Shown piece by piece: positions 1 to 64,000 of a stretch of 64,000 nucleotides of DNA. The position numbers were made by a program, and so were the translations under genes. The stretch comes from Candidatus Microgenomates bacterium (GTDB taxonomy: Bacteria; Patescibacteriota; Microgenomatia; Daviesbacterales; UBA10151), in assembly GCA_016182045.1 (NCBI GenBank), contig JACOYE010000008.1, positions 64,502 to 128,501 on the forward strand, read 5' to 3'. The notes beneath the pieces are model-generated. The model saw nothing but the letters and a program-made list of their open reading frames with translations, made no database searches and was not told the DNA's origin. Positions within the stretch are counted from its first letter, which is position 1, and the number at the start of each line of letters is the position of its first letter.

Positions 1-106
1 GATCTAATGGTTATTCCTGGATTATTAAACACGGGCTTATCTACTCCATTTTTAAGGATATCTTTTAAAAGATCTAAATATTGGTATTCTTCATGTTTAG
101 GCCTAC

Positions 107-700
107 TCATACTTGCCTTTCTGCCTTTTTAGGTGAAACTCTCCCTTCCTGGTGTTGCCCTCTATATTTAACAGTTTTTCCCTCTATTTTATGAAAGATT
201 ATATTACAAATTCTTGCTCCCAGTTGTAGCTTGACAGGAAATGGGGATAAATTTGTCAGTCCCATTGTTAAAGCCCCTTTATAGCCCGGATCTGTCTTAG
301 AATTTAAAAGTAATAATCCTGATCTAAAAAGAGAGGTTCTGGTGTGGACTAAGGGCATCAAATCAGAAGGTGTATTTATTTCTTCCACAGTTTGGACTAA
401 ATAATATTCCCCCGGCTTGATTGCTATTTCCTGTATCTTTCCTTCCACAAATTCGGCCACCATTTTTGTTTCCACTCCCTTCCTATTCCCTAACACCTGT
501 CCACTGTCCACTTCTATAAAGGCTCCGCCTCTTATAATCTTATGCACTGATCCGAGTCTTAAATCTACTCCCACTCCTTCCGGATTTTCAAGCTCCCTTT
601 GACCTAAATTTCTAATTAAGCCATGCTTTTTTATTCTTTTGTGGACCTCATTAACTCCAAGTACACTCATAATATTGCAAGGGAGCGAAGTCACAATCAT
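107..700 (-). CDS. dCTP deaminase / dUTPase-family protein (paralog 1)
   Basis: 197 aa; beta-clip dUTPase/dCTP-deaminase-like motifs (…TDPGYKGALTMGLTN…), size typical of Dcd; tandem to a second Dcd-like gene. Confidence 0.55.
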   Translation of the reverse strand: MIVTSLPCNIMSVLGVNEVHKRIKKHGLIRNLGQRELENPEGVGVDLRLGSVHKIIRGGAFIEVDSGQVLGNRKGVETKMVAEFVEGKIQEIAIKPGEYYLVQTVEEINTPSDLMPLVHTRTSLFRSGLLLLNSKTDPGYKGALTMGLTNLSPFPVKLQLGARICNIIFHKIEGKTVKYRGQHQEGRVSPKKAERQV

Positions 701-710
701 AAAAGCAATT

Positions 711-748
711 TGAAACTTTTGTGTGCAGTCCTAATTCACAAAAGTTTC
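711..748. other. 12-bp perfect inverted repeat hairpin (GAAACTTTTGTG…CACAAAAGTTTC) between the two dcd-like genes
   Basis: read directly in sequence; 15-nt loop; sits in the 5' leader of the 107-700 gene and the 3' flank of the 828-1487 gene. Confidence 0.4.
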
Positions 749-827
749 ACATAATGAGACTAGAGAAAGAGTTCATGTTTCAGAATACTCTAGTCGAATG
801 GTGCTTTTTGATGTGACGAGCGACCCA

Positions 828-1487
828 TTATTTGTGACCATGACGAGCCGTAGCACCAGCCCGTTTTCCCATTAAATTTGAAACCTTAGGCATATCTGAT
901 CCGCCATACCTATTATTAGGACTCCTTTTGTAAGACCTCTCCACAGGAACTGCTAATTTTTCAAAAGAAAATGCACATATTGGGCTTCCCTCATAAATAA
1001 CCAGCTTCTTCCCCTTTAAGAAAGTCCCAAATTCCAAAACCGGATGTCCATCCCAACCAGGATCAAAACGGGCAGCAGTTGAGTGTACCACCACCCCCAG
1101 ACGCGCCAAAGATGATTTTCCGTGCAGATGGCCCACCACATCATTTGGCAGAGTTAATCTTTCTTTAGTTGTAGCTATTACAAAATCATGCTCAGTTAAT
1201 ATAAATGGCTGGCCAGGTTTTAATTCCACCAACCTCATCATTGATTCCATATCTTCTTTGGTGGCAAAACGAGTATCAATGGTATTTAAACCCTCATCGG
1301 TAAAAACCCGTAGCTTATTTCCCAAATGAAAATCAATTGTTACCTCATCAATCGCTTCTTCCCAATCTTTTGGAAGCGGGTCAATTTTAATAATCCCTTT
1401 TTTAATACACTCCTTAATAGCCCAATCAGGCAGGGTTCCCAAGATTTGATTGGCAGATAAATTCTTAGAAGCTTTGCTGGGTGGCAT
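828..1487 (-). CDS. dcd: dCTP deaminase (Dcd family, paralog 2)
   Basis: 219 aa; canonical Dcd motifs (…DFHLGN…, …DPGWDGHPVLEF…); C-terminal basic tail. Confidence 0.7.
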   Translation of the reverse strand: MPPSKASKNLSANQILGTLPDWAIKECIKKGIIKIDPLPKDWEEAIDEVTIDFHLGNKLRVFTDEGLNTIDTRFATKEDMESMMRLVELKPGQPFILTEHDFVIATTKERLTLPNDVVGHLHGKSSLARLGVVVHSTAARFDPGWDGHPVLEFGTFLKGKKLVIYEGSPICAFSFEKLAVPVERSYKRSPNNRYGGSDMPKVSNLMGKRAGATARHGHK

Positions 1488-1502
1488 ATCGGCTAGTTTA
1501 TA

Positions 1503-2750
1503 TTAAAGTCCGGAAAAATCCAAGGTGGCAAAATAGTCATCTACGGTTTCTGCCCTTCTGATTTGCCCTAAAGAACCATCTGCTTTCAATAACAGTTCTG
1601 CTGATCTGAGTTTTCCATTGTAGTTGAACCCCATGGCATAACCGTGGGCACCTGTATCATGTATCACAATAATATCCCCTATCTCTATTTTGGGTAGCTT
1701 TCTGTCTATGGCAAACTTATCATTATTCTCACATAAAGACCCCACCACATCATAAATATGATTTTGAGGATAATTTTCTTTCCCCAAAACAGTTTGATAA
1801 TGGTATGCTCCGTATAAAGCCGGACGCATCAAATTTGCCATGCAAGCATCCACCCCCACATAATCTTTATAAATATGTTTCTGGTGAAGGACTGTGGTTA
1901 CCAAATAGCCATATGGCCCAGTCACCATTCTTCCGCATTCAAAAACTATCCCCAAAGGATCCAAAGCATTTTTAACAATCATCTCTTCATAGAGTTTTTT
2001 AATCTTCTGGGAAACGTAACTTAAGTTCATAGGCTCTTGTTCTAGTTTATAGGGAATTCCTATTCCTCCCCCCAAATTAACAAATTCTAACTTTATTTCA
2101 ACTTCTTGGGAAATTTCTATGACCAGTTCAAATAACATTTTGGCTGTTTCAATTATTTGTTCTGGATTAAGTTCGTTTGAGACCACCATAGTATGTAATC
2201 CAAATCTTTTTGCACCTTTCTCTTTTAGGATTTTATATGCCTTAAATAATTGTTCTTTAGTCATACCATACTTAGCTTCGGCTGGATTACCAATAAACCT
2301 ATTCCCCTCTCTAGTTGGTCCTGGATTATATCTACAACATATCAACTTAGGTAATCCTGTAGCACTTTCCAAAAACTCAATATGAGAAATATCATCCAAA
2401 TTAATAATGGCTCCAAGTTTCTTGGCATACTGGTACTCTTTTGCCGGAGTCTCGTTAGAAGTAAACATAATTTCCTCCCCTTTAAGTCCTACTTTCTCTG
2501 CCAAAATTAGCTCCGGCAAAGAGCTACAATCAGTCCCCATACTCTCTTTCTTTAAAATCTTTAAAATATGGGGGTTTGGATTGGCTTTAACAGCAAAATA
2601 ATTTTTAAACCCGTCTATCCAGGAGAAGGCTTGGTAGAATTTTCTGGCATTTTCCCGAATTGCCTTTTCATCATAAATATGAAAAGGAGTAGGATAAATT
2701 TTAATAATTTCTTCTATCTGTTTCTTGGTAAACGGCAGACTCTTTTTCAT
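1503..2750 (-). CDS. lysA: diaminopimelate decarboxylase
   Basis: 415 aa; PLP fold-III decarboxylase motifs (FAVKANPNPHIL, GGGIGIPY), 3' end of a lysine operon. Confidence 0.9.
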   Translation of the reverse strand: MKKSLPFTKKQIEEIIKIYPTPFHIYDEKAIRENARKFYQAFSWIDGFKNYFAVKANPNPHILKILKKESMGTDCSSLPELILAEKVGLKGEEIMFTSNETPAKEYQYAKKLGAIINLDDISHIEFLESATGLPKLICCRYNPGPTREGNRFIGNPAEAKYGMTKEQLFKAYKILKEKGAKRFGLHTMVVSNELNPEQIIETAKMLFELVIEISQEVEIKLEFVNLGGGIGIPYKLEQEPMNLSYVSQKIKKLYEEMIVKNALDPLGIVFECGRMVTGPYGYLVTTVLHQKHIYKDYVGVDACMANLMRPALYGAYHYQTVLGKENYPQNHIYDVVGSLCENNDKFAIDRKLPKIEIGDIIVIHDTGAHGYAMGFNYNGKLRSAELLLKADGSLGQIRRAETVDDYFATLDFSGL

Positions 2751-3943
2751 GGTTTTAAATTTTTCTTTATGCTGTTTAGTGCCTTCTTAATATTTTCTCT
2801 GTGTCCAAAAGCGCTAAGTCTTAAATACCCCTCACCATTTTGACCAAATCCAGAACCGGGAGTTCCCACCACATGGGCTTGGTGCAAAAGCTTATCAAAA
2901 AAGCCCCAGGAGGTGAAACCATGTGGAATTTTGAGCCAAAGATAGGGAGCATTTTCTCCTCCAAAAACCTCAAATCCCATCTTGATCAAAGAAGTCCTAA
3001 TGATCCTTGCATTTCCCATATAATAATCAATTACTTTTTGGCATTCTCTTTGTCCATTTTTAGATAAAACTGTCAGTCCCCCTTCTTGAGCAATATTGGA
3101 AGCACCATTAAACATGGTGGTTTGTCTTCTATTCCACAAAGCATTGACTTCACCCTTCTTTGTACCATCTAAAACTAAATCCGTTGGCACCACTGTCCAA
3201 CCTAATCTTACTCCGGTAAATCCCGCCCACTTGGAAAAGCTATTAATCTCAATGGCGCAACTTTGACTACCAGCAATCTGATAAATACTTTTTGGCAAAC
3301 TTTTATCATAAATATATTCACAATACGCAGCATCAAAAATAATCACCGCCTTAAATTTGTTGGCATAATCTACAAAAGCTTTAAGTTGGGCCCTCCTCAT
3401 TACAGCTCCGGTGGGATTATTAGGACTGCAAAGATAAACTAGATCTACTTTTGTCTTGGGAGGAGAAGGAATAAAACCATTGCCTTGGGTACAGGGCATA
3501 TAGACAATCTTTTTTTTGTCTGCCAGGATATTGCTATCCACATAAACAGGATAAACCGGATCTGCCACAGCTACCACACTATCAGCAGCAAAAATAGATT
3601 GGATGTTGGCTGAATCCGGTTTTGCTCCATCACTGATAAAAATTTCCAATGGTTCAATATCCACTGCTAACTTTTTATACCGATCAGAAAGAGCCTCTCG
3701 AAGTCTCATATCGCCCTGTTCATCGCCATATCCTGTGTAAGTTTTAACATCAGCCAATTTTTTTACTCCATGTAACAAACCTTTGATAATGGTCGGGGGA
3801 AGAGGTTGAGTAGTATTACCAATCCCCAGTCTTAAAATTTCCACTCCCGGATTTTCTTCACTAAATACCTTGGTCCTCTTGGCTATTTCGGAAAACAGGT
3901 AATTTCCTGCCAATTTTTTAAAATTTTTATTTATAGTTGCCAC
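2747..3943 (-). CDS. dapL: LL-diaminopimelate aminotransferase
   Basis: 398 aa; class I aminotransferase fold, N-terminal NYLFSEIAKR typical of DapL; 4-bp overlap with lysA. Confidence 0.8.
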   Translation of the reverse strand: MATINKNFKKLAGNYLFSEIAKRTKVFSEENPGVEILRLGIGNTTQPLPPTIIKGLLHGVKKLADVKTYTGYGDEQGDMRLREALSDRYKKLAVDIEPLEIFISDGAKPDSANIQSIFAADSVVAVADPVYPVYVDSNILADKKKIVYMPCTQGNGFIPSPPKTKVDLVYLCSPNNPTGAVMRRAQLKAFVDYANKFKAVIIFDAAYCEYIYDKSLPKSIYQIAGSQSCAIEINSFSKWAGFTGVRLGWTVVPTDLVLDGTKKGEVNALWNRRQTTMFNGASNIAQEGGLTVLSKNGQRECQKVIDYYMGNARIIRTSLIKMGFEVFGGENAPYLWLKIPHGFTSWGFFDKLLHQAHVVGTPGSGFGQNGEGYLRLSAFGHRENIKKALNSIKKNLKP

Positions 3944-5010
3944 TAGACATATCCTTTTGCTTTCAAAAGTTCTGCTGTTAAAATTGCTCCACCTGCAGCC
4001 CCTCTAATGGTATTGTGTGAAAGCCCGACAAACTTAAATCCTTCCTCACTCTGCCTTAATCTGCCTGCAGCAATCCCCATACCATTACCTAAATTCCTAT
4101 CAAGCCTTGTTTGTGGTCTATCGTCTTCCTCAAAGTAGGTAATAAACGGGTTTGGAGCAGATGGCAAATTCAATTCATTTAAAGGATTGAACTTTTTCCA
4201 TTCTCTGATAATTTGTTTTTTGCTAATTTTTTTCTTAAAAGACACCGAAACTGATGCCATATGCCCATCCTCAAGCGGCACTCTGATACAAGTAGCGCTA
4301 ATACTTGGCCCGGCCAGTTCAACCTTGCCATCTACCAGTTTCCCCCAAATTTTTAAAGGTTCTTTCTCGCTTTTTTCTTCTTCACCACCAATAAAGGGAA
4401 TAATATTTTCTTCCATCTGGGGCCAACCTTTTAATGTTTTCCCGGCTCCTGATACTGCCTGTAAAGTAGTGACCACCACCTTTTTAATACCATACTTTAA
4501 TAAAGGACTCAGTATTGGTACATATGATTGGATAGAACAATTTGGTTTGACTACTATTAGTCCTTTTTCCCAACCACGGTTTTTCTTCTGTTTTAAGATT
4601 AACTTCAAGTGTTTCGGGTTTATCTCCGGCATAATCATCGGTACATCTTCAGTCCAGCGGTGGGCTGAGTTATTGGAAACCACCACCACATCCAAATCAG
4701 CAAACCTTTCCTCAATACTTCTGATTCTCTCTTTGTCCATATCCAAAGCTGAAAATACCAATCTTGTCTGGTTGGCAATTTTATGCAAATCTTTTTCCAC
4801 CGCTAATACCACCATTTTTTCCGCAGAATCAGGAATAGTCTCACTCATCACCCATCTATTTCTTACCGCATCCCCATATTGTTTACCTGCCGATTGGGGT
4901 GAAGCTGCCACTACCACTACTTCAAACCAGGGATGATAATTTAGCAGGGTGATGAATCTTTGACCAACCATTCCGGTGGCGCCTAATATGCCGACTGGTA
5001 TTTTTTTCAT
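3943..5010 (-). CDS. asd: aspartate-semialdehyde dehydrogenase
   Basis: 355 aa; N-terminal GATGMVGQ Rossmann motif, Asd-family length and context. Confidence 0.9.
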   Translation of the reverse strand: MKKIPVGILGATGMVGQRFITLLNYHPWFEVVVVAASPQSAGKQYGDAVRNRWVMSETIPDSAEKMVVLAVEKDLHKIANQTRLVFSALDMDKERIRSIEERFADLDVVVVSNNSAHRWTEDVPMIMPEINPKHLKLILKQKKNRGWEKGLIVVKPNCSIQSYVPILSPLLKYGIKKVVVTTLQAVSGAGKTLKGWPQMEENIIPFIGGEEEKSEKEPLKIWGKLVDGKVELAGPSISATCIRVPLEDGHMASVSVSFKKKISKKQIIREWKKFNPLNELNLPSAPNPFITYFEEDDRPQTRLDRNLGNGMGIAAGRLRQSEEGFKFVGLSHNTIRGAAGGAILTAELLKAKGYV

Positions 5011-5894
5011 ATCAGCTGGTGGGATTTTAGAACTGCTTTTAAACTATCCTTATTTTTCTCTTCCATACCTACTAAAGGCAATCTGAAAACTTCCTTGATT
5101 TTTCCCATTAAAGCCAATGCGGTTTTAACCGGGATGGGATTTGATTCAATAAAGTTGATATTCATCAAATCCAACCATTGATAATGCAATTTTTTGGCTT
5201 TCACAAAATCTCCGTTCAGCACAGCTGCCGTCAAATCAGACATGGCCTTTGGAACTTCGTTTGAAGCAACAGAAATAACTCCCACCCCTCCAACTGCCAT
5301 CAAAGGCAAGGTAAAAGCATCATCCCCTGACAAAACTGAAAAAGATGAAGATACACCTTTAATAATCTCCATCATCTGGGTAATATTACCTGAGGCCTCT
5401 TTCACCCCCACCACTTGTGGTACCTCGTTAGAAATTTTAATGGTGGTGGCAGCTAACACATTAGAACCGGTCCTGCCCGGCACATTATATAAAATGATTG
5501 GCAAATCCGTAGCCTTGGCTATAACTTTAAAGTGAGCCAAAAGGCCTAAAGGGGTAGGTTTATTATAGTATGGAGTAACATGCAAAAGGGCATCTGCCCC
5601 AGCTTGCTTGGCAATTTGGGAATAACCAATGGCCTTTTGCGTATCATTACTGCCAGCTCCGGCAATAACCGGCACTCTACCGTTTACTTCTTTGACCACT
5701 GTTTCCACCACCAATCTGTATTCATCCTGATCCAAAGTGACCGCTTCCCCGGTTGTCCCACAAGGCACTATCCCATCAATATGGCCCTTAATTTGCAACC
5801 GCACCAAATCCCTTAAGCTTTCCACATCAACTTTGCCATCTTCAAGAAATGGTGTCACCAGTGCTGTAATTGCTCCCTTAAATTTTTTACTCAA
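5007..5894 (-). CDS. dapA: 4-hydroxy-tetrahydrodipicolinate synthase
   Basis: 295 aa; DapA/NAL family (…GIVPCGTTGE…); overlaps asd by 4 bp. Confidence 0.9.
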   Translation of the reverse strand: MSKKFKGAITALVTPFLEDGKVDVESLRDLVRLQIKGHIDGIVPCGTTGEAVTLDQDEYRLVVETVVKEVNGRVPVIAGAGSNDTQKAIGYSQIAKQAGADALLHVTPYYNKPTPLGLLAHFKVIAKATDLPIILYNVPGRTGSNVLAATTIKISNEVPQVVGVKEASGNITQMMEIIKGVSSSFSVLSGDDAFTLPLMAVGGVGVISVASNEVPKAMSDLTAAVLNGDFVKAKKLHYQWLDLMNINFIESNPIPVKTALALMGKIKEVFRLPLVGMEEKNKDSLKAVLKSHQLI

Positions 5895-5897
5895 ATC

Positions 5898-6635
5898 TTA
5901 TTCACCCCCCTTAGTAAATACTTCATCAAAATTATAAAAACCTTTTTTGTCTTTGATGAACTCGGCTGCCAGAATCGCCCCTTGAGCAAAACCTCCTCTT
6001 CCGTGAGCTTGATGAGACAAGGTTATGGAATCAGCTGGACTGTCAAAAACTACTTGGTGGAAACCCGGATTTCTGCCTCCCCTGATTGAGGCAAAATGCA
6101 ACTCATCTTTCTCTATTTGCCTGTTGAGCTTTTCCGTTTGCAATCTCTCTTTGGCAGGGAAGGTGCCTAAAATCTCCTTGGCCAATCTTAAGGCTGTTCC
6201 TGAAGGGCTGTCTTTTTTGCCGGTGTGATGAACCTCAAAACCGTATACATCATAGCCGCCAAATTTGGCAAATAATTTAGAAGCGAAAGCTATTATCTTA
6301 AAAAATATATTGGCCCCAACTGAAAAATTCTGGGCATAAATTAAGCCAATTTTTTTAGCCTTGACTATTTTTTTAACCTGATCTATTTGATCATACCAAC
6401 CGGTTGTCCCAACCACCATATTTTTCCCCAAAGAGGCTACCTTTTTGATATTTTCCAAAACAACCTGAGGGTGGGTAAAATCTATCACCACATCAGCGCT
6501 TTTTATCCCCACCTCATCCCATTGGCCATTTGTTTGTTTAAGGCTTATGGAAACCACCTGATGTTTCCCATCATCACGAGTTAAACGTTCTACTTCTTTT
6601 CCCATGTTTCCGAAACCAATTAAAGCAATCTTCAT
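5898..6635 (-). CDS. dapB: 4-hydroxy-tetrahydrodipicolinate reductase
   Basis: 245 aa; MKIALIGFGNMG N-terminal NAD(P) site, DapB length. Confidence 0.85.
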   Translation of the reverse strand: MKIALIGFGNMGKEVERLTRDDGKHQVVSISLKQTNGQWDEVGIKSADVVIDFTHPQVVLENIKKVASLGKNMVVGTTGWYDQIDQVKKIVKAKKIGLIYAQNFSVGANIFFKIIAFASKLFAKFGGYDVYGFEVHHTGKKDSPSGTALRLAKEILGTFPAKERLQTEKLNRQIEKDELHFASIRGGRNPGFHQVVFDSPADSITLSHQAHGRGGFAQGAILAAEFIKDKKGFYNFDEVFTKGGE

Positions 6636-7982
6636 TTATTTTGAGGCAATTGTACCACTTTGTAGCAAATTTTGATGTAAATATTTGACAGCTTTCTTAA
6701 CTTGATCTGATTTTATAACAATGCTGATATTAATATTGGTGGCCCCCAAAGAAACCATTTTCGGCACGATTCGCCGGCTGGCTAAAATATCAAAAATATT
6801 TTTAATATTGCCTGAAGAATCTGTAATTTCTTCACCAATTAAAGAAACCATCCCGAAGTTTTCACCAACAGAAACATTGGCAAATTCAGAAAGTTGTTGC
6901 ACTGCTTTCTCCAAATTATTTCTGTTATCTAAAGTCACCGATACACTGACCTCGGATACTGAAACTAAATCTACAGAGATATTATATTTGGAAAAGGTTT
7001 GAAAAATTCTTGCCAAAAAACCTTTTTGCAAAAGCATCTCGGTAGAATAAATATTCACCAGGGTAATTTTTTTCTTAAAAGATATGGCTTTAATCTGTCT
7101 GCTAATTTTGTGGTTTGTGGTAATTAAAGTGCCTGACCGGTTGGGGTTGAAGGTGTTTAAAATTCTGACAGGAATGGCTGCTTTTATAGCAGGCGCTATA
7201 CATCTGGGATGTAAAATTTTTGCACCAAATGCTGCAAGCTCTGCTGCCTCTTTAAAAGATACCACCTGCAATGGTCTGGCATTTTTGACAATCCTGGGAT
7301 CGACAGTAAATATCCCGTCAACATCGGTCCAGATTTGAATTTCATCTACAGCCAGGCAAAAGCCAATAATTGCTGCTGAATAATCCGATCCACCTCTTCC
7401 CAAAGTGGTAACCTGGCCTTTTTTGGTGGTACCGATAAACCCCGTCACAACGGGCACTATGCCTTTTTTGACCAGGGGCATTAATATCTTTTTTATTTTT
7501 TTTCTGGTCGGCTCCAAAATAAACTCGGCAGAGCCAAAATTATCGTTTGTAACAATTAAATCTGTGGCAATTACTTGGGAAACATTTATTCCGTGGCTTT
7601 CTAGGGCATTTGCCAAAATAGCGGAGGACATAATTTCTCCAAATGATAATAATTTGTCCAATTTCTTTTTGTCCTCTGTTAAATCAAGTTTTGAAATCTC
7701 GGCAATTTTTTCATCAATAAATTCCTCCATAGTCTTTTGTCTGTTTTTATCTTTAAAAACCCTCTTTATTAGATTTTTATGTATCTCTCGTAATCTTTTC
7801 AACTCCGCCACTAATTTGGATTTAGAAAGTGAAGGTAGGGATAAAAGAAGATCTGTCACCCCGCTTAATGCCGAAACCACCAAAATGGGGTCCTTTTCTT
7901 TTTGATCTTTTACAATTTGACAAATTGTTAAGATCCTTTTCTTTGAGCTAACAGATGTGCCGCCAAATTTGGCAACTATCAT
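6636..7982 (-). CDS. lysC: aspartate kinase
   Basis: 448 aa; KFGGTSV amino-acid-kinase start, C-terminal ACT domains; first gene of lysC-dapB-dapA-asd-dapL-lysA. Confidence 0.9.
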   Translation of the reverse strand: MIVAKFGGTSVSSKKRILTICQIVKDQKEKDPILVVSALSGVTDLLLSLPSLSKSKLVAELKRLREIHKNLIKRVFKDKNRQKTMEEFIDEKIAEISKLDLTEDKKKLDKLLSFGEIMSSAILANALESHGINVSQVIATDLIVTNDNFGSAEFILEPTRKKIKKILMPLVKKGIVPVVTGFIGTTKKGQVTTLGRGGSDYSAAIIGFCLAVDEIQIWTDVDGIFTVDPRIVKNARPLQVVSFKEAAELAAFGAKILHPRCIAPAIKAAIPVRILNTFNPNRSGTLITTNHKISRQIKAISFKKKITLVNIYSTEMLLQKGFLARIFQTFSKYNISVDLVSVSEVSVSVTLDNRNNLEKAVQQLSEFANVSVGENFGMVSLIGEEITDSSGNIKNIFDILASRRIVPKMVSLGATNINISIVIKSDQVKKAVKYLHQNLLQSGTIASK

Positions 7983-7992
7983 ATGAAGCAGA

Positions 7993-8652
7993 TTATACCA
8001 AAGTTATAGGATATAAGCGATTTATTATTTCATTATGAATATCTTGAGGGGTTCTCATTCCTCCATTCCTCATACAATCTATCACCTGCCAATTTTCTTC
8101 TATTTCAGAAAGCTCAAAATAAATTTTGGCTGCTTTTTGTTCATGTTCCAAGCTTTTTTCGTGAATATCCACTTTATGATCTTTTAAAGCATTTTCTTGG
8201 CCCACTTTTGGATCCACTTTTAAAAGAATAGTCAAATCCGGTTTTGGCATACCATTAGTCTGATATTCCAGCTGATCTATCCATTCCATAAACTTCTCCC
8301 TTTTCTCCTCATTCATATTTGCTCCCAAGTGGGCTTTGGATGAGGCAATATATCTGTTGGCTATCACTAACTTACCTTCCTTTAGCCAACCAAAAATTGA
8401 ATCCCTAATAGTTTTTCTGTCAGAAGCATAAAGTTTTGCCATCTCGTATGGATCAATATCACTAATTTCTCCAAACTTTCCGGAAAGATAATCAGCAATC
8501 CTATCAGCATATTCATTTTTTCCATATTGAGGAAAACTGATTACCTCAAAGGGAATATTTTTTGAAAACAAATATTTCTTCAAAAGCTCAATTTGGGTAG
8601 TTTTCCCGGATCCATCAATTCCATCTATGACAAGTAATTCTCCTTTGCTCAT
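7993..8652 (-). CDS. tmk: thymidylate kinase
   Basis: 219 aa; P-loop IDGIDGSGKTTQ. Confidence 0.9.
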   Translation of the reverse strand: MSKGELLVIDGIDGSGKTTQIELLKKYLFSKNIPFEVISFPQYGKNEYADRIADYLSGKFGEISDIDPYEMAKLYASDRKTIRDSIFGWLKEGKLVIANRYIASSKAHLGANMNEEKREKFMEWIDQLEYQTNGMPKPDLTILLKVDPKVGQENALKDHKVDIHEKSLEHEQKAAKIYFELSEIEENWQVIDCMRNGGMRTPQDIHNEIINRLYPITLV

Positions 8653-10340
8653 TATTTAATTTTGCTTATCGCTTCCAGAAATGCAAGAAATAATGGATGG
8701 GGTTTTAGGGGTCTGGATTTATATTCCGGATGACCTTGTGTTCCCAGATAAAATGGATGTGCCTTTTGGGGAAGTTCAATAATTTCTGCCAGATTTTCTG
8801 CAACAGATCTGGCTGCAATAATCATTCCTCCCTTTTCAAAGTCTTGCGAAAAGTTGTTGTTAAACTCATATCTGTGTCTGTGTCTTTCAGAAGTCAACCC
8901 TTCAGCATTTTTTAGCTGCCCATACTTTTTATAAATCTCATATGCCTTTGTTCCCTTCGCAACCTGCGCATCCCAGGAACCTAACCTCATGGTTCCCCCA
9001 TAGGCCCTTTTGGCCATAAACTTTTTCTGTTTTGGCATTAAGGTTATTACCGGATGTTTAGTTTTCTTATCATTTTCCGTGGTATTGGCATCTCTCCACC
9101 CTATTACATCCCTGGCAAATCCAATAACTGCAAGCTGCATTCCATAACAAAGACCCAAATAGGGAATCTTTCTGTCTCTGGCGAAAGAAGCAGCAGCTAT
9201 CATCCCCTCCGCTCCTCGCTCACCCCAGCCTATTGGTACAATCAAACCGTCTGGGTTCCCAATAACTTCTTTTACACCTTCGATTCCTTCTTTCTTGTCC
9301 GCCATAGCTTTAGCGACGGCGGATTCTACCTTCTCCGCATCTACCCATTTTGTTTTAACGCCTATACCAATTTCCCAGCTGGCATGATCGATGGCATCAA
9401 AAAGGGCGGCATAAGAATCCCTAAGCTGATAATCTCCTGTGCCAAAATATTTACCAACTATGGCAATTTCTACTTCCTTTTCTTTTTTGGCCTTTATTTT
9501 CTCAACCAATTTTTCCCAAGGCTCTACATTGGGTTTTCTTACCTTTAACCCCAGTTTTTGAAGAATTCTTTGTTCAAGATTCTGCTTGTGCAAAACAAGA
9601 GGTATTTCATATACAGTTGGGAGGTCGGGATTGGAAATAATATCCTCTGGCATCATATTGCAAAAAAGGGCAAATCTTTCTCTTCTTCTTTGATCCAGAT
9701 ATTTTTCCGATCTGGCAATCACAAAATCTGGCTGAATTCCCAAAGAATTTAAGGTTCTAACAGAAAGTTGAGTTGGTTTGGTTTTAGGTTCTCCAAGGTG
9801 CGGAGGAGTTGGTACATAAGAAACATGGATGTGTAAAACATCACCCCTCTTTTGTAAAGTCATGATTCTGGATGCTTCGTAATAGAGAACGTTTTGATAT
9901 TCCCCTGCTGTTCCACCCAGCTCAATAATGACTATATCAGCTGATCTTTTTCTGCCCACATTATTAATGCGATCAATAATCTCGTTAGTGATATAGGGAA
10001 TTGCCTCAACATCTTCACCGTCATATTCAAACCTTCTTTCCCGATCTATTACCTCTCTGTATATTTGCCCCATGGTAACGAAGTTGTCTTTGCCCATATC
10101 TTCATCCAAAAATTTCTCATAAGATCCGATATCCATATCAGCCTCTGTCCCATCCTCGCAAAGAAAGGGGTCGCCATGTTCTATTGGATTAATTGTACCT
10201 GCATCTAAATTTAGATAATTTTCAAACTTGATAGGAGCAATTTTATATCCTGCGGATTTTAAAAGGAAAGCAATAGAGGCAGCTGTTGTACCTTTACCAA
10301 TACCCGAAATAACACCACCACTTACAAAAATGTATTTCAT
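8652..10340 (-). CDS. pyrG: CTP synthase
   Basis: 562 aa; synthetase N-domain (GGVISGIGKG) plus class I glutamine amidotransferase C-domain (GLCYGMQ). Confidence 0.95.
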   Translation of the reverse strand: MKYIFVSGGVISGIGKGTTAASIAFLLKSAGYKIAPIKFENYLNLDAGTINPIEHGDPFLCEDGTEADMDIGSYEKFLDEDMGKDNFVTMGQIYREVIDRERRFEYDGEDVEAIPYITNEIIDRINNVGRKRSADIVIIELGGTAGEYQNVLYYEASRIMTLQKRGDVLHIHVSYVPTPPHLGEPKTKPTQLSVRTLNSLGIQPDFVIARSEKYLDQRRRERFALFCNMMPEDIISNPDLPTVYEIPLVLHKQNLEQRILQKLGLKVRKPNVEPWEKLVEKIKAKKEKEVEIAIVGKYFGTGDYQLRDSYAALFDAIDHASWEIGIGVKTKWVDAEKVESAVAKAMADKKEGIEGVKEVIGNPDGLIVPIGWGERGAEGMIAAASFARDRKIPYLGLCYGMQLAVIGFARDVIGWRDANTTENDKKTKHPVITLMPKQKKFMAKRAYGGTMRLGSWDAQVAKGTKAYEIYKKYGQLKNAEGLTSERHRHRYEFNNNFSQDFEKGGMIIAARSVAENLAEIIELPQKAHPFYLGTQGHPEYKSRPLKPHPLFLAFLEAISKIK

Positions 10341-10430
10341 CTTGTTCGAAAATTGAGCAGAGGGGGATTTTCAGAGGCCCTTATTATAATAACAAATTTG
10401 ATTACAAGATTTCAAGTGGCAATTAAGTTA

Positions 10431-10512
10431 CGTCATTGCGAGGAGTCTTCGACGAAGCAATCTCTTCTTTTGGACTAGATTGCTTCGCCCCTTCGGGGCT
10501 GGCAATGACGGA
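10431..10512. repeat. GC-rich nested-hairpin element (outer stem CGTCATTGC/GCAATGACG, inner 10-bp stem CGAAGCAATC/GATTGCTTCG, CCCCTTCGGGG tetraloop hairpin)
   Basis: read directly; shares GAGTC..TCGAAG and GGCTGGC(G)AA motifs with GC-rich inserts in topA, def, fmt and the rplK-rplA spacer. Confidence 0.5.
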
Positions 10513-10513
10513 T

Positions 10514-10927
10514 TCAGCCTTGTCTGCCAACTTCAAGATGTAACTGCTTTTTCTTTTCTTCAAAGATAATGCGGTACCTGGGAAAAAAAGCTTCTCTACC
10601 TAAAAGGTTGAAGGAAACAAGATACTCCCTTGAAAAGACAATCGGGCAGAGAAAATTTATTCCAGCAATCTCAATCTCTACTTCATGAAGATAACCTTTG
10701 ATCCTACCACCTACACCACCTAGATACATTTCCTTACCTTTCTCTATAACAAGTCCTAAAGAATCTGCAACCTCTGCACGAAAAACGGAAATTGTTGCTC
10801 CGGAATCAACCAGGGCATAAAATTCTTTTTTCTTACCAGTAAACGCTAAGGCCAATGGAATAATTGGGAATGTATTTCCTAAAGAATCAGATTCATATGG
10901 AAATACGGGTGATACTATTTTGTGCAT
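10514..10927 (-). CDS. retropepsin-like (clan AA) aspartic protease
   Basis: 137 aa; ALVDSGAT catalytic Asp-Ser/Thr-Gly motif; size of bacterial/archaeal single-domain retropepsins. Confidence 0.7.
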   Translation of the reverse strand: MHKIVSPVFPYESDSLGNTFPIIPLALAFTGKKKEFYALVDSGATISVFRAEVADSLGLVIEKGKEMYLGGVGGRIKGYLHEVEIEIAGINFLCPIVFSREYLVSFNLLGREAFFPRYRIIFEEKKKQLHLEVGRQG

Positions 10928-11148
10928 GTGAACACTAGTACATATGGACCTTCATCTTTACGAGGAACTCTAAAGGCAGCTGGCACGGTTCCAGAGGGTC
11001 TTTTATCAGTTACAGGTCTGGTGATGAGAGGTTCAATATCTTTTATTGTATCACCAACCGCTATCACTCTATCCTTAAGTGGATCAATAACCACCCATTT
11101 CCCGGCAAATTTACCCATCTGTTTTGTTGAAACATTTATCTTTTTCAT
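10915..11148 (-). CDS. small DUF5678-like protein (GKWVVI…VIAVGDT motif)
   Basis: 77 aa from the ATG just after topA (longer ORF-track start overlaps topA); overlaps the retropepsin gene by 13 nt. Confidence 0.45.
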   Translation of the reverse strand: MKKINVSTKQMGKFAGKWVVIDPLKDRVIAVGDTIKDIEPLITRPVTDKRPSGTVPAAFRVPRKDEGPYVLVFTCTK

Positions 11149-11153
11149 AACAA

Positions 11154-13205
11154 CTATATCATACTTCCTGCTTTTGGTTTTGTCCAGGAGGCAAACTTGC
11201 AACCTGGCCAGTTTTTACAGCCGTAAAAAGTTTTCCCCCGTCTGGTATGTCTGATAATAATATCTCCACCATCGTCCGGACACTTTGCATCAATTTTTTC
11301 CTCCAAAGCCTCGGTATGCCTGCATTTGGGAAAGGTGGAGCAGGCCAAAAATTTGCCAAACTTCCCTATTCTTATAACTAACTCATTTCCACACTGAGGA
11401 CACTTTTTACCGGCAAGCTCAGGTACCAGTTTCATTTTTTCCGCCTCTTTAAATGTTAGTTCCAATTTTTTCTCAAAAGGCTGATAAAATTGTCTAATAG
11501 TTGGCTGCCACTCCCTTTCTCCTTTGGCTATCTCATCAAGATCATCTTCCATTTTGGCAGTAAATGAATAATCAACAATATCCGGAAAATATTCCACTAT
11601 AAAATCATTAACAGTAAAGCCTAATTCTGTTGGGACAAATTTTCTCTCTATTCTTTCCACATAATATCTTTCTTGAATAGTGGAAATAATTGGTGCATAA
11701 GTAGAGGGTCTGCCAATCCCTAATTCTTCTAACTTTTTGATAAGTGATGCTTCATTGTAACGGGGCGGCGGTTCAGTAAAATGCTGATTGGGCAAAAGTT
11801 GAATCAGGTTGAGAGGTTCATTTTCTGAGACTTTTGGTAATAATTTTTGCCCTGTATCTTTCTCTTCATCTTCCAACTTTTCTTTACCATAAAGTTTTAA
11901 CCAACCTTCAGATTTAATCACTGATCCAGTAGCTCTTAAAAGATAAGCATCAGCTGAAACATCAACGGTGGTTTGGTCTAAAATGGCCTCAGCCATCTGA
12001 CATGCCACAAACCTTTTCCAAATCAGATCATAAAGTCTAGCATGATCTTTATTCATACTTGATATTTGTCTGATGGCTTGAGACTGACGTCTGACATCTG
12101 TCACTCTGATCGCCTCATGTGCCTCCTGGACATTTTTAGATTTTGATTTATAGATTCTAGGCTTTAGGGGAAGATATGATTTACCCAAAAAATCTGCAAT
12201 ATATTTGCGGACAGAAGATATGGCTGAGGCAGAAATATTAACCGAATCGGTTCGCATATAACTTATCAGTCCATGTTCATAAAGGTTTTGAGCTATCATC
12301 ATGGTTTTTTTGGCTGAAAATCCCAGTTTATTGGAAGCAGCTTGTTGCAAAGTGGAAGTAATAAAAGGAGGGTAAGGGTAACGTCTGACTTCCTTTTGTG
12401 TAACTTTGGAAACCAAATACTCAGCCTTTTCCAAGTTTTCAACATGTTCGTCTGCCTCTTCTTTGTTCTTTATCTCCAGTTTCTTACTGTTTTGCTCAAT
12501 TAACATGGCGATGAAACTGTTACCTGTACCTCCTCGAGTCTGAGCGACCGATTCGGTCTGAGACTCACGGTCGAAGACCTCGGAGTCGAAGACCTGTACC
12601 CTATCACCTGTTAACTCTGCTTCTATACTCCAATACTCCACCGGTCTAAAGATTTTTATTTCCCGTTCTCTTTCCACAATTAATCTGAGTGCCACTGACT
12701 GAACCCGTCCGGCAGACAAACCTTTCTTAATTTTTTGCCAAAGTAAAGGAGATAATTTATAACCCACTAATCTATCCAGAATTCTTCTGGCAACCTGTGC
12801 ATCTACTAGTTTGAGATTTATTCCTCTAGGATTCTTAAATGCTTCTTTTATTGCTTCTTCAGTTATTTCATGAAAGACAACCCTATTGACGGAATTTCGA
12901 ATTTGCGAACTCTTTAGGAGTTCGCTTATGTGCCAGGCTATTGCCTCACCTTCCCGATCCGGATCTGTGGCCAGCCACAAAGTGTCAGCGCTTTCTGCCA
13001 CCTTTTTCAACTCATTGACAACCTTTCTCTTATCTCGTGGTATCACGTACTGAGGTTCAAAATTATGTTCCACATCCACTCCAAATTCAGACTTTGGCAG
13101 ATCTCTCACATGACCCATTGAGGCCTCAATTTGATATTTGTCACCTAAAAACTTCTGCAGAGTGCGAGCCTTTGTTGGTGATTCCACTATTACCAGATTA
13201 TTCAT
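11154..13205 (-). CDS. topA: DNA topoisomerase I
   Basis: 683 aa; TOPRIM N-terminus (VIVESPTKARTL), catalytic core, C-terminal Zn-ribbon repeats (CPQCG…, CPDDGG…). Confidence 0.95.
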   Translation of the reverse strand: MNNLVIVESPTKARTLQKFLGDKYQIEASMGHVRDLPKSEFGVDVEHNFEPQYVIPRDKRKVVNELKKVAESADTLWLATDPDREGEAIAWHISELLKSSQIRNSVNRVVFHEITEEAIKEAFKNPRGINLKLVDAQVARRILDRLVGYKLSPLLWQKIKKGLSAGRVQSVALRLIVEREREIKIFRPVEYWSIEAELTGDRVQVFDSEVFDRESQTESVAQTRGGTGNSFIAMLIEQNSKKLEIKNKEEADEHVENLEKAEYLVSKVTQKEVRRYPYPPFITSTLQQAASNKLGFSAKKTMMIAQNLYEHGLISYMRTDSVNISASAISSVRKYIADFLGKSYLPLKPRIYKSKSKNVQEAHEAIRVTDVRRQSQAIRQISSMNKDHARLYDLIWKRFVACQMAEAILDQTTVDVSADAYLLRATGSVIKSEGWLKLYGKEKLEDEEKDTGQKLLPKVSENEPLNLIQLLPNQHFTEPPPRYNEASLIKKLEELGIGRPSTYAPIISTIQERYYVERIERKFVPTELGFTVNDFIVEYFPDIVDYSFTAKMEDDLDEIAKGEREWQPTIRQFYQPFEKKLELTFKEAEKMKLVPELAGKKCPQCGNELVIRIGKFGKFLACSTFPKCRHTEALEEKIDAKCPDDGGDIIIRHTRRGKTFYGCKNWPGCKFASWTKPKAGSMI
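12531..12591. repeat. GC-rich in-frame insert inside topA (coding …FDSEVFDRESQTESVAQTRGG…) flanked by 9-bp direct repeat ACCTGTACC
   Basis: sharp local GC rise; contains CTGAGCGACCGA and GGAGTCGAAG, both also present in the rplK-rplA spacer. Confidence 0.45.
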
Positions 13206-13288
13206 TGTTACTATTGTTACATTGTTACATTGTTAAAAACAATTCAACAATTTAGCAATGAAACAATTTTACTGGTGTTGTCAAGATC
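13206..13288 (-). promoter_or_regulatory. topA leader/promoter region with ATTGTTAC x4 and inverted AACAAT/AATTGTT repeats; TTGACA on minus strand at 13276-13271
   Basis: read directly from sequence. Confidence 0.35.
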
Positions 13289-13543
13289 TTACTCAAAATC
13301 ACTATCCAAAACTTGAGGATTAACTTTCTCCAACTCTGCCTCCAAATCAGTAGCGGAATCAAACTGAAAAGTTTTGGGGGCGTTGGGGGTGGGGATGGGT
13401 GTTGGAGCTTTAGAAACAGTAGCAGATGATTGACTGGCAGGGCTAACTAAATTAGCTTTCCACCCCAGGGGTGCAAACCTAAATAATAAAAATCCCAAAA
13501 CTATAAAAACTATAATAATTATAGTTATTATTTTTTTATTCAT
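13289..13543 (-). CDS. hypothetical membrane-anchored small protein
   Basis: 84 aa; N-terminal TM helix, Pro/Thr-rich linker. Confidence 0.35.
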   Translation of the reverse strand: MNKKIITIIIIVFIVLGFLLFRFAPLGWKANLVSPASQSSATVSKAPTPIPTPNAPKTFQFDSATDLEAELEKVNPQVLDSDFE

Positions 13544-13561
13544 AATTCATAATTCTTAATT

Positions 13562-13924
13562 CTATATTGCCTTTCCCACCTCATTTTTAGCCCTTAATAC
13601 TTTCCCCTTTAAAGTAATCAGACTGGATTTAAGACTACCAACAGAGGAAAATTTTTGGGCCCGATGAAAGGCAATTGCCTCGGCAGCATAAGTTATCCAA
13701 TAATCAGCAGTTTCTATGGGTGTATCCACATTCCCAAAAGCCACTCTGGTTTCCAAAATCCCTTTTCTATTTCTTACCTCCTCCATAATAGCCGCCATTC
13801 TTACCACATCTTCCTCAAACCTGTCACAAACTTTTTGATTAACACCATCAAGGCTAGTAAAGGCAGACGCTTTAATAGGATATAAAAACAAAACAATAAT
13901 TAGAATAAAAATCCACTTTCTCAT
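13562..13924 (-). CDS. hypothetical secreted protein
   Basis: 120 aa; signal peptide (…YPIKASA|F). Confidence 0.4.
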   Translation of the reverse strand: MRKWIFILIIVLFLYPIKASAFTSLDGVNQKVCDRFEEDVVRMAAIMEEVRNRKGILETRVAFGNVDTPIETADYWITYAAEAIAFHRAQKFSSVGSLKSSLITLKGKVLRAKNEVGKAI

Positions 13925-13988
13925 AGATATCTATCTTATACTATTATCAAACTTTGGATAAACAAAATTTATTAATCGATAGTATAAT

Positions 13989-14012
13989 GTCTACCCCATA
14001 CTTTGAACGATC
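13989..14012. promoter_or_regulatory. perfect 24-bp palindrome AACTTTGAACGATCGTTCAAAGTT upstream of the Clp-like gene
   Basis: read directly; ACGATCGT core also occurs in the flanks of the PaaX-like gene at 18742-19245. Confidence 0.4.
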
Positions 14013-14067
14013 GTTCAAAGTTTGTCCAAAATTCAGCTTGATAATTTCATTGAAAAAAAGCTGAAAC

Positions 14068-16578
14068 TCACGAAAGGATACTTATATCCACTCTAAAAGA
14101 TTGTCCTTTTAGAAGTTTATTTTCCAAAATTAGTCTGGAAAGTTTGGCTTCTAAGGTATCTTGGATTAAACGGCGCAAAGGCCTTGCTCCCAATACTGGA
14201 TCAAAGCCACGTTTTGCTAACTCTGAAATCAGATTACCCTCAAATTCCACCAAATATCCTTTTTCTTTAAGTTGCGCTTGCAACTCACTAAGTTTTAAAG
14301 TAACAATCTTTTGTAAATCTTCCTGAGATAGTGGCTTAAACAAAACTACATCATCAAAACGGTTGATTAGCTCTGGTTTGAAGATTTGTAACAGCTCATC
14401 ATTAACTTGTTTATCAAGCTGCTCCAGCGTTTGTCTCGCCTCCAACCCTTTAGCAATAGTGATGGAGGCAGCATTTGAAGTAGCAATGATGATGGTATTG
14501 GTAAAATCAACTGTCCTGCCTGCTCCATCAGTTAATCTGCCATCCTCCAAAACTTGTAAAAATAAGGTCAAGATTTTTGGATCTGCTTTTTCAAACTCAT
14601 CCAATAAAAGTAGTGCATATGGTCTGCTTCTGACAGCTTCGGTTAACTGCCCTCCCTCTCCTGAGGAACCAATTAGCCTGACTACTGATTCTGGATTTTG
14701 ATATTCAGACATATCAAATCTTAAAAAAGCCCCAGATGTTTTAAAATAAACTTGGGCTAAAGTCCTTGCCAATTCTGTTTTACCAACTCCGGTTGGACCC
14801 ACAAATAAAAATGACCCAATTGGCCTTGCCTCCTCCCTAAGTCCTGTGACAGATCTTCTTAAAGAATCTGAAACTAGCTTAACTGCCTGCTCTTGATTAA
14901 CCATCCTTTCATGAATTCTTTCTTCCAATTTTAAAAGTTTGTCTTTGTCAACCTTTCCCAAATCCATTAAGGGAATCTGGGTTCTTGAGGAAACAACTTC
15001 TCTGACAACCTCACTGGTTACCCACCCACTAATGGGTCTTGTTTGAGCTTCTTTTAAAACCGAAATTGCAGAATCAGGTAAAACTCTATCATGGATTATT
15101 TTAGAGGAAAGCTCCAAGGCTGCCTTGATTGCCAGAAAGCTTACTTTAATTTTTTCTCTTCTCTCAAAAGCTACGCTTCTTATTTGCAAAATATTTAATG
15201 TGTCCTCCCTCGTAGCAGGCGGAAGCTCTATTTTTCTAAAAATTCTTGCGAAACTGCCATTTCTTTCTAAAACTTTTGCATAATTTTCAGGCTCTGTGGT
15301 ACCAATAAACTGAAAGGTGTCTGATTCCAAGAATGGTTGCATCAAAGAATAAAGATTGAGCTCCTTACCCACCTCCCCCATTCCCAGCTCATGAATTTCC
15401 TCTATCACAATAATGACATTTTGGGCAAATTCTACCTCTTCAAAAATTGTTTTTATTCTTTCTGCCAGTAGTCCCTGAGTTGTCATACCTGATAAAAGTT
15501 TTGTTAAATCCAAAAGCACCAATCTTTTGGTTGCCACACTAGACGGAGCATCCCCCAAAACTATCTGTTTTGCCAAATGGCGGATTAAAGCAGATTTGCC
15601 TGCACCAGGCAGAGCAACCACTATGACATTTTTCCCTGTTTTTTGGGACAAAATATTGACAATCTCCTCCACCACACCGTTAGATCTTATAAAGGTAAAA
15701 TCTTTGAATTCTCCTTTGGCTGCTTTTTTGGTTAAATCCTCTCCCACGGAATCCAACACCGGAGTAGGTACGCCCAGCCACCCCCTATTTACACCTTTTA
15801 GGTGACGCACCACAAAATCATCATCCCAAAGCCAAACTTTTCTCCAAACTTCTCTTTTCTTCTCCAAAAAATTTAAAGCCTCCTCAATATCGGAAAACTT
15901 TAAATCAAGTTTAAGTAACATTGAGTCAATGTTGGGAATTTGTTTTAATGCTGCCACAAAAAAATGTCTTGGGGTAATATATTGAGCCCCGGTTTTTTTA
16001 GCCAGTTCAAAAGCCAAAAACCCCACTTTTTCTAAATCCGCTATTTCCCATTCCGGAAAATTTGTCACCTCAAGCTCTAAAGTGGACAAAAGATTCCCAA
16101 CCTCAGGATCAGTCAGTAGCTTTTTAAAACTTAAGTCTTGCCTTTTTACTTTTGATGCTAGCCAAAGATTATCTTTATTTACCTGCCAGACCTTTTTGTG
16201 AGGATTTAGGCTGATATGAAGACCAAATAAACCAGTTCCTGATAAAAATAAAATCCAGCTAATAAGATGCGGTTTATCTAATAAAGCAAGCAGTGGCAAC
16301 AAAAACCAATATAAGGCAATTAAAAAAACGAGGATGGAGGCAAGGGCAAAAGCAAAAAGACCAATCAAGATTCTACCTATTCTGAAAAGGAAACTTAAAG
16401 TTCGTCCCACAATTGTGGCATCATGGAAAAGAGGCACAAATAAAAGTTTGATCATTAAACCTACCGCCAAATCCTCCTCCAAAAACAAAATCAAATTTTT
16501 CCATGTTCTTATAAAGGTATTTGAAGCCTCTATGTACCAAAATTGTATTAGGTGAGCGGGTAAAGTCAGATATTTCAT
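14068..16578 (-). CDS. membrane-anchored Clp/Hsp100-family double-AAA+ ATPase
   Basis: 836 aa; about 130-aa N-terminal multi-TM region, Clp_N-like repeat, AAA-1 (GAGKSA Walker A) and AAA-2 (GPTGVGKT Walker A, LLLLDEFEKA Walker B, sensor region). Confidence 0.8.
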   Translation of the reverse strand: MKYLTLPAHLIQFWYIEASNTFIRTWKNLILFLEEDLAVGLMIKLLFVPLFHDATIVGRTLSFLFRIGRILIGLFAFALASILVFLIALYWFLLPLLALLDKPHLISWILFLSGTGLFGLHISLNPHKKVWQVNKDNLWLASKVKRQDLSFKKLLTDPEVGNLLSTLELEVTNFPEWEIADLEKVGFLAFELAKKTGAQYITPRHFFVAALKQIPNIDSMLLKLDLKFSDIEEALNFLEKKREVWRKVWLWDDDFVVRHLKGVNRGWLGVPTPVLDSVGEDLTKKAAKGEFKDFTFIRSNGVVEEIVNILSQKTGKNVIVVALPGAGKSALIRHLAKQIVLGDAPSSVATKRLVLLDLTKLLSGMTTQGLLAERIKTIFEEVEFAQNVIIVIEEIHELGMGEVGKELNLYSLMQPFLESDTFQFIGTTEPENYAKVLERNGSFARIFRKIELPPATREDTLNILQIRSVAFERREKIKVSFLAIKAALELSSKIIHDRVLPDSAISVLKEAQTRPISGWVTSEVVREVVSSRTQIPLMDLGKVDKDKLLKLEERIHERMVNQEQAVKLVSDSLRRSVTGLREEARPIGSFLFVGPTGVGKTELARTLAQVYFKTSGAFLRFDMSEYQNPESVVRLIGSSGEGGQLTEAVRSRPYALLLLDEFEKADPKILTLFLQVLEDGRLTDGAGRTVDFTNTIIIATSNAASITIAKGLEARQTLEQLDKQVNDELLQIFKPELINRFDDVVLFKPLSQEDLQKIVTLKLSELQAQLKEKGYLVEFEGNLISELAKRGFDPVLGARPLRRLIQDTLEAKLSRLILENKLLKGQSFRVDISILS

Positions 16579-16742
16579 TTGGCTCTTATCAAATTACCAT
16601 CAACTTCAATCTCACTTTTTGGCTCCTTTTGATGAATTTATATTTGAGGACAAAGTAAGGAAGGCTACAATTAAGTACAACTGCTAAAGATATGAACAGT
16701 ATGACAATTTTATTCATTACCTTAAATATTACCAAATTTTTC

Positions 16743-17828
16743 CTATCTACTACAGTAATTGCCCCCACCCATACTTATAATCACTCCGGCGATCTCCATC
16801 TTAAGCAAGATGGCCGAGATTTTGGCAGAAGAGAAATTTAACATTCTGCCAATTTCATCAATATGTCTGGTTTCATTTTTTAATGCTTCCAGTACTTTCT
16901 TCTCTTCTTCAGATAACTCCTCCTCAGTTTGAACTCTGAACTTTGCACTTTGAACTTGATTTATCCCCAACTCATCAAGGACTTCTGTGGGCTCAAAAAC
17001 CGCTCTTGCTCCTTCTTTGATTAAATCTATTGGGCCTTTAGATAGGCTGGAAGTAACTGGGCCTGGGACAGCAAAGACATCACGGCCTTGCTCTAAAGCT
17101 AGTCTGGCGGTGATTAAGGAACCGGAATCCTCTGCTGCCTCGGTTACCAATACTGCTAAAGATAATCCGGAAATAATCCTATTTCTTGAGGGAAAATTTC
17201 CCGGCATTGATGGGTAATCTGGAGGAAATTCAGAAATAAGGGCACCCTGACTACTGATTATTCTTTCTGCCAATTGACTGTTTTCCGGAGGAAAAATTTT
17301 ATTTAATCCTCCACCTAAAACAGCAATTGTTCGCCCCCCTTCCTCAAGGGCTTTCTGGTGAGACTTTGTATCAACTCCTCTGGCCAAACCTGAAACAATG
17401 GTTAACCCTGCGCCAATAAGCTCTTTAACAAACTGCTCAGTGACAACCTTACCATATCCGGTCATTTTTCTTGTTCCCACCACTGCTATGGCTTTTTCAT
17501 CCTCAGGCAAAACTTCACCTTTATAATATAGAACAATCGGTGGATCATAGATTTGTTTTAAAAGCTTCGGATACTCTTCATCATAAATGGTCATCCATTT
17601 GATACCCGATCTTTGGATCAATCCTGCATAACTTTCTGGCTCCAGTTTCTTACGAGTTTCCACTAAAAGTTCTGTGGTGTTTTTTGGGATACCAATTTCC
17701 AAAAGCTCTCTCGGGTTTACCTCCCAAGCCAATTTTGGATCTTTAAAATAATCTATGATGGCTTTAAGTCTAATCGGCCCCAAACCATCTATGGAATGTA
17801 GCGCTAAAAGATAAGAAATATTATTCAT
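16743..17828 (-). CDS. dprA: DNA processing protein DprA
   Basis: 361 aa; Rossmann-like DprA core, C-terminal wH domain. Confidence 0.85.
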   Translation of the reverse strand: MNNISYLLALHSIDGLGPIRLKAIIDYFKDPKLAWEVNPRELLEIGIPKNTTELLVETRKKLEPESYAGLIQRSGIKWMTIYDEEYPKLLKQIYDPPIVLYYKGEVLPEDEKAIAVVGTRKMTGYGKVVTEQFVKELIGAGLTIVSGLARGVDTKSHQKALEEGGRTIAVLGGGLNKIFPPENSQLAERIISSQGALISEFPPDYPSMPGNFPSRNRIISGLSLAVLVTEAAEDSGSLITARLALEQGRDVFAVPGPVTSSLSKGPIDLIKEGARAVFEPTEVLDELGINQVQSAKFRVQTEEELSEEEKKVLEALKNETRHIDEIGRMLNFSSAKISAILLKMEIAGVIISMGGGNYCSR

Positions 17829-18736
17829 TTTATGTTTTTTAGATGTTCTCTTGCTATAAAAAATGATGTTATCAAAACTATGATACCACCAACTATTTGG
17901 GTGGAGTTTAGACTTTCTCTAAATAAAAAATATGCAAAAGGTGCACCAACTAAAGGCCCTAGGCTTCTTAAGGCAGACACAATCCAACCTTTAACAGTTT
18001 TTAAAGATACAAACCATAAAGTTAAGCTGAATATAAAAAATATTATGGTGGCTAAAATTAGATAAATCCATCCTAAAGCTTGAGACCAAACAGTGGGGTT
18101 TGAGAAGATGATGGCAAAAGGCAAAATCACCATTCCGCCACTCAGAAGCATTAAACTATTAGTTTGAGTTGCTCCTAAATTTTTGGCGAGTTTGGTGGCA
18201 GGAAAATATGATAGAGCAAAAAACATCATTGCCATGATAATAAACAGGTCCCCTAGCTGAGTCCTTCCTAAACTTCCCAACTTACCTCCCGTTGAAAGCA
18301 GAATAGCACCGAAAATATGCAAACTAAGCAATGCTAAATGTTTTGGTCTTACTTTCTCTCTTGCAAAAACCCAATACCAAAAAAGCACAAAATATGGTTC
18401 GGCTTTGGTAAAAAAGATGGCCTTAATTGAGTCTGTTAAGCTTAACCCTATGGAGAATGATAATTGCCCTAAAATTTGTCGGGAAATTATCAGAAAGATC
18501 AAGTCTTTATGATGTTTTTTTATTTGCTGAAGACTTAGTTTGGTTCCTCTTATGAATAGGGTGGTTAGCAGGATTGCTGCTGCCAAAAGTGGGCCAAAAC
18601 TTGCTGTGATAAATGGATTTAAAAGTTTGACCGCCCCGCCTCCGAAAACAGTGGCAATGCTTGAGGCAAAAGGTGAAAGTACAGCAAAGATTAATCCCCA
18701 ATGATGTGGTTTCATTTTGTTTCCGATCGTAAACAT
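17825..18736 (-). CDS. DMT/EamA-family membrane transporter
   Basis: 303 aa; about 10 predicted TM helices, duplicated EamA-like halves. Confidence 0.65.
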   Translation of the reverse strand: MFTIGNKMKPHHWGLIFAVLSPFASSIATVFGGGAVKLLNPFITASFGPLLAAAILLTTLFIRGTKLSLQQIKKHHKDLIFLIISRQILGQLSFSIGLSLTDSIKAIFFTKAEPYFVLFWYWVFAREKVRPKHLALLSLHIFGAILLSTGGKLGSLGRTQLGDLFIIMAMMFFALSYFPATKLAKNLGATQTNSLMLLSGGMVILPFAIIFSNPTVWSQALGWIYLILATIIFFIFSLTLWFVSLKTVKGWIVSALRSLGPLVGAPFAYFLFRESLNSTQIVGGIIVLITSFFIAREHLKNIK

Positions 18737-18741
18737 TTTGA

Positions 18742-19245
18742 TTAGAAATCCATATTATCTGATTCAATCACCATTACCCAGTCTTTTATCCCTAGTTTTT
18801 TTATAAAATCCCTGAGGGCTTGGGTACAGTTTTTCTTAGTTATCCAAACACTTTTTTGTAGCTGTTTAAAACCTAACCATTTTAGTTTATACCTTAATAG
18901 ATCGCGCGCTACTCTTCTTTTCTCCGGAACATCCCATATCACTATTCTCCATTTTCCATCCCACGGCTCATCAATTAATTTCATTTTTGTCCAAAGAGCC
19001 TTATCTCTTCCTGAATCTGTTAATCTAACAACCAATTCCTTATCATCAATTAGCTCAACAAATCCATTCTCTCTCAACCTTTTAAGAGCAAGTGCAAGGG
19101 TTGATTTCTTAAGTGGTCTGTCCCACCAACCGTAATAGGCGTAAAGATGCGGCTTATATGCAAAATGTTCAAATCTAATATACCCATCAACAGACTTCTC
19201 TAGAGTCAGAAGAACGAAATTAGTAAGGCTTTTTTTAGTAAACAT
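18742..19245 (-). CDS. PaaX-family-like transcriptional regulator (short form)
   Basis: 167 aa; N-terminal wHTH, C-terminal WDGKWRIVIWDVPEKRR…LGF…LQKSVW matching the PaaX C-terminal signature; paralog of 28111-28614. Confidence 0.6.
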   Translation of the reverse strand: MFTKKSLTNFVLLTLEKSVDGYIRFEHFAYKPHLYAYYGWWDRPLKKSTLALALKRLRENGFVELIDDKELVVRLTDSGRDKALWTKMKLIDEPWDGKWRIVIWDVPEKRRVARDLLRYKLKWLGFKQLQKSVWITKKNCTQALRDFIKKLGIKDWVMVIESDNMDF

Positions 19246-19289
19246 GTAATCATAGTATTCACGATCGTAAATAGTTTGTCAATATAATG

Positions 19290-21164
19290 TTATTCCCCTA
19301 AACTCCTTCCAGAATCTGTAGCCTGAGGATAGATATCCTTAATTAAATTATTTTTATCCTCGGAAAGATACCATCTTAAAGCTTCTTTTACTATTGGCGC
19401 TGCAACAGATGATCCTTCTCCTCCTCCCTCTATTAAAACCGTCATGACAATTTTGGGATCATCGACCGGAGCAAAAGAGGTGTACCAAGCATGAGTTCTA
19501 TCTTTAGGATCACCATATTCTGCAGTTCCTGTTTTACCGGCTGTTTCTATTGGGAAAGTAAAAAAGGGCCAGGCCGTTCCCCCTGATTTTGCAGCTTCTT
19601 TTAAACCTTCTTTAATGACAGACACATCACTCTTGGGGACAATACCCTTAAGCAGTATCTGGGGTTTAAACTCTTTTAAAACTTTTCCTCCGCTTTCTAC
19701 CCTTTTTAAAAGCTGCGGCTTAAAAAGTGAACCATCAGCCGAAACAAAGGATGTTACACCTAATATTTGTAAGGGGGTTGTCAGAATAAATCCCTGACCG
19801 ATACTAAGATGCAAGGTATCTCCGGGATACCAGGGTAGATTAAGTGCTTTTTGTTTCCAAGCTTCATCCGGCACTAAGCCGGTCTCCTCACCCGGCAAAT
19901 CTATCCCCATTGTTTGCCCCAGTAATAATTTCTTAGACCAATCAATCAAACCTTGCTCACCTATGGTCTGACCGACTCTATAAAAGTAGGTATCATTGGA
20001 ACGTTTCAAAGCTTTAATCAAATTAACTAACCCTTCAGTTTTACCATACTGATTAAAGTACCAATTGGAAAATCTGAAAGTTCCCAGATAAATTACCCCG
20101 CTGTCTTCAAAAACTGTTTGGGGGGTAATCTTACCGGAGGATAAAGCAGCCAAGGCAGAAACTATCTTAAAAGTAGATCCGGGAGGATATGTCCCTGCTA
20201 TGGCTCTATTTAAAATTGGAGAATTAGGATGAGAAAAAATTCTATTTATTTCTCCCTCATCTATTCCCCTGGTAAATAAATTAGGATCAAAGGTGGGAAA
20301 AGATAGCAATGCCAAAATCTGACCACTGGCTGGTTCCATAGCCACAACAGCCCCACAACAGCTATTAACCTTAATCAGTGTTTCCAGGGTTTTTTGGTAG
20401 ACTTTATCTTGCAGATCGGCATCAATCGCCAGATAAATATTTTGTCCTGAAATAGGGGGTGTCTTGCGAAGGGTTCTAATTTTCACCCCTTTAGAATCTA
20501 CCTCTATAATTTCTCCTCCATCTGCACCTCTTAGCAAACTTTCATATTGAGCTTCTATGCCGGAGAGACCTATTCTGTCTCCCATCCTATATCCTTTAAA
20601 CTGTCCACTTTTCAGTTGATCTTGAGAGATTTCTCCCACGTATCCTAAAATATGAGCTGTTTTCTCCCCCATCGGATAATTTCTGACACTGTCTATCTCC
20701 AGACTTTGAGCTCTGGGATCATCGTTAACCTCAAACTCCAAGGCCTCCTCTCTGGAAATGAGCTTAGCCCTCTGAGTAGTCTCATCAAATAATCTAAAGG
20801 CCGGCGAATTGGCAGCCAATATTTTTCCATTGCGATCAAAAATGACTCCTCTAGGTGCATGAATTACTTTCACCCCAATCCTGTTACCATCAGCCAGTTC
20901 CCGGTTATCTTTACCTTTGACTATTTGTAAATGGAAAAGGCGCATTAAAATAATGGCAAAAATTACCAAACATACACTCAGTATTAAGATCGTTCTAAAA
21001 GGGGAAGACACAAGCTTTGTCTGTTTAAATTCACTCCCAAAATTAGGCAGCAGGTAATCTGTCCAATTACTATCTTCATTTTTATTTTTTACCTTTTTGC
21101 TGGGGAAGCTAACTTTGGCTAGTTCATCCCGGAAAGCATAACCTAACGATTTTTTTCGGACCAT
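19290..21164 (-). CDS. mrdA: penicillin-binding protein 2 (class B PBP transpeptidase)
   Basis: 624 aa; N-terminal TM, dimerisation domain, STFK/SxN/KTGT transpeptidase motifs; downstream of mreC-mreD. Confidence 0.85.
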   Translation of the reverse strand: MVRKKSLGYAFRDELAKVSFPSKKVKNKNEDSNWTDYLLPNFGSEFKQTKLVSSPFRTILILSVCLVIFAIILMRLFHLQIVKGKDNRELADGNRIGVKVIHAPRGVIFDRNGKILAANSPAFRLFDETTQRAKLISREEALEFEVNDDPRAQSLEIDSVRNYPMGEKTAHILGYVGEISQDQLKSGQFKGYRMGDRIGLSGIEAQYESLLRGADGGEIIEVDSKGVKIRTLRKTPPISGQNIYLAIDADLQDKVYQKTLETLIKVNSCCGAVVAMEPASGQILALLSFPTFDPNLFTRGIDEGEINRIFSHPNSPILNRAIAGTYPPGSTFKIVSALAALSSGKITPQTVFEDSGVIYLGTFRFSNWYFNQYGKTEGLVNLIKALKRSNDTYFYRVGQTIGEQGLIDWSKKLLLGQTMGIDLPGEETGLVPDEAWKQKALNLPWYPGDTLHLSIGQGFILTTPLQILGVTSFVSADGSLFKPQLLKRVESGGKVLKEFKPQILLKGIVPKSDVSVIKEGLKEAAKSGGTAWPFFTFPIETAGKTGTAEYGDPKDRTHAWYTSFAPVDDPKIVMTVLIEGGGEGSSVAAPIVKEALRWYLSEDKNNLIKDIYPQATDSGRSLGE

Positions 21165-21168
21165 ATAA

Positions 21169-21615
21169 TTAAACCTTAAGCTTTATATCCTTTCTGGCAA
21201 CAAATCTTTCTTCCCATATTCTGACCAAATATAAAATGGGTAAAGAAAGCAGACTTTCCAGCAAAACTTGTGGCATCAATTCAAAAGAGTGCTGAGTAAT
21301 TAACCAAACTGTTGCCTTATTTAAAGAAAGCAAAATAAAGCTTATCGGCACTATTGTCAAATAATTTGTGGCAAAGGGCGATCTTGATAAACCTTGAGTT
21401 ATTTGAACAATTAATAAATAAACTACACTTTGAAGACCCAAAGGATCAAGATTGAGGTGAGAAATAAATAACCCGAATGTAAACGCCAAATAAAGATTTG
21501 ATTTTTCGGCTTTGATATAGGCGCGGCAAATTAGAATTATTAAAACCAGATTAATGGGCAATATGGTTGATTGCAAAAAAGAGGCTAATATTAAGATGGC
21601 GATTAGGGTCTTCAT
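21169..21615 (-). CDS. mreD: rod shape-determining protein MreD
   Basis: 148 aa polytopic membrane protein between mreC and PBP2. Confidence 0.55.
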   Translation of the reverse strand: MKTLIAILILASFLQSTILPINLVLIILICRAYIKAEKSNLYLAFTFGLFISHLNLDPLGLQSVVYLLIVQITQGLSRSPFATNYLTIVPISFILLSLNKATVWLITQHSFELMPQVLLESLLSLPILYLVRIWEERFVARKDIKLKV

Positions 21616-21621
21616 GCTATT

Positions 21622-22410
21622 CTATTCGATAATCACAAATACCAATTCTAAATCTCTTATATCAAAAACCGCCCCAACTTTAGCTTGTTTAAAAACCTCA
21701 TTTTCTCGTTCCAAAACCTCTGTCACGCTACCCAAAATTAGTCCTCTTGGTAAATACCCCTCCGTCCCTTCTGTATAGACTAAATCACCCACTTTGATAT
21801 TTTCCTCATGCAAGATTTTATCCAATAAAAGTTCCAATCCAAACTGGCCTACCAGTATCCCTTTTGCCCTGCCTTCCAACCCTTGGGAAAAAGCTGCCAC
21901 TTTAGAGTCGGGATCAGCCAGAAGTTGGATACTGGCACCATTTTGTGAAACTTGAAAGATCCTACCAATATAGTTATCTTTAAAAACAACCGCCTGACCA
22001 ATCTTTATCCCGGAAGATAAACCCTTGTCAATTTTTAAATACCTTCCCAAACCGATTGGCCGGGCCGGCAATAAATTATAAGTTTTGGGGTCTATGACCT
22101 GCTGCTGTGACAGTAATGCCTCTATTTCTGCCAATTTTTTTCTTAAAGTGGCATTCTCGGAAATTAACTGTCCAATCTGTTCTTTTAAAGCTGAGTTTTG
22201 CTGGGCGGCAAACCTGGCGGAAAAGATAAAGTAAAATTGTTTACCTACCAGCTGGCTATTTCTATAAAGACCAAATGAGATGGGATTAGTAATATAAAAG
22301 GTCACTGCTTTAGGCCAGTTTAAAAATTGCCAGCCATCTAAAGCCAAAATTAATAAACTTAGAAGCGTAAGAGTCAGAAATGCTTGTAAATTAGGAAGAA
22401 TTTTACTCAT
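21622..22410 (-). CDS. mreC: rod shape-determining protein MreC
   Basis: 262 aa; N-terminal TM, coiled coil, beta-rich C-domain. Confidence 0.75.
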   Translation of the reverse strand: MSKILPNLQAFLTLTLLSLLILALDGWQFLNWPKAVTFYITNPISFGLYRNSQLVGKQFYFIFSARFAAQQNSALKEQIGQLISENATLRKKLAEIEALLSQQQVIDPKTYNLLPARPIGLGRYLKIDKGLSSGIKIGQAVVFKDNYIGRIFQVSQNGASIQLLADPDSKVAAFSQGLEGRAKGILVGQFGLELLLDKILHEENIKVGDLVYTEGTEGYLPRGLILGSVTEVLERENEVFKQAKVGAVFDIRDLELVFVIIE

Positions 22411-22475
22411 TATTAGGCTAATTTATACCACACTATTGAAATAATTTCCCCCACAAGTTATATTCTATTAAACTT

Positions 22476-23231
22476 ATGTCCAACACCTTTTTAGACAAAT
22501 TAACTCTCAAATGGAAAGACGGTAAATTTGTCTGTGTGGGATTGGACTCGGCTGATCTGAAACTTAATAAATCTGTTATTGATCAAACTTTTGATTTAGT
22601 TTGCGCTTATAAACCTAACTCTGCATTTTATGAGGCAGCCGGTGCAAAGGGTTGGGAATCCCTTAAACAAACCATTAATTATGTTCATCAAAAAGATTCC
22701 TCTATCCCTGTAATTTTGGATGCTAAAAGAGGCGATATTGGTAATACTAATGAGGAATATACGAAAGCCGCATTTGATGGTCTGGGAGTTGATGCTGTAA
22801 CTGTTCATCCATATCTTGGCAAAGAATCCTTGGAGCCTTTCTTGAAAAGATCGGACCGCGGGGTTTTGGTGCTGGTTAAAACATCCAATCCCGGTGCAGG
22901 TGAATTTCAGGATCTTAAGATTGAGGGAAAACCATTATATCAAGTTGTGGCTGAGCATGTTAAGAGTTGGAATACTAATAATAATGTAGGGGTAGTTGTA
23001 GGCGCAACTTATCCTGAAGAGCTAAAAAAGGCCAGGGAAATTGTTGGGGATATGCCAATCTTAATTCCCGGAATAGGCGCGCAAGGTGGAGAGGTTAATA
23101 TGCTTAAAAATGGATTGGACAGCAATAGGGCAGGAATTATTGTTTCATCCTCCAGGGCAATAATCCTTGCAGATAACCCAAGGGGTGCTACGCTTAAACT
23201 GCACCAGCAAATTCAGGAGGCGCTAAAATGA
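22476..23231 (+). CDS. pyrF: orotidine 5'-phosphate decarboxylase
   Basis: 251 aa; DAKRGDIGNT active-site motif. Confidence 0.9.
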   Translation: MSNTFLDKLTLKWKDGKFVCVGLDSADLKLNKSVIDQTFDLVCAYKPNSAFYEAAGAKGWESLKQTINYVHQKDSSIPVILDAKRGDIGNTNEEYTKAAFDGLGVDAVTVHPYLGKESLEPFLKRSDRGVLVLVKTSNPGAGEFQDLKIEGKPLYQVVAEHVKSWNTNNNVGVVVGATYPEELKKAREIVGDMPILIPGIGAQGGEVNMLKNGLDSNRAGIIVSSSRAIILADNPRGATLKLHQQIQEALK

Positions 23232-23872
23232 ATACTTCAGAACAGGTTGCCAAAATTCTTCTTGAGTTAAATGCAATTACCCTACGTCCCCAAAAACCAT
23301 TTAGATATGCTTCAGGTATTTTAAGTCCTGTTTATACTGACTGTAGGGTATTAATGGCTTATCCTGATAAAAGGAGACAGATTACGGATTTATATATAGA
23401 TACTATCCAAAAATCCAAAGTGCAATTTGAGGTGGTGGCGGGGACTGCCACAGCCGGCATACCCCACGCCGCCTGGATTGCTGATAAGTTAAATTTACCC
23501 ATGGTATATGTCAGGGGGAAAGCTAAAGACCACGGTAAGGAAAATTTAATGGAGGGAATCATCAAGTTTGGACAAAAAGCCATTGTGATTGAGGATTTGG
23601 TGTCCACAGGTGAAAGCGCCATTAATAGTGTTAATGCTATAAGAGCAGCTGGAGGAGAAATTTCCCATGTTTTTTCCATCATCACATATGGGATGAAAAT
23701 TGCTGAGCAAAATTTTAAGAATAATGGTCTAAAATTAGTCTCTTTAACTAATTTTGGGGATGTGGTAAAAATTGCTCAAAAGATGAACTATATAAATAAG
23801 GAAGAAATGGCCACTGTTTTGCAGTGGACCAAAGATCCACCTTCCTGGGGTAAACGCATGGGATTTGAATGA
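23228..23872 (+). CDS. pyrE: orotate phosphoribosyltransferase
   Basis: 214 aa; PRPP-binding motif (IVIEDLVSTGES); 4-bp overlap with pyrF. Confidence 0.9.
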   Translation: MNTSEQVAKILLELNAITLRPQKPFRYASGILSPVYTDCRVLMAYPDKRRQITDLYIDTIQKSKVQFEVVAGTATAGIPHAAWIADKLNLPMVYVRGKAKDHGKENLMEGIIKFGQKAIVIEDLVSTGESAINSVNAIRAAGGEISHVFSIITYGMKIAEQNFKNNGLKLVSLTNFGDVVKIAQKMNYINKEEMATVLQWTKDPPSWGKRMGFE

Positions 23873-24105
23873 TTAAGGTTTTTAGAAAACTAAATCTTGA
23901 TAAAGATGAGCTAGGAGCACTATCTAAATTCATGGTTGATGTAGCAAAGGGTATTTTAGGTGCTCCTCTTATTATTTATCTGGTTTCTGGTTTTTCACTA
24001 CTTGTTTTATTGATCATATTTTTGATAGACTTAGCAGTAGTCACTTTATTTTTAATTGGAGCATTGCAGATCCATCGAGTAGCTAAAAGGAGGTCACATG
24101 GATGA
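23869..24105 (+). CDS. hypothetical small membrane protein
   Basis: 78 aa, two TM helices; a further ~49-aa TM ORF follows at ~24102-24248. Confidence 0.3.
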   Translation: MIKVFRKLNLDKDELGALSKFMVDVAKGILGAPLIIYLVSGFSLLVLLIIFLIDLAVVTLFLIGALQIHRVAKRRSHG

Positions 24106-24254
24106 AAAAACTTTAGGAGCAATAATGATTGCTGTTGTATATCCTCTCATGATTTTGTCAGTTGCCTGGGGATTTATTTTACTTCTTCAATGGTCTGAAA
24201 AATCTAGACGTTCTTCAAAAAGAGTTGAGCACAGAATAAGAAAATAATACCCAT

Positions 24255-25337
24255 CTATAGCTTAGCTTTTATTTCCTGAGCCAAATTTGGATTCCACATA
24301 GCGCCTGTTGCTGATTGGACTATATCTGCTCCCGCTCTTCTATATTCAAAATAATCCTCAGGTGTCATCACCCCTCCTACTCCCACAATGGCAAAATCAC
24401 TGTTCAATTTTTCTCTGATTATTTTCAACCTTTTTACCATATCCAACCCTGCCCACTTAATCCCTGCCCCACAAATACCAGCAGATAATCTCCCTGGACC
24501 GGGTAAGGCTTGTTCTCCCCTTTCATTAACCACTGGACTGGGAATAGTGTTGATGGCAGAAATACCATCAACGTACTGAGCTATTCTTTTTATAATATCT
24601 TCTAATAAATCCTGTTGAGCGGAGGAAAAGTAACCCATTTTTGCCAAAAGTTTAGTATCTCCCAATACTTTTCTGACCTTTTTACAAATGCTCTCCACTG
24701 CCTCTTTTGAATAACACAAAATACCTTCTGAGGCCACATTTGGACAAGATAAATTAACCTCAATTACTTTTACTCCAGTCTCTTTGGCTAATTTTGCTGC
24801 AAGAGCAAAATCATCATAATAATCTTCAGCACTAAATCCCTCTTTAATGGTTCCCACAACAGAGGCTATTAAAAGCTGTCCCTTGCCTTCGGCTTCAACT
24901 GCCTTTTTCATATCTTCTTGCCAAATACTAGCATCTGGTGAAGGATTACCAAAAGAGTTGGTAATACTAATCTTTAATAAACTATCTGGAGCCTTTAAGC
25001 TTGCCTTAAGAGGCTTTTTAGTTTTTTCCAAAGTTAAATCACCCTCAGTTTCCACAAATAAAACATTAGGCCAATCATTTACCGGAAATTTAACAGACCT
25101 TCTGGTTTTATAATGAATCACATCAAAACATTTTTCAAAAGCAGCCTTACAAAATTTGGAATTTAAAAGAGGGCCTGAAGGAATTCCAAAAGGGGTATGT
25201 ATTTTAAAACCTAAAAAATCATACTGAGGTTCACCAACTTCCCTTAAATCTTTTCCGTCTGCAAAAGATCCATATGGCCCCTGATCATAATTCTCTTCAT
25301 AGCTCTTTGTTGGATCGTAAAAAGGCGTCTTTAACAT
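24255..25337 (-). CDS. pyrD: dihydroorotate dehydrogenase
   Basis: 360 aa; TIM-barrel DHOD motifs (…NLSCPNV…, GGV/GI FMN site). Confidence 0.85.
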   Translation of the reverse strand: MLKTPFYDPTKSYEENYDQGPYGSFADGKDLREVGEPQYDFLGFKIHTPFGIPSGPLLNSKFCKAAFEKCFDVIHYKTRRSVKFPVNDWPNVLFVETEGDLTLEKTKKPLKASLKAPDSLLKISITNSFGNPSPDASIWQEDMKKAVEAEGKGQLLIASVVGTIKEGFSAEDYYDDFALAAKLAKETGVKVIEVNLSCPNVASEGILCYSKEAVESICKKVRKVLGDTKLLAKMGYFSSAQQDLLEDIIKRIAQYVDGISAINTIPSPVVNERGEQALPGPGRLSAGICGAGIKWAGLDMVKRLKIIREKLNSDFAIVGVGGVMTPEDYFEYRRAGADIVQSATGAMWNPNLAQEIKAKL

Positions 25338-25972
25338 CAGGAGTATTTTAGCACTTTTAATAATTCTTCTAAATCATCAATTACAAAATCAGGATTGCTC
25401 TTGGCAATATTTTTTCCACCAAAACCATAAGTTACCCCCACGGTTTTAACACCTGCATTTTTACCCATTTCTATATCTGCTGTAGCGTCACCCACCATCA
25501 AGGCATTGTCAGGTTTAATATTTAATTTCTTTAAAGCTATAATCACTCCTTCAGGATGAGGTTTAGGATTTGAGACTTGATCACCGGTAACAATAACATC
25601 AAATAAATCCTCATTCATCCCTGAGGCCTTTAAGGTCTTTGAGGTATTTTTCATTCTACTGGTGACAACACCAATTTTAAAACCTAAATTTTTTAATTTT
25701 CTTATGACAGAAATAATAGAGGGGAAACTTTTTATCAAATGAAAACGTTCTTCCTGAAAACTGATATGTGTATCAACTAAACTCTTGTGGTCACCTTTTG
25801 GTGCTATAGTTTGATAAATCACTTCCAACCCATGTCCAATCAATGGAGCCAATGCTTCTCTTTTTACAACTTCGAGTTTGTGAAAGGACAAGGCATATTC
25901 ATAAGCCTGATATATAAATTCAGCCGTATCAACCAAAGTTCCGTCTAGATCAAAAAGGACAGCCTTTTTCAT
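25337..25972 (-). CDS. HAD-superfamily hydrolase (phosphatase-like)
   Basis: 211 aa; DLDGTLVD motif I, typical HAD IA organisation. Confidence 0.8.
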   Translation of the reverse strand: MKKAVLFDLDGTLVDTAEFIYQAYEYALSFHKLEVVKREALAPLIGHGLEVIYQTIAPKGDHKSLVDTHISFQEERFHLIKSFPSIISVIRKLKNLGFKIGVVTSRMKNTSKTLKASGMNEDLFDVIVTGDQVSNPKPHPEGVIIALKKLNIKPDNALMVGDATADIEMGKNAGVKTVGVTYGFGGKNIAKSNPDFVIDDLEELLKVLKYS

Positions 25973-26257
25973 TTTTTAGTATGCATCTTTAACCATTTTG
26001 TTTTAAGAATTCATATAAAACAGCCAGAGCAGTTCTTTTATTACCATCTAAGAACGGATGGTTTAATATCATAGAATGAAAAAGTCCTTAATAATCTTCT
26101 GCTGGTAGAAAATTGCTTGCTCTGCGGTTACATATTTTACCTTATTCATCTTTTGGCAAGCTCCTTAAGAACCGGCCTATACTCTTTGATAAATTCCTCG
26201 ACAGAAACAACAAACTCAGGAGTGATACCGGAGGATTTTTCACCGCCTTTCTTTTAT

Positions 26258-26322
26258 GTTATAATCGTTTACGATTACATCGTTCACTTCTTGTAACGTG
26301 AACGTTATAACATAATTATAAT
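26258..26322. ncRNA. structured AT-rich element, copy A (outer stem GTTATAA/TTATAAC enclosing two hairpins; followed by TATAAT)
   Basis: shares the conserved blocks GTTATAATCG / CGATTACATCG / TTCTTGTAACG / GTTATAAC with copy B at 59278-59343; stems differ in sequence but stay complementary. Confidence 0.45.
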
Positions 26323-26335
26323 ACATTTAGAGACT

Positions 26336-27397
26336 TCACCTCAACCCTCCTGTTACCTTAACTTTAGAAAGAAGATCCAAATTCTCCAATACCTCCCCAC
26401 AGCCTCTGACCACAGTTGTGAGCGGATCATCCGCCAAATAAACCGGGATCTTTGTTTCCTCTGCCACCTTTTTATCCAAACCCCCAAGGAGTGCTCCCCC
26501 CCCTGCTAAAAATATTCCCCTCTCCACTATATCTGTTAACAACTCAGGAGGAGTTTCTTCTAAAACTTCTTGGATAACTTGGACAATTTGTGTAACTGTG
26601 GGAGTTAAAGCTTCTCTTATTTCATTAGCCGATACTTTGATGGATTTAGGCAAGCCCGATGCCAAATCACGGCCACGGATAACTGTGGCCATATCATCTT
26701 TACCGTTTAAAGGATAAGCAGAACCAATTTCTATCTTGACCTCCTCGGCAGTTTTTTCCCCAATTAACATGCCATAGCGGGTCCTCATATAATTTACGAT
26801 ATCCTCATCTAACTCATCCCCGGCCACCCTTAAGGATCTATTGATTACCATTCCACCCAAGGAAATGACAGCTATCTCACAAGTGCCTCCTCCGATATCT
26901 ACAATCATCACTCCTTCCGGATCTTCAACCGGAAGGTTGGCTCCTATGGCTGCGGCCATCGGTTCTTCAATCAAAAAAGCCTGCCTGGCACCGGCCACCA
27001 AACAAGCATCCTGAACAGCTCTTCTTTCTACTTCTGTCACCCCTGAGGGAATTCCCACCACCACCCGAGGCTTGGGGATTTTTGGCATGAAGAATCCCCC
27101 TGAGGGTGTTTGATGAACTTTATGGATAAAATAACGGAGCATAGCCTCAGTTGTATCAAAATCGGAAATGACCCCATCTCTTAAAGGTCTGACAGTCTCA
27201 ATGGCAGCTGGGGTTCTTCCCAGCATTCTTTTGGCCTCCCCTCCTATGGCCAGGATCTGTCTGGTTTTTTTATGGAGGGCCACCACAGTCGGTTCTCTGA
27301 TGATAATCCCCTTGCCTTTAACTAAAACTAGGGTATTAACTGTGCCTAAATCTATTCCTATATCATGTGTGAAATATTTCCAAAAGGGGCCTAACAT
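26336..27397 (-). CDS. mreB: rod shape-determining protein MreB
   Basis: 353 aa; actin-fold ATPase motifs (GIDLGT, DIGGGT). Confidence 0.95.
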   Translation of the reverse strand: MLGPFWKYFTHDIGIDLGTVNTLVLVKGKGIIIREPTVVALHKKTRQILAIGGEAKRMLGRTPAAIETVRPLRDGVISDFDTTEAMLRYFIHKVHQTPSGGFFMPKIPKPRVVVGIPSGVTEVERRAVQDACLVAGARQAFLIEEPMAAAIGANLPVEDPEGVMIVDIGGGTCEIAVISLGGMVINRSLRVAGDELDEDIVNYMRTRYGMLIGEKTAEEVKIEIGSAYPLNGKDDMATVIRGRDLASGLPKSIKVSANEIREALTPTVTQIVQVIQEVLEETPPELLTDIVERGIFLAGGGALLGGLDKKVAEETKIPVYLADDPLTTVVRGCGEVLENLDLLSKVKVTGGLR

Positions 27398-27498
27398 GAG
27401 GGAAGTTTAACATAAGAACTTGTCTATCCACAATAACTTACATAGATTTTTAAGATAGTAGGTGATAAAATTTCCTAAGTTTATTTTACAACTATATA

Positions 27499-28077
27499 AT
27501 GAGTAGCCCAGAGAGAAAGGTCATACAGGTAACAAAATTTCTTGCTCAAGAAACTGGCGACATTAGGGGCAAGTTAACCTGCTATCCCACTTCAATAGTC
27601 AATGCTGCTATTGCATTAGAAGTGGTGACTACTGAAGAAGCTCGGATAGCCCACACGGAAATTATTAACCAATTAATAACTATTCCAGACCTTTGGAATG
27701 GTCCAGTGCAAATAATCCGAGCACAGGATACAAGAATTGCAGATATAATTGAAAACTATTTACCGATTAGACTAGGTGTTGATGATTCAGAAATTGGGCG
27801 TTTGATGAACGTCCCAAGAACATATACTCAAATCTATCAGAACCTTCTTGAAAGAAGACAAGCGCATGTAATAATAGTTCCCGATAGGGCTCATGCTTAT
27901 GCAGTTATCGGGGCTAGACAAGAAGGCTTAGCATATATTGACCCGTTTGATCCCTATACAATTCATGTCGGTTCTGAGGAGTGGTTTAAGAAAAATTTTC
28001 AACCAGACAACGATGGATGTTTTGGTACCACTCCTGTCCGGCAACGAGTTAGGGTATTAGGTGTTTATGAGACATGA
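27499..28077 (+). CDS. hypothetical protein (possible papain-like Cys/His fold)
   Basis: 192 aa; ordered Cys (…LTCYPTS…), His (…RAHAYAV…), Asp (…YIDPFDP…) spacing; no confident family. Confidence 0.4.
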   Translation: MSSPERKVIQVTKFLAQETGDIRGKLTCYPTSIVNAAIALEVVTTEEARIAHTEIINQLITIPDLWNGPVQIIRAQDTRIADIIENYLPIRLGVDDSEIGRLMNVPRTYTQIYQNLLERRQAHVIIVPDRAHAYAVIGARQEGLAYIDPFDPYTIHVGSEEWFKKNFQPDNDGCFGTTPVRQRVRVLGVYET

Positions 28078-28080
28078 GGA

Positions 28081-28109
28081 TACATTTTTACGACGGCCGT
28101 CAAATAATG
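28081..28109. repeat. 29-bp direct repeat TACATTTTTACGACGGCCGTCAAATAATG (left copy)
   Basis: identical copy at 28617-28645; the two copies exactly bracket the PaaX-like gene. Confidence 0.7.
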
Positions 28110-28110
28110 A

Positions 28111-28614
28111 CTAGCGTCCGACATTATCTGATTCTAAAACAATTACCCAATCCTCTATTCCCACACTTTTTATAAATTCCCTTAAAACTTTTGTACAGTT
28201 TTTCTTAGTTGCCCAAACACTTTGTTGCCAATGAATAAAACCCCACTTCTTGAGGCTATCCCTCAATAAATTTCTTGCCTGTCTTCTTTTCTCAGGAACA
28301 TCAAATATGACTAGTCTCCACTTTCCATCCCACTTCTCATCTGACAGCTTAATACTTTCCCAAATAGCCTTTTGTCTTCCGTGATCTGTCAGCCGATATG
28401 CCAATTTTTCATCGCTGACAAAATCAATCATTCCTCTTTCCCTTAATCTTTTAACAGCCTGAGCAAGTGAGGCTTTTTTTAATGGTCTATCCCAACCAGC
28501 ACCCCATGCATAGGAGTATGAATGGTGGATTAAATCATCATATCTTACATATCCATCTATAGATTTTTCTAATGTAAGAAGAATAAACTTGGCGATACTA
28601 TTTTTTGTCCCCAT
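28111..28614 (-). CDS. PaaX-family-like transcriptional regulator (short form), paralog 2
   Basis: 167 aa; same architecture as 18742-19245 (…WDGKWRLVIFDVPEKRRQARNLLRDSLKKWGF…QQSVWA…). Confidence 0.6.
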   Translation of the reverse strand: MGTKNSIAKFILLTLEKSIDGYVRYDDLIHHSYSYAWGAGWDRPLKKASLAQAVKRLRERGMIDFVSDEKLAYRLTDHGRQKAIWESIKLSDEKWDGKWRLVIFDVPEKRRQARNLLRDSLKKWGFIHWQQSVWATKKNCTKVLREFIKSVGIEDWVIVLESDNVGR

Positions 28615-28616
28615 AA

Positions 28617-28645
28617 TACATTTTTACGACGGCCGTCAAATAATG
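28617..28645. repeat. 29-bp direct repeat (right copy)
   Basis: exact match to 28081-28109. Confidence 0.7.
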
Positions 28646-28693
28646 TCAACTTGTTTATAAATATAATGTTTGCTAGGATAATCTAAACATATT

Positions 28694-30733
28694 ATGCTTG
28701 ATAAGACTATTACATATTCCTTTTATCTCTTATTTTTCCTAACTCCTCTTTTTTGGACTTCCTTAAATTACGAACTGTTTGAGTATAATAAGATGTTTCT
28801 TACTTATGGATTAACTGTAATCATTGTCGGGGCATGGATTCTAAAAACGATAAACGATAAACGATTAACTTTTAAGCGCACTCCCTTGGATATTCCTCTT
28901 CTACTTTTTTTGGGAGCTAACATTTTTTCCACCATTCTTTCTATTGATACTCACATATCAATTTGGGGCTATTACTCAAGACAAAACGGCGGTCTTTTAT
29001 CTTTGATTGCTTATCTTCTACTCTACTGGGCATTTGTTTCAAATATGGATCTTAAAAAATCTTTGAATCTTTTAAAAGCAGCTTTCTTATCTGGTTTTAT
29101 TATTTCTCTATATGGCATTTTGGAACACTTCGGGGTGTCTCCTTCTTGTGTAATTCTAAGAGGTGAGTTTAATGCCTCATGTTGGGTGCAAGATGTCCAG
29201 GCCAGAGTGTTTGCTACCTTGGGCCAACCAAACTGGATGGCTGCCTATTTGGCCATGCTTATTTTTCCTGCCCTTTATTTCCTCCTCACATCCAAAAGCC
29301 GCATACTACATACTACATACTACATACTACTGATTATTATGTACCTGGCTTTTACCTTCACCTATTCCAGAGGACCAACATTAGGATTAATTGGTGGATT
29401 AGTGGTTTTTATTGGCCTTTATTTTATTCAGAATACTCGGAAAACTCAGAAAGACAGCGAATCAGTGTATCAGAGAATCCGATTATCTGAATTTCTGATT
29501 TCTCAGATATTCCGAGTCCTTCTGAGTTTTCTGGCAATTAACCTCCTTTTTGGGTCTGCCTTAACCAACTTCAGGTTAGTTTCCAAATTTGCCGCACCTG
29601 CCAGACCCGCTATCGCCCTTCCCGCCACAAACACTACTCAGCTTGAAACAGGAGGAACAGAATCCGGCCAGATCCGTTTTATAGTCTGGCAAGGAGCTCT
29701 AGAGATTTTCAAACACTACCCATTATTTGGTTCAGGAGTAGAAACCTTTGCCTATTCTTATTACCAATTCAGACCTGCCGAACACAATCTTACCTCAGAA
29801 TGGGACTTTCTCTATAACAAAGCGCATAACGAATACCTTAATTATTTGGCAACAACCGGAATCTTAGGTCTTAGCGCTTATAGTATAATCATTATAACTT
29901 TTATAATCTTTATACTAAAAAAGTTCAAAAAAGGGAATCTGCTGATTTTAAGCCTCCTTGCTAGCTACATTAGCTATCTAATCTACAACTTCTTCCTCTT
30001 TTCAGTAGTCACGATCGCCATCTTTTTCTATCTTTTCCCAGCCATTGCTTTCGTGGCCATAGACTCCACAAAGCCACTGAAATTTTCTCGACTTCTCACT
30101 TCTCACTTCTCACTTCTCACTTCCTACCTCTATCGTCGTACCTTCTATACCAAAATCGCCAAAGCTTTAGTCATTCTTTCTACCATCTACCTTCTATTTT
30201 CCATCTTCCAGCTCTGGTATGCCGATACCCGTTTTGCCAAGGGACAGAGAGCCTCGGAATTAGGCAATCCAGGACGAGCTTATAATTTACTGACCGAGGC
30301 TTTACAATTAAATGGTAATGAACCATTTTACAGAAGCGAACTTTCCTTTGCTGCAGCAGCTTCGGCTATAGCTCTTGAGGATTCCGAGGCCACCCTATCC
30401 GCAGCCCTAAAAGATGAGGCAATCAGAGAAATAGAGCTGGTCCTTAAAAATAGTCCCCAAAATGTCTCTTTTTGGCGGACAGCCATCAGAACCTATTTTG
30501 AGTTATCAGGCTTGGATAAAAATTACACTGATAAAACTCTTCAGGCTTTAGATCAGACAATCAAGCTGGCCCCAACTGATCCAAAACTATACTACAACAA
30601 GGCTTTAATACTCCAAACAATCAACAAAACTCAAGAAGCCATTAAGTCTTTGGAGAAAGCAATTGAGCTAAAACCGAACTATCAGGAAGCCATCCAGCAG
30701 CTTGAGGAAGCAACTTCATCAGCAAAACCATGA
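28694..30733 (+). CDS. O-antigen ligase/polymerase (Wzy)-like polytopic membrane protein with C-terminal TPR repeats
   Basis: 679 aa; ~12 TM helices with a large periplasmic loop, C-terminal TPR-like helices; contains three internal repeat/IR segments. Confidence 0.65.
   Translation: MLDKTITYSFYLLFFLTPLFWTSLNYELFEYNKMFLTYGLTVIIVGAWILKTINDKRLTFKRTPLDIPLLLFLGANIFSTILSIDTHISIWGYYSRQNGGLLSLIAYLLLYWAFVSNMDLKKSLNLLKAAFLSGFIISLYGILEHFGVSPSCVILRGEFNASCWVQDVQARVFATLGQPNWMAAYLAMLIFPALYFLLTSKSRILHTTYYILLIIMYLAFTFTYSRGPTLGLIGGLVVFIGLYFIQNTRKTQKDSESVYQRIRLSEFLISQIFRVLLSFLAINLLFGSALTNFRLVSKFAAPARPAIALPATNTTQLETGGTESGQIRFIVWQGALEIFKHYPLFGSGVETFAYSYYQFRPAEHNLTSEWDFLYNKAHNEYLNYLATTGILGLSAYSIIIITFIIFILKKFKKGNLLILSLLASYISYLIYNFFLFSVVTIAIFFYLFPAIAFVAIDSTKPLKFSRLLTSHFSLLTSYLYRRTFYTKIAKALVILSTIYLLFSIFQLWYADTRFAKGQRASELGNPGRAYNLLTEALQLNGNEPFYRSELSFAAAASAIALEDSEATLSAALKDEAIREIELVLKNSPQNVSFWRTAIRTYFELSGLDKNYTDKTLQALDQTIKLAPTDPKLYYNKALILQTINKTQEAIKSLEKAIELKPNYQEAIQQLEEATSSAKP
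29303..29330. repeat. (ATACTAC)x4 perfect heptanucleotide tandem repeat inside the Wzy-like CDS
   Basis: read directly; unit length is not a multiple of 3. Confidence 0.85.
29437..29534. repeat. ~100-bp imperfect inverted-repeat (MITE-like) element inside the Wzy-like CDS
   Basis: termini CGGAAAACTCAGAAAG / CCTTCTGAGTTTTCTGG (14/16 complementary), internal TCAGA/TCTGA palindromes; encodes the hydrophilic stretch …NTRKTQKDSESVYQRIRLSEF…. Confidence 0.4.
30084..30127. repeat. (TTCTCAC)n heptanucleotide tandem repeat (4 perfect + degenerate units) inside the Wzy-like CDS
   Basis: read directly; the same repeat occurs inside fmt at 31863-31897. Confidence 0.85.
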
Positions 30734-30993
30734 AAAAGCTTGGTAGAATCATTGCCGAATCCAGATTTAAGAATAGGCCTAAAAATATCGCCTATGAATT
30801 CCAGCAATATGGAGTATACCTTGCAGAATCATTAAATGATACCAAACATTATTCTTTATACATCAAACTGGCCAAAGAAGTGGATAGAAAAATTTTGGAA
30901 GAAGCGCTAAATTTTACAAAGGAGTATTATGGTGCCAAATCCAAAGCTAAAGTATTTATGTGGAGATTGACGCAATTAAGGAAAACTGGCTAA
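30730..30993 (+). CDS. hypothetical protein
   Basis: 87 aa ORF overlapping the Wzy-like stop and the def 5' region; no recognisable family. Confidence 0.3.
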   Translation: MKKLGRIIAESRFKNRPKNIAYEFQQYGVYLAESLNDTKHYSLYIKLAKEVDRKILEEALNFTKEYYGAKSKAKVFMWRLTQLRKTG

Positions 30994-31013
30994 ATTTCTG
31001 TTACAATTCCCTC

Positions 31014-31580
31014 ATGCTTCAAGTAATTAAAGCGCCTGATTCAAGGCTGCGGGTCAAGACAACGGCTGTCAAAAAGATTACTCCTGCTTTAATTAATACC
31101 CTGAAAGAGATGATTAAACTGACCAAAACTTTTAAAGAGCCAGAAGGGGTAGGTTTGGCCTCCACTCAGATAGGTTTGGATGAGAGCTTTTTTGTGGCTC
31201 GCCTCGATGAGTCGGCCCGCCTAGACGCGAGGCTGGCGAAGCGGGCCAAAGATGGTCAAAGATTTATGATGGTGATTAATCCCAAAGTTATATCTATGGG
31301 CAAGCGCAGCAAAAAATACTTTGAAGGTTGTCTGTCCACCCCCAATATTTGGGGTGAGGTCAAAAGAGCTACCCAACTTAAGGTTTCTTATCAGGATGAA
31401 AATGGAAAGATGATCACTAAATCCTTAAAAGGTGTACCTGCCTGGATATTTCAACATGAGATTGACCATCTAAATGGCATTCTTTTCCAGGATAGAGTTT
31501 TGGAGCAAAAGGGTAAGTTTTATAAGTTTACTGGTAAAGATAAAACCGGCACAGATATGTTTGAGGAGGTGACAATTTGA
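31014..31580 (+). CDS. def: peptide deformylase
   Basis: GVGLASTQIG, EGCLS, HEIDHLNG motifs; start placed at MLQVIKAPD (ORF track extends to 30960); carries a GC-rich in-frame insert. Confidence 0.85.
   Translation: MLQVIKAPDSRLRVKTTAVKKITPALINTLKEMIKLTKTFKEPEGVGLASTQIGLDESFFVARLDESARLDARLAKRAKDGQRFMMVINPKVISMGKRSKKYFEGCLSTPNIWGEVKRATQLKVSYQDENGKMITKSLKGVPAWIFQHEIDHLNGILFQDRVLEQKGKFYKFTGKDKTGTDMFEEVTI
31196..31250. repeat. GC-rich palindromic in-frame insert in def (GGCCCGC…GCGGGCC; coding …ARLDESARLDARLAKRA…)
   Basis: read directly; local GC far above the AT-rich surroundings; lies between the conserved Def blocks. Confidence 0.45.
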
Positions 31581-32521
31581 GTATAATTTCCAAACTCAAT
31601 ATGAAAACATTACAACAACCACAAGTTTGGCCCAAGCTTTATGAAACTATTCTGATTAAGGAGGAGATTAAAAAATATTTACATAAGATGCCAAGACACA
31701 ACATAGAAATTGTTTTTTGGGGCTCTGATCCATGGTCTGTCTATGTTCTGAAAGCCTTAGAGGATAATTTTGATGTCAAGGCTATAGTTACTGCTTCGGA
31801 TTCATCTGTAGCAAATTATTTTAAAGGTCCAATCCTAACTCCTGAAAAGCTAGACCATGACTTTCTCACTTCTCACTTCTCATTTCTCACTTCTGATCTA
31901 TTTATAGTTGCCTCCTATGGCAAAATAATTCCACAATCCATCTTAAACATTCCAAAATTCGCAAGTTTAAATGTCCATCCATCACTACTCCCCAAATACA
32001 GAGGTTCATCTCCGGTACCGGCCACCATTCTTATGGGAGACAAAATTACAGGAGTAACCATTATTAAGATGGATGCTAAAGTGGATCATGGGCCGATTGT
32101 TTCTACAAAAGAAATTAGCTTAACAGGACAGGAAAATTCCCTATTTTTGATCAATAAATTATTTCAACTCGGAGCAGATCTGTTAGTAAAAATAATACCG
32201 GATTATATGACAGGCAAAATAAAATTAATGCCCCAAAATCACCTAAAAGCCACATATTGTGAAAGGCTAACCAGAAACAGTGGTTATTTTAAAATTGATA
32301 ATCCTCCATCACCTGAGAAACTGGATAGAATGATCCGGGCATATTATCCCTGGCCGGGAGTTTGGACCCGCTTTCGCCCTTCGGGCTCCAGCGGGCAAGC
32401 CAAAATAGTAAAATTCCTACCAGGTGGGCTACTTCAAATGGAGGGTAAAAAAGCTATATCTTACCAAGACTTCCTCAACGGCTACCCAGATTTTCCGATC
32501 AAAGAGCTTCTCAAAGTATGA
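31577..32521 (+). CDS. fmt: methionyl-tRNA formyltransferase
   Basis: formyltransferase N-domain (NVHPSLLPKYRG) and C-domain; a later start at MPRHNIEIVFWG (31688) is possible; 4-bp overlap with def. Confidence 0.85.
   Translation: MSIISKLNMKTLQQPQVWPKLYETILIKEEIKKYLHKMPRHNIEIVFWGSDPWSVYVLKALEDNFDVKAIVTASDSSVANYFKGPILTPEKLDHDFLTSHFSFLTSDLFIVASYGKIIPQSILNIPKFASLNVHPSLLPKYRGSSPVPATILMGDKITGVTIIKMDAKVDHGPIVSTKEISLTGQENSLFLINKLFQLGADLLVKIIPDYMTGKIKLMPQNHLKATYCERLTRNSGYFKIDNPPSPEKLDRMIRAYYPWPGVWTRFRPSGSSGQAKIVKFLPGGLLQMEGKKAISYQDFLNGYPDFPIKELLKV
31863..31897. repeat. (TTCTCAC)n heptanucleotide tandem repeat inside fmt
   Basis: read directly; encodes …LTSHFSFLTS…, as the Wzy-like copy encodes …LTSHFSLLTS…. 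Confidence 0.85.
32351..32400. repeat. GC-rich palindromic in-frame insert in fmt (CCCGCTTTCGCCCTTCGGGCTCCAGCGGG; coding …RFRPSGSSGQA…)
   Basis: read directly; TTCGCCCTTCGGGC core resembles the 10431-10512 element. Confidence 0.45.
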
Positions 32522-32994
32522 AATTCTTCCAGATAAGCTTCGACGTCTGAAATCACAGAGCTTTGTCTTGCTGCATCCATATCAAAACCTGATCTTAGGA
32601 ATCCTGCCCTGCAAATACGTTTAGCTGCATCATATAGTGGAGAAAAAATTGCATTTGCTAAAGGCAAAGAATTAATTCCACTCCTCCTCACATAATCTAC
32701 ATATCTATGATTGTAGGTGGGGTCCAAATAAAACTCTAAAGCTTCATAATCTCTCCGTGCTGCTCCAATATGATTTGCGGCAGTCATTTCTAAGAAAACT
32801 CCAAGCACATCTCGTGTGGTACCCCTGATAAGATGTTTATTCGACAAGCTTTCTATAATATCTCTATTAATGGATCTGGCAACCCGTCTGGCTTGATATC
32901 CTACCATCAAAGATCGTATTCTTTCATTTGATTTAATCAAAAATACTTCAATAGACTCAGGTATTATCATTTTAGTAAAGAAATCAAACAGCAA
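32482..32994 (-). CDS. hypothetical protein
   Basis: 170 aa, Arg-rich helical, no confident family assignment. Confidence 0.4.
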   Translation of the reverse strand: MLFDFFTKMIIPESIEVFLIKSNERIRSLMVGYQARRVARSINRDIIESLSNKHLIRGTTRDVLGVFLEMTAANHIGAARRDYEALEFYLDPTYNHRYVDYVRRSGINSLPLANAIFSPLYDAAKRICRAGFLRSGFDMDAARQSSVISDVEAYLEEFHTLRSSLIGKSG

Positions 32995-33217
32995 TACTTG
33001 TTGGAATCACGTTAGGAGTTATTAAGGGTTTCTTTACTATCCTTAAACATTTAGTACAGTATTTTTTACCCAAAAAGGTGTGCAAATTTACTTTTTGGAC
33101 TCTTTTGTGAATTGGGGCACGCAAAGCCCAAACTCCCCCCGCTCCTGAGGAACCTTTCTTATGTCTGGAGAAAGCCACTATTTTTTTACCTTTTCCGCAT
33201 CTTGAACAGATTAACAT
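32984..33217 (-). CDS. rpmB: 50S ribosomal protein L28
   Basis: 77 aa; C..C…NLH…C.KC Zn-ribbon L28 pattern; carries a GC-rich in-frame insert encoding GSSGAGGVWALRAP (33114-33151). Confidence 0.55.
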   Translation of the reverse strand: MLICSRCGKGKKIVAFSRHKKGSSGAGGVWALRAPIHKRVQKVNLHTFLGKKYCTKCLRIVKKPLITPNVIPTSIAV

Positions 33218-33235
33218 ATGTGATAATATAACATA

Positions 33236-33874
33236 ATGAACCCGGAATTTCTAGCCATATCTATTGTAATCCTGCTTTTTTCAGTTATTGTCCATGAGGT
33301 GATGCATGGACTGATGGCCAAAAGATTTGGAGATCATACGGCAGAACAGGCTGGTAGACTGACCTTAAATCCTATTCCCCATATTGATCCAGTGGGAACC
33401 ATTCTACTACCGGCACTGCTAATCTTATCTGGCTCCCCCATTCTTTTTGGCTGGGCCAAACCAGTTCCTGTCAACCCTTTAAATTTTTCCAACCTCAGAC
33501 GAGGAGAGCTTTTTGTTTCTGCAGCCGGAATTTTGGCCAATTTTGGCCTGGCCATCTTTGCTGCCGCAATCTTCCATATCCTAAATGCCTTACCTCAAAC
33601 TTTTCCATTTTTGTTAGGGGCTCTTCTTCGTTTTGCAGTGACAATTAATTTAGTTTTGGGAGTATTTAATCTATTCCCCATTCCTCCTTTGGATGGATCA
33701 AAAGTACTGCTTTCCCAGCTTCCTTATAATCTGGCAAAACAATATCAAAAAATAGAGCCTTACGGAATTTTGATTTTGTTAGTTCTACTGATGGTCCCCT
33801 TTGGCAGCTCATCATTATTACAAACAATTTTGCGATTTTTTGTGGGAATTTTAAGTAAGCTTTTGGGATTTTAA
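33236..33874 (+). CDS. site-2 protease-family (M50) zinc metallopeptidase
   Basis: 212 aa; HEVMHG in TM1 and NLFPIPPLDG motif. Confidence 0.75.
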   Translation: MNPEFLAISIVILLFSVIVHEVMHGLMAKRFGDHTAEQAGRLTLNPIPHIDPVGTILLPALLILSGSPILFGWAKPVPVNPLNFSNLRRGELFVSAAGILANFGLAIFAAAIFHILNALPQTFPFLLGALLRFAVTINLVLGVFNLFPIPPLDGSKVLLSQLPYNLAKQYQKIEPYGILILLVLLMVPFGSSSLLQTILRFFVGILSKLLGF

Positions 33875-34242
33875 GATTCTAAAGAGGATTTAAGCTCAAC
33901 TTTGCCAAAAAATTTCAGTTTCAGAAGTTTTTGATCGTTTGTCAGAAAAATATCGCATTCTGCTTCAGTTGCAGAATGGAGCTGAATATTATCTTCAAAA
34001 TCAGATGTGGGTCCACCTAAAGCCTTAACGGTCAATTCAGTATCAAAAGAAACCAATTTAAAAAATCTATCTATATCAGCCAGACGTTCATCCGGGATTT
34101 TGTACTTATAGAGATAGGTAAGAATATGCACTGATAAGGGTGAGAGGTACAAATCATGAATGCGCAGCTTCTTACTATCAATGGATTTACGTTTCTCCAC
34201 CAAGTCTATGAAGATATTAGCATCAAGAAAGATCTTTGCCAT
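33871..34242 (-). CDS. vapC: PIN-domain toxin VapC
   Basis: 123 aa; FLDANIFID…LTND acidic residues. Confidence 0.8.
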   Translation of the reverse strand: MAKIFLDANIFIDLVEKRKSIDSKKLRIHDLYLSPLSVHILTYLYKYKIPDERLADIDRFFKLVSFDTELTVKALGGPTSDFEDNIQLHSATEAECDIFLTNDQKLLKLKFFGKVELKSSLES

Positions 34243-34486
34243 ATTTTTCCATCATGTGCTTTCTGTAGACTCTTTCACGATCCTTTCTAGATATTATTTT
34301 TTTAGGCTTGATATTGTCTAAGAACTTCTCAAATGCGTCTGGATCAAATGGTTTTGGTTCATATGTAGGTAGAATTTCTCCAATCACCTTAGAGCGATGG
34401 ATCAAACGCAGGGTACCCCCTTCTTTAAGGGTATGAACAACCTTACTTGATTTTGTTCTAAGTTCAGTGGTAGTGATATATTGCAT
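34223..34486 (-). CDS. type II antitoxin (Phd/YefM-like), partner of VapC
   Basis: 87 aa; overlaps vapC start by 20 nt; N-terminal ITTTELRTKSSKV pattern. Confidence 0.65.
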   Translation of the reverse strand: MQYITTTELRTKSSKVVHTLKEGGTLRLIHRSKVIGEILPTYEPKPFDPDAFEKFLDNIKPKKIISRKDRERVYRKHMMEKYGKDLS

Positions 34487-34601
34487 ACCTTTTAAATGTA
34501 CACTTGAATATACATTTTGTCAATACTTGTTTGTAGGGACCACATTGTAGGAACCACAAAGTTAACACATTACTAAGGAAGTTAAGTAAGTTTTTAGGCT
34601 T

Positions 34602-36119
34602 TTAAATTGGATAGGCTTCAATTTCTGGATGGCTTAGAACATACTCAATCATCGCTCCGATAACCCAACTGTTAATACGAACATCAGATATTCGTTTATC
34701 TCTATGAGTACGAATCAGCCATTCGTGAATCTGCTTTGGAGTAGTAAAACCAAGGCCAGCTGCTTCCTTAATCCTATTCCTTATTAAAAGAACCTCAGAC
34801 TTAAACTTTACTTCCACTGTTTGTCTGGCTATTTGTCTTTCAAATAGTAAATTAACTTGACTCTTAATACCTTCCTGTTCAAGTAGTTGCTCTAGTTTAT
34901 ATCCAAGTTTCTCTCCCAATTTAACTACTCCCTTTACACCTATGCCACGTATGTCAGCTAAATCTTTTATTGAAAAATTTAATAGCTCAACCAGTGTTGT
35001 TTCTTCTGGAAGCAAACCCTTAATAAGAAAGGGTATCTTTTGATTCAGCTCTCTTTGTATAGAATTGTAAACACGAGTAGAAAGTCCAAGCTCAGATAGC
35101 CGTATGCTCCCTAACAATTCCATATGTTCAGGACTCAGTATAATTTCTGATATCAGATTGTTAAGCTTTGGCCGAGATTCCCACTCATCAAGCAACCTCT
35201 GTCTTTCCAACCCTTTTTGCTGCTCCTCTTTTTTCCTTCTCCTTTCTTCCTCCTCTTGTTGCCTGTAATATTTATCGGCCATCTTTTTAAGTTCATTACC
35301 CAATTCACCACGGGCTTTTTGGGATAGAGTAACATCTTGAAGGTTAACCTTAACCAAATCATCTAAAGAGTGTATGGATATGTTTGCTACTTCCTCTTTT
35401 GTTGTGTCGGAAAGATCAAGATTTCTAACAGACAAATAAGGAAATTTGGGGAGATCTTTCATAAAGACTGCTCCAAGAAACTCCCGTCCCAAATTTTCCT
35501 CAGGTAAACTAAGGTAACCAGTTAAATCTTCCCAATGGGAACGGGATCGAAGATGCCACAAGGCTTTGGCTTCAATTACACGAATCCCTTCTCTTCCAAT
35601 CTTGCGCCCCATATGCTCAGGACTACCAATTTCTTTAAGTGTTCTTCTGATGCCATCATCAAGCCCAAGACGAAGTCTTAATACTCTTTGTTCTCTTTCA
35701 GGTAATGTGGCGACCTTCTCCCCAACCGCACCGACAATTTCACCCTCACTCTCTGGAGGAACTGGATACTGTTGTTCGCCGAAAGCAGCTTCCAAAACTC
35801 GTGCATGCGGAGTCAGCCTCTGTCCTTCAAGATACTCCTTAAGTCTTTCTCTAACCCGAAACTTATTGGCAAATGAGGAAAGTTGATCATCAGGAAGAGA
35901 CAGAATCTCATAAACTATAGTTATATTTCTACCTTGTAATTCGGATAGTAAAGCTTTATTTGCTGGCCATAAGGTTTCTAGGAGCTTACTAAATGTTGTT
36001 TTTGGCCTCAAACGTCCTCCCAAACCAGAAATCTCAGAGATAAGAGTAAAGCCGATACTATCCTTTGGAACCATCTCTATAATGGGTATCCACTGCAGTT
36101 TTTGTTCTACTAAATTCAT
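34602..36119 (-). CDS. hypothetical multi-domain protein: sigma-70 region-4-like HTH + Glu/Arg/Lys coiled coil + repeated helix-hairpin-helix (RNAP alpha-CTD-like) modules
   Basis: 505 aa; …TLPEREQRVLRLRLGLDDGIRRTLKEIGSPEHMGRKIGREGIRVIEAKAL… resembles sigma region 4; HhH-like …LSTRVYNSIQ…, …IKDLADIRGIG…. Confidence 0.45.
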   Translation of the reverse strand: MNLVEQKLQWIPIIEMVPKDSIGFTLISEISGLGGRLRPKTTFSKLLETLWPANKALLSELQGRNITIVYEILSLPDDQLSSFANKFRVRERLKEYLEGQRLTPHARVLEAAFGEQQYPVPPESEGEIVGAVGEKVATLPEREQRVLRLRLGLDDGIRRTLKEIGSPEHMGRKIGREGIRVIEAKALWHLRSRSHWEDLTGYLSLPEENLGREFLGAVFMKDLPKFPYLSVRNLDLSDTTKEEVANISIHSLDDLVKVNLQDVTLSQKARGELGNELKKMADKYYRQQEEEERRRKKEEQQKGLERQRLLDEWESRPKLNNLISEIILSPEHMELLGSIRLSELGLSTRVYNSIQRELNQKIPFLIKGLLPEETTLVELLNFSIKDLADIRGIGVKGVVKLGEKLGYKLEQLLEQEGIKSQVNLLFERQIARQTVEVKFKSEVLLIRNRIKEAAGLGFTTPKQIHEWLIRTHRDKRISDVRINSWVIGAMIEYVLSHPEIEAYPI

Positions 36120-36164
36120 ACTTACCCTATAGTTTACTGAACTTTGTTCCTGAAGTCAAGGACA

Positions 36165-37346
36165 TTAAGGTTTTAGAAAATGTTTTTGGCGGACTACAAA
36201 AATTAAGGTCACAAAAAGAATTAAAGCAGAGAAAGTAAACGGAGAATGATATCCAAAGGTGGAAAAAATCCATCCACCCAAAAGGGGGCCTAAAATCCTG
36301 CCCATGCTCTCAAAAGCAGATGAGACCCCCATGGTAGTTCCCTGCCCTTCTTTAGTTTCCTTGGAAATTAAAGAGCCAATGGTTGGTCTTGATAATCCAG
36401 AACCTAAAGCAAAACCAACCATCAAAAAGCCCATGGCAAGTGCTATTTTAGAAAAAGGCATCAAAAGCAGTGTCACAGCCATAATGGCAATTCCCAAAAT
36501 CACTGTCTTATGCTCACCTATGATACCAGCCACCCTATAAACAAGCATGCTTTGCACAAAAGCTGACATCAAACCCATGCCGCTAAAAAATATGCTAATG
36601 GTGGTGGTGTTTATCCCTAAAAATTCATATCCAAAAAGGGGCACTGCCACCTCATTATTAGACAAAGCAAAGGACCAAAGAAAGATTAAAATAAAAAGAG
36701 AGCTTAATTCTCCTTTTAGACCCTGATACATCTTATTGAAATTTAAAAAGCCCTCTTTGATGATCAACTTTTCCCTCTTTTCAGTCAGCGATTCAGGCAA
36801 TAAAAACTGAACAGACATGAAATTGACGGCAGCCATCAAGCTTGCGGCAAAGAATGGGAAAGAAATAGTGATATTTGATAAGAATCCTCCAATTGCCGGA
36901 CCAAAAATAAATCCCAGGGCCAAAGATGCCCCTAAATTACCCATGCCCTTAATTCTTTCTTCTTTAGTGGTTACATCCGCCACATAAGCTTGAGCAACAG
37001 ACAGTGATGCCCCGGAAAAGACCCCTTGTAAAAATCTGGAGACAAAAAGCCACAAAAGATTTTGGGCAAAACCAAAGACCAAAAATGTTACACTCAAACC
37101 TGCCAGAGAAGTCAAAATGACCGGTTTTCTGCCAAATCTATCGGAAAGCCTGCCCCAAATGGGAGAAAATAAAAATTGACCAATGGCAAAAGAGGCTGCC
37201 AAAAAGCCGATGGTGCTTTCCGAGGCATTAAAGTGCTTGGCATAAAAAGGTAAAAGCGGAAAAACCATGCCAAACCCCACAATATTTATAAAAATAGTTA
37301 AATAAATAAAAAATAATGGAGGTCTATCCTTGAAATATCTGAGCAT
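36165..37346 (-). CDS. MFS transporter
   Basis: 393 aa; 12 TM helices, GRLSDRFGRK loop motif. Confidence 0.8.
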   Translation of the reverse strand: MLRYFKDRPPLFFIYLTIFINIVGFGMVFPLLPFYAKHFNASESTIGFLAASFAIGQFLFSPIWGRLSDRFGRKPVILTSLAGLSVTFLVFGFAQNLLWLFVSRFLQGVFSGASLSVAQAYVADVTTKEERIKGMGNLGASLALGFIFGPAIGGFLSNITISFPFFAASLMAAVNFMSVQFLLPESLTEKREKLIIKEGFLNFNKMYQGLKGELSSLFILIFLWSFALSNNEVAVPLFGYEFLGINTTTISIFFSGMGLMSAFVQSMLVYRVAGIIGEHKTVILGIAIMAVTLLLMPFSKIALAMGFLMVGFALGSGLSRPTIGSLISKETKEGQGTTMGVSSAFESMGRILGPLLGGWIFSTFGYHSPFTFSALILFVTLIFVVRQKHFLKP

Positions 37347-37402
37347 AATTTTGAAATTTAGTTTGGTTTGGTATAAACTATTATATTACCAACTTAATTA
37401 CT

Positions 37403-38938
37403 ATGCCTGAATCATTATCTGTAACTCCAGAAGACCCTCCTCCCTTATCATCCGAGCTTAGATTGGCCCTAGAGATTTCTGAAGATGAATCCAACAATGA
37501 GATAATTCATAAAGCAATTGTCCGTCAGATAGTTAAAAGTGATCTTCTTACTACACTTCTATCTATTGCTGATGATCTTGAGATTGATCAATTATCACCT
37601 GAACACATTCCTCCCTCAATTTATAAAGCCATGCAAGATACCTCTTTGGAGATCCCTAAAAGGAGTGAGGAGGAGTTTAGTTTCCCATCCTCTTCAGAAC
37701 AAGATTTGGAAATTGCCCAATACAGTACCTATAGTGCAGAGTCTTTTAAAAGGCAGGCAGAAGAAACTAAAAACCTTTTAGAAAAAGAAAGATATCAAAT
37801 TATGGCAGCTGAGGCAAGGCTTATACCCACAATCTTCGTAGATGGCATGGTACGTGAGACATTAGACAAAGGGGGTAATGAGGGTTGGGATGGTAACAAA
37901 ATAAAAGTAAAAGAGGATGGATTACCGCTTTCTCAACTTAGAAGGCAATATTTTACCGGCACAATAGACAACTTGAGTGATTATGATGCTTTTAAAAAGG
38001 CTGTGGAAGGATCTTCTTTATCACCAATGGCAGAATTAATGCTTGATTTATATAAAAAGCTCAAAGCATTCGGAATAGACTCATTTCAGGATTTTTTCAA
38101 CATGATGGGACAGGATAAAGTATCAGTAAAGACACGCTCAGAGTGGGCTGTGAGTTTTTTCCAGGAAGATAACAATCAGGAAATACTTGAGGAGAAAATA
38201 AAGGAATTGGTAAAAGAGGGAGGTATTCCCGAAGTTCATCAGCAAACCTTTGCCGCTTTTGCCTTGGCAGCAAGATTACTTGATGAGGAAGATGGAAGAG
38301 AAATTTTGGAACCTAAGGAAATGCTTAAAAGGATCGCAGAAAAAGAAGGGATTAAATATGATGATGAAGATGTTCGATTTTTAGGAAATCAGCCAGTAGC
38401 CATCCCCTCAACAGCCCTATTAGCTCTAATAGATGCAGAAGGAAAAAGTGCGGTAGGCGCAACACTTTTACTACCTGAGGGTATGATATCAAGACATGTT
38501 ACCCACGAAGTTGCACATATTATACACGGATTGTTCATTAGAAAAATATCTCCTTTACTGGCTGCAAAGCTACCATCCCAGGCAGCTGAACGGATTGCCA
38601 CCTATTTAGAGTATAAATATGGTGGAGGGTTCACCCGTTATGCCCGATTGTCCGCTTCAAGATATGTTCTCTTAACTGAAGCCCAACTTGCTCATATTGA
38701 TGAGCTGGATGCGGCTTGTGAATCTGAAAATTTAGAAGAAATAGAGAGGATACTAAGGGACTCTCTGAAGACACCAACAGAGAACATGGAAAAAACCTTT
38801 GGAGAAACAGTTGCAGGCGAAACTTATGGTTATCCATTTGGCATTTTAGGCCTGTATGCTCATGCCAGTAGCCTGGTAGAGGGTGATCTGTTAAAACCAT
38901 TAACGCAGATTATAAAAGAAGCAATAACAATCACTTAA
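37403..38938 (+). CDS. hypothetical acidic protein with an HExxH motif (possible zincin-like domain)
   Basis: 511 aa; …VTHEVAHIIHG… at residues ~355-365; otherwise unrecognised. Confidence 0.45.
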   Translation: MPESLSVTPEDPPPLSSELRLALEISEDESNNEIIHKAIVRQIVKSDLLTTLLSIADDLEIDQLSPEHIPPSIYKAMQDTSLEIPKRSEEEFSFPSSSEQDLEIAQYSTYSAESFKRQAEETKNLLEKERYQIMAAEARLIPTIFVDGMVRETLDKGGNEGWDGNKIKVKEDGLPLSQLRRQYFTGTIDNLSDYDAFKKAVEGSSLSPMAELMLDLYKKLKAFGIDSFQDFFNMMGQDKVSVKTRSEWAVSFFQEDNNQEILEEKIKELVKEGGIPEVHQQTFAAFALAARLLDEEDGREILEPKEMLKRIAEKEGIKYDDEDVRFLGNQPVAIPSTALLALIDAEGKSAVGATLLLPEGMISRHVTHEVAHIIHGLFIRKISPLLAAKLPSQAAERIATYLEYKYGGGFTRYARLSASRYVLLTEAQLAHIDELDAACESENLEEIERILRDSLKTPTENMEKTFGETVAGETYGYPFGILGLYAHASSLVEGDLLKPLTQIIKEAITIT

Positions 38939-38950
38939 TTTTTGGTGCAC

Positions 38951-38982
38951 TTGACAAACCCATTAGTTAGTACTAATATAAA
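38951..38982 (+). promoter_or_regulatory. sigma70-like promoter (TTGACA …17-18 nt… TAATAT) ahead of a ~360-nt non-coding stretch and tRNA-Thr
   Basis: read directly. Confidence 0.35.
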
Positions 38983-39357
38983 ATTATCCTAAAGGACATT
39001 TAAAGTAGATGGCCTAAAGGATGACTGCCCAAAAGGCATCCCTACCTTGCACGTTAATAGCCGAAGATATTTTTCCTCCACTGTTTGTTAAGTCTTGGGT
39101 TGATCCGAAGTTGGCATCCTTGTACCGTCTGGTACAGGATCCCACAGGATTCCCACTTTTTTCCCAGGGGGAAAAACTTCTGCCAACGGCTAGCGTAGGG
39201 AGTTATTATAATTTTTTGGACAAATTCTAAAAACTGGTGACTGCAAATTATAGACAGGTTGCAGATTTGTCCAATTACTTCAATCTCGTTCCCGGTTTTT
39301 TTGTGATAGAATTTATTTACAAAGTTATACAGCAATTTTCAAGAGGATTCTTCCTTT

Positions 39358-39430
39358 GCCGACGTAGCTCAGCGGTTAGAGCACTTGTTTTGTAAACAAG
39401 GAGTCGTGGGTTCGATTCCCACCGTCGGCT
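39358..39430 (+). tRNA. tRNA-Thr (anticodon UGU)
   Basis: cloverleaf folded by hand: acceptor GCCGACG/CGTCGGC, D-arm GCTC/GAGC, anticodon loop TTTGTAA, T-arm GTGGG-TTCGATT-CCCAC; no encoded CCA. Confidence 0.9.
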
Positions 39431-39467
39431 CAGAATTTAAAATCTCGAGTTCGGTTCTGATTCAGAA

Positions 39468-41390
39468 TTACTCTTCTTCTTGCTCCATACCTTTAAGTGT
39501 GAAACCTACTGCATTATTAATCTTATGCTTTCTTGTTGATAATCTACGCCGATTTAATTGACCAAGCAAATTATAGCATATTTTTGCAGTATGATTTCTA
39601 ATTAACTCTACTGCCTTTAAGGGATCCTCTTCAGAACCACCTTGAGGTTCTGGAATTACTGCATCTATTAAGTTGAGTTCTAACTGATCTTTTGCGGTGA
39701 TACGCATGCTTTCCATAGTCATCACTAATTTATCCAGACTAGGATTAGCTTCATTATATAAAATAGTAGTGGCAGAATTTGGTTCAGCCACGCTGGCCCA
39801 TGAATTCTCAGTCATAGCTAAATAATCAGCGATAGGCGTTGTTGCCAATCCGCCACCGCTACCCAAAGCACCTATGACATAAGCTATTGTTGGAGGCTGA
39901 TAAGAATTTGTTTTTAGAATTGTGTCGGATATTTTTCTTGATTGATCATCAATTTCAGCATCAAGAGTAGGCTTTGCCCCTAAGGTATCAGTTAAAAAGA
40001 GAGCCGGTATTCCCCTTCTTTCCCCTAGATCTAGCATTCTTTGAACATAAAGATAATCAGGTGGAGCTGGACTGGCGGGAATTTTCACAATTCTTCCATC
40101 ACTCATGCGTTGATAAGATGGTTGGTTACCTATTACCAGAAAAGGTTGTTCTCCAAGCTTGGCTAAGGCCGCTATAATAGCTGGATAATGTATGACATCA
40201 TTCTCCACCTCCACGCTATATAGAGGAACAACATCTGTGAAACCGTTTGTTAAAATGTACTCTGTGTCCGGTCTTCTTGGATCCGATTTAGTGATCATAT
40301 ATCTATCATATAAACTTTTATTATCTTTTCGCTGCTCTAATCTTACTTCACCATCAATATATCCATCACTTTGATCATCAAACACTGGAGTAAAAAAGCC
40401 CTTCTTATCAAAAGGATAACGCCCTCTTCTGGGGGATTTTATTGGAGGTAAATCTAATAGACTTTGTCTTACCTTTCCACCCCTAGATTTTTCTATATTA
40501 GCATCCATTTTTAAAAACCTCTCCAGCCATTGAATGAGCGCCTCTTTATCTTCAATAATCATATCAATTGTCCTATTCCTAAATCCTGCTTCTGCGCTTT
40601 GTGCTCCTTCTGGAACTGGCTCATAGGTATAGCTTTCAATTACTCTTGGACCTGTAAAACCAAAATTAGTTCCTCTTACGGCAACTGCCACATCTGCCCT
40701 AGGAATTACGCTGGCTGATAAACCTCCCCAAACTTGATGCAATAAAACAGCAATGAAGGGCCTTTTGGCTTCTTGCTTAAACTTTTCCAGTGAATGTACA
40801 GTCCTGGTCATCTGTAAAAGAGCGGGTATGTTTTCTTGTTGCCTTGCGCCTCCAGAAGAGAAGATACCAACTAACGGTTGTTTCTTTCTGCCTGCCAATT
40901 CAGCTGCCAGTTTTATCTTTTCTCCTACTACCGCTCCAAAAGAACCTGCAAAAAAGTTCCAATGGGTTGCAACTTCTATGAACCGATTTCTTCCTAGGTT
41001 TCCCTCACCATAAGAAGCTGCCTCAGTGTGACCTTTTTCTTCCTCTTTTTTAAGCTTCCCTTCATAAGTTTCTATCTCCCCGTTTGCCAGTTTCCGTATT
41101 ACTCCAATGACATCTTTCACTATTTGAATATGCCCATTTCTCTCTCGAAAACCTGTTCTTGCTTTAAAATCAGCAAGCAAATTCCCAGGATCAATTTTTG
41201 GTCTATCTTTTAGGATGGAATCATAAGGATTTAATTGTCCGTTAGTTGTTTCAAATTCTGGTACTGGTAGAGGTACATGAGGTTTTCGGCCATTGCTAAG
41301 AATCTTAATTGCTCCTCTAGGAAGATAGCCTGCATTATCTATTAAAGCTTGCTCATAGGAAATAACTTCTTTACCTTCGGATTGACTCAT
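39468..41390 (-). CDS. acyl-CoA/acetyl-CoA carboxylase carboxyltransferase (fused beta- and alpha-type domains)
   Basis: 640 aa; two crotonase-fold CT domains (…SSGGARQQE…GFTGPRVIE… and …GALGSGGGLA…); no biotin carboxylase or BCCP nearby. Confidence 0.65.
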   Translation of the reverse strand: MSQSEGKEVISYEQALIDNAGYLPRGAIKILSNGRKPHVPLPVPEFETTNGQLNPYDSILKDRPKIDPGNLLADFKARTGFRERNGHIQIVKDVIGVIRKLANGEIETYEGKLKKEEEKGHTEAASYGEGNLGRNRFIEVATHWNFFAGSFGAVVGEKIKLAAELAGRKKQPLVGIFSSGGARQQENIPALLQMTRTVHSLEKFKQEAKRPFIAVLLHQVWGGLSASVIPRADVAVAVRGTNFGFTGPRVIESYTYEPVPEGAQSAEAGFRNRTIDMIIEDKEALIQWLERFLKMDANIEKSRGGKVRQSLLDLPPIKSPRRGRYPFDKKGFFTPVFDDQSDGYIDGEVRLEQRKDNKSLYDRYMITKSDPRRPDTEYILTNGFTDVVPLYSVEVENDVIHYPAIIAALAKLGEQPFLVIGNQPSYQRMSDGRIVKIPASPAPPDYLYVQRMLDLGERRGIPALFLTDTLGAKPTLDAEIDDQSRKISDTILKTNSYQPPTIAYVIGALGSGGGLATTPIADYLAMTENSWASVAEPNSATTILYNEANPSLDKLVMTMESMRITAKDQLELNLIDAVIPEPQGGSEEDPLKAVELIRNHTAKICYNLLGQLNRRRLSTRKHKINNAVGFTLKGMEQEEE

Positions 41391-41580
41391 CGCCTTCAGA
41401 CTATACCTTAATTACTAAGTTTAGTCAATTATTGGCTTACACAGGGTTCATCACATGACACATATCCGAAGGTATTAAAAAAACATTTATTAGCAGAGAC
41501 AAAAGACCCAGAATTAAAGGAGGGTTTAAATAACATTATCAATAAACTACCCTCCCAAAATACCGAATATTGGACAATTT

Positions 41581-41910
41581 TTATTCTTTCCTTAAATATT
41601 TCGGTACTGGTAAGCCTACATGGGCTAAGTTTGCCACAATATTACCCACCAAGGTGGCAGCAATAAGAACAAATGATGCCGGCACTATAAATGCCAAATC
41701 TGGCTGAGCCACTCCAACCAGCTCAACTACGGCAAATACGAATACATAAGGTAATACTGCATCATGTAGGTAGTGGGCCACCTTTGACAACCTAAAGGTA
41801 TTTTTGGCCAATGATACTCCCACCCCAACTAACCAGTCAGCCATCACTAAAAGCACTATAAAGCGCATAAAATCAGTTTGAAAAAGAGGCAACGGATCCA
41901 AATCTCTCAC
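41581..41910 (-). CDS. holin-like small membrane protein (phage holin / toxin-secretion holin family-like)
   Basis: 109 aa; 3 TM helices, …DWLVGVGVSLAKNTFRLSKV… resembles holin signature. Confidence 0.5.
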   Translation of the reverse strand: MRDLDPLPLFQTDFMRFIVLLVMADWLVGVGVSLAKNTFRLSKVAHYLHDAVLPYVFVFAVVELVGVAQPDLAFIVPASFVLIAATLVGNIVANLAHVGLPVPKYLRKE

Positions 41911-42000
41911 CCCCTTTCTTTAATAGTTAACTTAAGCATTACATGTAAATTAGGAGGTTGTCAAATATCTCGCTCTTAAGTCCCACCGAAACTATACTTG

Positions 42001-42447
42001 TTATTTGCTCATCCTAAAATACGGGCTGGGGTCAATAAATCCCAAATAGCCATTGTATAAATCGGGCTTTTTTAATTTAATGCCAAAATGGAGGTGTTCA
42101 CCAAAAGCAGCACCTGTCTTCCCTGAGAGCCCAACCACTTCCCCAATCTTGACCTTATCACCAACACTTACTTTGGATGATTGAAGATGAGCATAAATAC
42201 TGATACCCCAGGGGTGTTGGAGAGTAACAGATATCCCCCACTCCCCACTGTCAGAGGACTGGATGACTTTTCCTCGATCAGATGATAAAACTTCAGTTCC
42301 CTCTGACAGTCCATAATCTATCCCATGATGACCTTTGATACCCCATTGGGCAAATTTCTTTTTGATTTCTTTATTATCCGATTGATCCCCAAAGGGAAAA
42401 GTAACCGGAAAAAAACCATTAAAAGGCAGTCTAAGTTTAAGTTTCAT
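42001..42447 (-). CDS. M23-family metallopeptidase (LytM/lysostaphin-like)
   Basis: 148 aa; HHGIDY…, …YAHL…, …GEHLHF… zinc-ligand motifs. Confidence 0.8.
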   Translation of the reverse strand: MKLKLRLPFNGFFPVTFPFGDQSDNKEIKKKFAQWGIKGHHGIDYGLSEGTEVLSSDRGKVIQSSDSGEWGISVTLQHPWGISIYAHLQSSKVSVGDKVKIGEVVGLSGKTGAAFGEHLHFGIKLKKPDLYNGYLGFIDPSPYFRMSK

Positions 42448-42491
42448 TTTGTCTCAATATAGCATACTTTAAAGTATGCTAAAATCTTTGT

Positions 42492-42507
42492 AGCGCCGAC
42501 GTAGCTT
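42492..42507 (+). other. 16-bp duplicate of the 5' end of tRNA-Thr (AGCGCCGACGTAGCTT)
   Basis: exact direct repeat of 42553-42568; the upstream copy does not continue as a tRNA. Confidence 0.4.
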
Positions 42508-42558
42508 TAGATAGTTATTACACGAAGTGGAACTATCGCAAGATACGTCAAGCGAAGC

Positions 42559-42633
42559 GCCGACGTAGCTTAGTGGCAAAGCACTTCATTGGTAATGAAG
42601 AGAGCGCGGGTTCGATCCCCGCCGTCGGCTCCA
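42559..42633 (+). tRNA. tRNA-Thr (anticodon GGU), CCA encoded
   Basis: acceptor GCCGACG/CGTCGGC, anticodon loop TTGGTAA, T-arm GCGGG-TTCGATC-CCCGC, 3' TCCA. Confidence 0.9.
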
Positions 42634-42652
42634 TTGTGATATATTTGAATTA

Positions 42653-42856
42653 ATGCTAAAAACTTTTAGGAAAAAGCACAAATATCTATATTATCTTTTG
42701 CTGGGAATAGCGCTGGTTTTGTTTTGGAGAGGTTTTTGGGGACTGATGGATTTATATCTTTTTCCCCAAAATCAGTTCTTAAGTTATCTTCTTTCCATAG
42801 CAGGAGCCCTAATGGTGTTATTTTTCACCCACTCCTGGACTAACTTAAAAGAATAG
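42653..42856 (+). CDS. hypothetical small membrane protein
   Basis: 67 aa, two TM helices, between tRNA-Thr and rpmG. Confidence 0.3.
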   Translation: MLKTFRKKHKYLYYLLLGIALVLFWRGFWGLMDLYLFPQNQFLSYLLSIAGALMVLFFTHSWTNLKE

Positions 42857-42871
42857 GATATACTTCCCCCT

Positions 42872-43045
42872 ATGGCTAAAAAAGGTAAAAGACAATTATT
42901 TATTTTACAGTGTTCTGTTTGTAAAAACAGGAATTATACCAGTTCGAAAAACCCCACAAACAGTAAAGATCGGCTTATATTGAACAAATTTTGTAAACAC
43001 TGCCGCCGACAAACCGAACATACTGAAGTTAAAATTGGAAAGTAG
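42872..43045 (+). CDS. rpmG: 50S ribosomal protein L33 (Zn-ribbon type)
   Basis: 57 aa, below the ORF-track size cut-off; MAKKGKR…CSVCKNRNY…KFCKHCRRQTEH…. Confidence 0.8.
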   Translation: MAKKGKRQLFILQCSVCKNRNYTSSKNPTNSKDRLILNKFCKHCRRQTEHTEVKIGK

Positions 43046-43174
43046 TTACGTTTTTGCGAAGGTCCTTATTTTTTGCTGCGTTTTTCCTTTTTCCAAAGAG
43101 TGGGGGCAACAACTATAGAGATGGCCAGTAGTATGATTGCTAAAATTAGATAGAAAGATTGTAATTCACTCATA

Positions 43175-43396
43175 TTATTTCCTTATCAGAATCATGCTCA
43201 GTAATAAGAATGCTGCTGTTAGTACTAATCCTAATGTTAGGTCAAATACATTAAACTTGTCAACTCTGAATATGTTTGGTATTACTAATGACGCTACAGA
43301 AACCAAAGATAAATTAGATAAAAACTCAGATAGCCTATCTAATTGTTTATCATTCAGCTCAGGAATAATATCCATCTTTGTTATATAATACATCAT
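43175..43396 (-). CDS. hypothetical small membrane protein (doubtful)
   Basis: 73 aa ORF; 3' end runs into tRNA-Trp; a ~35-aa TM ORF also lies at ~43076-43183 (-). Confidence 0.2.
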   Translation of the reverse strand: MMYYITKMDIIPELNDKQLDRLSEFLSNLSLVSVASLVIPNIFRVDKFNVFDLTLGLVLTAAFLLLSMILIRK

Positions 43397-43463
43397 ACAA
43401 AGGGGTGTAGCTCAGTTGGTAGAGCACTGGTCTCCAAAACCAGCGGTCGGAGGTTCGACTCCT
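43391..43463 (+). tRNA. tRNA-Trp (anticodon CCA)
   Basis: acceptor AGGGGTG/CGCCCCT (one G-U), anticodon loop CTCCAAA, T-arm GGAGG-TTCGACT-CCTCC, discriminator G. Confidence 0.9.
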
Positions 43464-43482
43464 CCCGCCCCTGCTTTTAAAT

Positions 43483-45483
43483 TTATAGTTTGTTTAATCT
43501 GTATATATCTTTTCTATATCGTACATCTAATATTTCAAATGTTCTGCTACCATTATCAGAATCCAATTCTCTAAGTAAAACTCTTGCTCCTTTTGGTACG
43601 GTACAACCAATTACGAGTTTAAATCTTGGTGTACCATCGTGGCTAGGAGTTCTTAAAGGTCCCCATTTTGCACCAGTTCCCTTTTCGTTATACTCTCTTA
43701 TAGCATTCCCAATTATCTCTTTATCAACGCTTGACACATGTCTTAACAAATCATCTAATTTTTCATCTTCCGGTATAACAATTTGATGTTTGATACCTGG
43801 ACGCTCAGATAACTGAGCAAAAGATAAGTTGATAAAAGAAGTTGGGGATGCCTGTTGTCTTTGCTCAGACCTAACTTCCTTTCTCAATCCATAGATGGAA
43901 TCAACAAATCTTTCTCTTTTTATTGGTTGACTTGGTTGAACAACTACTGTTGAACCTGATTTTGTGGAAATTCCATATTCCTCTTCTACTTGCTGGCGCA
44001 ATACCCAAAGAATATTCATTGTCTTCACCATTAACTCATCCTGAAACATCTTAACTTCCTCCTCATCCTCAATTTTCGGGTCATCTAAAATGTTCCATTC
44101 GATGGTATTATTTGATGTGTCTACGATGAGTGCGACTTCTGCTTCCTCTCCTGTGTCGCTTTCATAATTTAATATGCAGGCAAATCTTTTAGGATTATAC
44201 TGATCAAAACCCACTATTAAACTCTGAGGGGGATATAAATTACCCCAATTAATTTTTTCTGGATCAATTTCATAATCTCTTTGAAATGCCACCTTTGGCA
44301 ACTTTGCCAGAATGGCCCAAAATTGACTTGTTGAGGGAATCACCTCCTTAAATCTATCAGGCATGGGAGTAGTATCCAAAAAAGTAGGCATATCATCTTT
44401 AGTTACTATTTTAAATTGGGAAGCTTCCTGAGCATATTCCATTATTGAATCTATCAAAAGTTGGTAAAAAGTATCTTCCTTTCCTTCTTTTATCATTTTT
44501 TGAGATCGACGATATATATCAAAGATAGAATCGTATCTATTCAAGCCCATGATCTGCAAAGTTAGTATTCGGATAGTCTTATTATCTAATCGTAGTTTCT
44601 CTTCAAAATAAGTTTTTAGTTCAAAATATCCAGGAGAATTAGGATTAAATAGTATGGACTTAACTGCTTTCTTTATCTCAATCACCTTATCACAAAGTAA
44701 TTTCGACATCTTAGCTGCTTCTCTTAGAAGTGGCGGTAGTTGAGGTGAAATATCAACAAATTCTAGGCCATCTGTTGTTGACATAGAACCGATTGTATTT
44801 GGTAAAACCCCAATTGCTTGCTTAGTCATGTTGGGAAAGGCAGCCTTTGGGTAGGATTGGTTTTGTTGGAAAATTTCATCTGAAGCTTGCTGGTAAGAAC
44901 CGGGATTAACATCACCATCAACTAAAGCTGCTTTAAGTAGAAAGTCTAAATAAGGTATTGGTGAAGTTCTCTTGCTGTGGAAATTAACAAAGTCTCTTAG
45001 AGAAATTCCATTTATCTCGATTGTGTTGACTATAAAGTTCCCAAAAGACATTAATGGAGCCAGTACATTAAATTTTTCTTCAAATTGATTTCTTTTAGAT
45101 AATCTTTGTAATTCCTGAACTACTGTTTCGTTGACCAGTCCTGCTCCTGCCACTAAACCGTGGGTAGTTTGAACCATTCCCACGGTTAGTCCCACACCAC
45201 CAAATCTATTAAATTCAGATGCCAATTGTGTACATAAAGTGTTGAGTTCATCCAATTTTTGGGTTAAATTCCAGAATCTTTTTTCATCTTGATCGCTTAA
45301 AAAAAATGGTCGGAAATAAGCAGTTTTTACAGCATCAACAAATGACTCATATTCTCTGTTGCGTTCCCCCTCATCATATAAAGGTGGGGTTGTAGGACGT
45401 TTTGCTAACTCATCCAAGCCCGTTATGATGTTTGTCTTGTCTTGCTCCTTCATAAGTCCATATTTTAACATACCTGAAGTCAA
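43483..45483 (-). CDS. large hypothetical protein with a C-terminal RelE/ParE-like toxin-fold domain
   Basis: 666 aa; last ~90 aa (…PRFKLVIGCTVPKGARVLLRELDSDNGSRTFEILDVRYRKDIYRL) match RelE/ParE (…YRLRVGDYR…ILRVGHRKDIY); N-terminal ~570 aa unrecognised. Confidence 0.6.
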   Translation of the reverse strand: MTSGMLKYGLMKEQDKTNIITGLDELAKRPTTPPLYDEGERNREYESFVDAVKTAYFRPFFLSDQDEKRFWNLTQKLDELNTLCTQLASEFNRFGGVGLTVGMVQTTHGLVAGAGLVNETVVQELQRLSKRNQFEEKFNVLAPLMSFGNFIVNTIEINGISLRDFVNFHSKRTSPIPYLDFLLKAALVDGDVNPGSYQQASDEIFQQNQSYPKAAFPNMTKQAIGVLPNTIGSMSTTDGLEFVDISPQLPPLLREAAKMSKLLCDKVIEIKKAVKSILFNPNSPGYFELKTYFEEKLRLDNKTIRILTLQIMGLNRYDSIFDIYRRSQKMIKEGKEDTFYQLLIDSIMEYAQEASQFKIVTKDDMPTFLDTTPMPDRFKEVIPSTSQFWAILAKLPKVAFQRDYEIDPEKINWGNLYPPQSLIVGFDQYNPKRFACILNYESDTGEEAEVALIVDTSNNTIEWNILDDPKIEDEEEVKMFQDELMVKTMNILWVLRQQVEEEYGISTKSGSTVVVQPSQPIKRERFVDSIYGLRKEVRSEQRQQASPTSFINLSFAQLSERPGIKHQIVIPEDEKLDDLLRHVSSVDKEIIGNAIREYNEKGTGAKWGPLRTPSHDGTPRFKLVIGCTVPKGARVLLRELDSDNGSRTFEILDVRYRKDIYRLNKL

Positions 45484-45667
45484 TAATCAAACCTATAGTG
45501 ATTTGGGGTAGAAGCGACTAGCTAACTAAATCTTGATTTTCCCTATAATAACTTCCAACATAGTTTATCAGGGCGTGCATAAATAACATAGCTGACGAAC
45601 TCAAGAAAATAATTAAGCAAAGAAGCTGTAGGTGGAGCGATAGCCAAAGCAATGGGAGAAATAATTT

Positions 45668-46066
45668 TTACCAGACTACATTCAAACCGTAATCTTTGTA
45701 GTCAGTAAAATCCTGGTCTTGAGTGAGTAAATAGTAATCTTTACTGATAGCTTGCCAGGCCAGCATACAATCAAATGGGTCTTTGTCTCCAAATTTAGGC
45801 AGTTTATAAAAAGAAGCTGCTATTTCTGCATCCAACTTTAAGATCTCAAAACCGCTATCCTTGGCAACGAACGGCAGTTTATCCGGCAATATACCTATCA
45901 AATCGAGTTTTCCAAGTGAATATTTAAGAGAGATTTCCCAAAAAGTTATGGCGCTGACCATTTTTGTTAACTGCGGATCAGACAAAATATCTCTGACTTT
46001 TTTGGTAATTTTTTTGGAAGAAAATAAAACGTACAAAAATGTATGTGTGTCAACAAGATAATTCAC
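45668..46066 (-). CDS. vapC: PIN-domain toxin VapC (second copy)
   Basis: 132 aa; LVDTHTFLY…TQDQDF acidic residues. Confidence 0.8.
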   Translation of the reverse strand: MNYLVDTHTFLYVLFSSKKITKKVRDILSDPQLTKMVSAITFWEISLKYSLGKLDLIGILPDKLPFVAKDSGFEILKLDAEIAASFYKLPKFGDKDPFDCMLAWQAISKDYYLLTQDQDFTDYKDYGLNVVW

Positions 46067-46299
46067 GATTTTAAAAAATCCTCATCTGTCAATTTAAAAC
46101 TACTGTGTATTTTAAAAGAAGCTTTACCTTCTAACAATCCTATTTTAAACTTTGTTTGCTTAAGATTCTGATATGGCACTAGTGCAGCTACCTTTTTTTT
46201 GTTTTTGCCATAGGTGATACCAATACTCTCGCCTTTGAGCACTTTCATCAACACTTCAGAGAATTTTGATTTAAACTGTCCTACAGTCATTTGATACAT
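46063..46299 (-). CDS. type II antitoxin (Phd/YefM-like), partner of the second VapC
   Basis: start placed at MYQMTV (ORF-track start 46338 lies inside the operator palindrome); 4-bp overlap with vapC. Confidence 0.6.
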   Translation of the reverse strand: MYQMTVGQFKSKFSEVLMKVLKGESIGITYGKNKKKVAALVPYQNLKQTKFKIGLLEGKASFKIHSSFKLTDEDFLKS

Positions 46300-46322
46300 A
46301 TTAGATACAATTAAACAACTTT

Positions 46323-46339
46323 CTTGACAACTTGTCAAG
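46323..46339. promoter_or_regulatory. perfect palindrome CTTGACAACTTGTCAAG (operator/-35 of the antitoxin promoter; TTTAAT -10 at 46315-46310 on the minus strand)
   Basis: read directly; promoter geometry gives a leaderless antitoxin transcript. Confidence 0.5.
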
Positions 46340-46420
46340 TTATTTTTTCCAGGTTTAAGTCCTGGCGCCCATGCTTGACAGAACTTGACAGAAAGAGAAT
46401 AAACATATTAAATAATTGGC

Positions 46421-47017
46421 GTGAGAAAAGAGCTAATATTAATAGGTCTAGTTCTAGTCAGTATAGTTGTAGTTTCTGCCATTGGCATCTTTCTTTCAAG
46501 AAGAACAAATCCAACTCCCTCTCCCACCCCAAATTCAGGATTAACACTTACCAACCAATTTTTACCCGAGGTCAATACTCAAACCAACTATCCTACTGAG
46601 GTAGGTCCTGATTGGGAAACATACGAAAATACTAAATACGGTTATTCCATCAAATATCCGCCTTTTTGGGCCACCATAATTAATGTCACTCCCACATCTG
46701 GCAAGGAAACTTTGGAAACAGCCACCAGTTTGGATATTTTTGATTCCGCTGCTCAAAAAAGCTATCCGGATGGAGTGATGACCATCCAATACTTATCCAC
46801 TGCGCCCTCCTCGCCTGCCTCCTTTTCCCGATCAGAAATCACTTTAAACGGCCTCAAGGTACAAAAATTTGCGGGTACTGAAGATAACCTTCATATAGAA
46901 ATATATCTTATTCCTTCCGGTGATGACGTTATTGAAATAGAATTCAGATATCTTCCAGAAGATGCTATTGTCCAAACCTTTACCGCCATGCTACAAACCT
47001 TCCAACCAACCAAATAA
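46421..47017 (+). CDS. hypothetical secreted/membrane-anchored protein
   Basis: 198 aa; N-terminal TM anchor, Pro/Thr-rich linker. Confidence 0.45.
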   Translation: MRKELILIGLVLVSIVVVSAIGIFLSRRTNPTPSPTPNSGLTLTNQFLPEVNTQTNYPTEVGPDWETYENTKYGYSIKYPPFWATIINVTPTSGKETLETATSLDIFDSAAQKSYPDGVMTIQYLSTAPSSPASFSRSEITLNGLKVQKFAGTEDNLHIEIYLIPSGDDVIEIEFRYLPEDAIVQTFTAMLQTFQPTK

Positions 47018-47019
47018 TA

Positions 47020-47745
47020 TTAAAAATTAACTCTGATTCTGGCAGATTGAATTTGAATCTCCACCCCCTCTGTGCTTTTAATCTGTAGGGTATATGTCTT
47101 TTTGCCGGAGGGCAAGGTAAAATTGTAGGTGGTCTGCCAACCAAAAGCATCTGAGGTGGTGGAAACTTCCCCCTTGATAGCGCTGGTGTCTGTCACATTA
47201 AATAACCTGGCGTAGGCAGTACCTGACTTTTGGGTCAGTCTAAAATTGACTTCCAGCTGCATGTTGGCATACCCCGGGTATTCAGCTGGATCAATAGTGA
47301 CCAGATAATTAGCATTGCTTGTCCAATCTCTATCTCCACCTCCACCCCCCGAGCCTAAAGGAATATAAGCTGTGGCAGACTTTGAGCTGGTTGATTGGGT
47401 AGTAGTTTCCCCTTTTTCTAAATTTGACACTCTCACTTTAAGCTCTGTGACTACCGCTTCAACTCCTTTTAGTCTTTGATCAAGATTTTGACTTAGGGGG
47501 GCAGCTTTCAGATCGTTAACCTCAGAAACTAAATCGGTGACAGTTTTTTCCAGAGCCTTAACATTATCCTCCACCGAAGCCTCAGGCAAAGTTTTCGGCA
47601 CTTCAATAGGTTCGTCGAAAACTTCCTTAGTAGTTTGGGAAGAAGCAGGAGAAACCACATTGGAACTGGAGACAAAGAATCTAAAATAAATTAGCCCTCC
47701 AGCCAAAACCAAAACCACCAAAAGGGGGAGCAGGATTTTTAACAT
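47020..47745 (-). CDS. hypothetical secreted/membrane-anchored protein (coiled coil + beta-rich C-domain)
   Basis: 241 aa; N-terminal TM anchor; convergent with the previous gene. Confidence 0.45.
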   Translation of the reverse strand: MLKILLPLLVVLVLAGGLIYFRFFVSSSNVVSPASSQTTKEVFDEPIEVPKTLPEASVEDNVKALEKTVTDLVSEVNDLKAAPLSQNLDQRLKGVEAVVTELKVRVSNLEKGETTTQSTSSKSATAYIPLGSGGGGGDRDWTSNANYLVTIDPAEYPGYANMQLEVNFRLTQKSGTAYARLFNVTDTSAIKGEVSTTSDAFGWQTTYNFTLPSGKKTYTLQIKSTEGVEIQIQSARIRVNF

Positions 47746-47842
47746 AATCTAACAATAACAACTTTAAAACAATCTTTCAAATGAAGAAGTAGCTTAGCTG
47801 TCTCTCTTTACACATCCCCAAACTCTAGGTTAAGATAAAATT

Positions 47843-49135
47843 ATGCCCCTGAAGCCAGAACCAAAACATGATCATGGAATTTTAAAATTCCCTCAAGGTT
47901 TCCTATGGGGAGCAGCCACCTCTGCCCACCAGGTGGAGGGTAATAATGTCCATAATGACTGGTGGGCATGGGAGCAGGGCAAGCCCTTTGACTTACGCTC
48001 AGGGCAAGCCTGCGATCAGTATCATCTCTATGAACAGGATTTTGATCTGGCCAAATCCTTAAATCACAATGCTCACCGCTTATCCATTGAATGGTCAAGG
48101 ATAGAACCTCATGAAGGTCAGTTCAATGAGAAGGAAATTGAACACTACAAAAAGGTCTTAAAAGCCTTAAAGCAGCGCGGTTTCACGGTGATGCTGACCC
48201 TTTGGCACTTTACCCTACCAAAGTGGGTGGCAGATGAGGGAGGCTGGGAAAACGGCCAAACTGTTAAGTATTTTGAGAGATTTGTGCGCAAAATTGTACC
48301 GGAGATTGCAGACTATGTTGACTTATGGGTGACCATCAATGAACCGGGTGTTTATATTTATGAAACTTATATAGCCAGGCAGTGGCCTAATGCCAAAAGG
48401 AGTCTTTGGGGACAAATCAAATCCTTTCTTAATTTGGCTTCGGCCCACAAAAAGGTGTACAATTTTTTGCATCAAAGTTTCCCGGCGGGCAAACCAGTCG
48501 GTATGGCCAACAATATCCTATCTTTTGAACCTTATCACAAACACTCCATCATAGAACAACTGGCTGTTTCCTTAAATGATATCTTTATCAATCATTTATT
48601 CTATTTCTTAACAGGCAAGACTCATGATTTTTTGGGAATAAATTACTACTTTCACGTCCGTTTTAAACACAGAATGCTACTGCCTCAAGCCGTAAACACC
48701 ACGGCTCAAACTCATGACATTTCCGATTTAGGCTGGGAGGTTTTTCCGGAAGGTATTTTTGATGTTTTAACCGATCTGTCTGATGATCTGCCCATTTATA
48801 TTACAGAGTGTGGCATAGCTTCCACCAATGATGATAGAAGAAATAGGTTTTTAATCACCTATTTGCAGGAAGTGGCCAGAGCCATCAAAGTGGGGGTAAA
48901 TGTGAGAGGCTTTTTCTATTGGTCTTTGATTGATAATTTTGAATGGCAGATGGGATTTGAACCCAGATTCGGCCTTGTTGAAGTAGATTATCAAACACAG
49001 CAAAGAATCATCCGTCCTTCTGCCAAAGTTTATGCTGAGATTATTGCCAGAGGGGGCATCCCTCATAATTTGATGCGGTTTATCGGACACACAGTTACAG
49101 CTAAAGAAGTTCTGGCCAGAAAATCCCATCCATGA
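47843..49135 (+). CDS. GH1-family beta-glucosidase
   Basis: 430 aa; FLWGAATSAHQVEG N-terminal signature, TINEPGV acid/base, YITECG nucleophile region. Confidence 0.85.
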   Translation: MPLKPEPKHDHGILKFPQGFLWGAATSAHQVEGNNVHNDWWAWEQGKPFDLRSGQACDQYHLYEQDFDLAKSLNHNAHRLSIEWSRIEPHEGQFNEKEIEHYKKVLKALKQRGFTVMLTLWHFTLPKWVADEGGWENGQTVKYFERFVRKIVPEIADYVDLWVTINEPGVYIYETYIARQWPNAKRSLWGQIKSFLNLASAHKKVYNFLHQSFPAGKPVGMANNILSFEPYHKHSIIEQLAVSLNDIFINHLFYFLTGKTHDFLGINYYFHVRFKHRMLLPQAVNTTAQTHDISDLGWEVFPEGIFDVLTDLSDDLPIYITECGIASTNDDRRNRFLITYLQEVARAIKVGVNVRGFFYWSLIDNFEWQMGFEPRFGLVEVDYQTQQRIIRPSAKVYAEIIARGGIPHNLMRFIGHTVTAKEVLARKSHP

Positions 49136-50973
49136 ATCATATCCCTTTTACCATTCTTGCATACTTTTTAAACAGTGTCTCAGTCACCATTAACAAACTG
49201 ATCTTGGTTAAATCCCTGATCGATCCCCTAATTTATATCTTCTACATCAGTTTAGTCTCTCTTTTGGCCATACTGATCCTGCCTTTTACCAAAATACCCT
49301 CTCCTTTAGTGTTTATCTTATCATCCCAGTCAACTTTGCTTTGGACTGGGGGAGCATATTTTATGTTCAAGGCCTTAAGGTCGGGTCAAGTCCAAAGAGT
49401 CATCCCGGCAATTGGTACCCTCACCCCTTTAATTTTACTGATGATGACCTCCTTCACGGAAAAACTGTCCCTTAATCAAATTTGGGCAGTGGGATTTTTA
49501 ATTGCCGGACTTATCTTTTTAACCATGGGCGACTGGAAGGGCAAACTCACTCTTTGGGAAATTGCTTTTGAGGTAATCTCCTCATTCCTTTTTGCCATCT
49601 CATATATCCTTCTTCGCCAAGCTTATCTTCTGGAGAATTTCCTGACAGTTTTGGTGTGGTCCAGACTGATCTTGGTGCCTCTGGGGTTGGTCATCTTGTT
49701 AACTCCCCTCTTAAGAAGAAAAATTTTTCAGTCGGGCTCTCATCCTCTGTCTCTGGCCGGCAAGATGGGGCTTATTTTTATTGTTGGACAAATCTTCGGT
49801 GGCGCCTCAGAACTACTTTTAACTTTCTCTATCTCTCTTGCTAATCCTGCCTTGGTCAACTCCCTTCAGGGCACCCAGTACATCTTTCTACTTATCTTTG
49901 TTTTGGTTTTATCCAAAAAATTTCCCGATGTATTTAAAAAAGAACGTGCCCTTTTCTTTTTGGCCAAGCTGGTCGGTATCGTTTTAATAGTATCCGGTCT
50001 TTATATCTTGGCTTTTTCTCCTACCAGCGGCACCGCAAAGGTTGACCAATTACCCAAATGGGGCTTAAGCTTTTCTCCCAGATATGCTAAGTCTCTGGGA
50101 CTTGATCCTGAGATCGTCTATCTTAATGTGCTTAATGAGCTGAAGGTGAAAAGATTAAGGCTGCCTGTTTATTGGGATGAAGTGGAAATTTACCCGGATC
50201 AGTTTAACTTCTCCGCTTTAGACTTTTACCTTAATGAGGCTTTAAAGAAAAAGGTGGAGATAATCTTGGTGGTGGGATATAAACAGCCCAGATGGCCGGA
50301 ATGCTACCCACCTTCCTGGGTCAATAGTTTAACCGGTTCGGAAAAGAAGATGAGAGTTCTGAAACTTTTAAAGGGGGAAATTTTATATTTCAAACAATTT
50401 ACCAATATCACTACCTGGCAGGTGGAGAATGAGCCTCTTTTTAACTGGGGCATTTGTGACCCTGAGCTTAGGGATGGGCAATTCCTCAAACAGGAAATTG
50501 ATTTGGTTAAAGCTCTCGACCAAAGACCCATTTTAATAACAGATGCCGGGGAGTTATCTTTGTGGATCGATCCCATCAAATTGTCCGATCTTTTCGGCAC
50601 CACACTTTACAGGCAGGTTTGGTCCCCCTACTTTGGGCAGCTAACTTATCCCTTACCGCCGATCTTTTATACCTTAAAGGATAATTTGGTTCGCATCTTC
50701 TCCGCAAATAAAGACAGCACGACCATCATCTCCGAACTTCAGGCAGAACCCTGGTTGGCCCGGGGTGTCACCATCACCGAGGTCAGTGCAGCAAAGCTTA
50801 ATAAACAGCTGCCTATCAACAAACTTAAAGGCAATTTTGAATATGCCAAAGAGACCAATTTTCCTCAAATTTATTTGTGGGGAGCGGAATGGTGGTATTA
50901 TATGGAGAAACAAGGCTATCCCCAGTACCTGGAATATGCCAAGACAATTTTTAGTAATGATTCACAAAATTAG
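49132..50973 (+). CDS. fusion protein: DMT/EamA-like 10-TM domain + C-terminal TIM-barrel glycoside hydrolase (GH5-like)
   Basis: 613 aa; C-domain …VYWDEVE…, …WQVENEP… (GH5-type NEP acid/base), …ITDAGE…. Confidence 0.55.
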   Translation: MNHIPFTILAYFLNSVSVTINKLILVKSLIDPLIYIFYISLVSLLAILILPFTKIPSPLVFILSSQSTLLWTGGAYFMFKALRSGQVQRVIPAIGTLTPLILLMMTSFTEKLSLNQIWAVGFLIAGLIFLTMGDWKGKLTLWEIAFEVISSFLFAISYILLRQAYLLENFLTVLVWSRLILVPLGLVILLTPLLRRKIFQSGSHPLSLAGKMGLIFIVGQIFGGASELLLTFSISLANPALVNSLQGTQYIFLLIFVLVLSKKFPDVFKKERALFFLAKLVGIVLIVSGLYILAFSPTSGTAKVDQLPKWGLSFSPRYAKSLGLDPEIVYLNVLNELKVKRLRLPVYWDEVEIYPDQFNFSALDFYLNEALKKKVEIILVVGYKQPRWPECYPPSWVNSLTGSEKKMRVLKLLKGEILYFKQFTNITTWQVENEPLFNWGICDPELRDGQFLKQEIDLVKALDQRPILITDAGELSLWIDPIKLSDLFGTTLYRQVWSPYFGQLTYPLPPIFYTLKDNLVRIFSANKDSTTIISELQAEPWLARGVTITEVSAAKLNKQLPINKLKGNFEYAKETNFPQIYLWGAEWWYYMEKQGYPQYLEYAKTIFSNDSQN

Positions 50974-51128
50974 TTCCATTTAGTTAATCTGACATTATTT
51001 GATATTATTTGATACTAAAAGAGATACTTTATACGCACATAAGAATTATTTAAAATAAGCTTGCTGATTCAGTTCGCTATTCTTGCCCGGATCAAAGTCA
51101 AATCTTTTGTTTAACCAAAGAGTCAATC

Positions 51129-53390
51129 ATGGCAAGGAAAAGAGCAGGCACAACCAGTTTAACACCTTATCCTCTCAAGGTTGTCCTTCTTTTGATTCAA
51201 TTTATCCTGGTTAAGATTGGTTCCATACCCCTAAATATTGTTAAGTCTTTTATTAACATTATTAATATCTTTATAAAATCACTTCTTAATTTGAAATTAT
51301 CTCGCCACCGTGGCCGGCCCAGAACTACTCCCTTTATTCCCTTTTATTTAAGAAGGCTGAATAAAAATATTTGGGCCAAAATCCCATTGAAAATTAAAGC
51401 CTCTTTTGCCTTTATCATTTTGGTAACCTTAGTCTTTTTATACACCTCATTCATCTTAACTGCAGCATACCAGCTTCCCTCTCCTGACAGGTTGATCACT
51501 CCCCAGCAACCACTCACCACCGAGTTTTATGATCGAAGTGGAAAATTGCTTTACCGTCTTTATGAAGGCAGAAACCGCTACTTAGTCAAACTGGAAGATT
51601 TACCTGTCTTTCTTATTCAAGCCACCATTGCCATTGAGGACAAAAACTTTTACCGCCATCCCGGGTTTGATCCATTGGCCATAGCCAGAGCAGTCTATTA
51701 TAATGTCGCCCAAGGCTACCAAGAAGGAGCATCGACCATCACCCAACAACTGATCAAAAATAGCCTGCTGACGCCCGAAAAGACTATTTCCAGAAAAATT
51801 AAAGAGATCATATTGGCTTTTTGGGCGGAAAGGATCTATTCCAAAAATCAAATTCTTCAGATGTATTTTAATGAAGCTCCGTACGGTGGGCCTGCCTGGG
51901 GCATTGAAGCTGCCTCGCAAACTTATTTTGGTAAAGGGGCCAAAGATCTAGATCTTTCGGAAAGTGCTTTTTTGGCAGGACTACCTGCCTCCCCCACCCA
52001 GTTTTCCCCTTATGGTACAAACCCAACTCTTTCAAAAATCAGGCAGGAACAGGTTCTACAAAGAATGCTGGAAGAAGGATATATAACCCAAACCCAAAAA
52101 GAGCAGGCTTTAAGTCAGCCTTTGGCCTTAAGGCCGCCTGTTAACAATATCCAGGCTCCTCACTTTGTATTTTATGTACGAGATTTATTGGCTCAAAAAT
52201 ATGGACTGAGGGTAATATCTCAAGGGGGACTTAAAATCCAAACCAGCCTGGATTTGTCCTTACAACAAGAGGTGGAAAAAATTGTCTCTTCCGAAATTGA
52301 CAAATTATCTGCTTTAAATGTCAAAAATGGGGCTGCCATGGTTTTGGATGCCAAAACAGGCCAGATTTTGGCTATGATGGGATCAAGAGATTACCGTTAT
52401 CCCGGATTTGGCAACTTTAATGTTACCTTGGCCATCAGACAGCCAGGCTCATCTATCAAACCTATCACCTACGCTACTGCATTTAAAAAGGGATTCTCGC
52501 CCGGAAATACCATCTTAGATACCCCAGCTGTTTTTAAGGATCAATGGGGTAATTCTTATGCACCTGTAAATTATGATGGCAGATTCAGAGGCCCTGTCTC
52601 TATCCGTCAAGCTTTGGCCAGCTCATTTAATGTGCCGGCTGTCAAAATGCTTGCCACAATTGGCCTGGATAGCATGATTCAAACAGCCAAAGATTTGGGG
52701 ATTACCACTTTTGATGATTCTTCTCGCTTTGGTCTATCCTTAACTTTGGGTGGAGGGGATGTCAGGATGATTGATATGATGGGGGTTTATGCCACCCTTT
52801 CTCAACTGGGAGTTTACAAAAAACCTACTCCAATTATTAAAGTTACAGATTCTTCCGGCAATATCTTGGAGGAGTACAAAGATGAGGGCAAACAAGTTCT
52901 AGAAGAAGGTGTTGTCTATCTTATTACCAATATCTTGTCCGATGATCGGGCCCGCAGTTTAGCTTTCGGATCCAATTCCCTTCTTAATTTAGGACCAAAC
53001 GTGGCTGTTAAAACCGGTACTTCTGATAAGAAAAGGGATAATTTGACTTTTGGATACACAACTGATTTTGTGGTTGGGGTTTGGGTTGGTAATCCTGATA
53101 ACTCCCCCATGAATCCCCAACTGACCTCTGGTATTACCGGTGCTGCTCCGATTTGGAATAAGATTGCCAAAATAATGCTTTCCAAAATTCCGAGTAAAGC
53201 ATTTACTCGACCGGAGGGAATTATTGAAATTTCGGTTGATGGCAGAAAAGATTTGGCTATTGCCGGAAATATTCCCAAAGGTTTGGTTAGGGTCAAACCT
53301 GAAGGTGACAAACTGATCTTCTCGGACTCTTTCTCCTCTTATGCCACTTCCTCAGCCCAAGCTGCCATAAAAAATGGACTTACCAATTAA
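51129..53390 (+). CDS. class A penicillin-binding protein (bifunctional GT51 transglycosylase / transpeptidase)
   Basis: 753 aa; GT51 motifs (IAIEDKNFYRHPG, …TITQQL…), transpeptidase SSIKP / SFN / KTGT. Confidence 0.85.
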   Translation: MARKRAGTTSLTPYPLKVVLLLIQFILVKIGSIPLNIVKSFINIINIFIKSLLNLKLSRHRGRPRTTPFIPFYLRRLNKNIWAKIPLKIKASFAFIILVTLVFLYTSFILTAAYQLPSPDRLITPQQPLTTEFYDRSGKLLYRLYEGRNRYLVKLEDLPVFLIQATIAIEDKNFYRHPGFDPLAIARAVYYNVAQGYQEGASTITQQLIKNSLLTPEKTISRKIKEIILAFWAERIYSKNQILQMYFNEAPYGGPAWGIEAASQTYFGKGAKDLDLSESAFLAGLPASPTQFSPYGTNPTLSKIRQEQVLQRMLEEGYITQTQKEQALSQPLALRPPVNNIQAPHFVFYVRDLLAQKYGLRVISQGGLKIQTSLDLSLQQEVEKIVSSEIDKLSALNVKNGAAMVLDAKTGQILAMMGSRDYRYPGFGNFNVTLAIRQPGSSIKPITYATAFKKGFSPGNTILDTPAVFKDQWGNSYAPVNYDGRFRGPVSIRQALASSFNVPAVKMLATIGLDSMIQTAKDLGITTFDDSSRFGLSLTLGGGDVRMIDMMGVYATLSQLGVYKKPTPIIKVTDSSGNILEEYKDEGKQVLEEGVVYLITNILSDDRARSLAFGSNSLLNLGPNVAVKTGTSDKKRDNLTFGYTTDFVVGVWVGNPDNSPMNPQLTSGITGAAPIWNKIAKIMLSKIPSKAFTRPEGIIEISVDGRKDLAIAGNIPKGLVRVKPEGDKLIFSDSFSSYATSSAQAAIKNGLTN

Positions 53391-53415
53391 GATATGATAT
53401 AAAGATTCGACTCTT

Positions 53416-54567
53416 ATGATGAGTCGCATTGAAGCAAAAGGGGGATCTTCCTCCTTGATTAGGTCAATTCAAGCAGGTCTTGGAAGAGGACTTAATTTGA
53501 TAGGTGCCTGGAAAGGATCTCTTTTGAATTCGGAGATTGCTCATACGGTTCTACTCCCCTCTCAACCAAATATTTCAAAATATATACAACAAGTGGAAGC
53601 AGAAGAGGTTATCCTCAATCAGGGAAGTATTGAAATTATAGAAAGATTGGTTGGGCATCCTTTAGATCGAGGGCGGTACCGACAATTGAAACAACTTTTG
53701 GGTGGTAAAAAATCCAACTATCAAAGGATGGAAAAAGACGCTGTTGTTGAAGTCAGACTAATAGATGGTGTGGATATTGCCCGCATTCCCTCTCTTTTCC
53801 CTTTTCCTGAAGAGTTACCCAAAGTAGTAGCTATTACCAGCTTTGACTATTTACTGTCCGATGTTTATCTACATCATTCATTCTCAACTGTAACTTTGGG
53901 AGGTGAACCATTATCTTTATGGGATGATGAGGGTAAAGCATATCCACCTGATGATCTTTTAAAAGATTCTATTGAAGCACTCTATCCAGGAGATTCTATA
54001 AAATTTTCCAACGGTGATGGCTTAACTATGACCACAACAATACTGCCAATACAAGAAGGCAAGCCTATGCCACAATTTGTTTTGGCAGTTGAAAAAAATA
54101 GGGCAGCAAATTTCCAAGCTACAATTGCTGAAGCAAGAAGGAGAGATCTTGCAATCTTATGGAAGGTAAAAGAAGCACATTTGGGGCTGATGGAAGCGCT
54201 ATTTTGGCGAGACCTGAACGATCCGACAAAGCGGGTTTTCATTCAAGATAGAAGCGGCAATCAAACCACCTTTGATAATAAGGAGCTAGGACGATTCCGG
54301 TTTGCCCGCGAAATTGTGCATGGAACATTTGATAGCGTGATTGAATATACCAGAGGAGACCTCGAAGAAGAGTGGCAAAAGGATATGCAGGCTATTAAAA
54401 CGAATGATCCTTTTCCCCGCCACTTTAGACTGCTCACTGTTGGGATTGGTGATAATTATGAAACAGGAAGATCCCTTGCGAAGTACGCTTTGGCTAAAGT
54501 TGAAGGTAAATACATCATCCAGTGTCCACCAGTGGCAGTGACATTTTCTTATAACCAAACTAGATAG
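53416..54567 (+). CDS. hypothetical protein
   Basis: 383 aa; no recognisable family. Confidence 0.45.
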   Translation: MMSRIEAKGGSSSLIRSIQAGLGRGLNLIGAWKGSLLNSEIAHTVLLPSQPNISKYIQQVEAEEVILNQGSIEIIERLVGHPLDRGRYRQLKQLLGGKKSNYQRMEKDAVVEVRLIDGVDIARIPSLFPFPEELPKVVAITSFDYLLSDVYLHHSFSTVTLGGEPLSLWDDEGKAYPPDDLLKDSIEALYPGDSIKFSNGDGLTMTTTILPIQEGKPMPQFVLAVEKNRAANFQATIAEARRRDLAILWKVKEAHLGLMEALFWRDLNDPTKRVFIQDRSGNQTTFDNKELGRFRFAREIVHGTFDSVIEYTRGDLEEEWQKDMQAIKTNDPFPRHFRLLTVGIGDNYETGRSLAKYALAKVEGKYIIQCPPVAVTFSYNQTR

Positions 54568-54583
54568 CTATTTCGGGTCCTCT

Positions 54584-54612
54584 TGACAATCTAATTGGCA
54601 TCTATTACCATT
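54584..54612 (+). promoter_or_regulatory. sigma70-like promoter (TTGACA-17-TACCAT) placing the TSS at the ATG of the next ORF (leaderless)
   Basis: read directly. Confidence 0.35.
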
Positions 54613-54618
54613 GGGAAA

Positions 54619-54921
54619 ATGTCAAATCCAGAAACAGGGTTTCAAGATGGTGATGATGGTGATTTAAATTTTGCAGAAGCTCTTGAACGATATCTCTCCC
54701 TTCCAGGTGATGAACCTCCAAAAGATCCTAGTGAGCCCGGTCCAACAAGGGTGGAGAAATTACCTGCCGGAAATTTTAAAACAAATCCAGATCGATTTTC
54801 TGTACGCCCGGGTGGTGATATCACCAGAAGGAAAATAACAGGAGGCCCTAGTAGAATAAGACCAGGTATACCTCATCGCCTAAGGCGAGATAGAGGCAGG
54901 CAAAATTCTTTTGATTATTAG
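54619..54921 (+). CDS. hypothetical Pro/Gly/Arg-rich protein
   Basis: ATG-initiated form of ORF 54595-54921; GC-rich; no family. Confidence 0.35.
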   Translation: MSNPETGFQDGDDGDLNFAEALERYLSLPGDEPPKDPSEPGPTRVEKLPAGNFKTNPDRFSVRPGGDITRRKITGGPSRIRPGIPHRLRRDRGRQNSFDY

Positions 54922-54933
54922 AATTGGAACATT

Positions 54934-55335
54934 TTAATTTAACACCACCCAGCCTCTTAAATCCTTTTTGGGGATTTTTACAGGTGAGGTAATAAAGCGG
55001 GAAGATTCTCCGATAAAGATTAAGGTACCGTAGCGGGAGTCCGCCTTTTTCTTCCAGTAGGTTTCATCTACAGCCAGTCTCTTTCCATATTTTCCCCTGA
55101 TTTCCCTAATATCCCCTAAATCCAGCCCATCATAAAAGATCACTTTTTTTACTCTAAATTGGCCAATTATATCTCCTCCTGAAGGTTTTATATAAACCAG
55201 ATCTCTGGCAGAAATTTGTCCGAAAGGAGGATCACGTCTTTTAGAAAATCTACTTTCTATAGTCTTTTTACCGGAAAGTATTAAACTCCCCCCTTCCCCC
55301 TTAAAAATAGCCAGATGTTTCCCCATTTGGGGCAA
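54934..55335 (-). CDS. ASCH (PUA-like) domain protein
   Basis: 133 aa; …HLAIFKGEGGSLILSGKKTIESRFSK… matches the ASCH N-terminal pattern. Confidence 0.45.
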   Translation of the reverse strand: MPQMGKHLAIFKGEGGSLILSGKKTIESRFSKRRDPPFGQISARDLVYIKPSGGDIIGQFRVKKVIFYDGLDLGDIREIRGKYGKRLAVDETYWKKKADSRYGTLIFIGESSRFITSPVKIPKKDLRGWVVLN

Positions 55336-55387
55336 TTATAGCATTAAGTAATGACTTGTAAATCTATCTAATCTACTATAGAATCTG

Positions 55388-55909
55388 TTGCAAATGGCAG
55401 AGACTCCATGGAGAAATACTTCGCTTCTTTCTAGGGAAAGAGAGGTCGCAATGAATCCTTCGGATAACCATCATCCAACTCCCCTGCTTGACCATACTCA
55501 ACCACTTACCTTTACTCCTGAGGATGCCTTATATCTGGGGCAGTTGCTTCTCGTTGATAGATTCGGGGAGAAAGAGTGGCAACTAAAACAACTAAAAATA
55601 AATTTATCTGAGTTGGAGCGAATGAAAATTAGAGCTTTGGTGGAAAGACCAGGGGATATTAATATTGACGCTTATTTTGATCCTGAAGGATATTTTAACT
55701 CGCAATGGAAAGGTAGAATACCCGATTTATTAACCCGCTTTGCCGCATTTAATGCTGATGAGCGTCAAGTTTTTTTGGAAAATAATCAAAATGCCCAATT
55801 GATGCTGGGACCTTTATCTCATCTTTCTTTAGGAGAACTGCGATTTTGGCACCAGATCTCGCATAATGATCTTGAATTGGATAGACGTACTAATGAATCT
55901 TCACGCTAA
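55388..55909 (+). CDS. hypothetical protein
   Basis: 173 aa; no family. Confidence 0.4.
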   Translation: MQMAETPWRNTSLLSREREVAMNPSDNHHPTPLLDHTQPLTFTPEDALYLGQLLLVDRFGEKEWQLKQLKINLSELERMKIRALVERPGDINIDAYFDPEGYFNSQWKGRIPDLLTRFAAFNADERQVFLENNQNAQLMLGPLSHLSLGELRFWHQISHNDLELDRRTNESSR

Positions 55910-55945
55910 ATCCAAAGTTGTTTTAAACCCTATCCCTACCCTATT

Positions 55946-56392
55946 TTATTTGGAAGTATCAACAGAACCATTTTCTGTATGTCCATTAGATGAAAACTGT
56001 CCATTCTTATTAAAGACAATGTGCTCCATTTGTCTCATGAGCTGTTTTGCCATAGGATATACAGGGAGATAAACATCGTTTAGTATAACACCTGTCCAGC
56101 ATCCTACCCGTTCAATTATGTCCTTAAATTCTTCTTCTTTAATCTTATCCTGCTCAGTAATATCACCGCCAGCAGCTACACGATCCCACCCTTTTGCTAA
56201 AGCAATTACGTTCTCAAGTACTTCTTCTCTCCGATGTGGCTTAGATCCATTTTGATATGGCCATTCGTTATATGACTCTTCTGAACTTTGTTTCTCTAAT
56301 TCTATGCTGGCCAAAGACCGATTAATACCTTCTTTATTCTCTGTACGCATAGTACCCATATGAGCACCTATCTTTACTATAGGATAATACAA
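55946..56392 (-). CDS. hypothetical protein
   Basis: 148 aa; no family. Confidence 0.4.
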   Translation of the reverse strand: MYYPIVKIGAHMGTMRTENKEGINRSLASIELEKQSSEESYNEWPYQNGSKPHRREEVLENVIALAKGWDRVAAGGDITEQDKIKEEEFKDIIERVGCWTGVILNDVYLPVYPMAKQLMRQMEHIVFNKNGQFSSNGHTENGSVDTSK

Positions 56393-56489
56393 TTATACTC
56401 CCTCTTGTCAAGAAATGCAAATTTAGTAGGTTTTTATATGATGTAATACGAATTTTGAGACCTTTTAAAAAGCCCAAAATGGAGGATAT

Positions 56490-56780
56490 TTGTTGTATAC
56501 TATAAGTATGACTGAGTTAGCGAAATTTTATCCATCAGAACAAAACTTGGGGAAGAATTGCAGTTTTTGGGATTTGAAAGGAAGATTTGCCGGTTGCAAC
56601 TTTCCTAGAGTAGAAATGCAGGGAAGAACCAGTTGCGAGAGGATGATTGATGATGTGTGTTTATTACTAAAAGACGGTCGCAGACCCTCCAGTTTAACTG
56701 AGGAGCAAATCAGAGAATTAAAGTTGAGAATACCTAAGTTTGATGAAAAACACTATATTCCCCCTGGGGATATTTCCTGA
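56490..56780 (+). CDS. hypothetical Cys-containing small protein
   Basis: 96 aa; C…GC…C…C spacing could bind metal. Confidence 0.35.
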   Translation: MLYTISMTELAKFYPSEQNLGKNCSFWDLKGRFAGCNFPRVEMQGRTSCERMIDDVCLLLKDGRRPSSLTEEQIRELKLRIPKFDEKHYIPPGDIS

Positions 56781-56808
56781 ATCCACTGATATTTAGTATA
56801 ATTTATGA

Positions 56809-57264
56809 ATGGAAAGTTCTGAAGTACCAAGTAAAGGAATTAAAGGACTGGAAAAAGTTAAAAGAGGGCTTTCAGAGCTGGGAAACTATTTTAAGGAAAC
56901 ATTCGGTGTAGGTCCTGATAAAGTACCTGCTGAAAAAATTGATCAAGCAGCAGTGGCCAAAGTAATTCTTTATGACACCTTGGCAGAGGGTATGCGTTTG
57001 GGAGATCATTCCCAAATCCCCTTCTCTTTAACTACCCTGCTTGACAACATGGGCCATGTAGTCATGTCCCCAACAGATAATCCCAGAGAGAAATTTCCAG
57101 ATGAATATTTGGCAGTTAGAAGGCAGCTTGATATATTGGTGGGGGACAACATTTTAGTAATTGTTCCTCTTAAGGAACCTGACTCTAATGGAGAAAGACT
57201 TTATTATCAAGTTGTTAACAAAGATGCCTTAAAGAAGATTGCTTCAAAACAATCTCAAAAGTGA
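56809..57264 (+). CDS. hypothetical protein
   Basis: 151 aa; no family. Confidence 0.4.
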   Translation: MESSEVPSKGIKGLEKVKRGLSELGNYFKETFGVGPDKVPAEKIDQAAVAKVILYDTLAEGMRLGDHSQIPFSLTTLLDNMGHVVMSPTDNPREKFPDEYLAVRRQLDILVGDNILVIVPLKEPDSNGERLYYQVVNKDALKKIASKQSQK

Positions 57265-57290
57265 GGGCGGTAACCTTAGTTCTCGACTGC

Positions 57291-57318
57291 TTGACAAAAC
57301 TATAGTATGTGATACTAT
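57291..57318 (+). promoter_or_regulatory. sigma70-like promoter (TTGACA-16-TACTAT) ~12 nt upstream of the FabD-like ATG
   Basis: read directly. Confidence 0.4.
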
Positions 57319-57330
57319 GGTAGCCTCATT

Positions 57331-58335
57331 ATGGTAGAAACAGCAACACTAAAAAGACCTGCCTCATCAACTGCTGAGTCTTTGGAAATACCAGCTGCCA
57401 TTCTTTTCCCAGGACAAGGACTTCCACCAAAAGAGATTTGTTCCTACTATCAATTATTAACTGAACTAAATCCTGCCTTAACCACAAGGTATCTATCTTT
57501 GGCCCAGCAAGCACTGGAAAAAATCTCAGGTTCCCCCAGTTTTAACATTGAGACAGCTTTAAAAGATGCATCTTCACCTGATTTTAGAAAAACCTCCTTT
57601 GTCCAACCGGTAGTGTATTCTTTAAGTGTGCTCGCTTATGAAATAATGCGACCCAGATTAAGAGAGAGGAATATTATTCCCGATGTTATGGCCGGACACA
57701 GCCTTGGTGAATATTCTGCCATGACCGCGGCAGGTGTTTTTCCCTTCGAGGAAGGAATTGAAATTGTCACCTATAGAGGTAAGGTTATGCAAGAAGCTTG
57801 TGATGAGAATGAAAGTAGTCTAACCAGCATCAGCGGTCTAAATTTAGAAACGGTTCGAGATGAGATTTGCTTCCAAACTGGGGCAGAAATAGCTTTAGTT
57901 AATGCTCCTGATTTAATAGTGGTTGGTTCCCGTCCTGATCAAATTCCAAAAATTAAGGCAGTGGCTGATCAAATAGCAGGACAAAGTGTGAGGGTTGTAA
58001 CACTTGAGACAGCGGGAGCCTTCCATACACCTTTTATGATACCAGCGGCCGTAAATCTGGCAAGATTTTTAGCAAATTATGAATTTACCGATCCGCAATA
58101 CCGATTCGTCAATAATTATACAGGAGGTTTAGTAGAAAGCGGTGTAACTTTACGTGATCATTCATCAGAGAGTATGACCAGGCCAGTTTGGTGGGCTAAA
58201 TCTTTACAAACTATGAAAGAGTTAGGGAGTAAGACCTTTTTAGAATCAGGCCCAGGTGTGTCACTGAAACAAATAAATAAGAGAAATGGTATTGGAGAGG
58301 ATCAAACCAAAAACATAGTTGATATTTCCCCATAA
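57331..58335 (+). CDS. fabD: malonyl-CoA:ACP transacylase-like acyltransferase
   Basis: 334 aa; ILFPGQG and GHSLGEYSA motifs. Confidence 0.75.
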   Translation: MVETATLKRPASSTAESLEIPAAILFPGQGLPPKEICSYYQLLTELNPALTTRYLSLAQQALEKISGSPSFNIETALKDASSPDFRKTSFVQPVVYSLSVLAYEIMRPRLRERNIIPDVMAGHSLGEYSAMTAAGVFPFEEGIEIVTYRGKVMQEACDENESSLTSISGLNLETVRDEICFQTGAEIALVNAPDLIVVGSRPDQIPKIKAVADQIAGQSVRVVTLETAGAFHTPFMIPAAVNLARFLANYEFTDPQYRFVNNYTGGLVESGVTLRDHSSESMTRPVWWAKSLQTMKELGSKTFLESGPGVSLKQINKRNGIGEDQTKNIVDISP

Positions 58336-58357
58336 CTTTTGTTATACTTGACAAAGT

Positions 58358-58381
58358 GGGTCGAATAATCGACCCTTTTTT
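58358..58381 (+). terminator. Rho-independent terminator-like hairpin GGGTCGA-ATAA-TCGACCC + TTTTTT
   Basis: read directly; 22 nt after the FabD-like stop, 6 nt before secE. Confidence 0.5.
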
Positions 58382-58386
58382 AATAA

Positions 58387-58581
58387 ATGCCCAACATTAT
58401 TTCATTTTTTAAAGAAGTTAGGGAAGAGTTAAATAAGGTGGCCTGGCCCACCAGGGAACAAACTGTCCGCTATACCATTTTGGTGGTTTTAGTAGCAGTT
58501 GTGGTGGGATTATTCTTAGGAGGCCTGGATTATATCCTAACTGCTCTCACCTCTTTTATATTAGGAAAATATGGACGATAA
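58387..58581 (+). CDS. secE: preprotein translocase subunit SecE
   Basis: 64 aa; amphipathic N-term (KEVREELNKVAWPTREQ) + single TM; immediately upstream of nusG. Confidence 0.75.
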   Translation: MPNIISFFKEVREELNKVAWPTREQTVRYTILVVLVAVVVGLFLGGLDYILTALTSFILGKYGR

Positions 58582-59275
58582 GAATCAGAACAACTCAGAA
58601 AACTCAGATAAATCAGAAGATCAGATTGTCACTGAGTCAGAAAGCCAGAACGAGCAAGTATCTGACACTCTGGTTTCCTCTGATACCTCTGATTCTTCTG
58701 GCACACCGAGTCCTTCTGAGTCTTCCGAAAAACCAACCAAACCTGACAATCCCAATGCCAAATGGTATGTAGTCCATACCTATTCCGGGCATGAAAATAA
58801 AGTGGCAGCCACCTTAAAGCAAAGAATTGAATCGGAACATTTGGAAAATAAAATTTTTGAAGTATTAGTACCCATGCAGGATAAAATTGAGATCAAATCC
58901 GGTAAAAAGATGACTGTCAAGGAAAAAATCTTTCCCGGTTATATTCTGGTAAAAATGCTCCTGGATGATCAATCCTGGCTGGCGGTCAGAACTACCCAGG
59001 GAGTGACTGCCTTTGTGGGCATGGGTAATAAACCCACTCCTATTTCCGATCAGGAAGTGCAAACCATAGTTAAGTTTACTCAAGAGGAAGCCCCAACTTT
59101 CAAACAAGTGTTTGCTACCGATGATACTGTTAAAATAATAGACGGTCCGTTTGCCGAGTTTATCGGAAAAGTGGATTCTGTAGATCAGGAAAAAGGAAAG
59201 GTCAGGGTTCTGGTCTCCATATTTGGTCGCGAGACACCAGTGGAATTAGATTTTTTGCAAGTGCAGAAAATATAA
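58571..59275 (+). CDS. nusG: transcription termination/antitermination factor NusG (with ~60-aa acidic Ser/Asp-rich N-terminal extension)
   Basis: NGN domain (KWYVVHTYSGHENKV) and KOW domain (…GKVDSVDQEKGKVRVLVSIFGR…). Confidence 0.9.
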   Translation: MDDKNQNNSENSDKSEDQIVTESESQNEQVSDTLVSSDTSDSSGTPSPSESSEKPTKPDNPNAKWYVVHTYSGHENKVAATLKQRIESEHLENKIFEVLVPMQDKIEIKSGKKMTVKEKIFPGYILVKMLLDDQSWLAVRTTQGVTAFVGMGNKPTPISDQEVQTIVKFTQEEAPTFKQVFATDDTVKIIDGPFAEFIGKVDSVDQEKGKVRVLVSIFGRETPVELDFLQVQKI

Positions 59276-59277
59276 CC

Positions 59278-59343
59278 GTTATAATCGCTCTGCGATTACA
59301 TCGCGACGCTTCTTGTAACGCGTTGCGTTATAACAATTATAAT
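59278..59343 (+). ncRNA. structured AT-rich element, copy B (same architecture as 26258-26322), directly upstream of rplK
   Basis: conserved blocks as in copy A; stem sequences CGCGACGC/GCGTTGCG (one G-U, favouring + strand RNA) replace CGTTCAC/GTGAACG of copy A. Confidence 0.45.
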
Positions 59344-59356
59344 AATTATACTAAAA

Positions 59357-59785
59357 ATGGCAGGAAAAAAAGTAAAAACTTACATTAAATTAAACATCCC
59401 GGCAGGCTCAGCTACTGCTGCTCCTCCTGTGGGACCTGCCCTGGGTCAGCATGGTTTACCTATCATGGAGTTTGTCAAGGCCTTTAATGAGAGAACAGCC
59501 GACAAACAGGGTAATATTTTGCCGGTGGTGATCACGGTTTATGAAGATAGGACCTTTTCATTTATCACCAAAGAACCACCTGTTGCGGAAATGGTTAAAA
59601 AAACTTTAGGATTGGAAAAAGGCTCAGGCAGGGCCCTAAAAGAACCTGTGGGTGAACTTACAAAAGAGCAGGTAAAAGCTATAGCTGAAGCTAAAATGCC
59701 GGATTTGAATACCAAAGATATTGAAGCTGCCACAAAAATTGTGGAAGGTACAGCCAAAAGTATGGGGGTAAAGGTGACTCCGTAG
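59357..59785 (+). CDS. rplK: 50S ribosomal protein L11
   Basis: 142 aa; [11 protein letters not shown] signature. Confidence 0.95.
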
Positions 59786-59818
59786 GAGTCATCCTGAGCG
59801 ACCGAAGGGAGTCGAAGG
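59776..59818. repeat. GC-rich hairpin-containing spacer between rplK and rplA (GACTCC-GTAG-GGAGTC; CTGAGCGACCGA; GGAGTCGAAG)
   Basis: shares two 10-12-mers with the topA in-frame insert. Confidence 0.45.
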
Positions 59819-59822
59819 ATTT

Positions 59823-60692
59823 ATGGGTAAAACTAAAATTAAGGTTATTGATGCATCTCAGCCTGAGGTTGAGAAAAAGAAAGCCTCTAAAAAGGCAGAA
59901 AAACAGACGATAGAAGATAGAAAATCGAAGGTAGTGGTAGAAGATAGAGAATCGAAGATAGAAGAAAAAGAAAAAGTCCATCCTCAGCCTTCTACTATCA
60001 AAAAACCATCTTCTACCATCCATCATCCATCGTCAAAAAAAGTTAGATCCAAGAAATACCAGCAAGTTATAAAAGACCTGGACAGGACTAAATCCTATAC
60101 CCTCCCCGAGGCAGTTGACATGGTCAAAAAATTAAGCTACGCTAAATTTAATGCCACCTTAGAGGCTCATATAAACACCGCGCAAACGGGTCTACGTGGT
60201 CTGGTCTCCCTGCCCTATGCATCCGGGAAGAAATTACGCATCTTAGCCTTCGGTAAAGGCGCTGAACAATCGGGCGCAGATTTAGTTGGGACTGATGAGA
60301 TAATTGAAAGAATTAGTCAGGGAAAGGTGGATTTTGACTTAATTATAACCACTCCTGAGTGGATGCCCAAGTTGGCCAAAGTGGCCAAAATTTTAGGACC
60401 CAAGGGCTTGATGCCCAATCCCAAAAACGGCACTATCACTCCGCCAGCTGGCGGATCAGCTGACGGATTAAAGAAGGCAATTGAAGGATTTCAGGCCGGA
60501 AAAACCGAGTACAAAACCGAGTCTAAAGCTCCTGTTGTCCACCTTGCCCTGGGAAAATTAAGCCAGCCCACTGATGAACTTTCTCAAAATATCCAGACTC
60601 TTCTTCAAACTATTGGCAAAACCAGAATTAAAAAAGTCTCCCTTGCCCCCACCATGGGCCCATCTGTTAAGCTTGATCTTACAACCATCTAA
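59823..60692 (+). CDS. rplA: 50S ribosomal protein L1 (with ~55-aa Lys/Glu-rich N-terminal extension containing a short tandem repeat)
   Basis: 289 aa; L1 core from …KKYQQVIKDLDRTKSYTLPEAV…; repeat GAAGATAGARAATCGAAG x2 at 59921-59975. Confidence 0.9.
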   Translation: MGKTKIKVIDASQPEVEKKKASKKAEKQTIEDRKSKVVVEDRESKIEEKEKVHPQPSTIKKPSSTIHHPSSKKVRSKKYQQVIKDLDRTKSYTLPEAVDMVKKLSYAKFNATLEAHINTAQTGLRGLVSLPYASGKKLRILAFGKGAEQSGADLVGTDEIIERISQGKVDFDLIITTPEWMPKLAKVAKILGPKGLMPNPKNGTITPPAGGSADGLKKAIEGFQAGKTEYKTESKAPVVHLALGKLSQPTDELSQNIQTLLQTIGKTRIKKVSLAPTMGPSVKLDLTTI

Positions 60693-60756
60693 GATTTCCC
60701 TTCTCAATTTCGGGTCATTGACAAACTAGCTTATAATCTGATAGTCTTTCCGCAAC

Positions 60757-61206
60757 ATGCCATTTGTAGAATTAGCATTAGCCTTAGCACCAGAATATGG
60801 TGCTGCCTACATGAACGAAAGAAAGTCTTCAAGTGCTGAAACTGCCAAAAGCCATCATCGATTTGTAAGCAAAGTTAGAGAACATACGGGAGAGTTGCTT
60901 ATAGCAGCAGGCTTTGTAGCTGCTGCCGCTTTTGGCTTGGGTTCAATTAAAAATGCTGAAGCAGGGGGTAAAATTAACCCAAACGCTACTGAATACGATG
61001 AAACGTGTGCTGTATTTGAGCAAATATATCCTGGAAATGTTGTGGTAAATAATGGTGGTTTTTATGACCAATTATTCGTTTTCTACGAGGATGGTAAGAA
61101 TCAAGGTCGTCTTTGGGCATCTCCAGATTTTAACACAAGACGCTTTCAGAATTTAATAATTTTGCTGGGTGTTACTGAAGAAGATTGTGGTGGAGTTCAA
61201 CTGTAA
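60757..61206 (+). CDS. hypothetical protein
   Basis: 149 aa; sits between rplA and the subtilase where rplJ would be expected. Confidence 0.4.
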   Translation: MPFVELALALAPEYGAAYMNERKSSSAETAKSHHRFVSKVREHTGELLIAAGFVAAAAFGLGSIKNAEAGGKINPNATEYDETCAVFEQIYPGNVVVNNGGFYDQLFVFYEDGKNQGRLWASPDFNTRRFQNLIILLGVTEEDCGGVQL

Positions 61207-61320
61207 CGCGTATGATTTCCTAATTTGATGCAGCTTTCAGAACGCTTCTAAAAAGTACTCTCAATATCCATAAGCTTTTGGCCTCTACACATTTGACAAA
61301 TTCGGTCAGTATTATGAATA

Positions 61321-63225
61321 ATGGATATAGGCATTTTTATGAAATCGGGTTTTTCTTCAGTAATACTTATCTTTCTTTCATCCTTAGGGATTTTGGCCTA
61401 TATCCTACTTTCTTCTTCAGCCTCTTTTAAAGAGGAACTTTTTGGCACCCTTTATCCCAAGCCTTCCTCCAAAGCAATAGGAAAAGCCGAATCTGTTGCA
61501 GATGAGGTGATTGTCAAGTTTAAAGAAGGCACGGATGAGGGCAAAAAAGACAATATCAGAAGAAAACATAATCTTTCCAAAGTGGGAATCATCCCCAAAA
61601 TTGAGGTGGAAAGACTAAAAGTTGCCCCTCCGCTGAAAGAGGCCACAATTGAGCAGCTCAAAAATGATCCCAATGTTCTATTTGCTGAGCCAAATTATCT
61701 TGTTTATCCGGCAGTACTCAAAGGACCAGCCAAGATAGAACCTAATGATCCAAATCTGGCAACTCAGTGGGGAATGTTTAAAATCAGGGCAGCAGATACT
61801 GATACAGAAAATCCCGGCGCCTGGTCTGTGACTAAAGGAAGCAGATCAGTAAAAATTGCCATTTTGGATACAGGCATTGATGAGCGCCATGAGGATTTAA
61901 AAAGGCATGTTGTCTCAAGTGTCAATTTTGCAGATAGTCCCACCACAGATGATATCTGCGGTCACGGTACTGCTGTGGCCGGAGTGGCAGGGGCCTTAAC
62001 TGACAATAGAAGAGGTATCGCCTCTGTGGGATATGACACTTCTTTAATGAATGTGAAGGTACTGGGAGATGGTGATGGAGAAGGTCGCTGTTTGGCTGAC
62101 ACCGCCAGAGTTGCCAATGGTATTGTCTCAGCAGTTGATAATGGCGCCAAGGTGATTAATATGAGCTTGTCTCATCCAGTGGAATCTGCTCTTGAGGAAG
62201 TTGCCATTGATTATGCCTTCAGTCAGGGAGCTGTGTTGATTGCTGCGGCAGGAAATGAGAATACAAGCGATCCAACCTATCCTGCTTTCTACGATAATGT
62301 CATTTCTGTGGCTGCCACAGATTCAAATGACCAAAAAGCAGGATTCTCAAATTATGGCACATCGGTCGATGTGGCAGCCCCGGGCAGCAATATTTACTCA
62401 ACCAAAAAAGGTAACAGTTATGATTACTTCTCCGGCACATCAATTGCCGCACCTTCTGTTTCAGGACTGGCTGCCTTAATTTGGGCCAAGGGAGATTGTG
62501 TCACAAATACCTGTGTCATAAATCAAATTCAGTCAACCTCAGACCCAATAGCAGGCACAGGCAGTTTATGGGTTTGGGGTAGGGTTAACGCATATAGGGC
62601 TGTCACCCAAACCCCTCCTATTATCAAACCTTCCCCTCCACCAATTCAGCCAGCTGACACTGCTTCAGATACCTTTACCAGAGCCAATAATCCCGAATCT
62701 TTGGGTACTACCGAGGTTGGAGGAAAAACATGGACTACGCTTTCCGGCAGATGGGGTATTGATAACAATCAAGCCTACACCTCTGATTCCTGCCAAGACA
62801 TTATCCCCGGTTATTCTGTAGTGGACTGGGGTAAATCAGACGGGATTCTCCAGGTCAAATTGACCACTAACCCCCAAGGCACCAGAATTCCCTTTAGGCT
62901 TTCGGATACTGACAATTTGTATTATGTTTTAACAGAACCCAGATTCCCCGGTGATGTACCAGCTTACGGTCTTTGGAAAAAGGTTAAACCCCAAGGTCAA
63001 CCTTTTGCCCTGGAAACTTTTTTGACCAGATCATCGGGGATCACACCAGCTGATGGCGACATCATCAAATTACAACTTAACGGTTCAAGCATTAAGGTTT
63101 ATGCTAATGGCAATTTAATAATAGATGTTTCTGACAACGCTCTTTCCGGCACTAAATACGGTCTTGGTTACTTTGCCTGTGGCAGTCCGGTCTCTCATTT
63201 TGATGATTTCCTAATCACTCCATAA
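61321..63225 (+). CDS. subtilisin-like serine protease (S8) with N-terminal anchor, I9-like propeptide and C-terminal beta-rich domain
   Basis: 634 aa; catalytic triad motifs DTGID, HGTAVAG, GTSIAAPSVSG. Confidence 0.85.
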   Translation: MDIGIFMKSGFSSVILIFLSSLGILAYILLSSSASFKEELFGTLYPKPSSKAIGKAESVADEVIVKFKEGTDEGKKDNIRRKHNLSKVGIIPKIEVERLKVAPPLKEATIEQLKNDPNVLFAEPNYLVYPAVLKGPAKIEPNDPNLATQWGMFKIRAADTDTENPGAWSVTKGSRSVKIAILDTGIDERHEDLKRHVVSSVNFADSPTTDDICGHGTAVAGVAGALTDNRRGIASVGYDTSLMNVKVLGDGDGEGRCLADTARVANGIVSAVDNGAKVINMSLSHPVESALEEVAIDYAFSQGAVLIAAAGNENTSDPTYPAFYDNVISVAATDSNDQKAGFSNYGTSVDVAAPGSNIYSTKKGNSYDYFSGTSIAAPSVSGLAALIWAKGDCVTNTCVINQIQSTSDPIAGTGSLWVWGRVNAYRAVTQTPPIIKPSPPPIQPADTASDTFTRANNPESLGTTEVGGKTWTTLSGRWGIDNNQAYTSDSCQDIIPGYSVVDWGKSDGILQVKLTTNPQGTRIPFRLSDTDNLYYVLTEPRFPGDVPAYGLWKKVKPQGQPFALETFLTRSSGITPADGDIIKLQLNGSSIKVYANGNLIIDVSDNALSGTKYGLGYFACGSPVSHFDDFLITP

Positions 63226-63275
63226 TAAATAATCGGCCAGTTGACAAGGTTAAATATTTGTGTGAACAATAAATT

Positions 63276-63731
63276 ATGAGCAAAAAACAAGGGGGTTTTT
63301 CTACAATAGGTTGGATGCTTATTGCAATAGCTGGTCTTTTGGCCTTTGTTTTACTTTCCTCAACAGCTCCCCTCAACAACTTACTGTTTAGTAAACTTTA
63401 CCCTAAACCTGCCTCTGAGGCAGCTCCTCCACAAAAAAGTTTTTCTGCCACTCTTACTTTAGATCCCAATCCTGCGGAATGTTGTGGTACCTTTGTTTCT
63501 TCAACTGGTTCTGGATATTACCCCTCAGCTGATGCCTACATAAATATCCTCACTCCTAAATCAACCTATGTTTATACCAGATTTACCAGTTCTTCTGGCA
63601 CCCTTTCTTTTACATTTAATACTGCAGAGCCTGGTACCTACTCTGTTAAGGTTTATCAGAAAAAACCAAAAGGCGGTAAGCTTGTCCAGATGTCTGAAAC
63701 TCCTTTGGATGTAGTTCAGCTATCACCATAA
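63276..63731 (+). CDS. hypothetical secreted protein sharing the subtilase N-terminal motif
   Basis: 151 aa; N-terminus …QGGFSTIGWMLIAIAGLLAFVLLSSTAPLNNLLFSKLYPKPASEA… parallels subtilase …KSGFSSVILIFLSSLGILAYILLSSSASFKEELFGTLYPKPSSKA…. Confidence 0.45.
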   Translation: MSKKQGGFSTIGWMLIAIAGLLAFVLLSSTAPLNNLLFSKLYPKPASEAAPPQKSFSATLTLDPNPAECCGTFVSSTGSGYYPSADAYINILTPKSTYVYTRFTSSSGTLSFTFNTAEPGTYSVKVYQKKPKGGKLVQMSETPLDVVQLSP

Positions 63732-63745
63732 TAATATGCCAAAGG

Positions 63746-63876
63746 TTTTTGATAACCAAACGAGACTTGGTGATGATTCTACAGTACTTGCCACTTTAGG
63801 CAAAACCAGAATCAAGAAGATCAGACTTACCCCTACCATAGGCCCCTCAGTTAAGGTGGATCTGGGAAGTATTTGA
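63746..63876 (+). pseudogene. duplicated 3'-end fragment of rplA (encodes …LGKTRIKKIRLTPTIGPSVKVDLGSI*)
   Basis: close match to the genuine rplA C-terminus …IGKTRIKKVSLAPTMGPSVKLDLTTI* (60600-60692), including a 14-nt identical run GGCAAAACCAGAAT. Confidence 0.6.
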
Positions 63877-63940
63877 ATTTCGTAAAACAATGAGTAGTTT
63901 TTTAGAAAAATGGATATTGGGTAGAAACATAAGTTGGGCT

Positions 63941-63966
63941 CTTGACAGAATATCTTATAAAATGTT
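63941..63966 (+). promoter_or_regulatory. TTGACA…TATAAAAT promoter-like motif heading the region where rplJ would resume
   Basis: read directly; similar cTTGACAa motifs precede many genes in this window. Confidence 0.3.
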
Positions 63967-64000
63967 ACAAGAAGATCATGTCCGTAATAGAAATTGATTT

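What the first reader, a model, noticed from the sequence alone, without database searches (positions are those of the whole stretch)
29303..31897. Heptanucleotide microsatellites inside the Wzy-like gene and fmt: candidate slipped-strand switches
(ATACTAC)x4 at 29303-29330 and (TTCTCAC)x4-6 at 30084-30127 lie inside the O-antigen-ligase/polymerase-like gene. A near-identical (TTCTCAC)x5 tract lies inside fmt at 31863-31897. Both TTCTCAC tracts encode LTSHFS(L/F)LTS. A 7-nt unit is not a multiple of three, so gain or loss of one unit frameshifts the gene. That is the classic mechanism of phase-variable surface-polysaccharide genes in Neisseria, Haemophilus and Helicobacter. Finding the same heptamer tract in two unrelated genes 1.7 kb apart also suggests the tract is itself mobile or copied by recombination.
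Basis: partly seen in the sequence, partly recalled or inferred. Interest (0 to 1): 0.6.

Follow-up and report, generated by a model that had tools for sequence, protein, structure and literature searches.

The report
In-frame heptanucleotide microsatellites in CPR genes
The 7-base repeats are real, but they belong to a lineage-wide population of short, frame-preserving heptanucleotide microsatellites in Microgenomates (CPR) genes, housekeeping genes included, and look like slippage-generated, purifying-selection-filtered sequence rather than on/off switches or a mobile cassette.

Summary
**Observation: confirmed.**
- The Wzy_C/TPR gene (28694-30733) carries three heptamer arrays, not two: AAACGAT x3.6, CATACTA x4.1 and TTCTCAC x5.4.
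- fmt carries TTCTCAC x4.6.
- Exact period-7 arrays: 3 observed against 0.01 expected.

**Context.** In 160 related Microgenomates/Daviesbacteria loci, period 7 dominates all other periods (212 and 176 arrays; no other period exceeds 21). An E. coli control has none. Arrays recur at the same protein sites with different units. They also occur in topA, dprA, rplA, pyrimidine-synthesis-type enzymes and intergenic DNA.

**Against a phase switch.**
- None of about 265 Wzy arrays or 14-16 fmt arrays breaks the frame.
- Perfect arrays have at most 5.4 units.
- Sites show no N-terminal bias.
- Arrays are identical across independent assemblies of the same species.
- The fmt TTCTCAC tract keeps its copy number in an fmt only 52% identical.

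**For ongoing slippage or homogenisation.**
- Lag-7 identity within a genome exceeds orthologous identity between genomes at two sites.
- Tract DNA is 94-97% identical where the genes are about 67% identical.
- One strain variant differs by exactly 3 units (7 aa).

**Against a mobile tract.** The flanks are ancestral to each gene family. Unit sharing within a genome is barely above chance (4 observed, 1.4 expected).

**Verdict.** This is a new coding variant of the known bacterial heptanucleotide-SSR excess. Read-level heterogeneity remains untested.

The parts
28694..30733 (+). Wzy_C (O-antigen-ligase family) membrane protein with a C-terminal TPR domain, 679 aa. It hosts three heptamer arrays, all in the membrane domain.
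   Evidence: ORF; Pfam Wzy_C E 4.9e-19 and TPR_1 E 1.1e-8; more than 5,700 homologues, the nearest 70-72% identical and from Daviesbacteria/Microgenomates.
28845..28869 (+). (AAACGAT) x3.6, encoding KTINDKRLT (aa 51-59). This is a basic loop just after TM 34-54. It is a 'fossil' array; the unit contains TAA in one phase, so it cannot extend as a perfect array.
   Evidence: TRF; exact 3.0 copies; orthologues carry KTINDKRLTIKR or KIINHKSLIFNR with 73-92% periodic DNA; lag-7 identity 0.45 against between-genome identity 0.57; an added unit creates a stop.
29302..29330 (+). (CATACTA) x4.1, perfect, encoding RILHTTYYILL (aa 203-213) inside predicted TM 204-223. This is a dynamic array site.
   Evidence: The orthologous site carries ACTACTT, ACATTTT, ACTTGTT, ACGCTAT, ACTTATT and other arrays. 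Within-genome lag-7 identity 0.58 exceeds between-genome identity 0.47. 32/33 nt identical to L009, whose gene is 67.7% identical. KD hydropathy.
30085..30123 (+). (TTCTCAC) x5.4 (exact run 30091-30123), encoding FSRLLTSHFSLLTS (aa 464-477), between TM 425-460 and TM 486-511. This is a dynamic array site.
   Evidence: The orthologous site carries CTATACC, CATACTA, CATTCTA, CTATACG, TTCCAyC and other arrays, or is about 7 aa shorter. Lag-7 identity 0.445 exceeds between-genome identity 0.36. 31/33 nt identical to L010.
31577..32521 (+). Methionyl-tRNA formyltransferase (fmt), downstream of def (30960-31580).
   Evidence: Pfam Formyl_trans_N E 2.7e-27; best PDB matches 4iqf and 1fmt; AlphaFold2 model with mean pLDDT 94.7.
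31863..31894 (+). (TTCTCAC) x4.6 with one mismatch, encoding FLTSHFSFLTS (aa 96-106). It forms a well-folded alpha-helix of the Rossmann domain immediately before strand DLFIV. It is not an insertion.
   Evidence: TRF; helix H58-68 of the model, pLDDT 96-98; gap-free alignment to the helix of solved Fmt proteins and of E. coli Fmt; the same unit at x4.4 at the same site in L177, whose fmt is 52% identical, with 29/32 nt identical.
16928..16957 (.). (TTTGAAC) x4.3 inside dprA (16743-17828, minus strand). It shows that the arrays are not confined to envelope genes.
   Evidence: TRF; Pfam DNA_processg_A E 2.6e-81.
59905..60031 (+). (AGAAGAT) x8.9 and (CCATCAT) x3.7, partly complementary, in the N-terminal extension of ribosomal protein L1 (59823-60692).
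   Evidence: TRF; inverted repeat 59935-59964 / 59989-60018; Pfam Ribosomal_L1.
13538..13562 (.). (ATTCATA) x3.6 in non-coding DNA, an example of an intergenic heptamer array.
   Evidence: TRF; sequence.
12134..12160 (.). Degenerate (TTTTAGA) x3.9 inside topoisomerase I (11154-13205, minus strand).
   Evidence: TRF; Pfam Topoisom_bac E 1.3e-134.

Best explanation
The tracts are short (3-5 unit) heptanucleotide microsatellites embedded in frame in coding DNA. They are four members of a lineage-wide population of such arrays in Microgenomates (Daviesbacteria and relatives). Proposed mechanism: replication slippage or intra-array conversion, which in this lineage (as noted for many bacteria) strongly favours 7-nt units, creates and keeps homogenising arrays everywhere in the genome. 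Purifying selection then removes every state that breaks the frame or yields an intolerable peptide. Survivors therefore sit in permissive segments: TM helices, membrane-proximal loops, surface helices, N-terminal extensions and intergenic DNA. They stay short and change length only in steps of 3 units (21 nt, 7 aa, about two helical turns). Each unit position is read as codon position 1, 2 and 3 in successive copies, so a change that has spread through the whole array nearly always alters at least one amino acid. This explains why tract DNA is far better conserved than ordinary synonymous sites. A slip of 1 or 2 units would give a null allele, but such alleles behave as rare deleterious mutants, not as a programmed switch. 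SHOWN: the period-7 excess; recurrence at homologous sites with different units; frame always kept; the concerted-evolution signature; one 3-unit polymorphism; stability between strains; helix context in fmt. INFERRED: slippage as the generator; the cause of the 7-nt bias; the selection filter; the cause of sense-strand G depletion.
For: (1) Period-7 excess. There are 212 arrays of at least 3 copies in 80 genome loci, against at most 10 for any other period, and 176 against at most 21 in 80 independent metagenome loci. E. coli K-12 has 0 in 50 kb that includes its rfb and wca clusters. The window has 3 exact arrays against 0.01 expected. (2) The arrays are not specific to surface genes. They occur in topA, dprA, rplA, fmt, a DHO-dehydrogenase-type enzyme, an amidohydrolase, a radical-SAM enzyme and an M50 protease. 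Non-ORF DNA carries 0.29 per kb, so the 7-nt bias does not depend on translation. (3) The frame is always preserved. Wzy is intact in 80 of 81 loci; the exception, L076, has a deletion of about 100 nt, not a unit slip. All 80 Wzy genes in the second set are in a single frame. fmt is intact in 64 of 64. Wzy is also intact in 13 places that were selected through fmt, independently of Wzy's state. (4) Arrays are short: median 4.3 units, and 82 perfect arrays with a maximum of 5.4. (5) Homogenisation. At sites 203-217 and 466-478, within-genome lag-7 identity (0.58, 0.445) exceeds between-genome in-register identity (0.47, 0.36), and control segments show no lag-7 peak. Units at one site differ between genomes by single substitutions present in all copies. 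Tract DNA is 32/33 and 31/33 identical between genes about 67% identical, and codon identity at conserved residues is 10/11 and 9/10 against 49% and 46% gene-wide. (6) In-frame 3-unit steps. P0270 lacks exactly IINRKSL relative to otherwise identical strain proteins, and 7-aa gaps occur at tract sites in fmt and Wzy orthologues. (7) Permissive context. The fmt tract is helix H58-68 with pLDDT above 95. All Wzy arrays lie in the membrane domain (aa 1-506) and none in the TPR domain. (8) Precedent. Heptanucleotides are the most abundant long-SSR class in many bacteria, with a polymerase-contact slippage hypothesis (Mrazek 2007, as summarised in PMC4679880 and PMC4692102).
Against: Array density in the Wzy-like gene (0.82 per kb) exceeds even non-ORF DNA (0.29 per kb) and is 9 times that of other ORFs. 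A pure 'mutation plus tolerance' model needs an extra assumption here, either a pyrimidine-rich G-poor substrate effect or positive retention. Sense-strand G is 6.8% in arrays against 20.6% in the background, and stop-codon avoidance does not explain this (it predicts 21%). My explanation, that NGN codons (Arg, Cys, Trp, Gly) are costly when every base is read in all phases, is untested. Homogenising 4-5-unit arrays seems to require passage through frameshifted intermediates or rare multi-unit steps, and neither was observed directly. Why 7 nt is favoured is unknown. Contigs from several assemblies end at arrays (L083, L085, L179, L184), which could reflect hidden length heterogeneity. The genome and metagenome loci were ranked by their Wzy match, which may under-sample broken genes; the fmt-selected contigs only partly correct for this.
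Confidence: 0.6

Rival explanations
1. Adaptive contingency loci. The arrays are maintained because gain or loss of one unit reversibly switches the Wzy-like glycan polymerase/ligase, and perhaps fmt, ON and OFF in a subpopulation. This would diversify the cell surface against phage or host pressure.
For: The unit is not a multiple of 3, so a change of 1 or 2 units truncates the protein. Array density in the Wzy-like gene is 2.8 times that of intergenic DNA and 9 times that of other ORFs. Perfect arrays persist across deep divergence, which implies ongoing slippage. In relatives, arrays also abut the Wzy and fmt start codons, where length could tune expression. Contigs break at arrays. Heptanucleotide phase variation is documented in H. 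influenzae (PMC2651432).
Against: No OFF alleles occur at about 265 Wzy arrays in 161 genes or at the fmt arrays, nor in the 13 fmt-selected places. Known phase-variable tracts show OFF frames among strains and carry 6-38 units (PMC2651432). Perfect arrays here have at most 5.4 units. Arrays are identical across up to 8 independent assemblies of one species. There is no N-terminal bias, unlike SSRs tuned for phase variation (PMC3315296). The same arrays occur in essential housekeeping genes. The fmt tract has a fixed copy number at 52% protein identity.
Confidence: 0.12
2. The TTCTCAC tract is a mobile or recombination-copied cassette, moved between the Wzy-like gene and fmt by gene conversion or a small mobile element.
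For: The same unit occurs in two genes 1.7 kb apart, and the repeat finder extends the similarity to 64 nt at 77% (D4). Identical units at different sites within one genome occur 4 times against 1.41 expected, and 19 against 10.8 when one mismatch is allowed.
Against: The fmt tract replaces a homologous helix without any length change. Its 3' flank encodes DLFVVASYGKIIP, conserved as far as E. coli, and the Wzy 3' flank (YRRxxYTKIAK) is conserved in Wzy orthologues, so the flank similarity is ancestral to each family. TTCTCAC sits at the same fmt site in a deeply diverged Daviesbacteria whose Wzy carries other units. The rate of identical units between different sites (0.38%) matches random draws from the few hundred G-poor, stop-free heptamer classes. 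There are no terminal repeats or target duplications.
Confidence: 0.04
3. Protein-level selection for 7-residue-periodic (heptad-like) helices. On this view the DNA periodicity is a by-product of selection for amphipathic or TM helices with a repeating face.
For: The fmt tract is an alpha-helix. Several Wzy sites lie in predicted helices or TM segments. Distant fmt proteins show a weaker F[IL]xxH[LF]xxLxS pattern at this helix. 'Fossil' sites (51-62, 100-110, 495-506) conserve the peptide better than the DNA period.
Against: The arrays are perfect at the nucleotide level, including codon choice. Non-ORF DNA carries heptamer arrays at 0.29 per kb. Periods of 4 or 11, which suit helices equally well, show no excess. 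Loops and N-terminal extensions also carry arrays.
Confidence: 0.06
4. The arrays are functional nucleic-acid motifs. They could be tandem binding sites for a protein that binds single-stranded nucleic acid or DNA (CSP-like, one protein per heptamer), or elements that pace translation or transcription.
For: Arrays are strongly depleted in G on the sense strand (6.8%) and are pyrimidine-rich. DNA-level conservation exceeds synonymous expectation. In relatives, arrays sit directly upstream of start codons. CspB binds heptamer direct repeats, as reviewed in PMC4679880.
Against: Units differ widely between genomes at the same site and between sites within a genome, so no common recognition sequence exists. 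The conservation is explained without invoking function by the absence of silent sites in a homogenised array.
Confidence: 0.07

Closest known systems
SSR-mediated phase-variable (contingency) genes of Haemophilus and Neisseria, including heptanucleotide tracts (TGAAAGA in hmw1A/2A promoters, AACAACC in a TonB-dependent receptor gene, AATTTTG within hmw1A; PMC2651432)
   Same: Tandem heptanucleotide units inside or next to a gene. The unit is not a multiple of 3, so a change of one unit shifts the frame. One host gene is an envelope-glycan enzyme.
   Different: Those tracts have 6-38 units, differ in length between strains and are found in OFF frames. Here arrays have 3-5.4 units, are never out of frame in about 280 instances, are identical among strains, occur in essential genes too, and show no N-terminal bias.
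Genome-wide excess of heptanucleotide long SSRs in bacteria (Mrazek et al. 2007, as summarised in PMC4679880 and PMC4692102); cyanobacterial heptanucleotide repeats (Calothrix/Nostoc), Xanthomonas GGGAATC, Beggiatoaceae TAACTGA
   Same: A strong, period-7-specific over-representation of short tandem arrays (typically 2-6 copies). Pairs of complementary arrays form hairpins. A polymerase-slippage bias is the proposed origin.
   Different: Those repeats are mainly intergenic and are under-represented or stop-containing in ORFs, and each genome favours one or a few consensus units. Here units are highly diverse, about 83% of arrays lie within ORFs in frame, they recur at homologous protein sites across a class-level lineage, and one membrane-protein gene is the densest host.
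In-frame coding VNTRs (units of 3n nt) in bacterial surface proteins
   Same: Tandem DNA repeats translated into periodic peptides. Length changes that keep the frame are tolerated.
   Different: Here the DNA unit (7 nt) is not the translated period (21 nt, 7 aa). A single-unit change is frame-breaking, and every unit position is read in all three codon phases.
Concerted evolution of tandem arrays (general principle)
   Same: Copies within a genome are more alike than orthologous positions between genomes. Variants spread through the array.
   Different: It operates here on arrays of only 4-5 very short units inside conserved enzymes, under a frame constraint.

Membership tests
SSR-mediated phase-variable (contingency) locus | Tandem repeat within the ORF or promoter whose unit length is not a multiple of 3 (or which alters promoter spacing) | tested here: met
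   7-nt units inside the Wzy-like gene and fmt; a change of 1 or 2 units gives truncated products.
SSR-mediated phase-variable (contingency) locus | Repeat number differs among strains or populations, with both ON and OFF frames observed | tested here: not met
   No OFF frames at about 265 Wzy arrays or at the fmt arrays. Arrays are identical across up to 8 assemblies of one species. Logan contigs from 3 runs are identical to the window. The only length polymorphism found is an in-frame change of 3 units. Read-level data were not available.
SSR-mediated phase-variable (contingency) locus | Tract long enough for high slippage rates (documented heptanucleotide cases have 6-38 units) | tested here: not met
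   The window tracts have 3.6-5.4 units. Across 397 arrays the median is 4.3, and perfect arrays reach at most 5.4. Comparator: PMC2651432.
SSR-mediated phase-variable (contingency) locus | Preferential association with surface, restriction-modification or host-interaction genes, and N-terminal placement | tested here: not met
   Arrays also occur in fmt, topA, dprA, rplA and pyrimidine-synthesis-type enzymes. Sites are spread over aa 51-506. The N-terminal bias criterion comes from PMC3315296. The Wzy-like gene is nevertheless the densest host.
Bacterial heptanucleotide long-SSR class (Mrazek 2007 sense) | Period-7 arrays over-represented relative to other periods and to composition-matched expectation | tested here: met
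Bacterial heptanucleotide long-SSR class (Mrazek 2007 sense) | Predominantly intergenic location, with non-3n units avoided in coding DNA | tested here: not met
   184 of 221 arrays lie within ORFs, which cover 88% of the sequence. Wzy carries 0.82 per kb against 0.29 per kb for non-ORF DNA.
Mobile element or MITE-like cassette | Conserved element with defined ends (TIR or TSD), copied with flanking signature to unrelated sites | tested here: not met
   The flanks are ancestral to each gene family. Unit sharing is 4 observed against 1.4 expected.
O-antigen ligase / Wzy_C family (host gene) | Significant match to PF04932 within a polytopic membrane protein | tested here: met
   E 4.9e-19, 69 bits against a cut-off of 31.7. 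KD analysis gives multiple TM segments. Substrate and activity are not testable here.
Methionyl-tRNA formyltransferase (host gene) | Formyl_trans_N fold with a C-terminal domain; def-fmt synteny; closest solved relatives are Fmt | tested here: met
   Caveat: the loop-1 insertion of E. coli Fmt is absent and the C-domain match is weak.

The most novel reading that the evidence does not exclude
Microgenomates may possess a lineage-specific, highly active 7-nt slippage or templating process. It would continually overwrite helical and loop segments of proteins, essential ones included, with 7-residue-periodic peptides. As a by-product or an exploited feature, it would generate low-frequency reversible knock-outs at scores of loci, with the Wzy-like envelope enzyme as the preferred target. 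This would amount to population-level bet-hedging in an uncultivated, reduced-genome symbiont lineage, invisible in consensus MAGs.
Probability: 0.12. Interest if true: 0.8.

Novelty: new variant of a known kind. Interest (0 to 1): 0.55.

Why it matters
Non-triplet microsatellites are expected to be purged from coding DNA. In practice it warns annotators not to call phase variation from unit length alone. It also explains recurrent contig breaks and odd 7-aa-periodic segments in CPR proteins.

Tried and rejected
- **Strain variants of this locus.** A flank-anchored pattern with a variable gap found nothing in JGI metagenomes.
- **Second metagenome scan.** A scan with the heavily sampled orthologue P0268 returned no near-identical strains, only relatives 36-70% identical. 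I used these as an independent survey instead.
- **Exact look-up of the window's Wzy protein.** Nothing was found. Neighbouring genes gave Logan contigs 100% identical to the window. Some end inside tracts (29329, 30095) but others end elsewhere (28759, 30174, 31218-31243), so this says nothing decisive about length heterogeneity.
- **L076.** It looked like an OFF allele beside tract site 2, but it is a deletion of about 100 nt that removes a TM segment, not a unit slip.
- **Truncated cluster members.** P0242, P0243, P0250, P0253, P0264 and P0269 are explained by contig ends or by divergence in the variable loop, not by frameshifts at tracts.
- **Strain-level indels.** Indels among the fmt-anchored contigs are scaffold N-gaps, one 1-nt deletion in tgt, and divergent contig ends. 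None lies in an array.
- **Wzy structure.** The AlphaFold2 model of the Wzy-like protein was poor (pLDDT 59), so I used it only as indicative secondary structure.
- **Stop-codon avoidance as the cause of G depletion.** Rejected.
- **Literature.** Searches found no description of coding heptanucleotide arrays in CPR.

Full report
**Observation.** The three reported tracts are present.
- (CATACTA) x4.1 lies at 29302-29330 and is exact.
- (TTCTCAC) x5.4 lies at 30085-30123. Its first unit is TTCTCGAC, and the exact run is 30091-30123.
- (TTCTCAC) x4.6 lies at 31863-31894, with one C>T mismatch.

Exact period-7 arrays of at least 3 copies number 3 in the window, against 0.01 expected from third-order Markov simulations, and all three lie in ORF 28694-30733. 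That ORF is a Wzy_C (O-antigen-ligase family) membrane protein with C-terminal TPR repeats. ORF 31577-32521 is fmt, downstream of def.

The statement that both TTCTCAC tracts encode LTSHFS(L/F)LTS is correct but trivial. Three heptamers make seven codons, so every frame of a same-strand heptamer array gives the same cyclic heptapeptide.

**Source and relatives.** Homologue searches place the window in a Candidatus Microgenomates / Daviesbacteria-like (CPR) MAG. The nearest orthologues are 70-77% identical.

Alignments gave the key lead. At the same protein positions, orthologues carry different 7-residue-periodic peptides.
- Wzy site aa 203-218: RILHTTYYILL, LTTYYLLLTTYY, LLVTCYLLLVTCY, SLYILHFTL and others.
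- Wzy site aa 459-480: LLTSHFSLLTS, LYPIPYTLYPI, ILHSTFYILHF, LNTVYQILNT and others, or a segment about 7 aa shorter.
- fmt helix aa 96-107: FLTSHFSFLTS, FLTTNYQLLTT, NFKSQISNFKP, FLASHFASLAS, SYHLSLISYHL and others.

The fmt segment aligns gap-free with the homologous helix of E. coli and B. anthracis Fmt, so it is not an insertion.

**Lineage-wide survey.** I fetched 80 genome loci and ran TRF on them.
- Arrays of at least 3 copies: 212 with period 7, against at most 10 for any other period. At 90% match or better the counts are 75 against at most 3.
- An independent set of 80 metagenome loci, 36-70% identical, gave 176 against at most 21.
- The same procedure on 50 kb of E. coli K-12, including its own O-antigen and colanic-acid clusters, gave no period-7 arrays of at least 3 copies.

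Densities:

| Region | Arrays per kb |
|---|---|
| Wzy-like gene | 0.82 |
| fmt | 0.28 |
| Non-ORF DNA | 0.29 |
| Other ORFs | 0.089 |

About 83% of arrays lie in ORFs, which cover 88% of the sequence.

Arrays also occur in topoisomerase I, DprA, ribosomal protein L1, a DHO-dehydrogenase-type enzyme, an amidohydrolase (dihydroorotase-like), a radical-SAM enzyme and an M50 protease.

Across 397 arrays the median is 4.3 units, the 90th percentile is 5.3, and the 82 perfect arrays never exceed 5.4.

In the Wzy-like gene the arrays cluster at about six recurrent sites: aa 51-62, 100-110, 203-218, 405-422, 459-480 and 495-506. All are in the membrane domain and none in the TPR domain.

**Is it a switch?**
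- *Consequences of a slip.* A change of 1 or 2 units would truncate Wzy to 55-57, 210-267 or 489-532 aa and fmt to 101-114 aa. A change of 3 units is in frame.
- *Frame across relatives.* The Wzy gene is one intact ORF in 80 of 81 loci of the first set. The exception, L076, has a deletion of about 100 nt that removes a TM segment, not a unit slip. The gene is in a single frame in all 80 loci of the second set. fmt is intact in 64 of 64.
- *Ascertainment.* Those loci were ranked by their Wzy match, so I also retrieved contigs through exact fmt proteins. All 13 places shown, summarising about 48 contigs of two species, have a full-length Wzy gene. In one species all seven heptamer arrays with 15-nt flanks are identical in every contig that spans them, across up to 8 independent assemblies.
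- *Fixed copy number in fmt.* That species' fmt is only 52% identical to the window's, yet it carries (TTCTCAC) x4.4 at the same site, 29 of 32 nt identical.
- *Comparison with documented cases.* Heptanucleotide phase-variable tracts in H. influenzae have 6-38 units and are found in OFF frames among strains (PMC2651432). SSRs tuned for phase variation are biased to N-termini (PMC3315296).

None of these features holds here, so I do not file the tracts as contingency loci. Minority OFF subpopulations cannot be excluded without reads.

**Are the arrays nevertheless dynamic?** Yes.
- *Concerted evolution.* I applied an ascertainment-free test to aligned codon columns of all loci. At sites 203-217 and 466-478, within-genome lag-7 identity is 0.58 and 0.445, while between-genome in-register identity is 0.47 and 0.36. 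That is the signature of concerted evolution.
- *Fossil sites.* Sites 51-62, 100-110 and 495-506 behave as conserved 'fossil' arrays. Control segments show no lag-7 peak.
- *Unit variants.* Units at one site differ between genomes by single substitutions present in every copy: ACTACAT, ACTACTT, ACTACCT, ATTACTT, GTTACTT.
- *DNA conservation.* Tract DNA is 32/33 and 31/33 identical between genes about 67% identical. Codon identity at conserved residues is 10/11 and 9/10, against 49% and 46% gene-wide. I explain this by arithmetic. In a homogenised heptamer array each unit position is read as codon position 1, 2 and 3 in successive copies, so an array-wide change nearly always alters an amino acid. 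This step is inference.
- *A 3-unit polymorphism.* One strain-level variant (P0270) lacks exactly IINRKSL (7 aa, 3 units) at site 51-62 and is otherwise identical. Gaps of 7 aa occur at tract sites in other orthologues.
- *Contig ends.* Contigs from several assemblies end at arrays (L083, L085, L179, L184). This is compatible with graph branching, but it is not decisive because other contig ends lie elsewhere.

**Is the tract mobile?** No support.
- The fmt 3' flank (DLFVVASYGKIIP) is conserved as far as E. coli, and the Wzy 3' flank is conserved among Wzy orthologues. The 64-nt similarity found by the repeat finder (D4) is therefore tract plus ancestral flanks.
- Identical units at different sites within a genome occur 4 times against 1.41 expected, and 19 against 10.8 when one mismatch is allowed. 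The between-site match rate (0.38%) fits random draws from a few hundred G-poor, stop-free heptamer classes.

**Structural context.** The fmt model (mean pLDDT 94.7) puts the tract in helix H58-68, directly before strand DLFIV. The Wzy model was poor (pLDDT 59). Hydropathy places tract 2 inside TM 204-223, tract 1 in the basic loop after TM 34-54, and tract 3 between TM 425-460 and TM 486-511.

**Best explanation (confidence about 0.6).** A 7-nt-biased slippage or homogenisation process generates arrays throughout these genomes. Such a bias is already noted for long SSRs in many bacteria, with a polymerase-contact hypothesis (PMC4679880, PMC4692102). Purifying selection keeps only short, frame-preserving arrays in permissive segments, and length changes become fixed in 3-unit steps.

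**Unexplained.**
- The Wzy-like gene exceeds even non-ORF DNA in array density.
- Sense-strand G is 6.8% in arrays against 20.6% in the background, and stop-codon avoidance does not explain this.
- Why 7 nt is favoured.

These gaps keep the adaptive-switch reading (about 0.12) and a functional-motif reading (about 0.07) alive.

**Novelty.** Heptanucleotide SSR excess and heptanucleotide phase variation are both known. What differs here is that the arrays are coding and in frame, recur at homologous sites, evolve in concert, and are distributed across a class-level CPR lineage including essential genes. I found no description of this in the searchable literature. I rate it a new variant of a known kind, with interest 0.55.

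Noticed in passing
window 28080-28109 and 28616-28645: A perfect 30-nt direct repeat (ATACATTTTTACGACGGCCGTCAAATAATG, containing the palindrome GACGGCCGTC) brackets the PaaX_M/Cas2-like gene 28111-28614 (minus strand), immediately upstream of the Wzy-like gene.
   Followed up: no
window 29437-29531 and 58584-58728: An in-frame imperfect palindrome, built from 9-mer units (TCAGAAAAC and its complement), lies in the variable loop of the Wzy-like protein (aa about 248-280). A related element lies in the N-terminal extension of NusG. The orthologous Wzy loops carry other translated REP-like palindromes (PRKRESI...AFAGMTK) and vary greatly in length.
   Followed up: partly
window about 31205-31250 (within def): A GC-rich insert encodes SARLDARLAKRAKDG inside peptide deformylase. 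Logan contigs from three sequencing runs all break at 31218-31243, which suggests a dispersed repeat or a variable element.
   Followed up: partly
window 31577-32521: This fmt lacks the loop-1 insertion of E. coli Fmt (about residues 34-49, implicated in initiator-tRNA recognition according to my own knowledge). It has only a weak C-terminal-domain match and an ORF extension of about 36 aa upstream of the conserved start. More distant Daviesbacteria fmt proteins retain the loop.
   Followed up: partly
window 59905-60031: The ribosomal protein L1 gene has an N-terminal extension of about 100 aa. It contains (AGAAGAT) x8.9 and a partly complementary (CCATCAT) x3.7, which form a 30-nt imperfect inverted repeat (59935-59964 / 59989-60018).
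   Followed up: partly
window 13203-13268 and 13497-13562: The region at the start of topA holds (CATTGTTA) x4 followed by its complement (AAACAATT) x4, a hairpin made of tandem octamers. Further 9-mer and 7-mer arrays lie in the same intergenic region.
   Followed up: partly
L062 4459-4495; L077 1844-1875; L177 1400-1440; L059 8415-8437; L031 7421-7445: In relatives, perfect heptamer arrays (up to x5.9) lie within about 40 nt upstream of, or overlap, the start codons of the Wzy-like gene and fmt. There a change in length would alter the spacing of the 5' region rather than the reading frame. The one case checked across strains, L177, was invariant.
   Followed up: partly
L038 6477-6545; L005 7651-7720: Pairs of adjacent heptamer arrays are reverse complements of each other (GATTTAT x4.9 / AAATCAT x5.0). 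In L038 the pair lies directly after the Wzy stop codon and in L005 upstream of the fmt start. They form hairpins built from heptamer repeats, possibly terminators in the L038 case.
   Followed up: no
L180 about 7611 (tgt gene): One assembly of a Rifle Daviesbacteria species has a 1-nt deletion that splits the tRNA-guanine transglycosylase gene. All other assemblies of the same species have the gene intact, so this is probably an assembly error or a rare variant. It is not at a repeat array.
   Followed up: partly

Follow-up and report, generated by a model that had tools for sequence, protein, structure and literature searches.

The long interval that separates tRNA-Trp from secE in this Daviesbacteria genome is probably a two-layer composite, in which an inherited backbone is combined with cargo genes that turn over at three of its junctions. 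Within the window analysed here, a stretch of 64,000 nucleotides from a Candidatus Microgenomates bacterium, the interval spans 14,912 nt (43475-58386) and holds 17 ORFs. The first layer (45%, 6.8 kb) would be a vertically inherited, lineage-specific arrangement of sec241, a GH1 glycosidase, a membrane/GH-A protein, a penicillin-binding protein (PBP), and an ASCH protein, already in place between tRNA-Trp and secE when the sampled Daviesbacteria diverged. The second (55%, 8.1 kb, 11 genes) would consist of strain- or species-specific cargo lodged in slot A (tRNA-Trp / sec241), slot B (PBP / ASCH), and slot C (ASCH / secE), which probably act as integrase-free gene-turnover hotspots. The boundaries and contents of the interval are as follows.

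42872-43045: rpmG
43401..43474, + strand: tRNA-Trp(CCA), left boundary (ARAGORN; Rfam RF00005, 72 bits)
43483..45483, - strand: p666, slot A cargo
45668..46066, - strand: PIN-domain toxin, VapC-like (PF01850, 1.5e-13, residues 3-124), slot A cargo
46063..46338, - strand: Phd/YefM-like antitoxin (PF02604, 2.3e-4), slot A cargo
46421..47017, + strand: sec198, N-terminally anchored protein, slot A cargo
47020..47745, - strand: sec241, N-terminally anchored coiled-coil protein, backbone
47843..49135, + strand: GH1 glycosidase (PF00232, 7e-80), backbone
49132..50973, + strand: fusion of a multi-pass membrane domain with a clan GH-A-like hydrolase domain, backbone
51129..53390, + strand: class A PBP (Transgly 3.6e-59 and Transpeptidase 1.8e-21), backbone
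53416..54567, + strand: h383, soluble ORFan, slot B cargo
54595..54921, + strand: h108, small ORF, basic and of low complexity, slot B cargo
54934..55335, - strand: ASCH-domain protein (PF04266, 3.3e-5), backbone
55388..55909, + strand: h173, soluble ORFan, slot C cargo
55946..56392, - strand: h148, soluble acidic ORFan, slot C cargo
56490..56780, + strand: h96, small four-Cys ORFan, slot C cargo
56809..57264, + strand: h151, soluble ORFan, slot C cargo
57331..58335, + strand: divergent FabD-like malonyl/acyl transferase (PF00698, 1e-17), slot C cargo
58358..58375, + strand: terminator-like GC hairpin and T-run, between the FabD-like gene and secE
58387..59275, + strand: secE (58387-58581) and nusG (58571-59275), right boundary (PF00584, 1.3e-20; PF02357, 8e-30, and KOW)

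Both ARAGORN and Rfam end the tRNA at 43474, 11 nt beyond the 43463 given in a preliminary description of this DNA, and the block opens 8 nt further on. Downstream of nusG lie rplK and then rplA. The pattern is repeated downstream, where rplL is found 2.6-5.4 kb past rplA in Daviesbacteria versus 0.7 kb in canonical outgroups. In the CPR outgroups (Dojkabacteria and others), tRNA-Trp stands within about 0.3 kb of secE/nusG, and at least nine outgroup loci show the adjacency that the preliminary description took to be canonical.

The window proteins were compared by tblastn with 52 NusG-anchored related loci. Twelve Daviesbacteria loci carry the backbone in whole or in part; four of them (L001, L005, L013, and L014) span tRNA-Trp to secE with the full order of sec241, GH1, membrane/GH-A, PBP1, and ASCH in between, and eight (L003, L007, L009, L012, L018, L020, L021, and L026) keep the same order up to the contig end. 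Homologues of sec241 (40-47% identity) immediately follow tRNA-Trp in the four spanning loci, the GH1 and membrane/GH-A genes hold the same position in nine loci each (56-77% and 50-57% identity), and the PBP is found upstream of ASCH in 12 (57-67%). ASCH itself, the oldest neighbour of secE, is present upstream of secE/nusG in 20 loci from the Daviesbacteria clade, as it is in the deeper L022 and L048. The L014 backbone measures about 6 kb without extra ORFs of at least 70 aa, and the junctions of L007 and L014 are tight. L020, at 69% identity across NusG+RplK+RplA, falls outside the main clade, yet has the backbone; the tree behind the term 'ancestral' is a rough NJ tree of these three proteins. 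The backbone is not universal: L006, L015, L010, L011, and L023 lack the PBP/GH genes in the 4-9 kb that precede ASCH or secE, and rearrangements are seen at that scale too.

Layer 1 looks like ordinary cell-envelope housekeeping. The GH1, class A PBP, and ASCH assignments made earlier hold (in round figures 7e-80; 4e-59 and 2e-21; 3e-5), as do the two secreted proteins, sec198 and sec241, each with a single N-terminal hydrophobic segment (residues 5-23 and 1-19, respectively). The supposed DMT-GH5 fusion is not specifically supported: the protein has about 9-10 hydrophobic segments within residues 1-292 and no Pfam match, and residues 337-438 give only weak PDB matches to clan GH-A (GH35, GH10, PslG).

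The three junctions behave differently from the genes that frame them. The 52 related loci contain no counterpart of any of the 11 cargo genes, and the 48 junction ORFs of 15 relatives are almost all singletons, with no match to the window cargo. Several backbone junctions, slots A, B, and C included, carry unrelated cargo in other genomes, mostly toxin-antitoxin (TA) pairs and ORFans; PIN, Gp49/HigB, HepT, a dockerin protein, a sigma70_r4 protein, VanW, and a FabH-like protein are among their contents. Farther upstream of ASCH, AbiEii and AbiEi occur in L006 and L015, which are without the PBP part of the backbone. In L013, slot A holds a Phd and PIN pair that shares 60% identity with the other TA pair of the window (33871-34486). 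For h108, h173, h148, h96, h151, and sec198, 'strain-specific' denotes absence from the 52 related loci and the family libraries. The stack of accessory genes proposed earlier survives in a weaker form, as 11 genes in three junctions.

Some RelE/ParE-superfamily toxins are multidomain proteins, among them the CARF-RelE effector Cami1. The soluble p666 (656-666 aa) has a helical region towards its N-terminus (38-353) and an alpha/beta region in the middle (403-544). Its C-terminal RelE/ParE-fold domain (565-663) was not detected by sequence searches but was confirmed at the fold level, where the RelE-like C-terminus proposed earlier proved right. PDB 8phb, placed here with Cami1, appears in the fold comparison. 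The protein p666 belongs to a family not described before and ends in a RelE-toxin fold. It differs from RelE/ParE toxins in lacking sequence-profile membership, in placing the domain behind about 560 residues that have no known relative, and in having no conserved antitoxin or CRISPR neighbour across eight contexts; 19 of 68 members carry F as the aromatic residue at the RelE Y87-like position.

The adjacent genes had been described as a vapBC pair. The PIN toxin stands, and has no counterpart in the 52 related loci; the antitoxin (78 aa in the public gene call) is a weak Phd/YefM-like match, at 21.3 bits against a gathering cutoff of 29.8. Like type II VapBC and Phd-PIN pairs, a small antitoxin gene precedes the toxin gene with a 4-nt overlap (from the coordinates), and acidic residues D6, E44, D96/D99, and D117/D119 are readable in the PIN sequence; unlike them, the putative pair of the window has an antitoxin that falls under the Pfam threshold. 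The remaining slot A gene, sec198, has no match in the family libraries and no counterpart in related loci.

Slot B provides the one case where cargo can be compared with its flank. Some cargo would join existing transcription units, as h383 and h108 may do behind the PBP: h383 starts 25 nt past the PBP stop, and h108 follows after a 27-nt gap. Among 5.8 billion proteins, a single one besides h383 itself is retrieved, at 71% identity, and it occupies the same slot in another species, L055, where a PaaX_M protein replaces h108. The L055 host is related to the window no more closely than other species are (PBP tail 62-69% identical, ASCH tail 83%). The h383 pair has a dN/dS of 0.4-0.5, and its dS is 0.42-0.50 versus about 1.2 in the adjoining PBP tail, a result from one genome pair, 104 flank codons, and near-saturated dS; third-position identity is 73% versus 49% (Fisher p = 9e-6). 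This synonymous divergence of 0.45, far below that of the adjoining PBP gene, suggests a transfer of h383 between lineages, though selection on synonymous sites could contribute to the low dS. The neighbouring h108 has no match in the family libraries; its GC3 of 0.21 against a GC of 0.43 is consistent with a coding frame.

In slot C, h173 (152 aa in the public call) has no Pfam, PHROG, PADLOC, NCBIfam, or PDB match and no counterpart in related loci, and h148, h96, and h151 have no matches in the family libraries. A promoter-like site (11/12) lies near h148 at 56411-56384, and h96 is called as a gene in independent assemblies. The FabD-like protein has the GQG and GHSLGE motifs and scores 176 bits (1e-51) with TIGR00128, under the equivalog cutoff of 260.9; its closest JGI metagenome relatives reach only 30-34% identity, and the gene is absent from related loci. 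Its unit would close at the hairpin before secE, a 7-bp stem with 5 GC pairs followed by TTTTTT, a consensus match only. The enzyme had been called an orphan FabD-like acyltransferase; it is FabD-like, but an orphan only in part, given a fused AccD/AccA carboxyltransferase at 39468-41390.

An assembly or binning chimera, with unrelated contigs joined within the MAG, has a practically negligible probability. The source is a metagenome-assembled genome, and the independent contigs share break points with overlaps of only 9-23 nt; yet three runs yield Logan contigs that match 43418-48940, 48918-55153, and 55145-58613 at 100% identity, and therefore the block is not an assembly artefact. These runs give every gene and both the tRNA-side and secE-side junctions, both break points lie inside conserved genes that are intact and full-length (GH1, ASCH), and across these points the order of genes agrees with that of the relatives. 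The gap of about 15 kb noted earlier is thus real (14.9 kb, 100% tiled by three independent assemblies). The preliminary description explained it as a tRNA-integrated island or stack of islands whose integrase was later lost. Such site-specific integration at the tRNA-Trp 3' end is very unlikely. Like tRNA-associated genomic and pathogenicity islands, the block lies directly 3' of a tRNA, carries accessory genes, and is absent from outgroups, where the tRNA-Trp/secE junction is uninterrupted; moreover, slot A beside the tRNA holds TA modules here and in L013. In contrast to such islands, it lacks an integrase, att direct repeats, and a compositional signature, and nearly half of it (45%) is kept in place across the clade. 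No ORF has an integrase or transposase domain, which agrees with the earlier statement that no integrase survives; the tRNA-Trp 3' end is not repeated, fully or partly, anywhere in the window, including near 58300 where a duplicate had been proposed, and no long flanking repeats were found. Nor is there the compositional shift between 43.5-58.3 kb and its flanks for which a check had been proposed: codon-usage z of every block gene is -1.9 to +1.1 against 44 upstream genes, the tetranucleotide distance of the block stays inside the window-wide range, GC is flat, and no block gene departs from the rest of the window in GC3. Relatives with the same order and no such shift had been named as the finding that would speak against an island, and the backbone presents it in 12 Daviesbacteria loci. 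Two of the three variable slots also lie 10-12 kb away from the tRNA and are flanked by protein-coding core genes. Because of the shared order, the native composition, and the lack of integrase, tRNA repeat, and flanking repeats, the reading as a tRNA-targeted integrative island mostly fails, and is largely refuted already. Native composition does not by itself date the cargo, since old insertions and transfers from close relatives would show it too.

An ancestral origin of all 15 kb and their cargo, with smaller versions produced by differential loss and the ORFans being positional orthologues diverged past recognition, is unlikely. CPR genomes do evolve by reduction, the ORFans are fast-evolving (as the dN/dS of h383 illustrates), and h383 recurs in the same slot of a second species. 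Against this, the slot contents of 15 genomes are nearly all mutually unrelated, differ in number, size, and strand, and include recognisably different families (PIN, HigB, HepT, dockerin, FabH), so that dozens of genes would have to be placed there in the ancestor; the synonymous divergence of h383 is less than half that of its flank, opposite to the expectation for co-inheritance, and L014 and L007 have tight junctions. Distinctly unlikely, too, is that 53416-57264 forms one undescribed module, for example for defence or biosynthesis, possibly with the FabD-like enzyme. This stretch, credited with seven hypotheticals, has six unannotated ORFs in addition to ASCH. The ORFs are contiguous, soluble, and unannotated; h96, h151, and the FabD-like gene run in one direction, separated by short gaps and closed by a terminator-like site, the near relative L006 has a FabH-like gene in the same slot, and the ACC carboxyltransferase is 16 kb upstream. 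However, the oppositely oriented ASCH splits the set into two slots and is conserved clade-wide without the other members, both strands are used in convergent and divergent pairs, h383 as the sole member found elsewhere has a different neighbour there, and no member matches PADLOC or PHROG models. As a unit, the module is unsupported.

Genomic islands are known in Patescibacteria (PMC12455944), and many hotspots of horizontal gene transfer are without integrases and mobile genetic elements (PMC5635113). The composite of backbone and cargo resembles the latter (Oliveira et al., 2017, PMC5635113) in its constant core flanks, quickly changing cargo per genome, enrichment of TA and defence-type genes, and lack of an integrase or recognisable mobile element, and, in one case, in cargo younger than its flanks. 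It differs in that three small hotspots (1.5-3.5 kb) are nested in a lineage-specific insertion which itself splits a near-universal gene linkage, that species of a CPR class-level clade rather than strains of one species are compared, and that recombination at the flanks is putative here. In such a scheme, DNA from related Daviesbacteria would be taken up and would recombine at the conserved flanks or close to them; TA pairs, being addictive, would be kept, and other cargo would be rapidly lost or replaced.

The interval between tRNA-Trp and secE (43475-58386) is best described as a conserved cell-envelope cluster with three integrase-free slots of gene turnover. The large gap that the preliminary description had seen between these two genes is real, and with the tRNA called by ARAGORN and Rfam it measures 14,912 nt and contains 17 ORFs. 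A backbone of five genes, namely, sec241 (encoding an N-terminally anchored coiled-coil protein), GH1, TM-GH (a multi-pass membrane/hydrolase gene), PBP1 (a class A penicillin-binding protein, PBP), and ASCH, is interspersed with 11 cargo genes. Unannotated cargo ORFs are named by length.

Landmarks and variable slots of the interval
42872-43045: rpmG, upstream of tRNA-Trp
43401-43474 (+): tRNA-Trp(CCA), called by ARAGORN and Rfam
43475-47019: slot A, tRNA-Trp to sec241; p666 (a 666-aa protein), PIN, a Phd-like antitoxin, and sec198 (an anchored protein)
53391-54933: slot B, PBP1 to ASCH; h383 and h108
55336-58386: slot C, ASCH to secE; h173, h148, h96, h151, and a FabD-like protein
58387-58581: secE, with nusG, rplK, and rplA downstream

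Pfam and NCBIfam upheld most of the initial gene calls (PIN, GH1, class A PBP, ASCH, and FabD-like), and the gene of the Phd/YefM-like antitoxin overlaps that of the PIN toxin by 4 nt. The PBP combines GT51 (PF00912, 3.6e-59) and transpeptidase (PF00905, 1.8e-21) domains with a hydrophobic segment at residues 93-111, and thus has the layout of a class A enzyme, with both catalytic domains behind an N-terminal membrane anchor. The putative "DMT-GH5 fusion" did not survive: the protein has no Pfam match, and a domain weakly matching clan GH-A (GH35, GH10, PslG) comes after about 9-10 hydrophobic segments, such that its gene is best named only as a putative multi-pass membrane/GH-A hydrolase.

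NusG relatives and the names on identical public proteins place the host in Candidatus Daviesbacteria (Microgenomates, CPR). Three sequencing runs gave Logan assemblies that are 100% identical to the window over 43418-48940, 48918-55153, and 55145-58613, and since these independent assemblies agree, the arrangement is not a binning chimera. The break points of the short-read assemblies coincide across the three runs, at 43418, 48918-48940, 55145-55153, and 58613, that is, inside tRNA-Trp, GH1, ASCH, and nusG; this would fit graph branching if co-occurring related strains share these four genes. Upstream, the canonical cluster is loosened as well, as small hydrophobic ORFs of 67, 35, and 73 aa, at 42653-42856 (+), 43066-43173 (-), and 43175-43396 (-), are interleaved among tRNA-Thr, rpmG, and tRNA-Trp. 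A holin-family protein (Phage_holin_4_1, 7e-8) adjoins an M23 peptidase (41581-42447, -) directly upstream of tRNA-Thr(GGT); the two look like a lysis-type pair and could derive from a phage or serve in remodelling the cell wall. Farther from the block, two paralogues of 167 aa each (18742-19245 and 28111-28614, -) lie 9 kb apart and share 59% identity.

The break in a usually tight linkage beside a tRNA gene had been read as a genomic island integrated at the tRNA-Trp 3′ end, with its integrase lost. An integrase is indeed missing: neither an integrase nor a transposase domain was found by Pfam in any of the 17 ORFs, or by PHROG and PADLOC in the unannotated ones. Two further signatures that the preliminary description had proposed to look for, a duplicated tRNA-Trp 3′ segment and a compositional difference between block and flanks, are both absent. 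Searched as a 26-mer and an 18-mer with up to 3 mismatches, the tRNA 3′ end matches only the tRNA itself within the block, for which no long direct or inverted repeats were found either. GC content is flat throughout (0.36-0.43), per-gene codon usage z-scores run from -1.9 to +1.1, and GC3 and tetranucleotide profiles fall within the spread of 44 upstream genes.

Comparison with relatives separates what is accessory from what is not. Window proteins and tRNAs were mapped onto 52 loci around NusG relatives, with one genome per GTDB species. In outgroups (Dojkabacteria and others), rpmG, tRNA-Trp, secE, and nusG are adjacent, the canonical arrangement that had been taken as the norm. The four Daviesbacteria loci that extend far enough upstream (L001, L005, L013, and L014) instead share the order rpmG, tRNA-Trp, sec241(-), GH1, TM-GH, PBP1, ASCH(-), secE, nusG, rplK, rplA, and 8 more loci show the same backbone order up to their contig ends, so that the backbone is in place in 12 related loci. 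In L014, the interval shrinks to ~6 kb and holds no additional ORFs of at least 70 aa among the backbone genes. A neighbor-joining tree of NusG, RplK, and RplA puts the window inside the main clade, nearest to L003, L006, and L002; GH1, TM-GH, PBP1, ASCH, and secE also occur in L020, which lies outside this clade (69% identity), and ASCH adjoins secE/nusG in the still deeper L022 and L048. Because related loci including the outlier L020 share the backbone order, 45% of the block represents an arrangement passed down vertically across the lineage, although not in every member: five loci (L006, L015, L010, L011, and L023) carry other genes in front of ASCH or secE, and L006 and L015, the two that were examined, have AbiEii, AbiEi, PIN, and large ORFans there. 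For the remainder, tblastn finds no counterpart of the 11 cargo genes in any of the 52 loci, even at E<1. Thus, the idea of an accessory block holds for about half of the interval, whereas the other half reflects a gene order that is old and specific to the lineage, and the idea of integration at the tRNA fails.

The variable half is confined to junctions that vary across the lineage. The three slots are among the backbone junctions where 15 relatives have 0-4 kb of unrelated ORFs, and all-against-all BLAST shows nearly all of the 48 ORFs found there to be singletons. The recognizable ones encode PIN, Gp49/HigB with an XRE-type partner, HepT, a dockerin protein, a sigma70_r4 protein, VanW, and a FabH-like enzyme. 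Toxin–antitoxin cassettes change location between genomes, since the Phd-PIN pair in slot A of L013 (1717-2335) is 60% identical to the other toxin–antitoxin pair of the window, at 33871-34486 (-). We considered whether sec198 and the slot A ORFs of L001 and L005 could be orthologues by position that have diverged, and rejected this, as the ORFs of the two relatives are unrelated to it in sequence and have no membrane anchor. Taken across the window and the 15 relatives, the same flanking core genes enclose different genes in different genomes, which is the pattern described for integrase-free hotspots of horizontal transfer between core genes (PMC5635113).

The same supercluster varies at a second junction, between rplA and rplL. 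In seven Daviesbacteria loci (L002, L003, L006, L012, L015, L019, and L026), rplL is found 2.6-5.4 kb past rplA, compared with 0.7 kb in canonical outgroups. In the window (60693-64000), rplA is followed not by rplJ/rplL but by a 149-aa ORFan, an S8 subtilase (61321-63225), and a 151-aa protein, and the window ends before rplL. The subtilase (+) and the next ORF (63276-63731, +) have a common N-terminal stretch (44% identity over 45 aa) consisting of a pilin-like G-F-S with a hydrophobic segment and then an "L(F)..LYPKP" motif, possibly a signal for secretion or processing that both have in common. A possible reading, weaker than that of p666 as an effector, is that genes exchanged among Daviesbacteria land preferentially at the junctions of the tRNA-Trp...secE...rplL supercluster.

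The case for transfer concerns one cargo gene, h383, whose only relative among 5.8 billion proteins is 71% identical. It lies on a contig (L055) ordered PBP1 tail, h383 homologue, PaaX_M protein(-), ASCH(-), and thus occupies the same slot as in the window, with a different second gene. The host is no closer than other species, with 62-69% amino acid identity in the PBP tail and 83% in the ASCH tail. For this one genome pair, dS of h383 is 0.42-0.50 and third-position identity 73%, compared with dS of ~1.2 and 49% over the 104 flank codons of the PBP tail, at a distance of a few dozen bases (Fisher p = 9e-6 for third-position identity, in the one pair). As both measures of divergence are lower in h383, the cargo would be younger than its flank, which in this one pair with 104 flank codons suggests that cargo exchanged between lineages entered the same slot. 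From a dN/dS of 0.4-0.5, we infer that h383 is a real, fast-evolving gene. It has no tblastn match in phage genomes, and its single-sequence AF2 model (pLDDT 33) is unusable.

The run at 53416-57264 had been singled out as an undescribed functional module, an interpretation that its organization does not support: the run extends over two slots and both strands, and is divided by ASCH, which is conserved without these neighbors. Its unannotated members have no match in Pfam, PHROG, PADLOC, NCBIfam, or PDB sequences (the last including h383, h173, h148, and h151), and all members are predicted to be soluble. A gap of 25 nt separates PBP1 from h383, and one of 27 nt separates h383 from h108; both genes may ride the PBP1 transcript. 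In slot C, h96, h151, and the FabD-like gene are co-directional, and a terminator-like hairpin at 58358-58375 ends them before secE; a sub-module in this region is possible but unsupported.

The FabD-like protein carries the active-site motifs PGQGLP, AGHSLGEYS, YRGKVMQ, and AFHTPFM (GQG, GHSLGE, and the downstream R and H) and falls short of the FabD equivalog cutoff (TIGR00128; 176.1 vs. 260.9 bits). Its JGI metagenome scan returned only generic FabDs, 30-34% identical and without context information. No ACP-like ORF or other fab gene is found within the 64-kb window. A 640-aa fused AccD/AccA carboxyltransferase (Carboxyl_trans and ACCA) is encoded 16 kb upstream (39468-41390, -), and the two genes together hint at a putative partial malonyl-CoA pathway in a CPR genome, a lineage generally thought to lack fatty-acid synthesis. 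In L006, among the nearest relatives, a FabH-like (KAS III) gene at 8595-9629 (-) sits in the same ASCH to secE slot, which could be a coincidence or a remnant of a shared fab-type cluster. Derivation of both genes from one fab operon was not adopted, as their strands differ and no genes are shared, and is left as speculation.

The most promising lead is the p666 family. A word-indexed homology search with p666 returned only itself, as did one with a 68-sequence profile; exhaustive phmmer recovered about 209 representative clusters at 50% identity, 68 of them at E<=1e-30. Most listed members are 640-700 aa long and align end to end at 22-35% identity. The family has no sequence match in Pfam, PHROG, PADLOC, NCBIfam, or the PDB, with no convincing Pfam match for p666 or any of 67 aligned members, and no viral relatives in BFVD viral structures or IMG/VR. 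An AF2 model built with 68 sequences (pLDDT 88, pTM 0.76) comprises a helical part (38-353), an alpha/beta part (403-544), and a C-terminal domain (565-663) of beta-alpha-alpha-beta-beta-beta-beta-alpha topology, the modelled fold of which is that of RelE/ParE. On the strength of this model, the RelE-like C-terminus proposed at the outset is right at the level of fold. By sequence, RelE is undetectable in Pfam searches (full protein, isolated domain, and family members) and in PDB searches by phmmer and hmmsearch; hhalign against E. coli RelE gives a probability of 0.2%, and Foldseek against the PDB a single weak toxin match (probability 0.85).

Within this domain, R634 and R657 are invariant in 68/68 family members and N599 nearly so; position 661 is Y/F/W in 66/68, and position 624 is R/K in 48/68 and V in the window protein. 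Any correspondence to RelE R61, R81, and Y87 is by strand position only. In 8 genomic contexts, p666 relatives are lone genes among varied housekeeping genes, with no shared neighbor as a cognate antitoxin, and the pair upstream of p666 in the window is a self-contained Phd-PIN module. Two distant homologues, 23-28% identical to the window protein (L056, 10001-11986, and L071, 575-2554), both lie near a DHFR gene, followed in L056 by a thymidylate synthase gene and in L071 by an ORF cut by the contig end and without a Pfam call; this proximity suggests stable chromosomal inheritance in some lineages. p666 is not a classical RelBE toxin, and the closest parallel to it is among multidomain RelE effectors such as CARF-RelE Cami1 (PDB 8phb). 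It is possible, if on balance doubtful, that p666 is a new single-chain translation-targeting effector of CPR-like genomes, with a RelE-fold ribonuclease or ribosome-binding domain permanently tethered to a 560-residue module. The helical and alpha/beta parts of this module would sense a signal or restrain the toxin domain in cis, and the N-terminal module would stand in for the separate antitoxin that classical RelBE systems have.

For genome scanning, these results caution that a break in a near-universal linkage beside a tRNA can be an old lineage-wide rearrangement that resembles an island, and that only by comparison with relatives can the ancestral and the truly variable layers be told apart. 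They also flag a divergent FabD-like enzyme and an acetyl-CoA carboxyltransferase in a lineage thought to be without fatty-acid synthesis, and a sizeable unannotated RelE-fold family in which a translation inhibitor could be wired in a new way. For CPR biology, the block provides a concrete example of small integrase-free turnover slots inside a translation/transcription supercluster, with cargo that in one case appears younger than its flanks. If the supercluster junctions are indeed preferred landing sites, they would offer a tractable system for integrase-free horizontal gene transfer in CPR bacteria.

Follow-up and report, generated by a model that had tools for sequence, protein, structure and literature searches.

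The 3.85-kb run of genes between a class A penicillin-binding protein gene and a fabD-like gene in a Daviesbacteria-like (CPR) MAG of Candidatus Microgenomates raises the question of whether proteins with no recognizable motif, grouped around an ASCH-domain protein, form a single defence or conflict module, as a preliminary description of the locus had conjectured. We addressed this question in the window (the entire 64,000-nucleotide stretch of DNA analysed) and in related loci. The reading we favour, with a probability of about 0.7, is that the run is a composite, in which a conserved ASCH gene lies between two strain-variable slots, PBP1A/ASCH and ASCH/secE, of a syntenic Daviesbacteria backbone.

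Reading frames and start codons

The listed ORFs were all present in the window, where they tile the region with near-zero overlap, and their in-frame codon-usage scores (0.12 to 0.32) were gene-like, by reference to training genes (mean of 0.28) and off-frame stretches (mean of -0.40, 95th percentile of -0.01). Seven genes refractory to annotation had been counted in addition to the ASCH gene; the presence of ORFs that family libraries cannot assign was borne out, but they number six (A, B, D, E, F and G), giving seven genes in total with ASCH. For these six ORFs, searches of Pfam, NCBIfam, PHROGs and PADLOC yielded no match at E≤1, noise apart. Several of the starts initially given were mechanically assigned TTG codons, which are probably wrong. 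The ASCH gene more likely begins at ATG 55326 than at TTG 55335, because the latter overlaps the gene's own -10 box, and gene E more likely begins at ATG 56359, with its AGGTG SD-like site, than at TTG 56392, which overlaps a -10 box. The start of F at ATG 56508 is backed by its homologue, and D has two candidate starts, ATG 55394 and ATG 55451, with TTG 55388 as an alternative.

Conserved backbone and variable slots

The left flank of the first slot is PBP1A (51129–53390, + strand), which has Pfam matches to Transgly (3.6e-59) and Transpeptidase (1.8e-21) and orthologues in 15 related loci (57–67% identity). The right flank of the second slot is secE (58387–58581, + strand), conserved and followed by nusG, L11 and L1; a terminator-like hairpin with a T-run (58358–58385, + strand) lies between the fabD-like gene and the secE start codon. 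In the NusG-anchored loci, the relatives share a backbone of GH1, a membrane protein, PBP1A, ASCH (− strand), secE, nusG and L11. Between these genes, the gap ranged across relatives from 6 to 4039 bp in slot 1 (PBP1A/ASCH) and from 58 to 5681 bp in slot 2 (ASCH/secE). In the window, slot 1 carries A and B, and slot 2 carries D, E, F, G and the FabD-like gene, all of which were missing from the 52 NusG-anchored loci (52/52). The relatives carried unrelated cargo (Phd-PIN, RHH-PIN, MNT-HepT, sigma-r4 HTH proteins, a NUDIX protein, an EamA transporter, FabH and FabD), and 46 of 70 slot ORFs were singletons (first ORF set, 17 loci). The accessory character ascribed to the region was supported, and the flanks originally named, a class A penicillin-binding protein and FabD, were also correct (Transgly/Transpeptidase and Acyl_transf_1 matches).

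The ASCH gene (54934–55326, − strand; 130 aa, with an ORF reaching TTG 55335) is the core gene separating the two slots. Its assignment stands: the protein scored 25.0 bits with PF04266, for which the cutoff is 21.2 (E = 3.3e-5, residues 11–68), the match being limited to the N-terminal half of the protein. The orthologues had a mean column identity of 68% (n = 21), and in their motif G19-K-K21-T-I-E24-S-R26, an instance of the GxKxxExR signature of the ASCH family, G19, K21 and R26 were invariant and E24 was conserved in at least 90%. The window protein thereby keeps the canonical Glu, whereas YqfB has a Thr in its place. A profile search of PDB sequences gave weak best matches (E = 0.22) to 5gus and 5guq, which we take to be the Zymomonas ASCH protein (ZmASCH). 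E. coli YqfB is an ASCH-domain N4-acetylcytidine amidohydrolase (PMC6972931), and ASCH proteins have been described as tRNA ac4C erasers (bioRxiv 10.64898/2026.02.27.708502). With these proteins and ZmASCH, the window protein has in common a score above the Pfam cutoff and the family motif. The gene was found at the same position in 20 NusG-anchored relatives and on several more contigs, and is a conserved, housekeeping-type backbone gene rather than cargo.

The slots resemble flexible genomic islets, or hot spots, in their conserved flanks, in a cargo variable in both length and content, and in the presence of toxin-antitoxin genes among that cargo. They differ from such islets in that no integrase, tRNA or insertion sequence was seen nearby, flanking repeats were at chance level only, and the two slots are parted by a single conserved gene; the composition is also native (cargo G+C of 0.38–0.43, native codon usage), with no skew of the kind that signals mobility. 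We propose that recombination between the conserved flanks exchanges or removes the cargo, no mobile-element signature having been seen.

Promoters

Promoters ending a few nucleotides before the ATG had been put forward as a feature of the run. Such sites are real. A promoter-like site for B (54583–54611, + strand; TTGACA-17-TACCAT) ends 7 nt before the ATG, and a leaderless-type promoter for ASCH (55335–55362; TTTACA-16-TATAAT, preceded by TG) ends 8 nt before the ATG. The promoter-like site for D (55356–55384; TTGTAA-17-TAGAAT) ends 9 nt before the start, and that for the FabD-like gene (57291–57318, + strand; TTGACA-16-TACTAT, preceded by TG) ends 12 nt before it. The promoter of E (56384–56411; TTGACA-16-TATTAT) leaves a leader of about 18–24 nt that includes the SD-like site, and boxes lie 6 nt before the start of F (TATACT) and 6 nt before the ATG of G (TATAAT). 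Gene A, whose start is 25 nt downstream of the stop codon of the PBP gene, lacks its own promoter. These sites do not distinguish the run, however, as a TAnnnT box ending 5–9 nt before the start was present for 21 of the 52 other window genes, versus 10.8% of random positions. SD-like motifs were hardly enriched (19% of window genes, versus 13% by chance). Short-leader or leaderless promoters are thus a genome-wide trait, and the cargo, native in its composition, would be driven by promoters of this type and rapidly turned over between related genomes.

Orphan genes of the two slots

Gene B (54619–54921, + strand; 100 aa, codon score 0.22) encodes an orphan protein rich in Pro, Gly and Arg that is probably disordered, judging from its composition (71% disorder-promoting residues, GRAVY of -1.24). 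It formed a singleton cluster with no homologue in 67 loci, and was not found between A and ASCH in the two loci (L060 and L061) in which A occupies this slot. Gene D (55394–55909, + strand; 171 aa, codon score 0.22), also an orphan, had a single weak similarity, to a sequence in the same slot of a relative (L005:7999–8397; 29% over 66 aa), and PDB and family searches gave no match. Orphan gene E (55946–56359, − strand; 137 aa, with an ORF reaching TTG 56392; codon score 0.27) had no homologue in the related loci, IMG/VR or the PDB. For orphan gene G (56809–57264, + strand; 151 aa, codon score 0.32), none was found in the related loci or IMG/VR; a lone seeded match to a HAD-hydrolase-like protein was judged to be due to chance, and the single-sequence AF2 model (pLDDT of 42) was unusable. 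Gene F (56508–56780, + strand) encodes a small protein of 90 aa with four conserved Cys residues and no family-library match; a motif resemblance to LOV proteins fell below threshold. Its homologue in L056 (71% identity) lies in the same slot, upstream of FabD, and keeps all four Cys residues.

The lack of homologues for B, E and G, the single weak one for D, the predicted disorder of B and the poor model of G are all features that spurious or decaying reading frames, rather than functional genes, might display. This explanation is highly improbable for B, D, E and G, because their codon scores (0.22–0.32) match those of real genes and well exceed the 95th percentile of off-frame stretches, each has a promoter-like box properly placed before its start, and the region is tiled with almost no overlap. 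The four genes would rather encode young, lineage-specific proteins; as the sensitive whole-database search covered A and FabD only, distant homologues of B, D, E and G may exist.

A divergent protein modelled with a HisG fold

Gene A (53416–54567, + strand; 383 aa) encodes a very divergent protein predicted to have the fold of HisG (ATP phosphoribosyltransferase). The AF2 model, based on an 11-sequence alignment, had a pLDDT of 84 and a pTM of 0.83, and its best 50 Foldseek matches in the PDB were all HisG proteins (E = 5e-7 to 6e-3, probability of 0.98–1.0), with TM-scores of 0.52–0.61, normalised to short-form HisG. The sole significant match in BFVD was a giant-virus histidine-pathway fusion protein. 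The Pfam and NCBIfam HisG models (PF01634 and TIGR00070) gave no match at E≤1, and hhalign alignments with HisG were confined to a 28-residue P-loop segment (E = 0.011–0.037; against a 4-sequence HisG alignment, probability of 3.8% over 28 columns). On the strength of the model, A is a new protein family with a HisG fold undetected by sequence models.

A PRPP-loop-like motif, IGDNYETGRSL, occupies residues 344–354. The HisG PRPP-binding loop has the signature D-[LIV]-x2-[ST]-G-x-T-[LM]; the segment D346-N-Y-E-T350-G351-R-S353-L354 of A aligns with DLVSTGATL of E. coli HisG, the upstream part of the signature not being conserved, and D346 and G351 are conserved in at least 90% of the A family. 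The D-x3-T-G-x-S-L loop is presumably placed where HisG binds the PRPP 5-phosphate. Protein A resembles HisG (type IV PRTase, PF01634) in its overall two-lobed fold, and possibly in this loop, but differs in having only about 10% sequence identity and some 135–180 additional residues, in adjoining PBP and ASCH genes with no his genes nearby, and in belonging to a rare, fast-diverging family. About 10 cluster representatives were found among 1.84 billion proteins, and tblastn searches of the window and of 0.93 Mb of sequence from related loci returned neither HisG nor HisD. Amino-acid biosynthesis is generally considered to be missing from CPR organisms.

We suggest that gene A may encode a PRPP-binding, phosphoribosyltransferase-like enzyme outside histidine biosynthesis, with, for instance, a purine nucleotide or base as its substrate. 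As the likeness is at the level of the fold only and the HisG HMMs were unmatched, catalysis remains putative, and we put the chances of an active enzyme at somewhat below even. In L001, L060 and L061, slot 1 was occupied by A homologues, with 33–71% identity, versus 61–83% for the flanking genes, and some alleles were only 33–39% identical where the flanking genes were 61–76% identical. Should A serve in nucleotide-based conflict, so wide a divergence between alleles of one locus would reflect an arms race. The broader proposal, that A founds, in symbiotic CPR bacteria, a fast-evolving branch of type IV (HisG-fold) PRTases unconnected with histidine biosynthesis, with roles in nucleotide scavenging or phage/host conflict and a divergence driven by such an arms race, is speculative and, in our view, unlikely to hold in full.

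Defence and conflict genes

The same contrast between A alleles and their flanks is consistent with diversifying selection or allele replacement, as might be expected if the run, or a part of it (F-G or D/E), were a novel defence or toxin-antitoxin-like module in a hot spot collecting such modules. Toxin-antitoxin pairs (Phd-PIN, RHH-PIN and MNT-HepT) do sit in the same slots of relatives (L007, L008 and L023), and F and G (90 and 151 aa), two small genes of the same orientation separated by 28 nt, are similar in gene size and pairing to type II systems such as Phd-PIN and MNT-HepT. Unlike those systems, the window genes have no detectable toxin or antitoxin domain (B, D, E, F and G; Pfam and PADLOC) and no PHROG match, and PADLOC-DB 2.0 returned no family for any of the eight proteins at E≤1. 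No relatives of the cargo genes were found on viral contigs (IMG/VR).

The single module originally conjectured is further contradicted by the status of ASCH as a core gene and by the pattern of inheritance: homologues of A are found elsewhere unaccompanied by B, D, E, F or G, and F is joined by FabD in L056 but not by D, E or G, its neighbour there belonging to a different family. As no further occurrence of B, E or G was found, and D had only its weak 29% match, co-occurrence of these genes outside this genome is largely lacking. We therefore consider a novel conflict module an unlikely explanation. Some of the cargo may nevertheless have a conflict-related role, since the slots attract toxin-antitoxin pairs in relatives.

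The FabD-like gene

The FabD-like malonyl-CoA:ACP transacylase gene (57331–58335, + strand) is cargo of slot 2, not backbone. The protein has an Acyl_transf_1 domain (Pfam, 1e-17), and its counterparts of Gln11, Ser92, Arg117 and His201, the residues with catalytic roles in FabD, are intact, the segments FPGQG, GHSLGE, YRGKVMQ and AFHTPFM aligning with E. coli FabD. It differs from canonical FabD in scoring below the cutoff of the TIGR00128 equivalog (176.1 versus 260.9 bits), in belonging to a Microgenomates-restricted clade (about 40 homologues, 40–62% identity), and in having no ACP or other fab genes nearby.

Slot 2 also contains FabD homologues in L055, L056, L064 and L065; FabH is divergently adjacent to FabD in L064 and alone in the slot in L008. 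Together with the intact catalytic residues and the association of F with FabD in L056, this distribution could suggest that slot 2 holds a decayed FabH-FabD pathway for acyl or malonyl transfer, to which the small ORFs would be accessory, one encoding, for example, an unusual carrier protein. This is improbable: a PP-binding (ACP) domain was found in none of the 88 slot proteins, ACP, FabG, FabF and PlsX gave no tblastn match in the window or the related loci (0.93 Mb), conservation of FabD does not extend to D, E and G, and FabD homologues are also present at unrelated sites (L057 and L059). Within the composite that we favour, FabD, with FabH in some relatives, may be what is left of a small malonyl-transfer function.

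Implications

What looked like a suspicious cluster of unknown genes is, on the favoured reading, mostly the ordinary product of variable slots, and provides a useful negative for defence-island hunting. CPR bacteria are generally regarded as devoid of fatty-acid synthesis, and the recurrence of lone FabD and FabH genes in a single slot bears on the handling of acyl groups by these bacteria. On the positive side, the analysis also yielded a rare protein family with a predicted HisG phosphoribosyltransferase fold; if this family is active, type IV PRTase chemistry would reach beyond histidine synthesis.

Gene content and coding status of the run

All of the ORFs listed in the preliminary description were present in the window, given here with revised starts where these apply: A (53416–54567), B (54619–54921), D (55394–55909), F (56508–56780) and G (56809–57264) on the forward strand, and ASCH (54934–55326) and E (55946–56359) on the reverse strand, followed by FabD (57331–58335, forward). 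Their products correspond to GenBank entries MBI2039858 to MBI2039865 (locus tags HYT18_02190 onward) of a Candidatus Microgenomates MAG, the NusG-anchored relatives of which indicate a Daviesbacteria-like lineage, and are annotated as hypothetical throughout, with the exception of FabD. Searches of all run proteins against Pfam, NCBIfam, PHROGs and PADLOC yielded nothing besides the ASCH domain, the earlier assignment of which was borne out (PF04266, 25 bits versus a cutoff of 21.2), and a FabD-like acyltransferase. No transmembrane-like segment was found in any run ORF, and G+C content (0.38–0.43) resembled that of the remainder of the window. Codon usage was scored as log-odds, with 34 clear window genes as the training set. 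The ORFs scored between 0.12 and 0.32 when read in their own frames, versus a mean of 0.28 for the training genes and −0.40 for off-frame stretches (95th percentile, −0.01). All of them, including the disordered-looking B, thus appear to be coding and native. The TTG starts assigned mechanically to several ORFs are unlikely. In ASCH and E, the TTG overlaps the −10 hexamer of the gene itself; the ATG codons at 55326 (ASCH) and 56359 (E), the latter with an AGGTG Shine-Dalgarno-like (SD) site, fit better. The start of F, ATG 56508, is the same as that of its homologue.

Promoters and transcription signals

Promoters lying close to the starts, previously noted for this region, are indeed present: B, ASCH, D, F, G and FabD each have a −35/−10-like site that ends 6–12 nt upstream of the start. 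Such promoters are, however, found genome-wide: a TAnnnT box ends 5–9 nt before the start in 21 of the 52 other window genes (~40%), versus 10.8% of random positions. SD-like motifs precede 19% of the starts of window genes and 13% of random positions, a frequency almost at background level. Leaderless or short-leader expression is a whole-genome property, and the placement of the −10 box, together with the near-background frequency of SD-like motifs, suggests that translation in this Daviesbacteria genome is predominantly leaderless. Gene A may be translationally coupled or regulated, because it lies 25 nt past the PBP stop codon and lacks its own promoter. A 6-bp palindrome (CGACTC TTATGAT GAGTCG, 53408–53426) carries the start codon of A within its loop. 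At 58358–58385 lies a strong hairpin resembling a terminator (GGGTCGAATAATCGACCC, then TTTTTT). It ends 2 nt upstream of the secE start (secE, 58387–58581, forward), and a promoter-like site (58319–58348) precedes it; this hairpin could be the transcription terminator of FabD, or a leader or attenuator for secE-nusG.

A conserved ASCH gene between two variable slots

Synteny was analyzed around a NusG anchor in GTDB species representatives, with 10-kb flanks, and the loci were searched with the window proteins by tblastn. The Daviesbacteria relatives share the gene order GH1, membrane protein, PBP1A, ASCH (reverse strand), SecE, NusG and L11. ASCH occupies this position in 20 NusG-anchored loci (40–79% identity) and in contigs found later, and the 21 aligned orthologues have a mean column identity of 68% and retain the GxKxxExR motif. 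The other proteins (A, B, D, E, F, G and FabD) were absent from all 52 NusG-anchored loci. The PBP-to-ASCH gap (hereafter referred to as slot 1) ranges from 6 to 4039 bp in relatives and measures 1544 bp in the window; the ASCH-to-SecE gap (slot 2) ranges from 58 to 5681 bp, and measures 3052 bp in the window. PBP, ASCH and SecE are immediately adjoining in several relatives. In a first set of 17 loci, 46 of 70 slot ORFs were singletons by BLASTP. The cargo of related loci (designated L001, L002 and so on) includes the toxin-antitoxin pairs Phd-PIN (L007, slot 1), RHH-PIN (L008, slot 1) and MNT-HepT (L023, slot 2), sigma-70 region 4 HTH proteins, dockerin or metalloprotease-like proteins, a NUDIX protein, an EamA transporter, and lone FabH-like or FabD-like enzymes. 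Given the conserved ASCH and the variable gaps and cargo, the run is a core gene between two variable slots rather than one block. The genes do not travel together, and the reading of the run as a single defence or conflict module is not upheld.

The ASCH proteins that have been characterized act as enzymes modifying RNA or nucleosides; YqfB is an ac4C amidohydrolase (PMC6972931), and ASCH proteins have been proposed as tRNA ac4C erasers (bioRxiv 10.64898/2026.02.27.708502). Such an activity would fit a conserved housekeeping role here.

Several other features of these loci were recorded. Two families recur in the slots: one of ~140 aa, without a Pfam match, in slot 2 (L056:228-671 and L056:2899-3342, hence twice within L056, L064:2347-2769 and L017:9261-9689), and one of ~260–380 aa in both slots (L056:1466-2464, L065:563-1339, L004:131-1282 and L014:7525-8244). 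A 613-aa protein (49132–50973, forward), with a multi-pass membrane N-terminal half, a soluble C-terminal half and no Pfam match, is a conserved neighbour of the GH1 gene in the shared Daviesbacteria gene order. At its N-terminus, NusG is extended by an acidic, Ser-rich stretch of low complexity (~55 aa, 58571–58760), variable in length and sequence between relatives, the matches of which mostly start at residues 20–60; the N-terminal extension of ribosomal protein L1 (59823–60060) is Lys-rich and ~70 aa long. The sequence of L002 is 100% identical and so carries no information on polymorphism.

FabD and the small ORFs

The catalytic Gln, Ser, Arg and His of the E. coli enzyme are retained in FabD of the window. 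It forms a clade with ~40 homologues at 40–62% identity; outside this clade, identity is no higher than 37%. Clade members lie in slot 2 in L055, L056, L064 and L065, and at other sites in L057, beside a BrnT/CopG toxin-antitoxin pair, and L059. In L064, slot 2 contains a divergent FabH-FabD pair, with the FabH-like (KAS III) gene at L064:115-1230 (reverse strand); in L008, it contains a FabH-like (KAS III) gene without FabD (L008:8595-9629, reverse strand). No ACP or other fab genes were found near these two FabH genes, and no ACP, FabG, FabF or PlsX was detected in the window, the related loci or the slot proteins. We found no paper describing FabD in CPR.

In L056, slot 2 contains a homologue of F that lies upstream of FabD and retains all four cysteines; F is more conserved between the window and L056 (71% identity) than FabD is (59%). 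Residues 3–49 of F (56508–56650; ELAKFYPSEQNLGKNCSFWDLKGRFA) resemble a segment of the Adagio/ZEITLUPE LOV domain, the matches spanning ~47 residues around a GKNCSF motif, but these E values (0.085–0.3) are below significance and the remainder of the PAS fold is absent, and the reading of F as a truncated LOV/PAS domain was not adopted. The sole resemblance seen for D, to a protein in slot 2 of L005, was weak (29% over 66 aa), and B, E and G had no homologue in the related loci. The status of B, D, E, F and G as orphans is provisional. For G, an LGDHS motif suggested an ACP/PCP-like carrier, but there was no PP-binding match. Its lone metagenome match (L067, 32% over 96 aa), which would have made G a fragment of a HAD-like hydrolase, arose from an exact 8-mer seed; searches of PDB and Pfam gave no support, and the match was put down to chance. 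The single-sequence AF2 model of G was unusable (pLDDT 42).

A HisG-fold protein in slot 1

Word-indexed searches with A identified a single relative (71% identity), and those with A and with its alignment recovered only two to three proteins. When 1.84 billion cluster representatives were searched exhaustively, 10 proteins were recovered, of which five had E<1e-30. The AF2 model based on the 11-sequence alignment was confident, with a pLDDT of 84, a pTM of 0.83 and disorder confined to residues 1–28. In Foldseek searches of PDB with this model, the best 50 matches were all to ATP phosphoribosyltransferase (HisG), with E values from 5e-7 and TM-scores, normalized to short-form HisG, of 0.52–0.61; in a viral structure library, the sole significant match was a giant-virus histidine-pathway fusion protein. 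Sequence alignment with HisG was limited to one segment, A 339–368 (LLTVGIGDNYETGRSLAKYALAKV...) with residues 162–189 of E. coli HisG (E 0.011–0.037), which we take to be the loop binding the 5-phosphate of PRPP. Within the A family, D346 and G351 rank with the best-conserved positions. The HisG HMMs of Pfam and NCBIfam did not match A, and neither the window nor 0.93 Mb of sequence from related loci contained detectable his genes. Matches of the A profile to RNase A were discarded as a chance D-x-x-ETG-S likeness. On the basis of its predicted structure, A has a HisG fold, and its ligand is probably PRPP or a similar compound with a phosphoribosyl group; the link to the HisG family is one of fold, not of established function.

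Homologues of A were found in three short contigs, always in slot 1, in the arrangements PBP-A-(PaaX_M-like)-ASCH (L001, A 71% identical), A-ASCH (L060, 39%) and PBP-(336 aa)-A-ASCH (L061, 33%). This shared position indicates that the A locus has been retained in a sub-lineage. B showed no similarity to the PaaX_M-like gene of L001, and is not a remnant of it. Two 167-aa ORFs in the window (18742–19245 and 28111–28614, both on the reverse strand) are ~31% identical to this PaaX_M (Cas2-like domain) protein; PaaX_M-like proteins are a small paralogous family scattered through these genomes.

In these three contigs, the sequences on either side of A (the PBP C-terminus and ASCH) show 61–83% identity, and the A alleles are far more divergent than these neighbours; diversifying selection would account for this divergence, as would the replacement of A by distant alleles. 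Together with the toxin-antitoxin cargo at the same slot positions in relatives, the divergence of A speaks for the conflict-related reading that remains for some of the cargo. Against that reading stand the failure of any PADLOC model to match a run protein, the absence of IMG/VR relatives of A, D, E and G, the lack of mobile-element features flanking the slots and of meaningful repeats, and the separate travel of the genes. We found no paper linking HisG to anti-phage defence. The region is an ordinary flexible part of a CPR genome carrying orphan cargo, and its one new item is A, which represents a rare family, with a predicted HisG fold, that sequence models miss.
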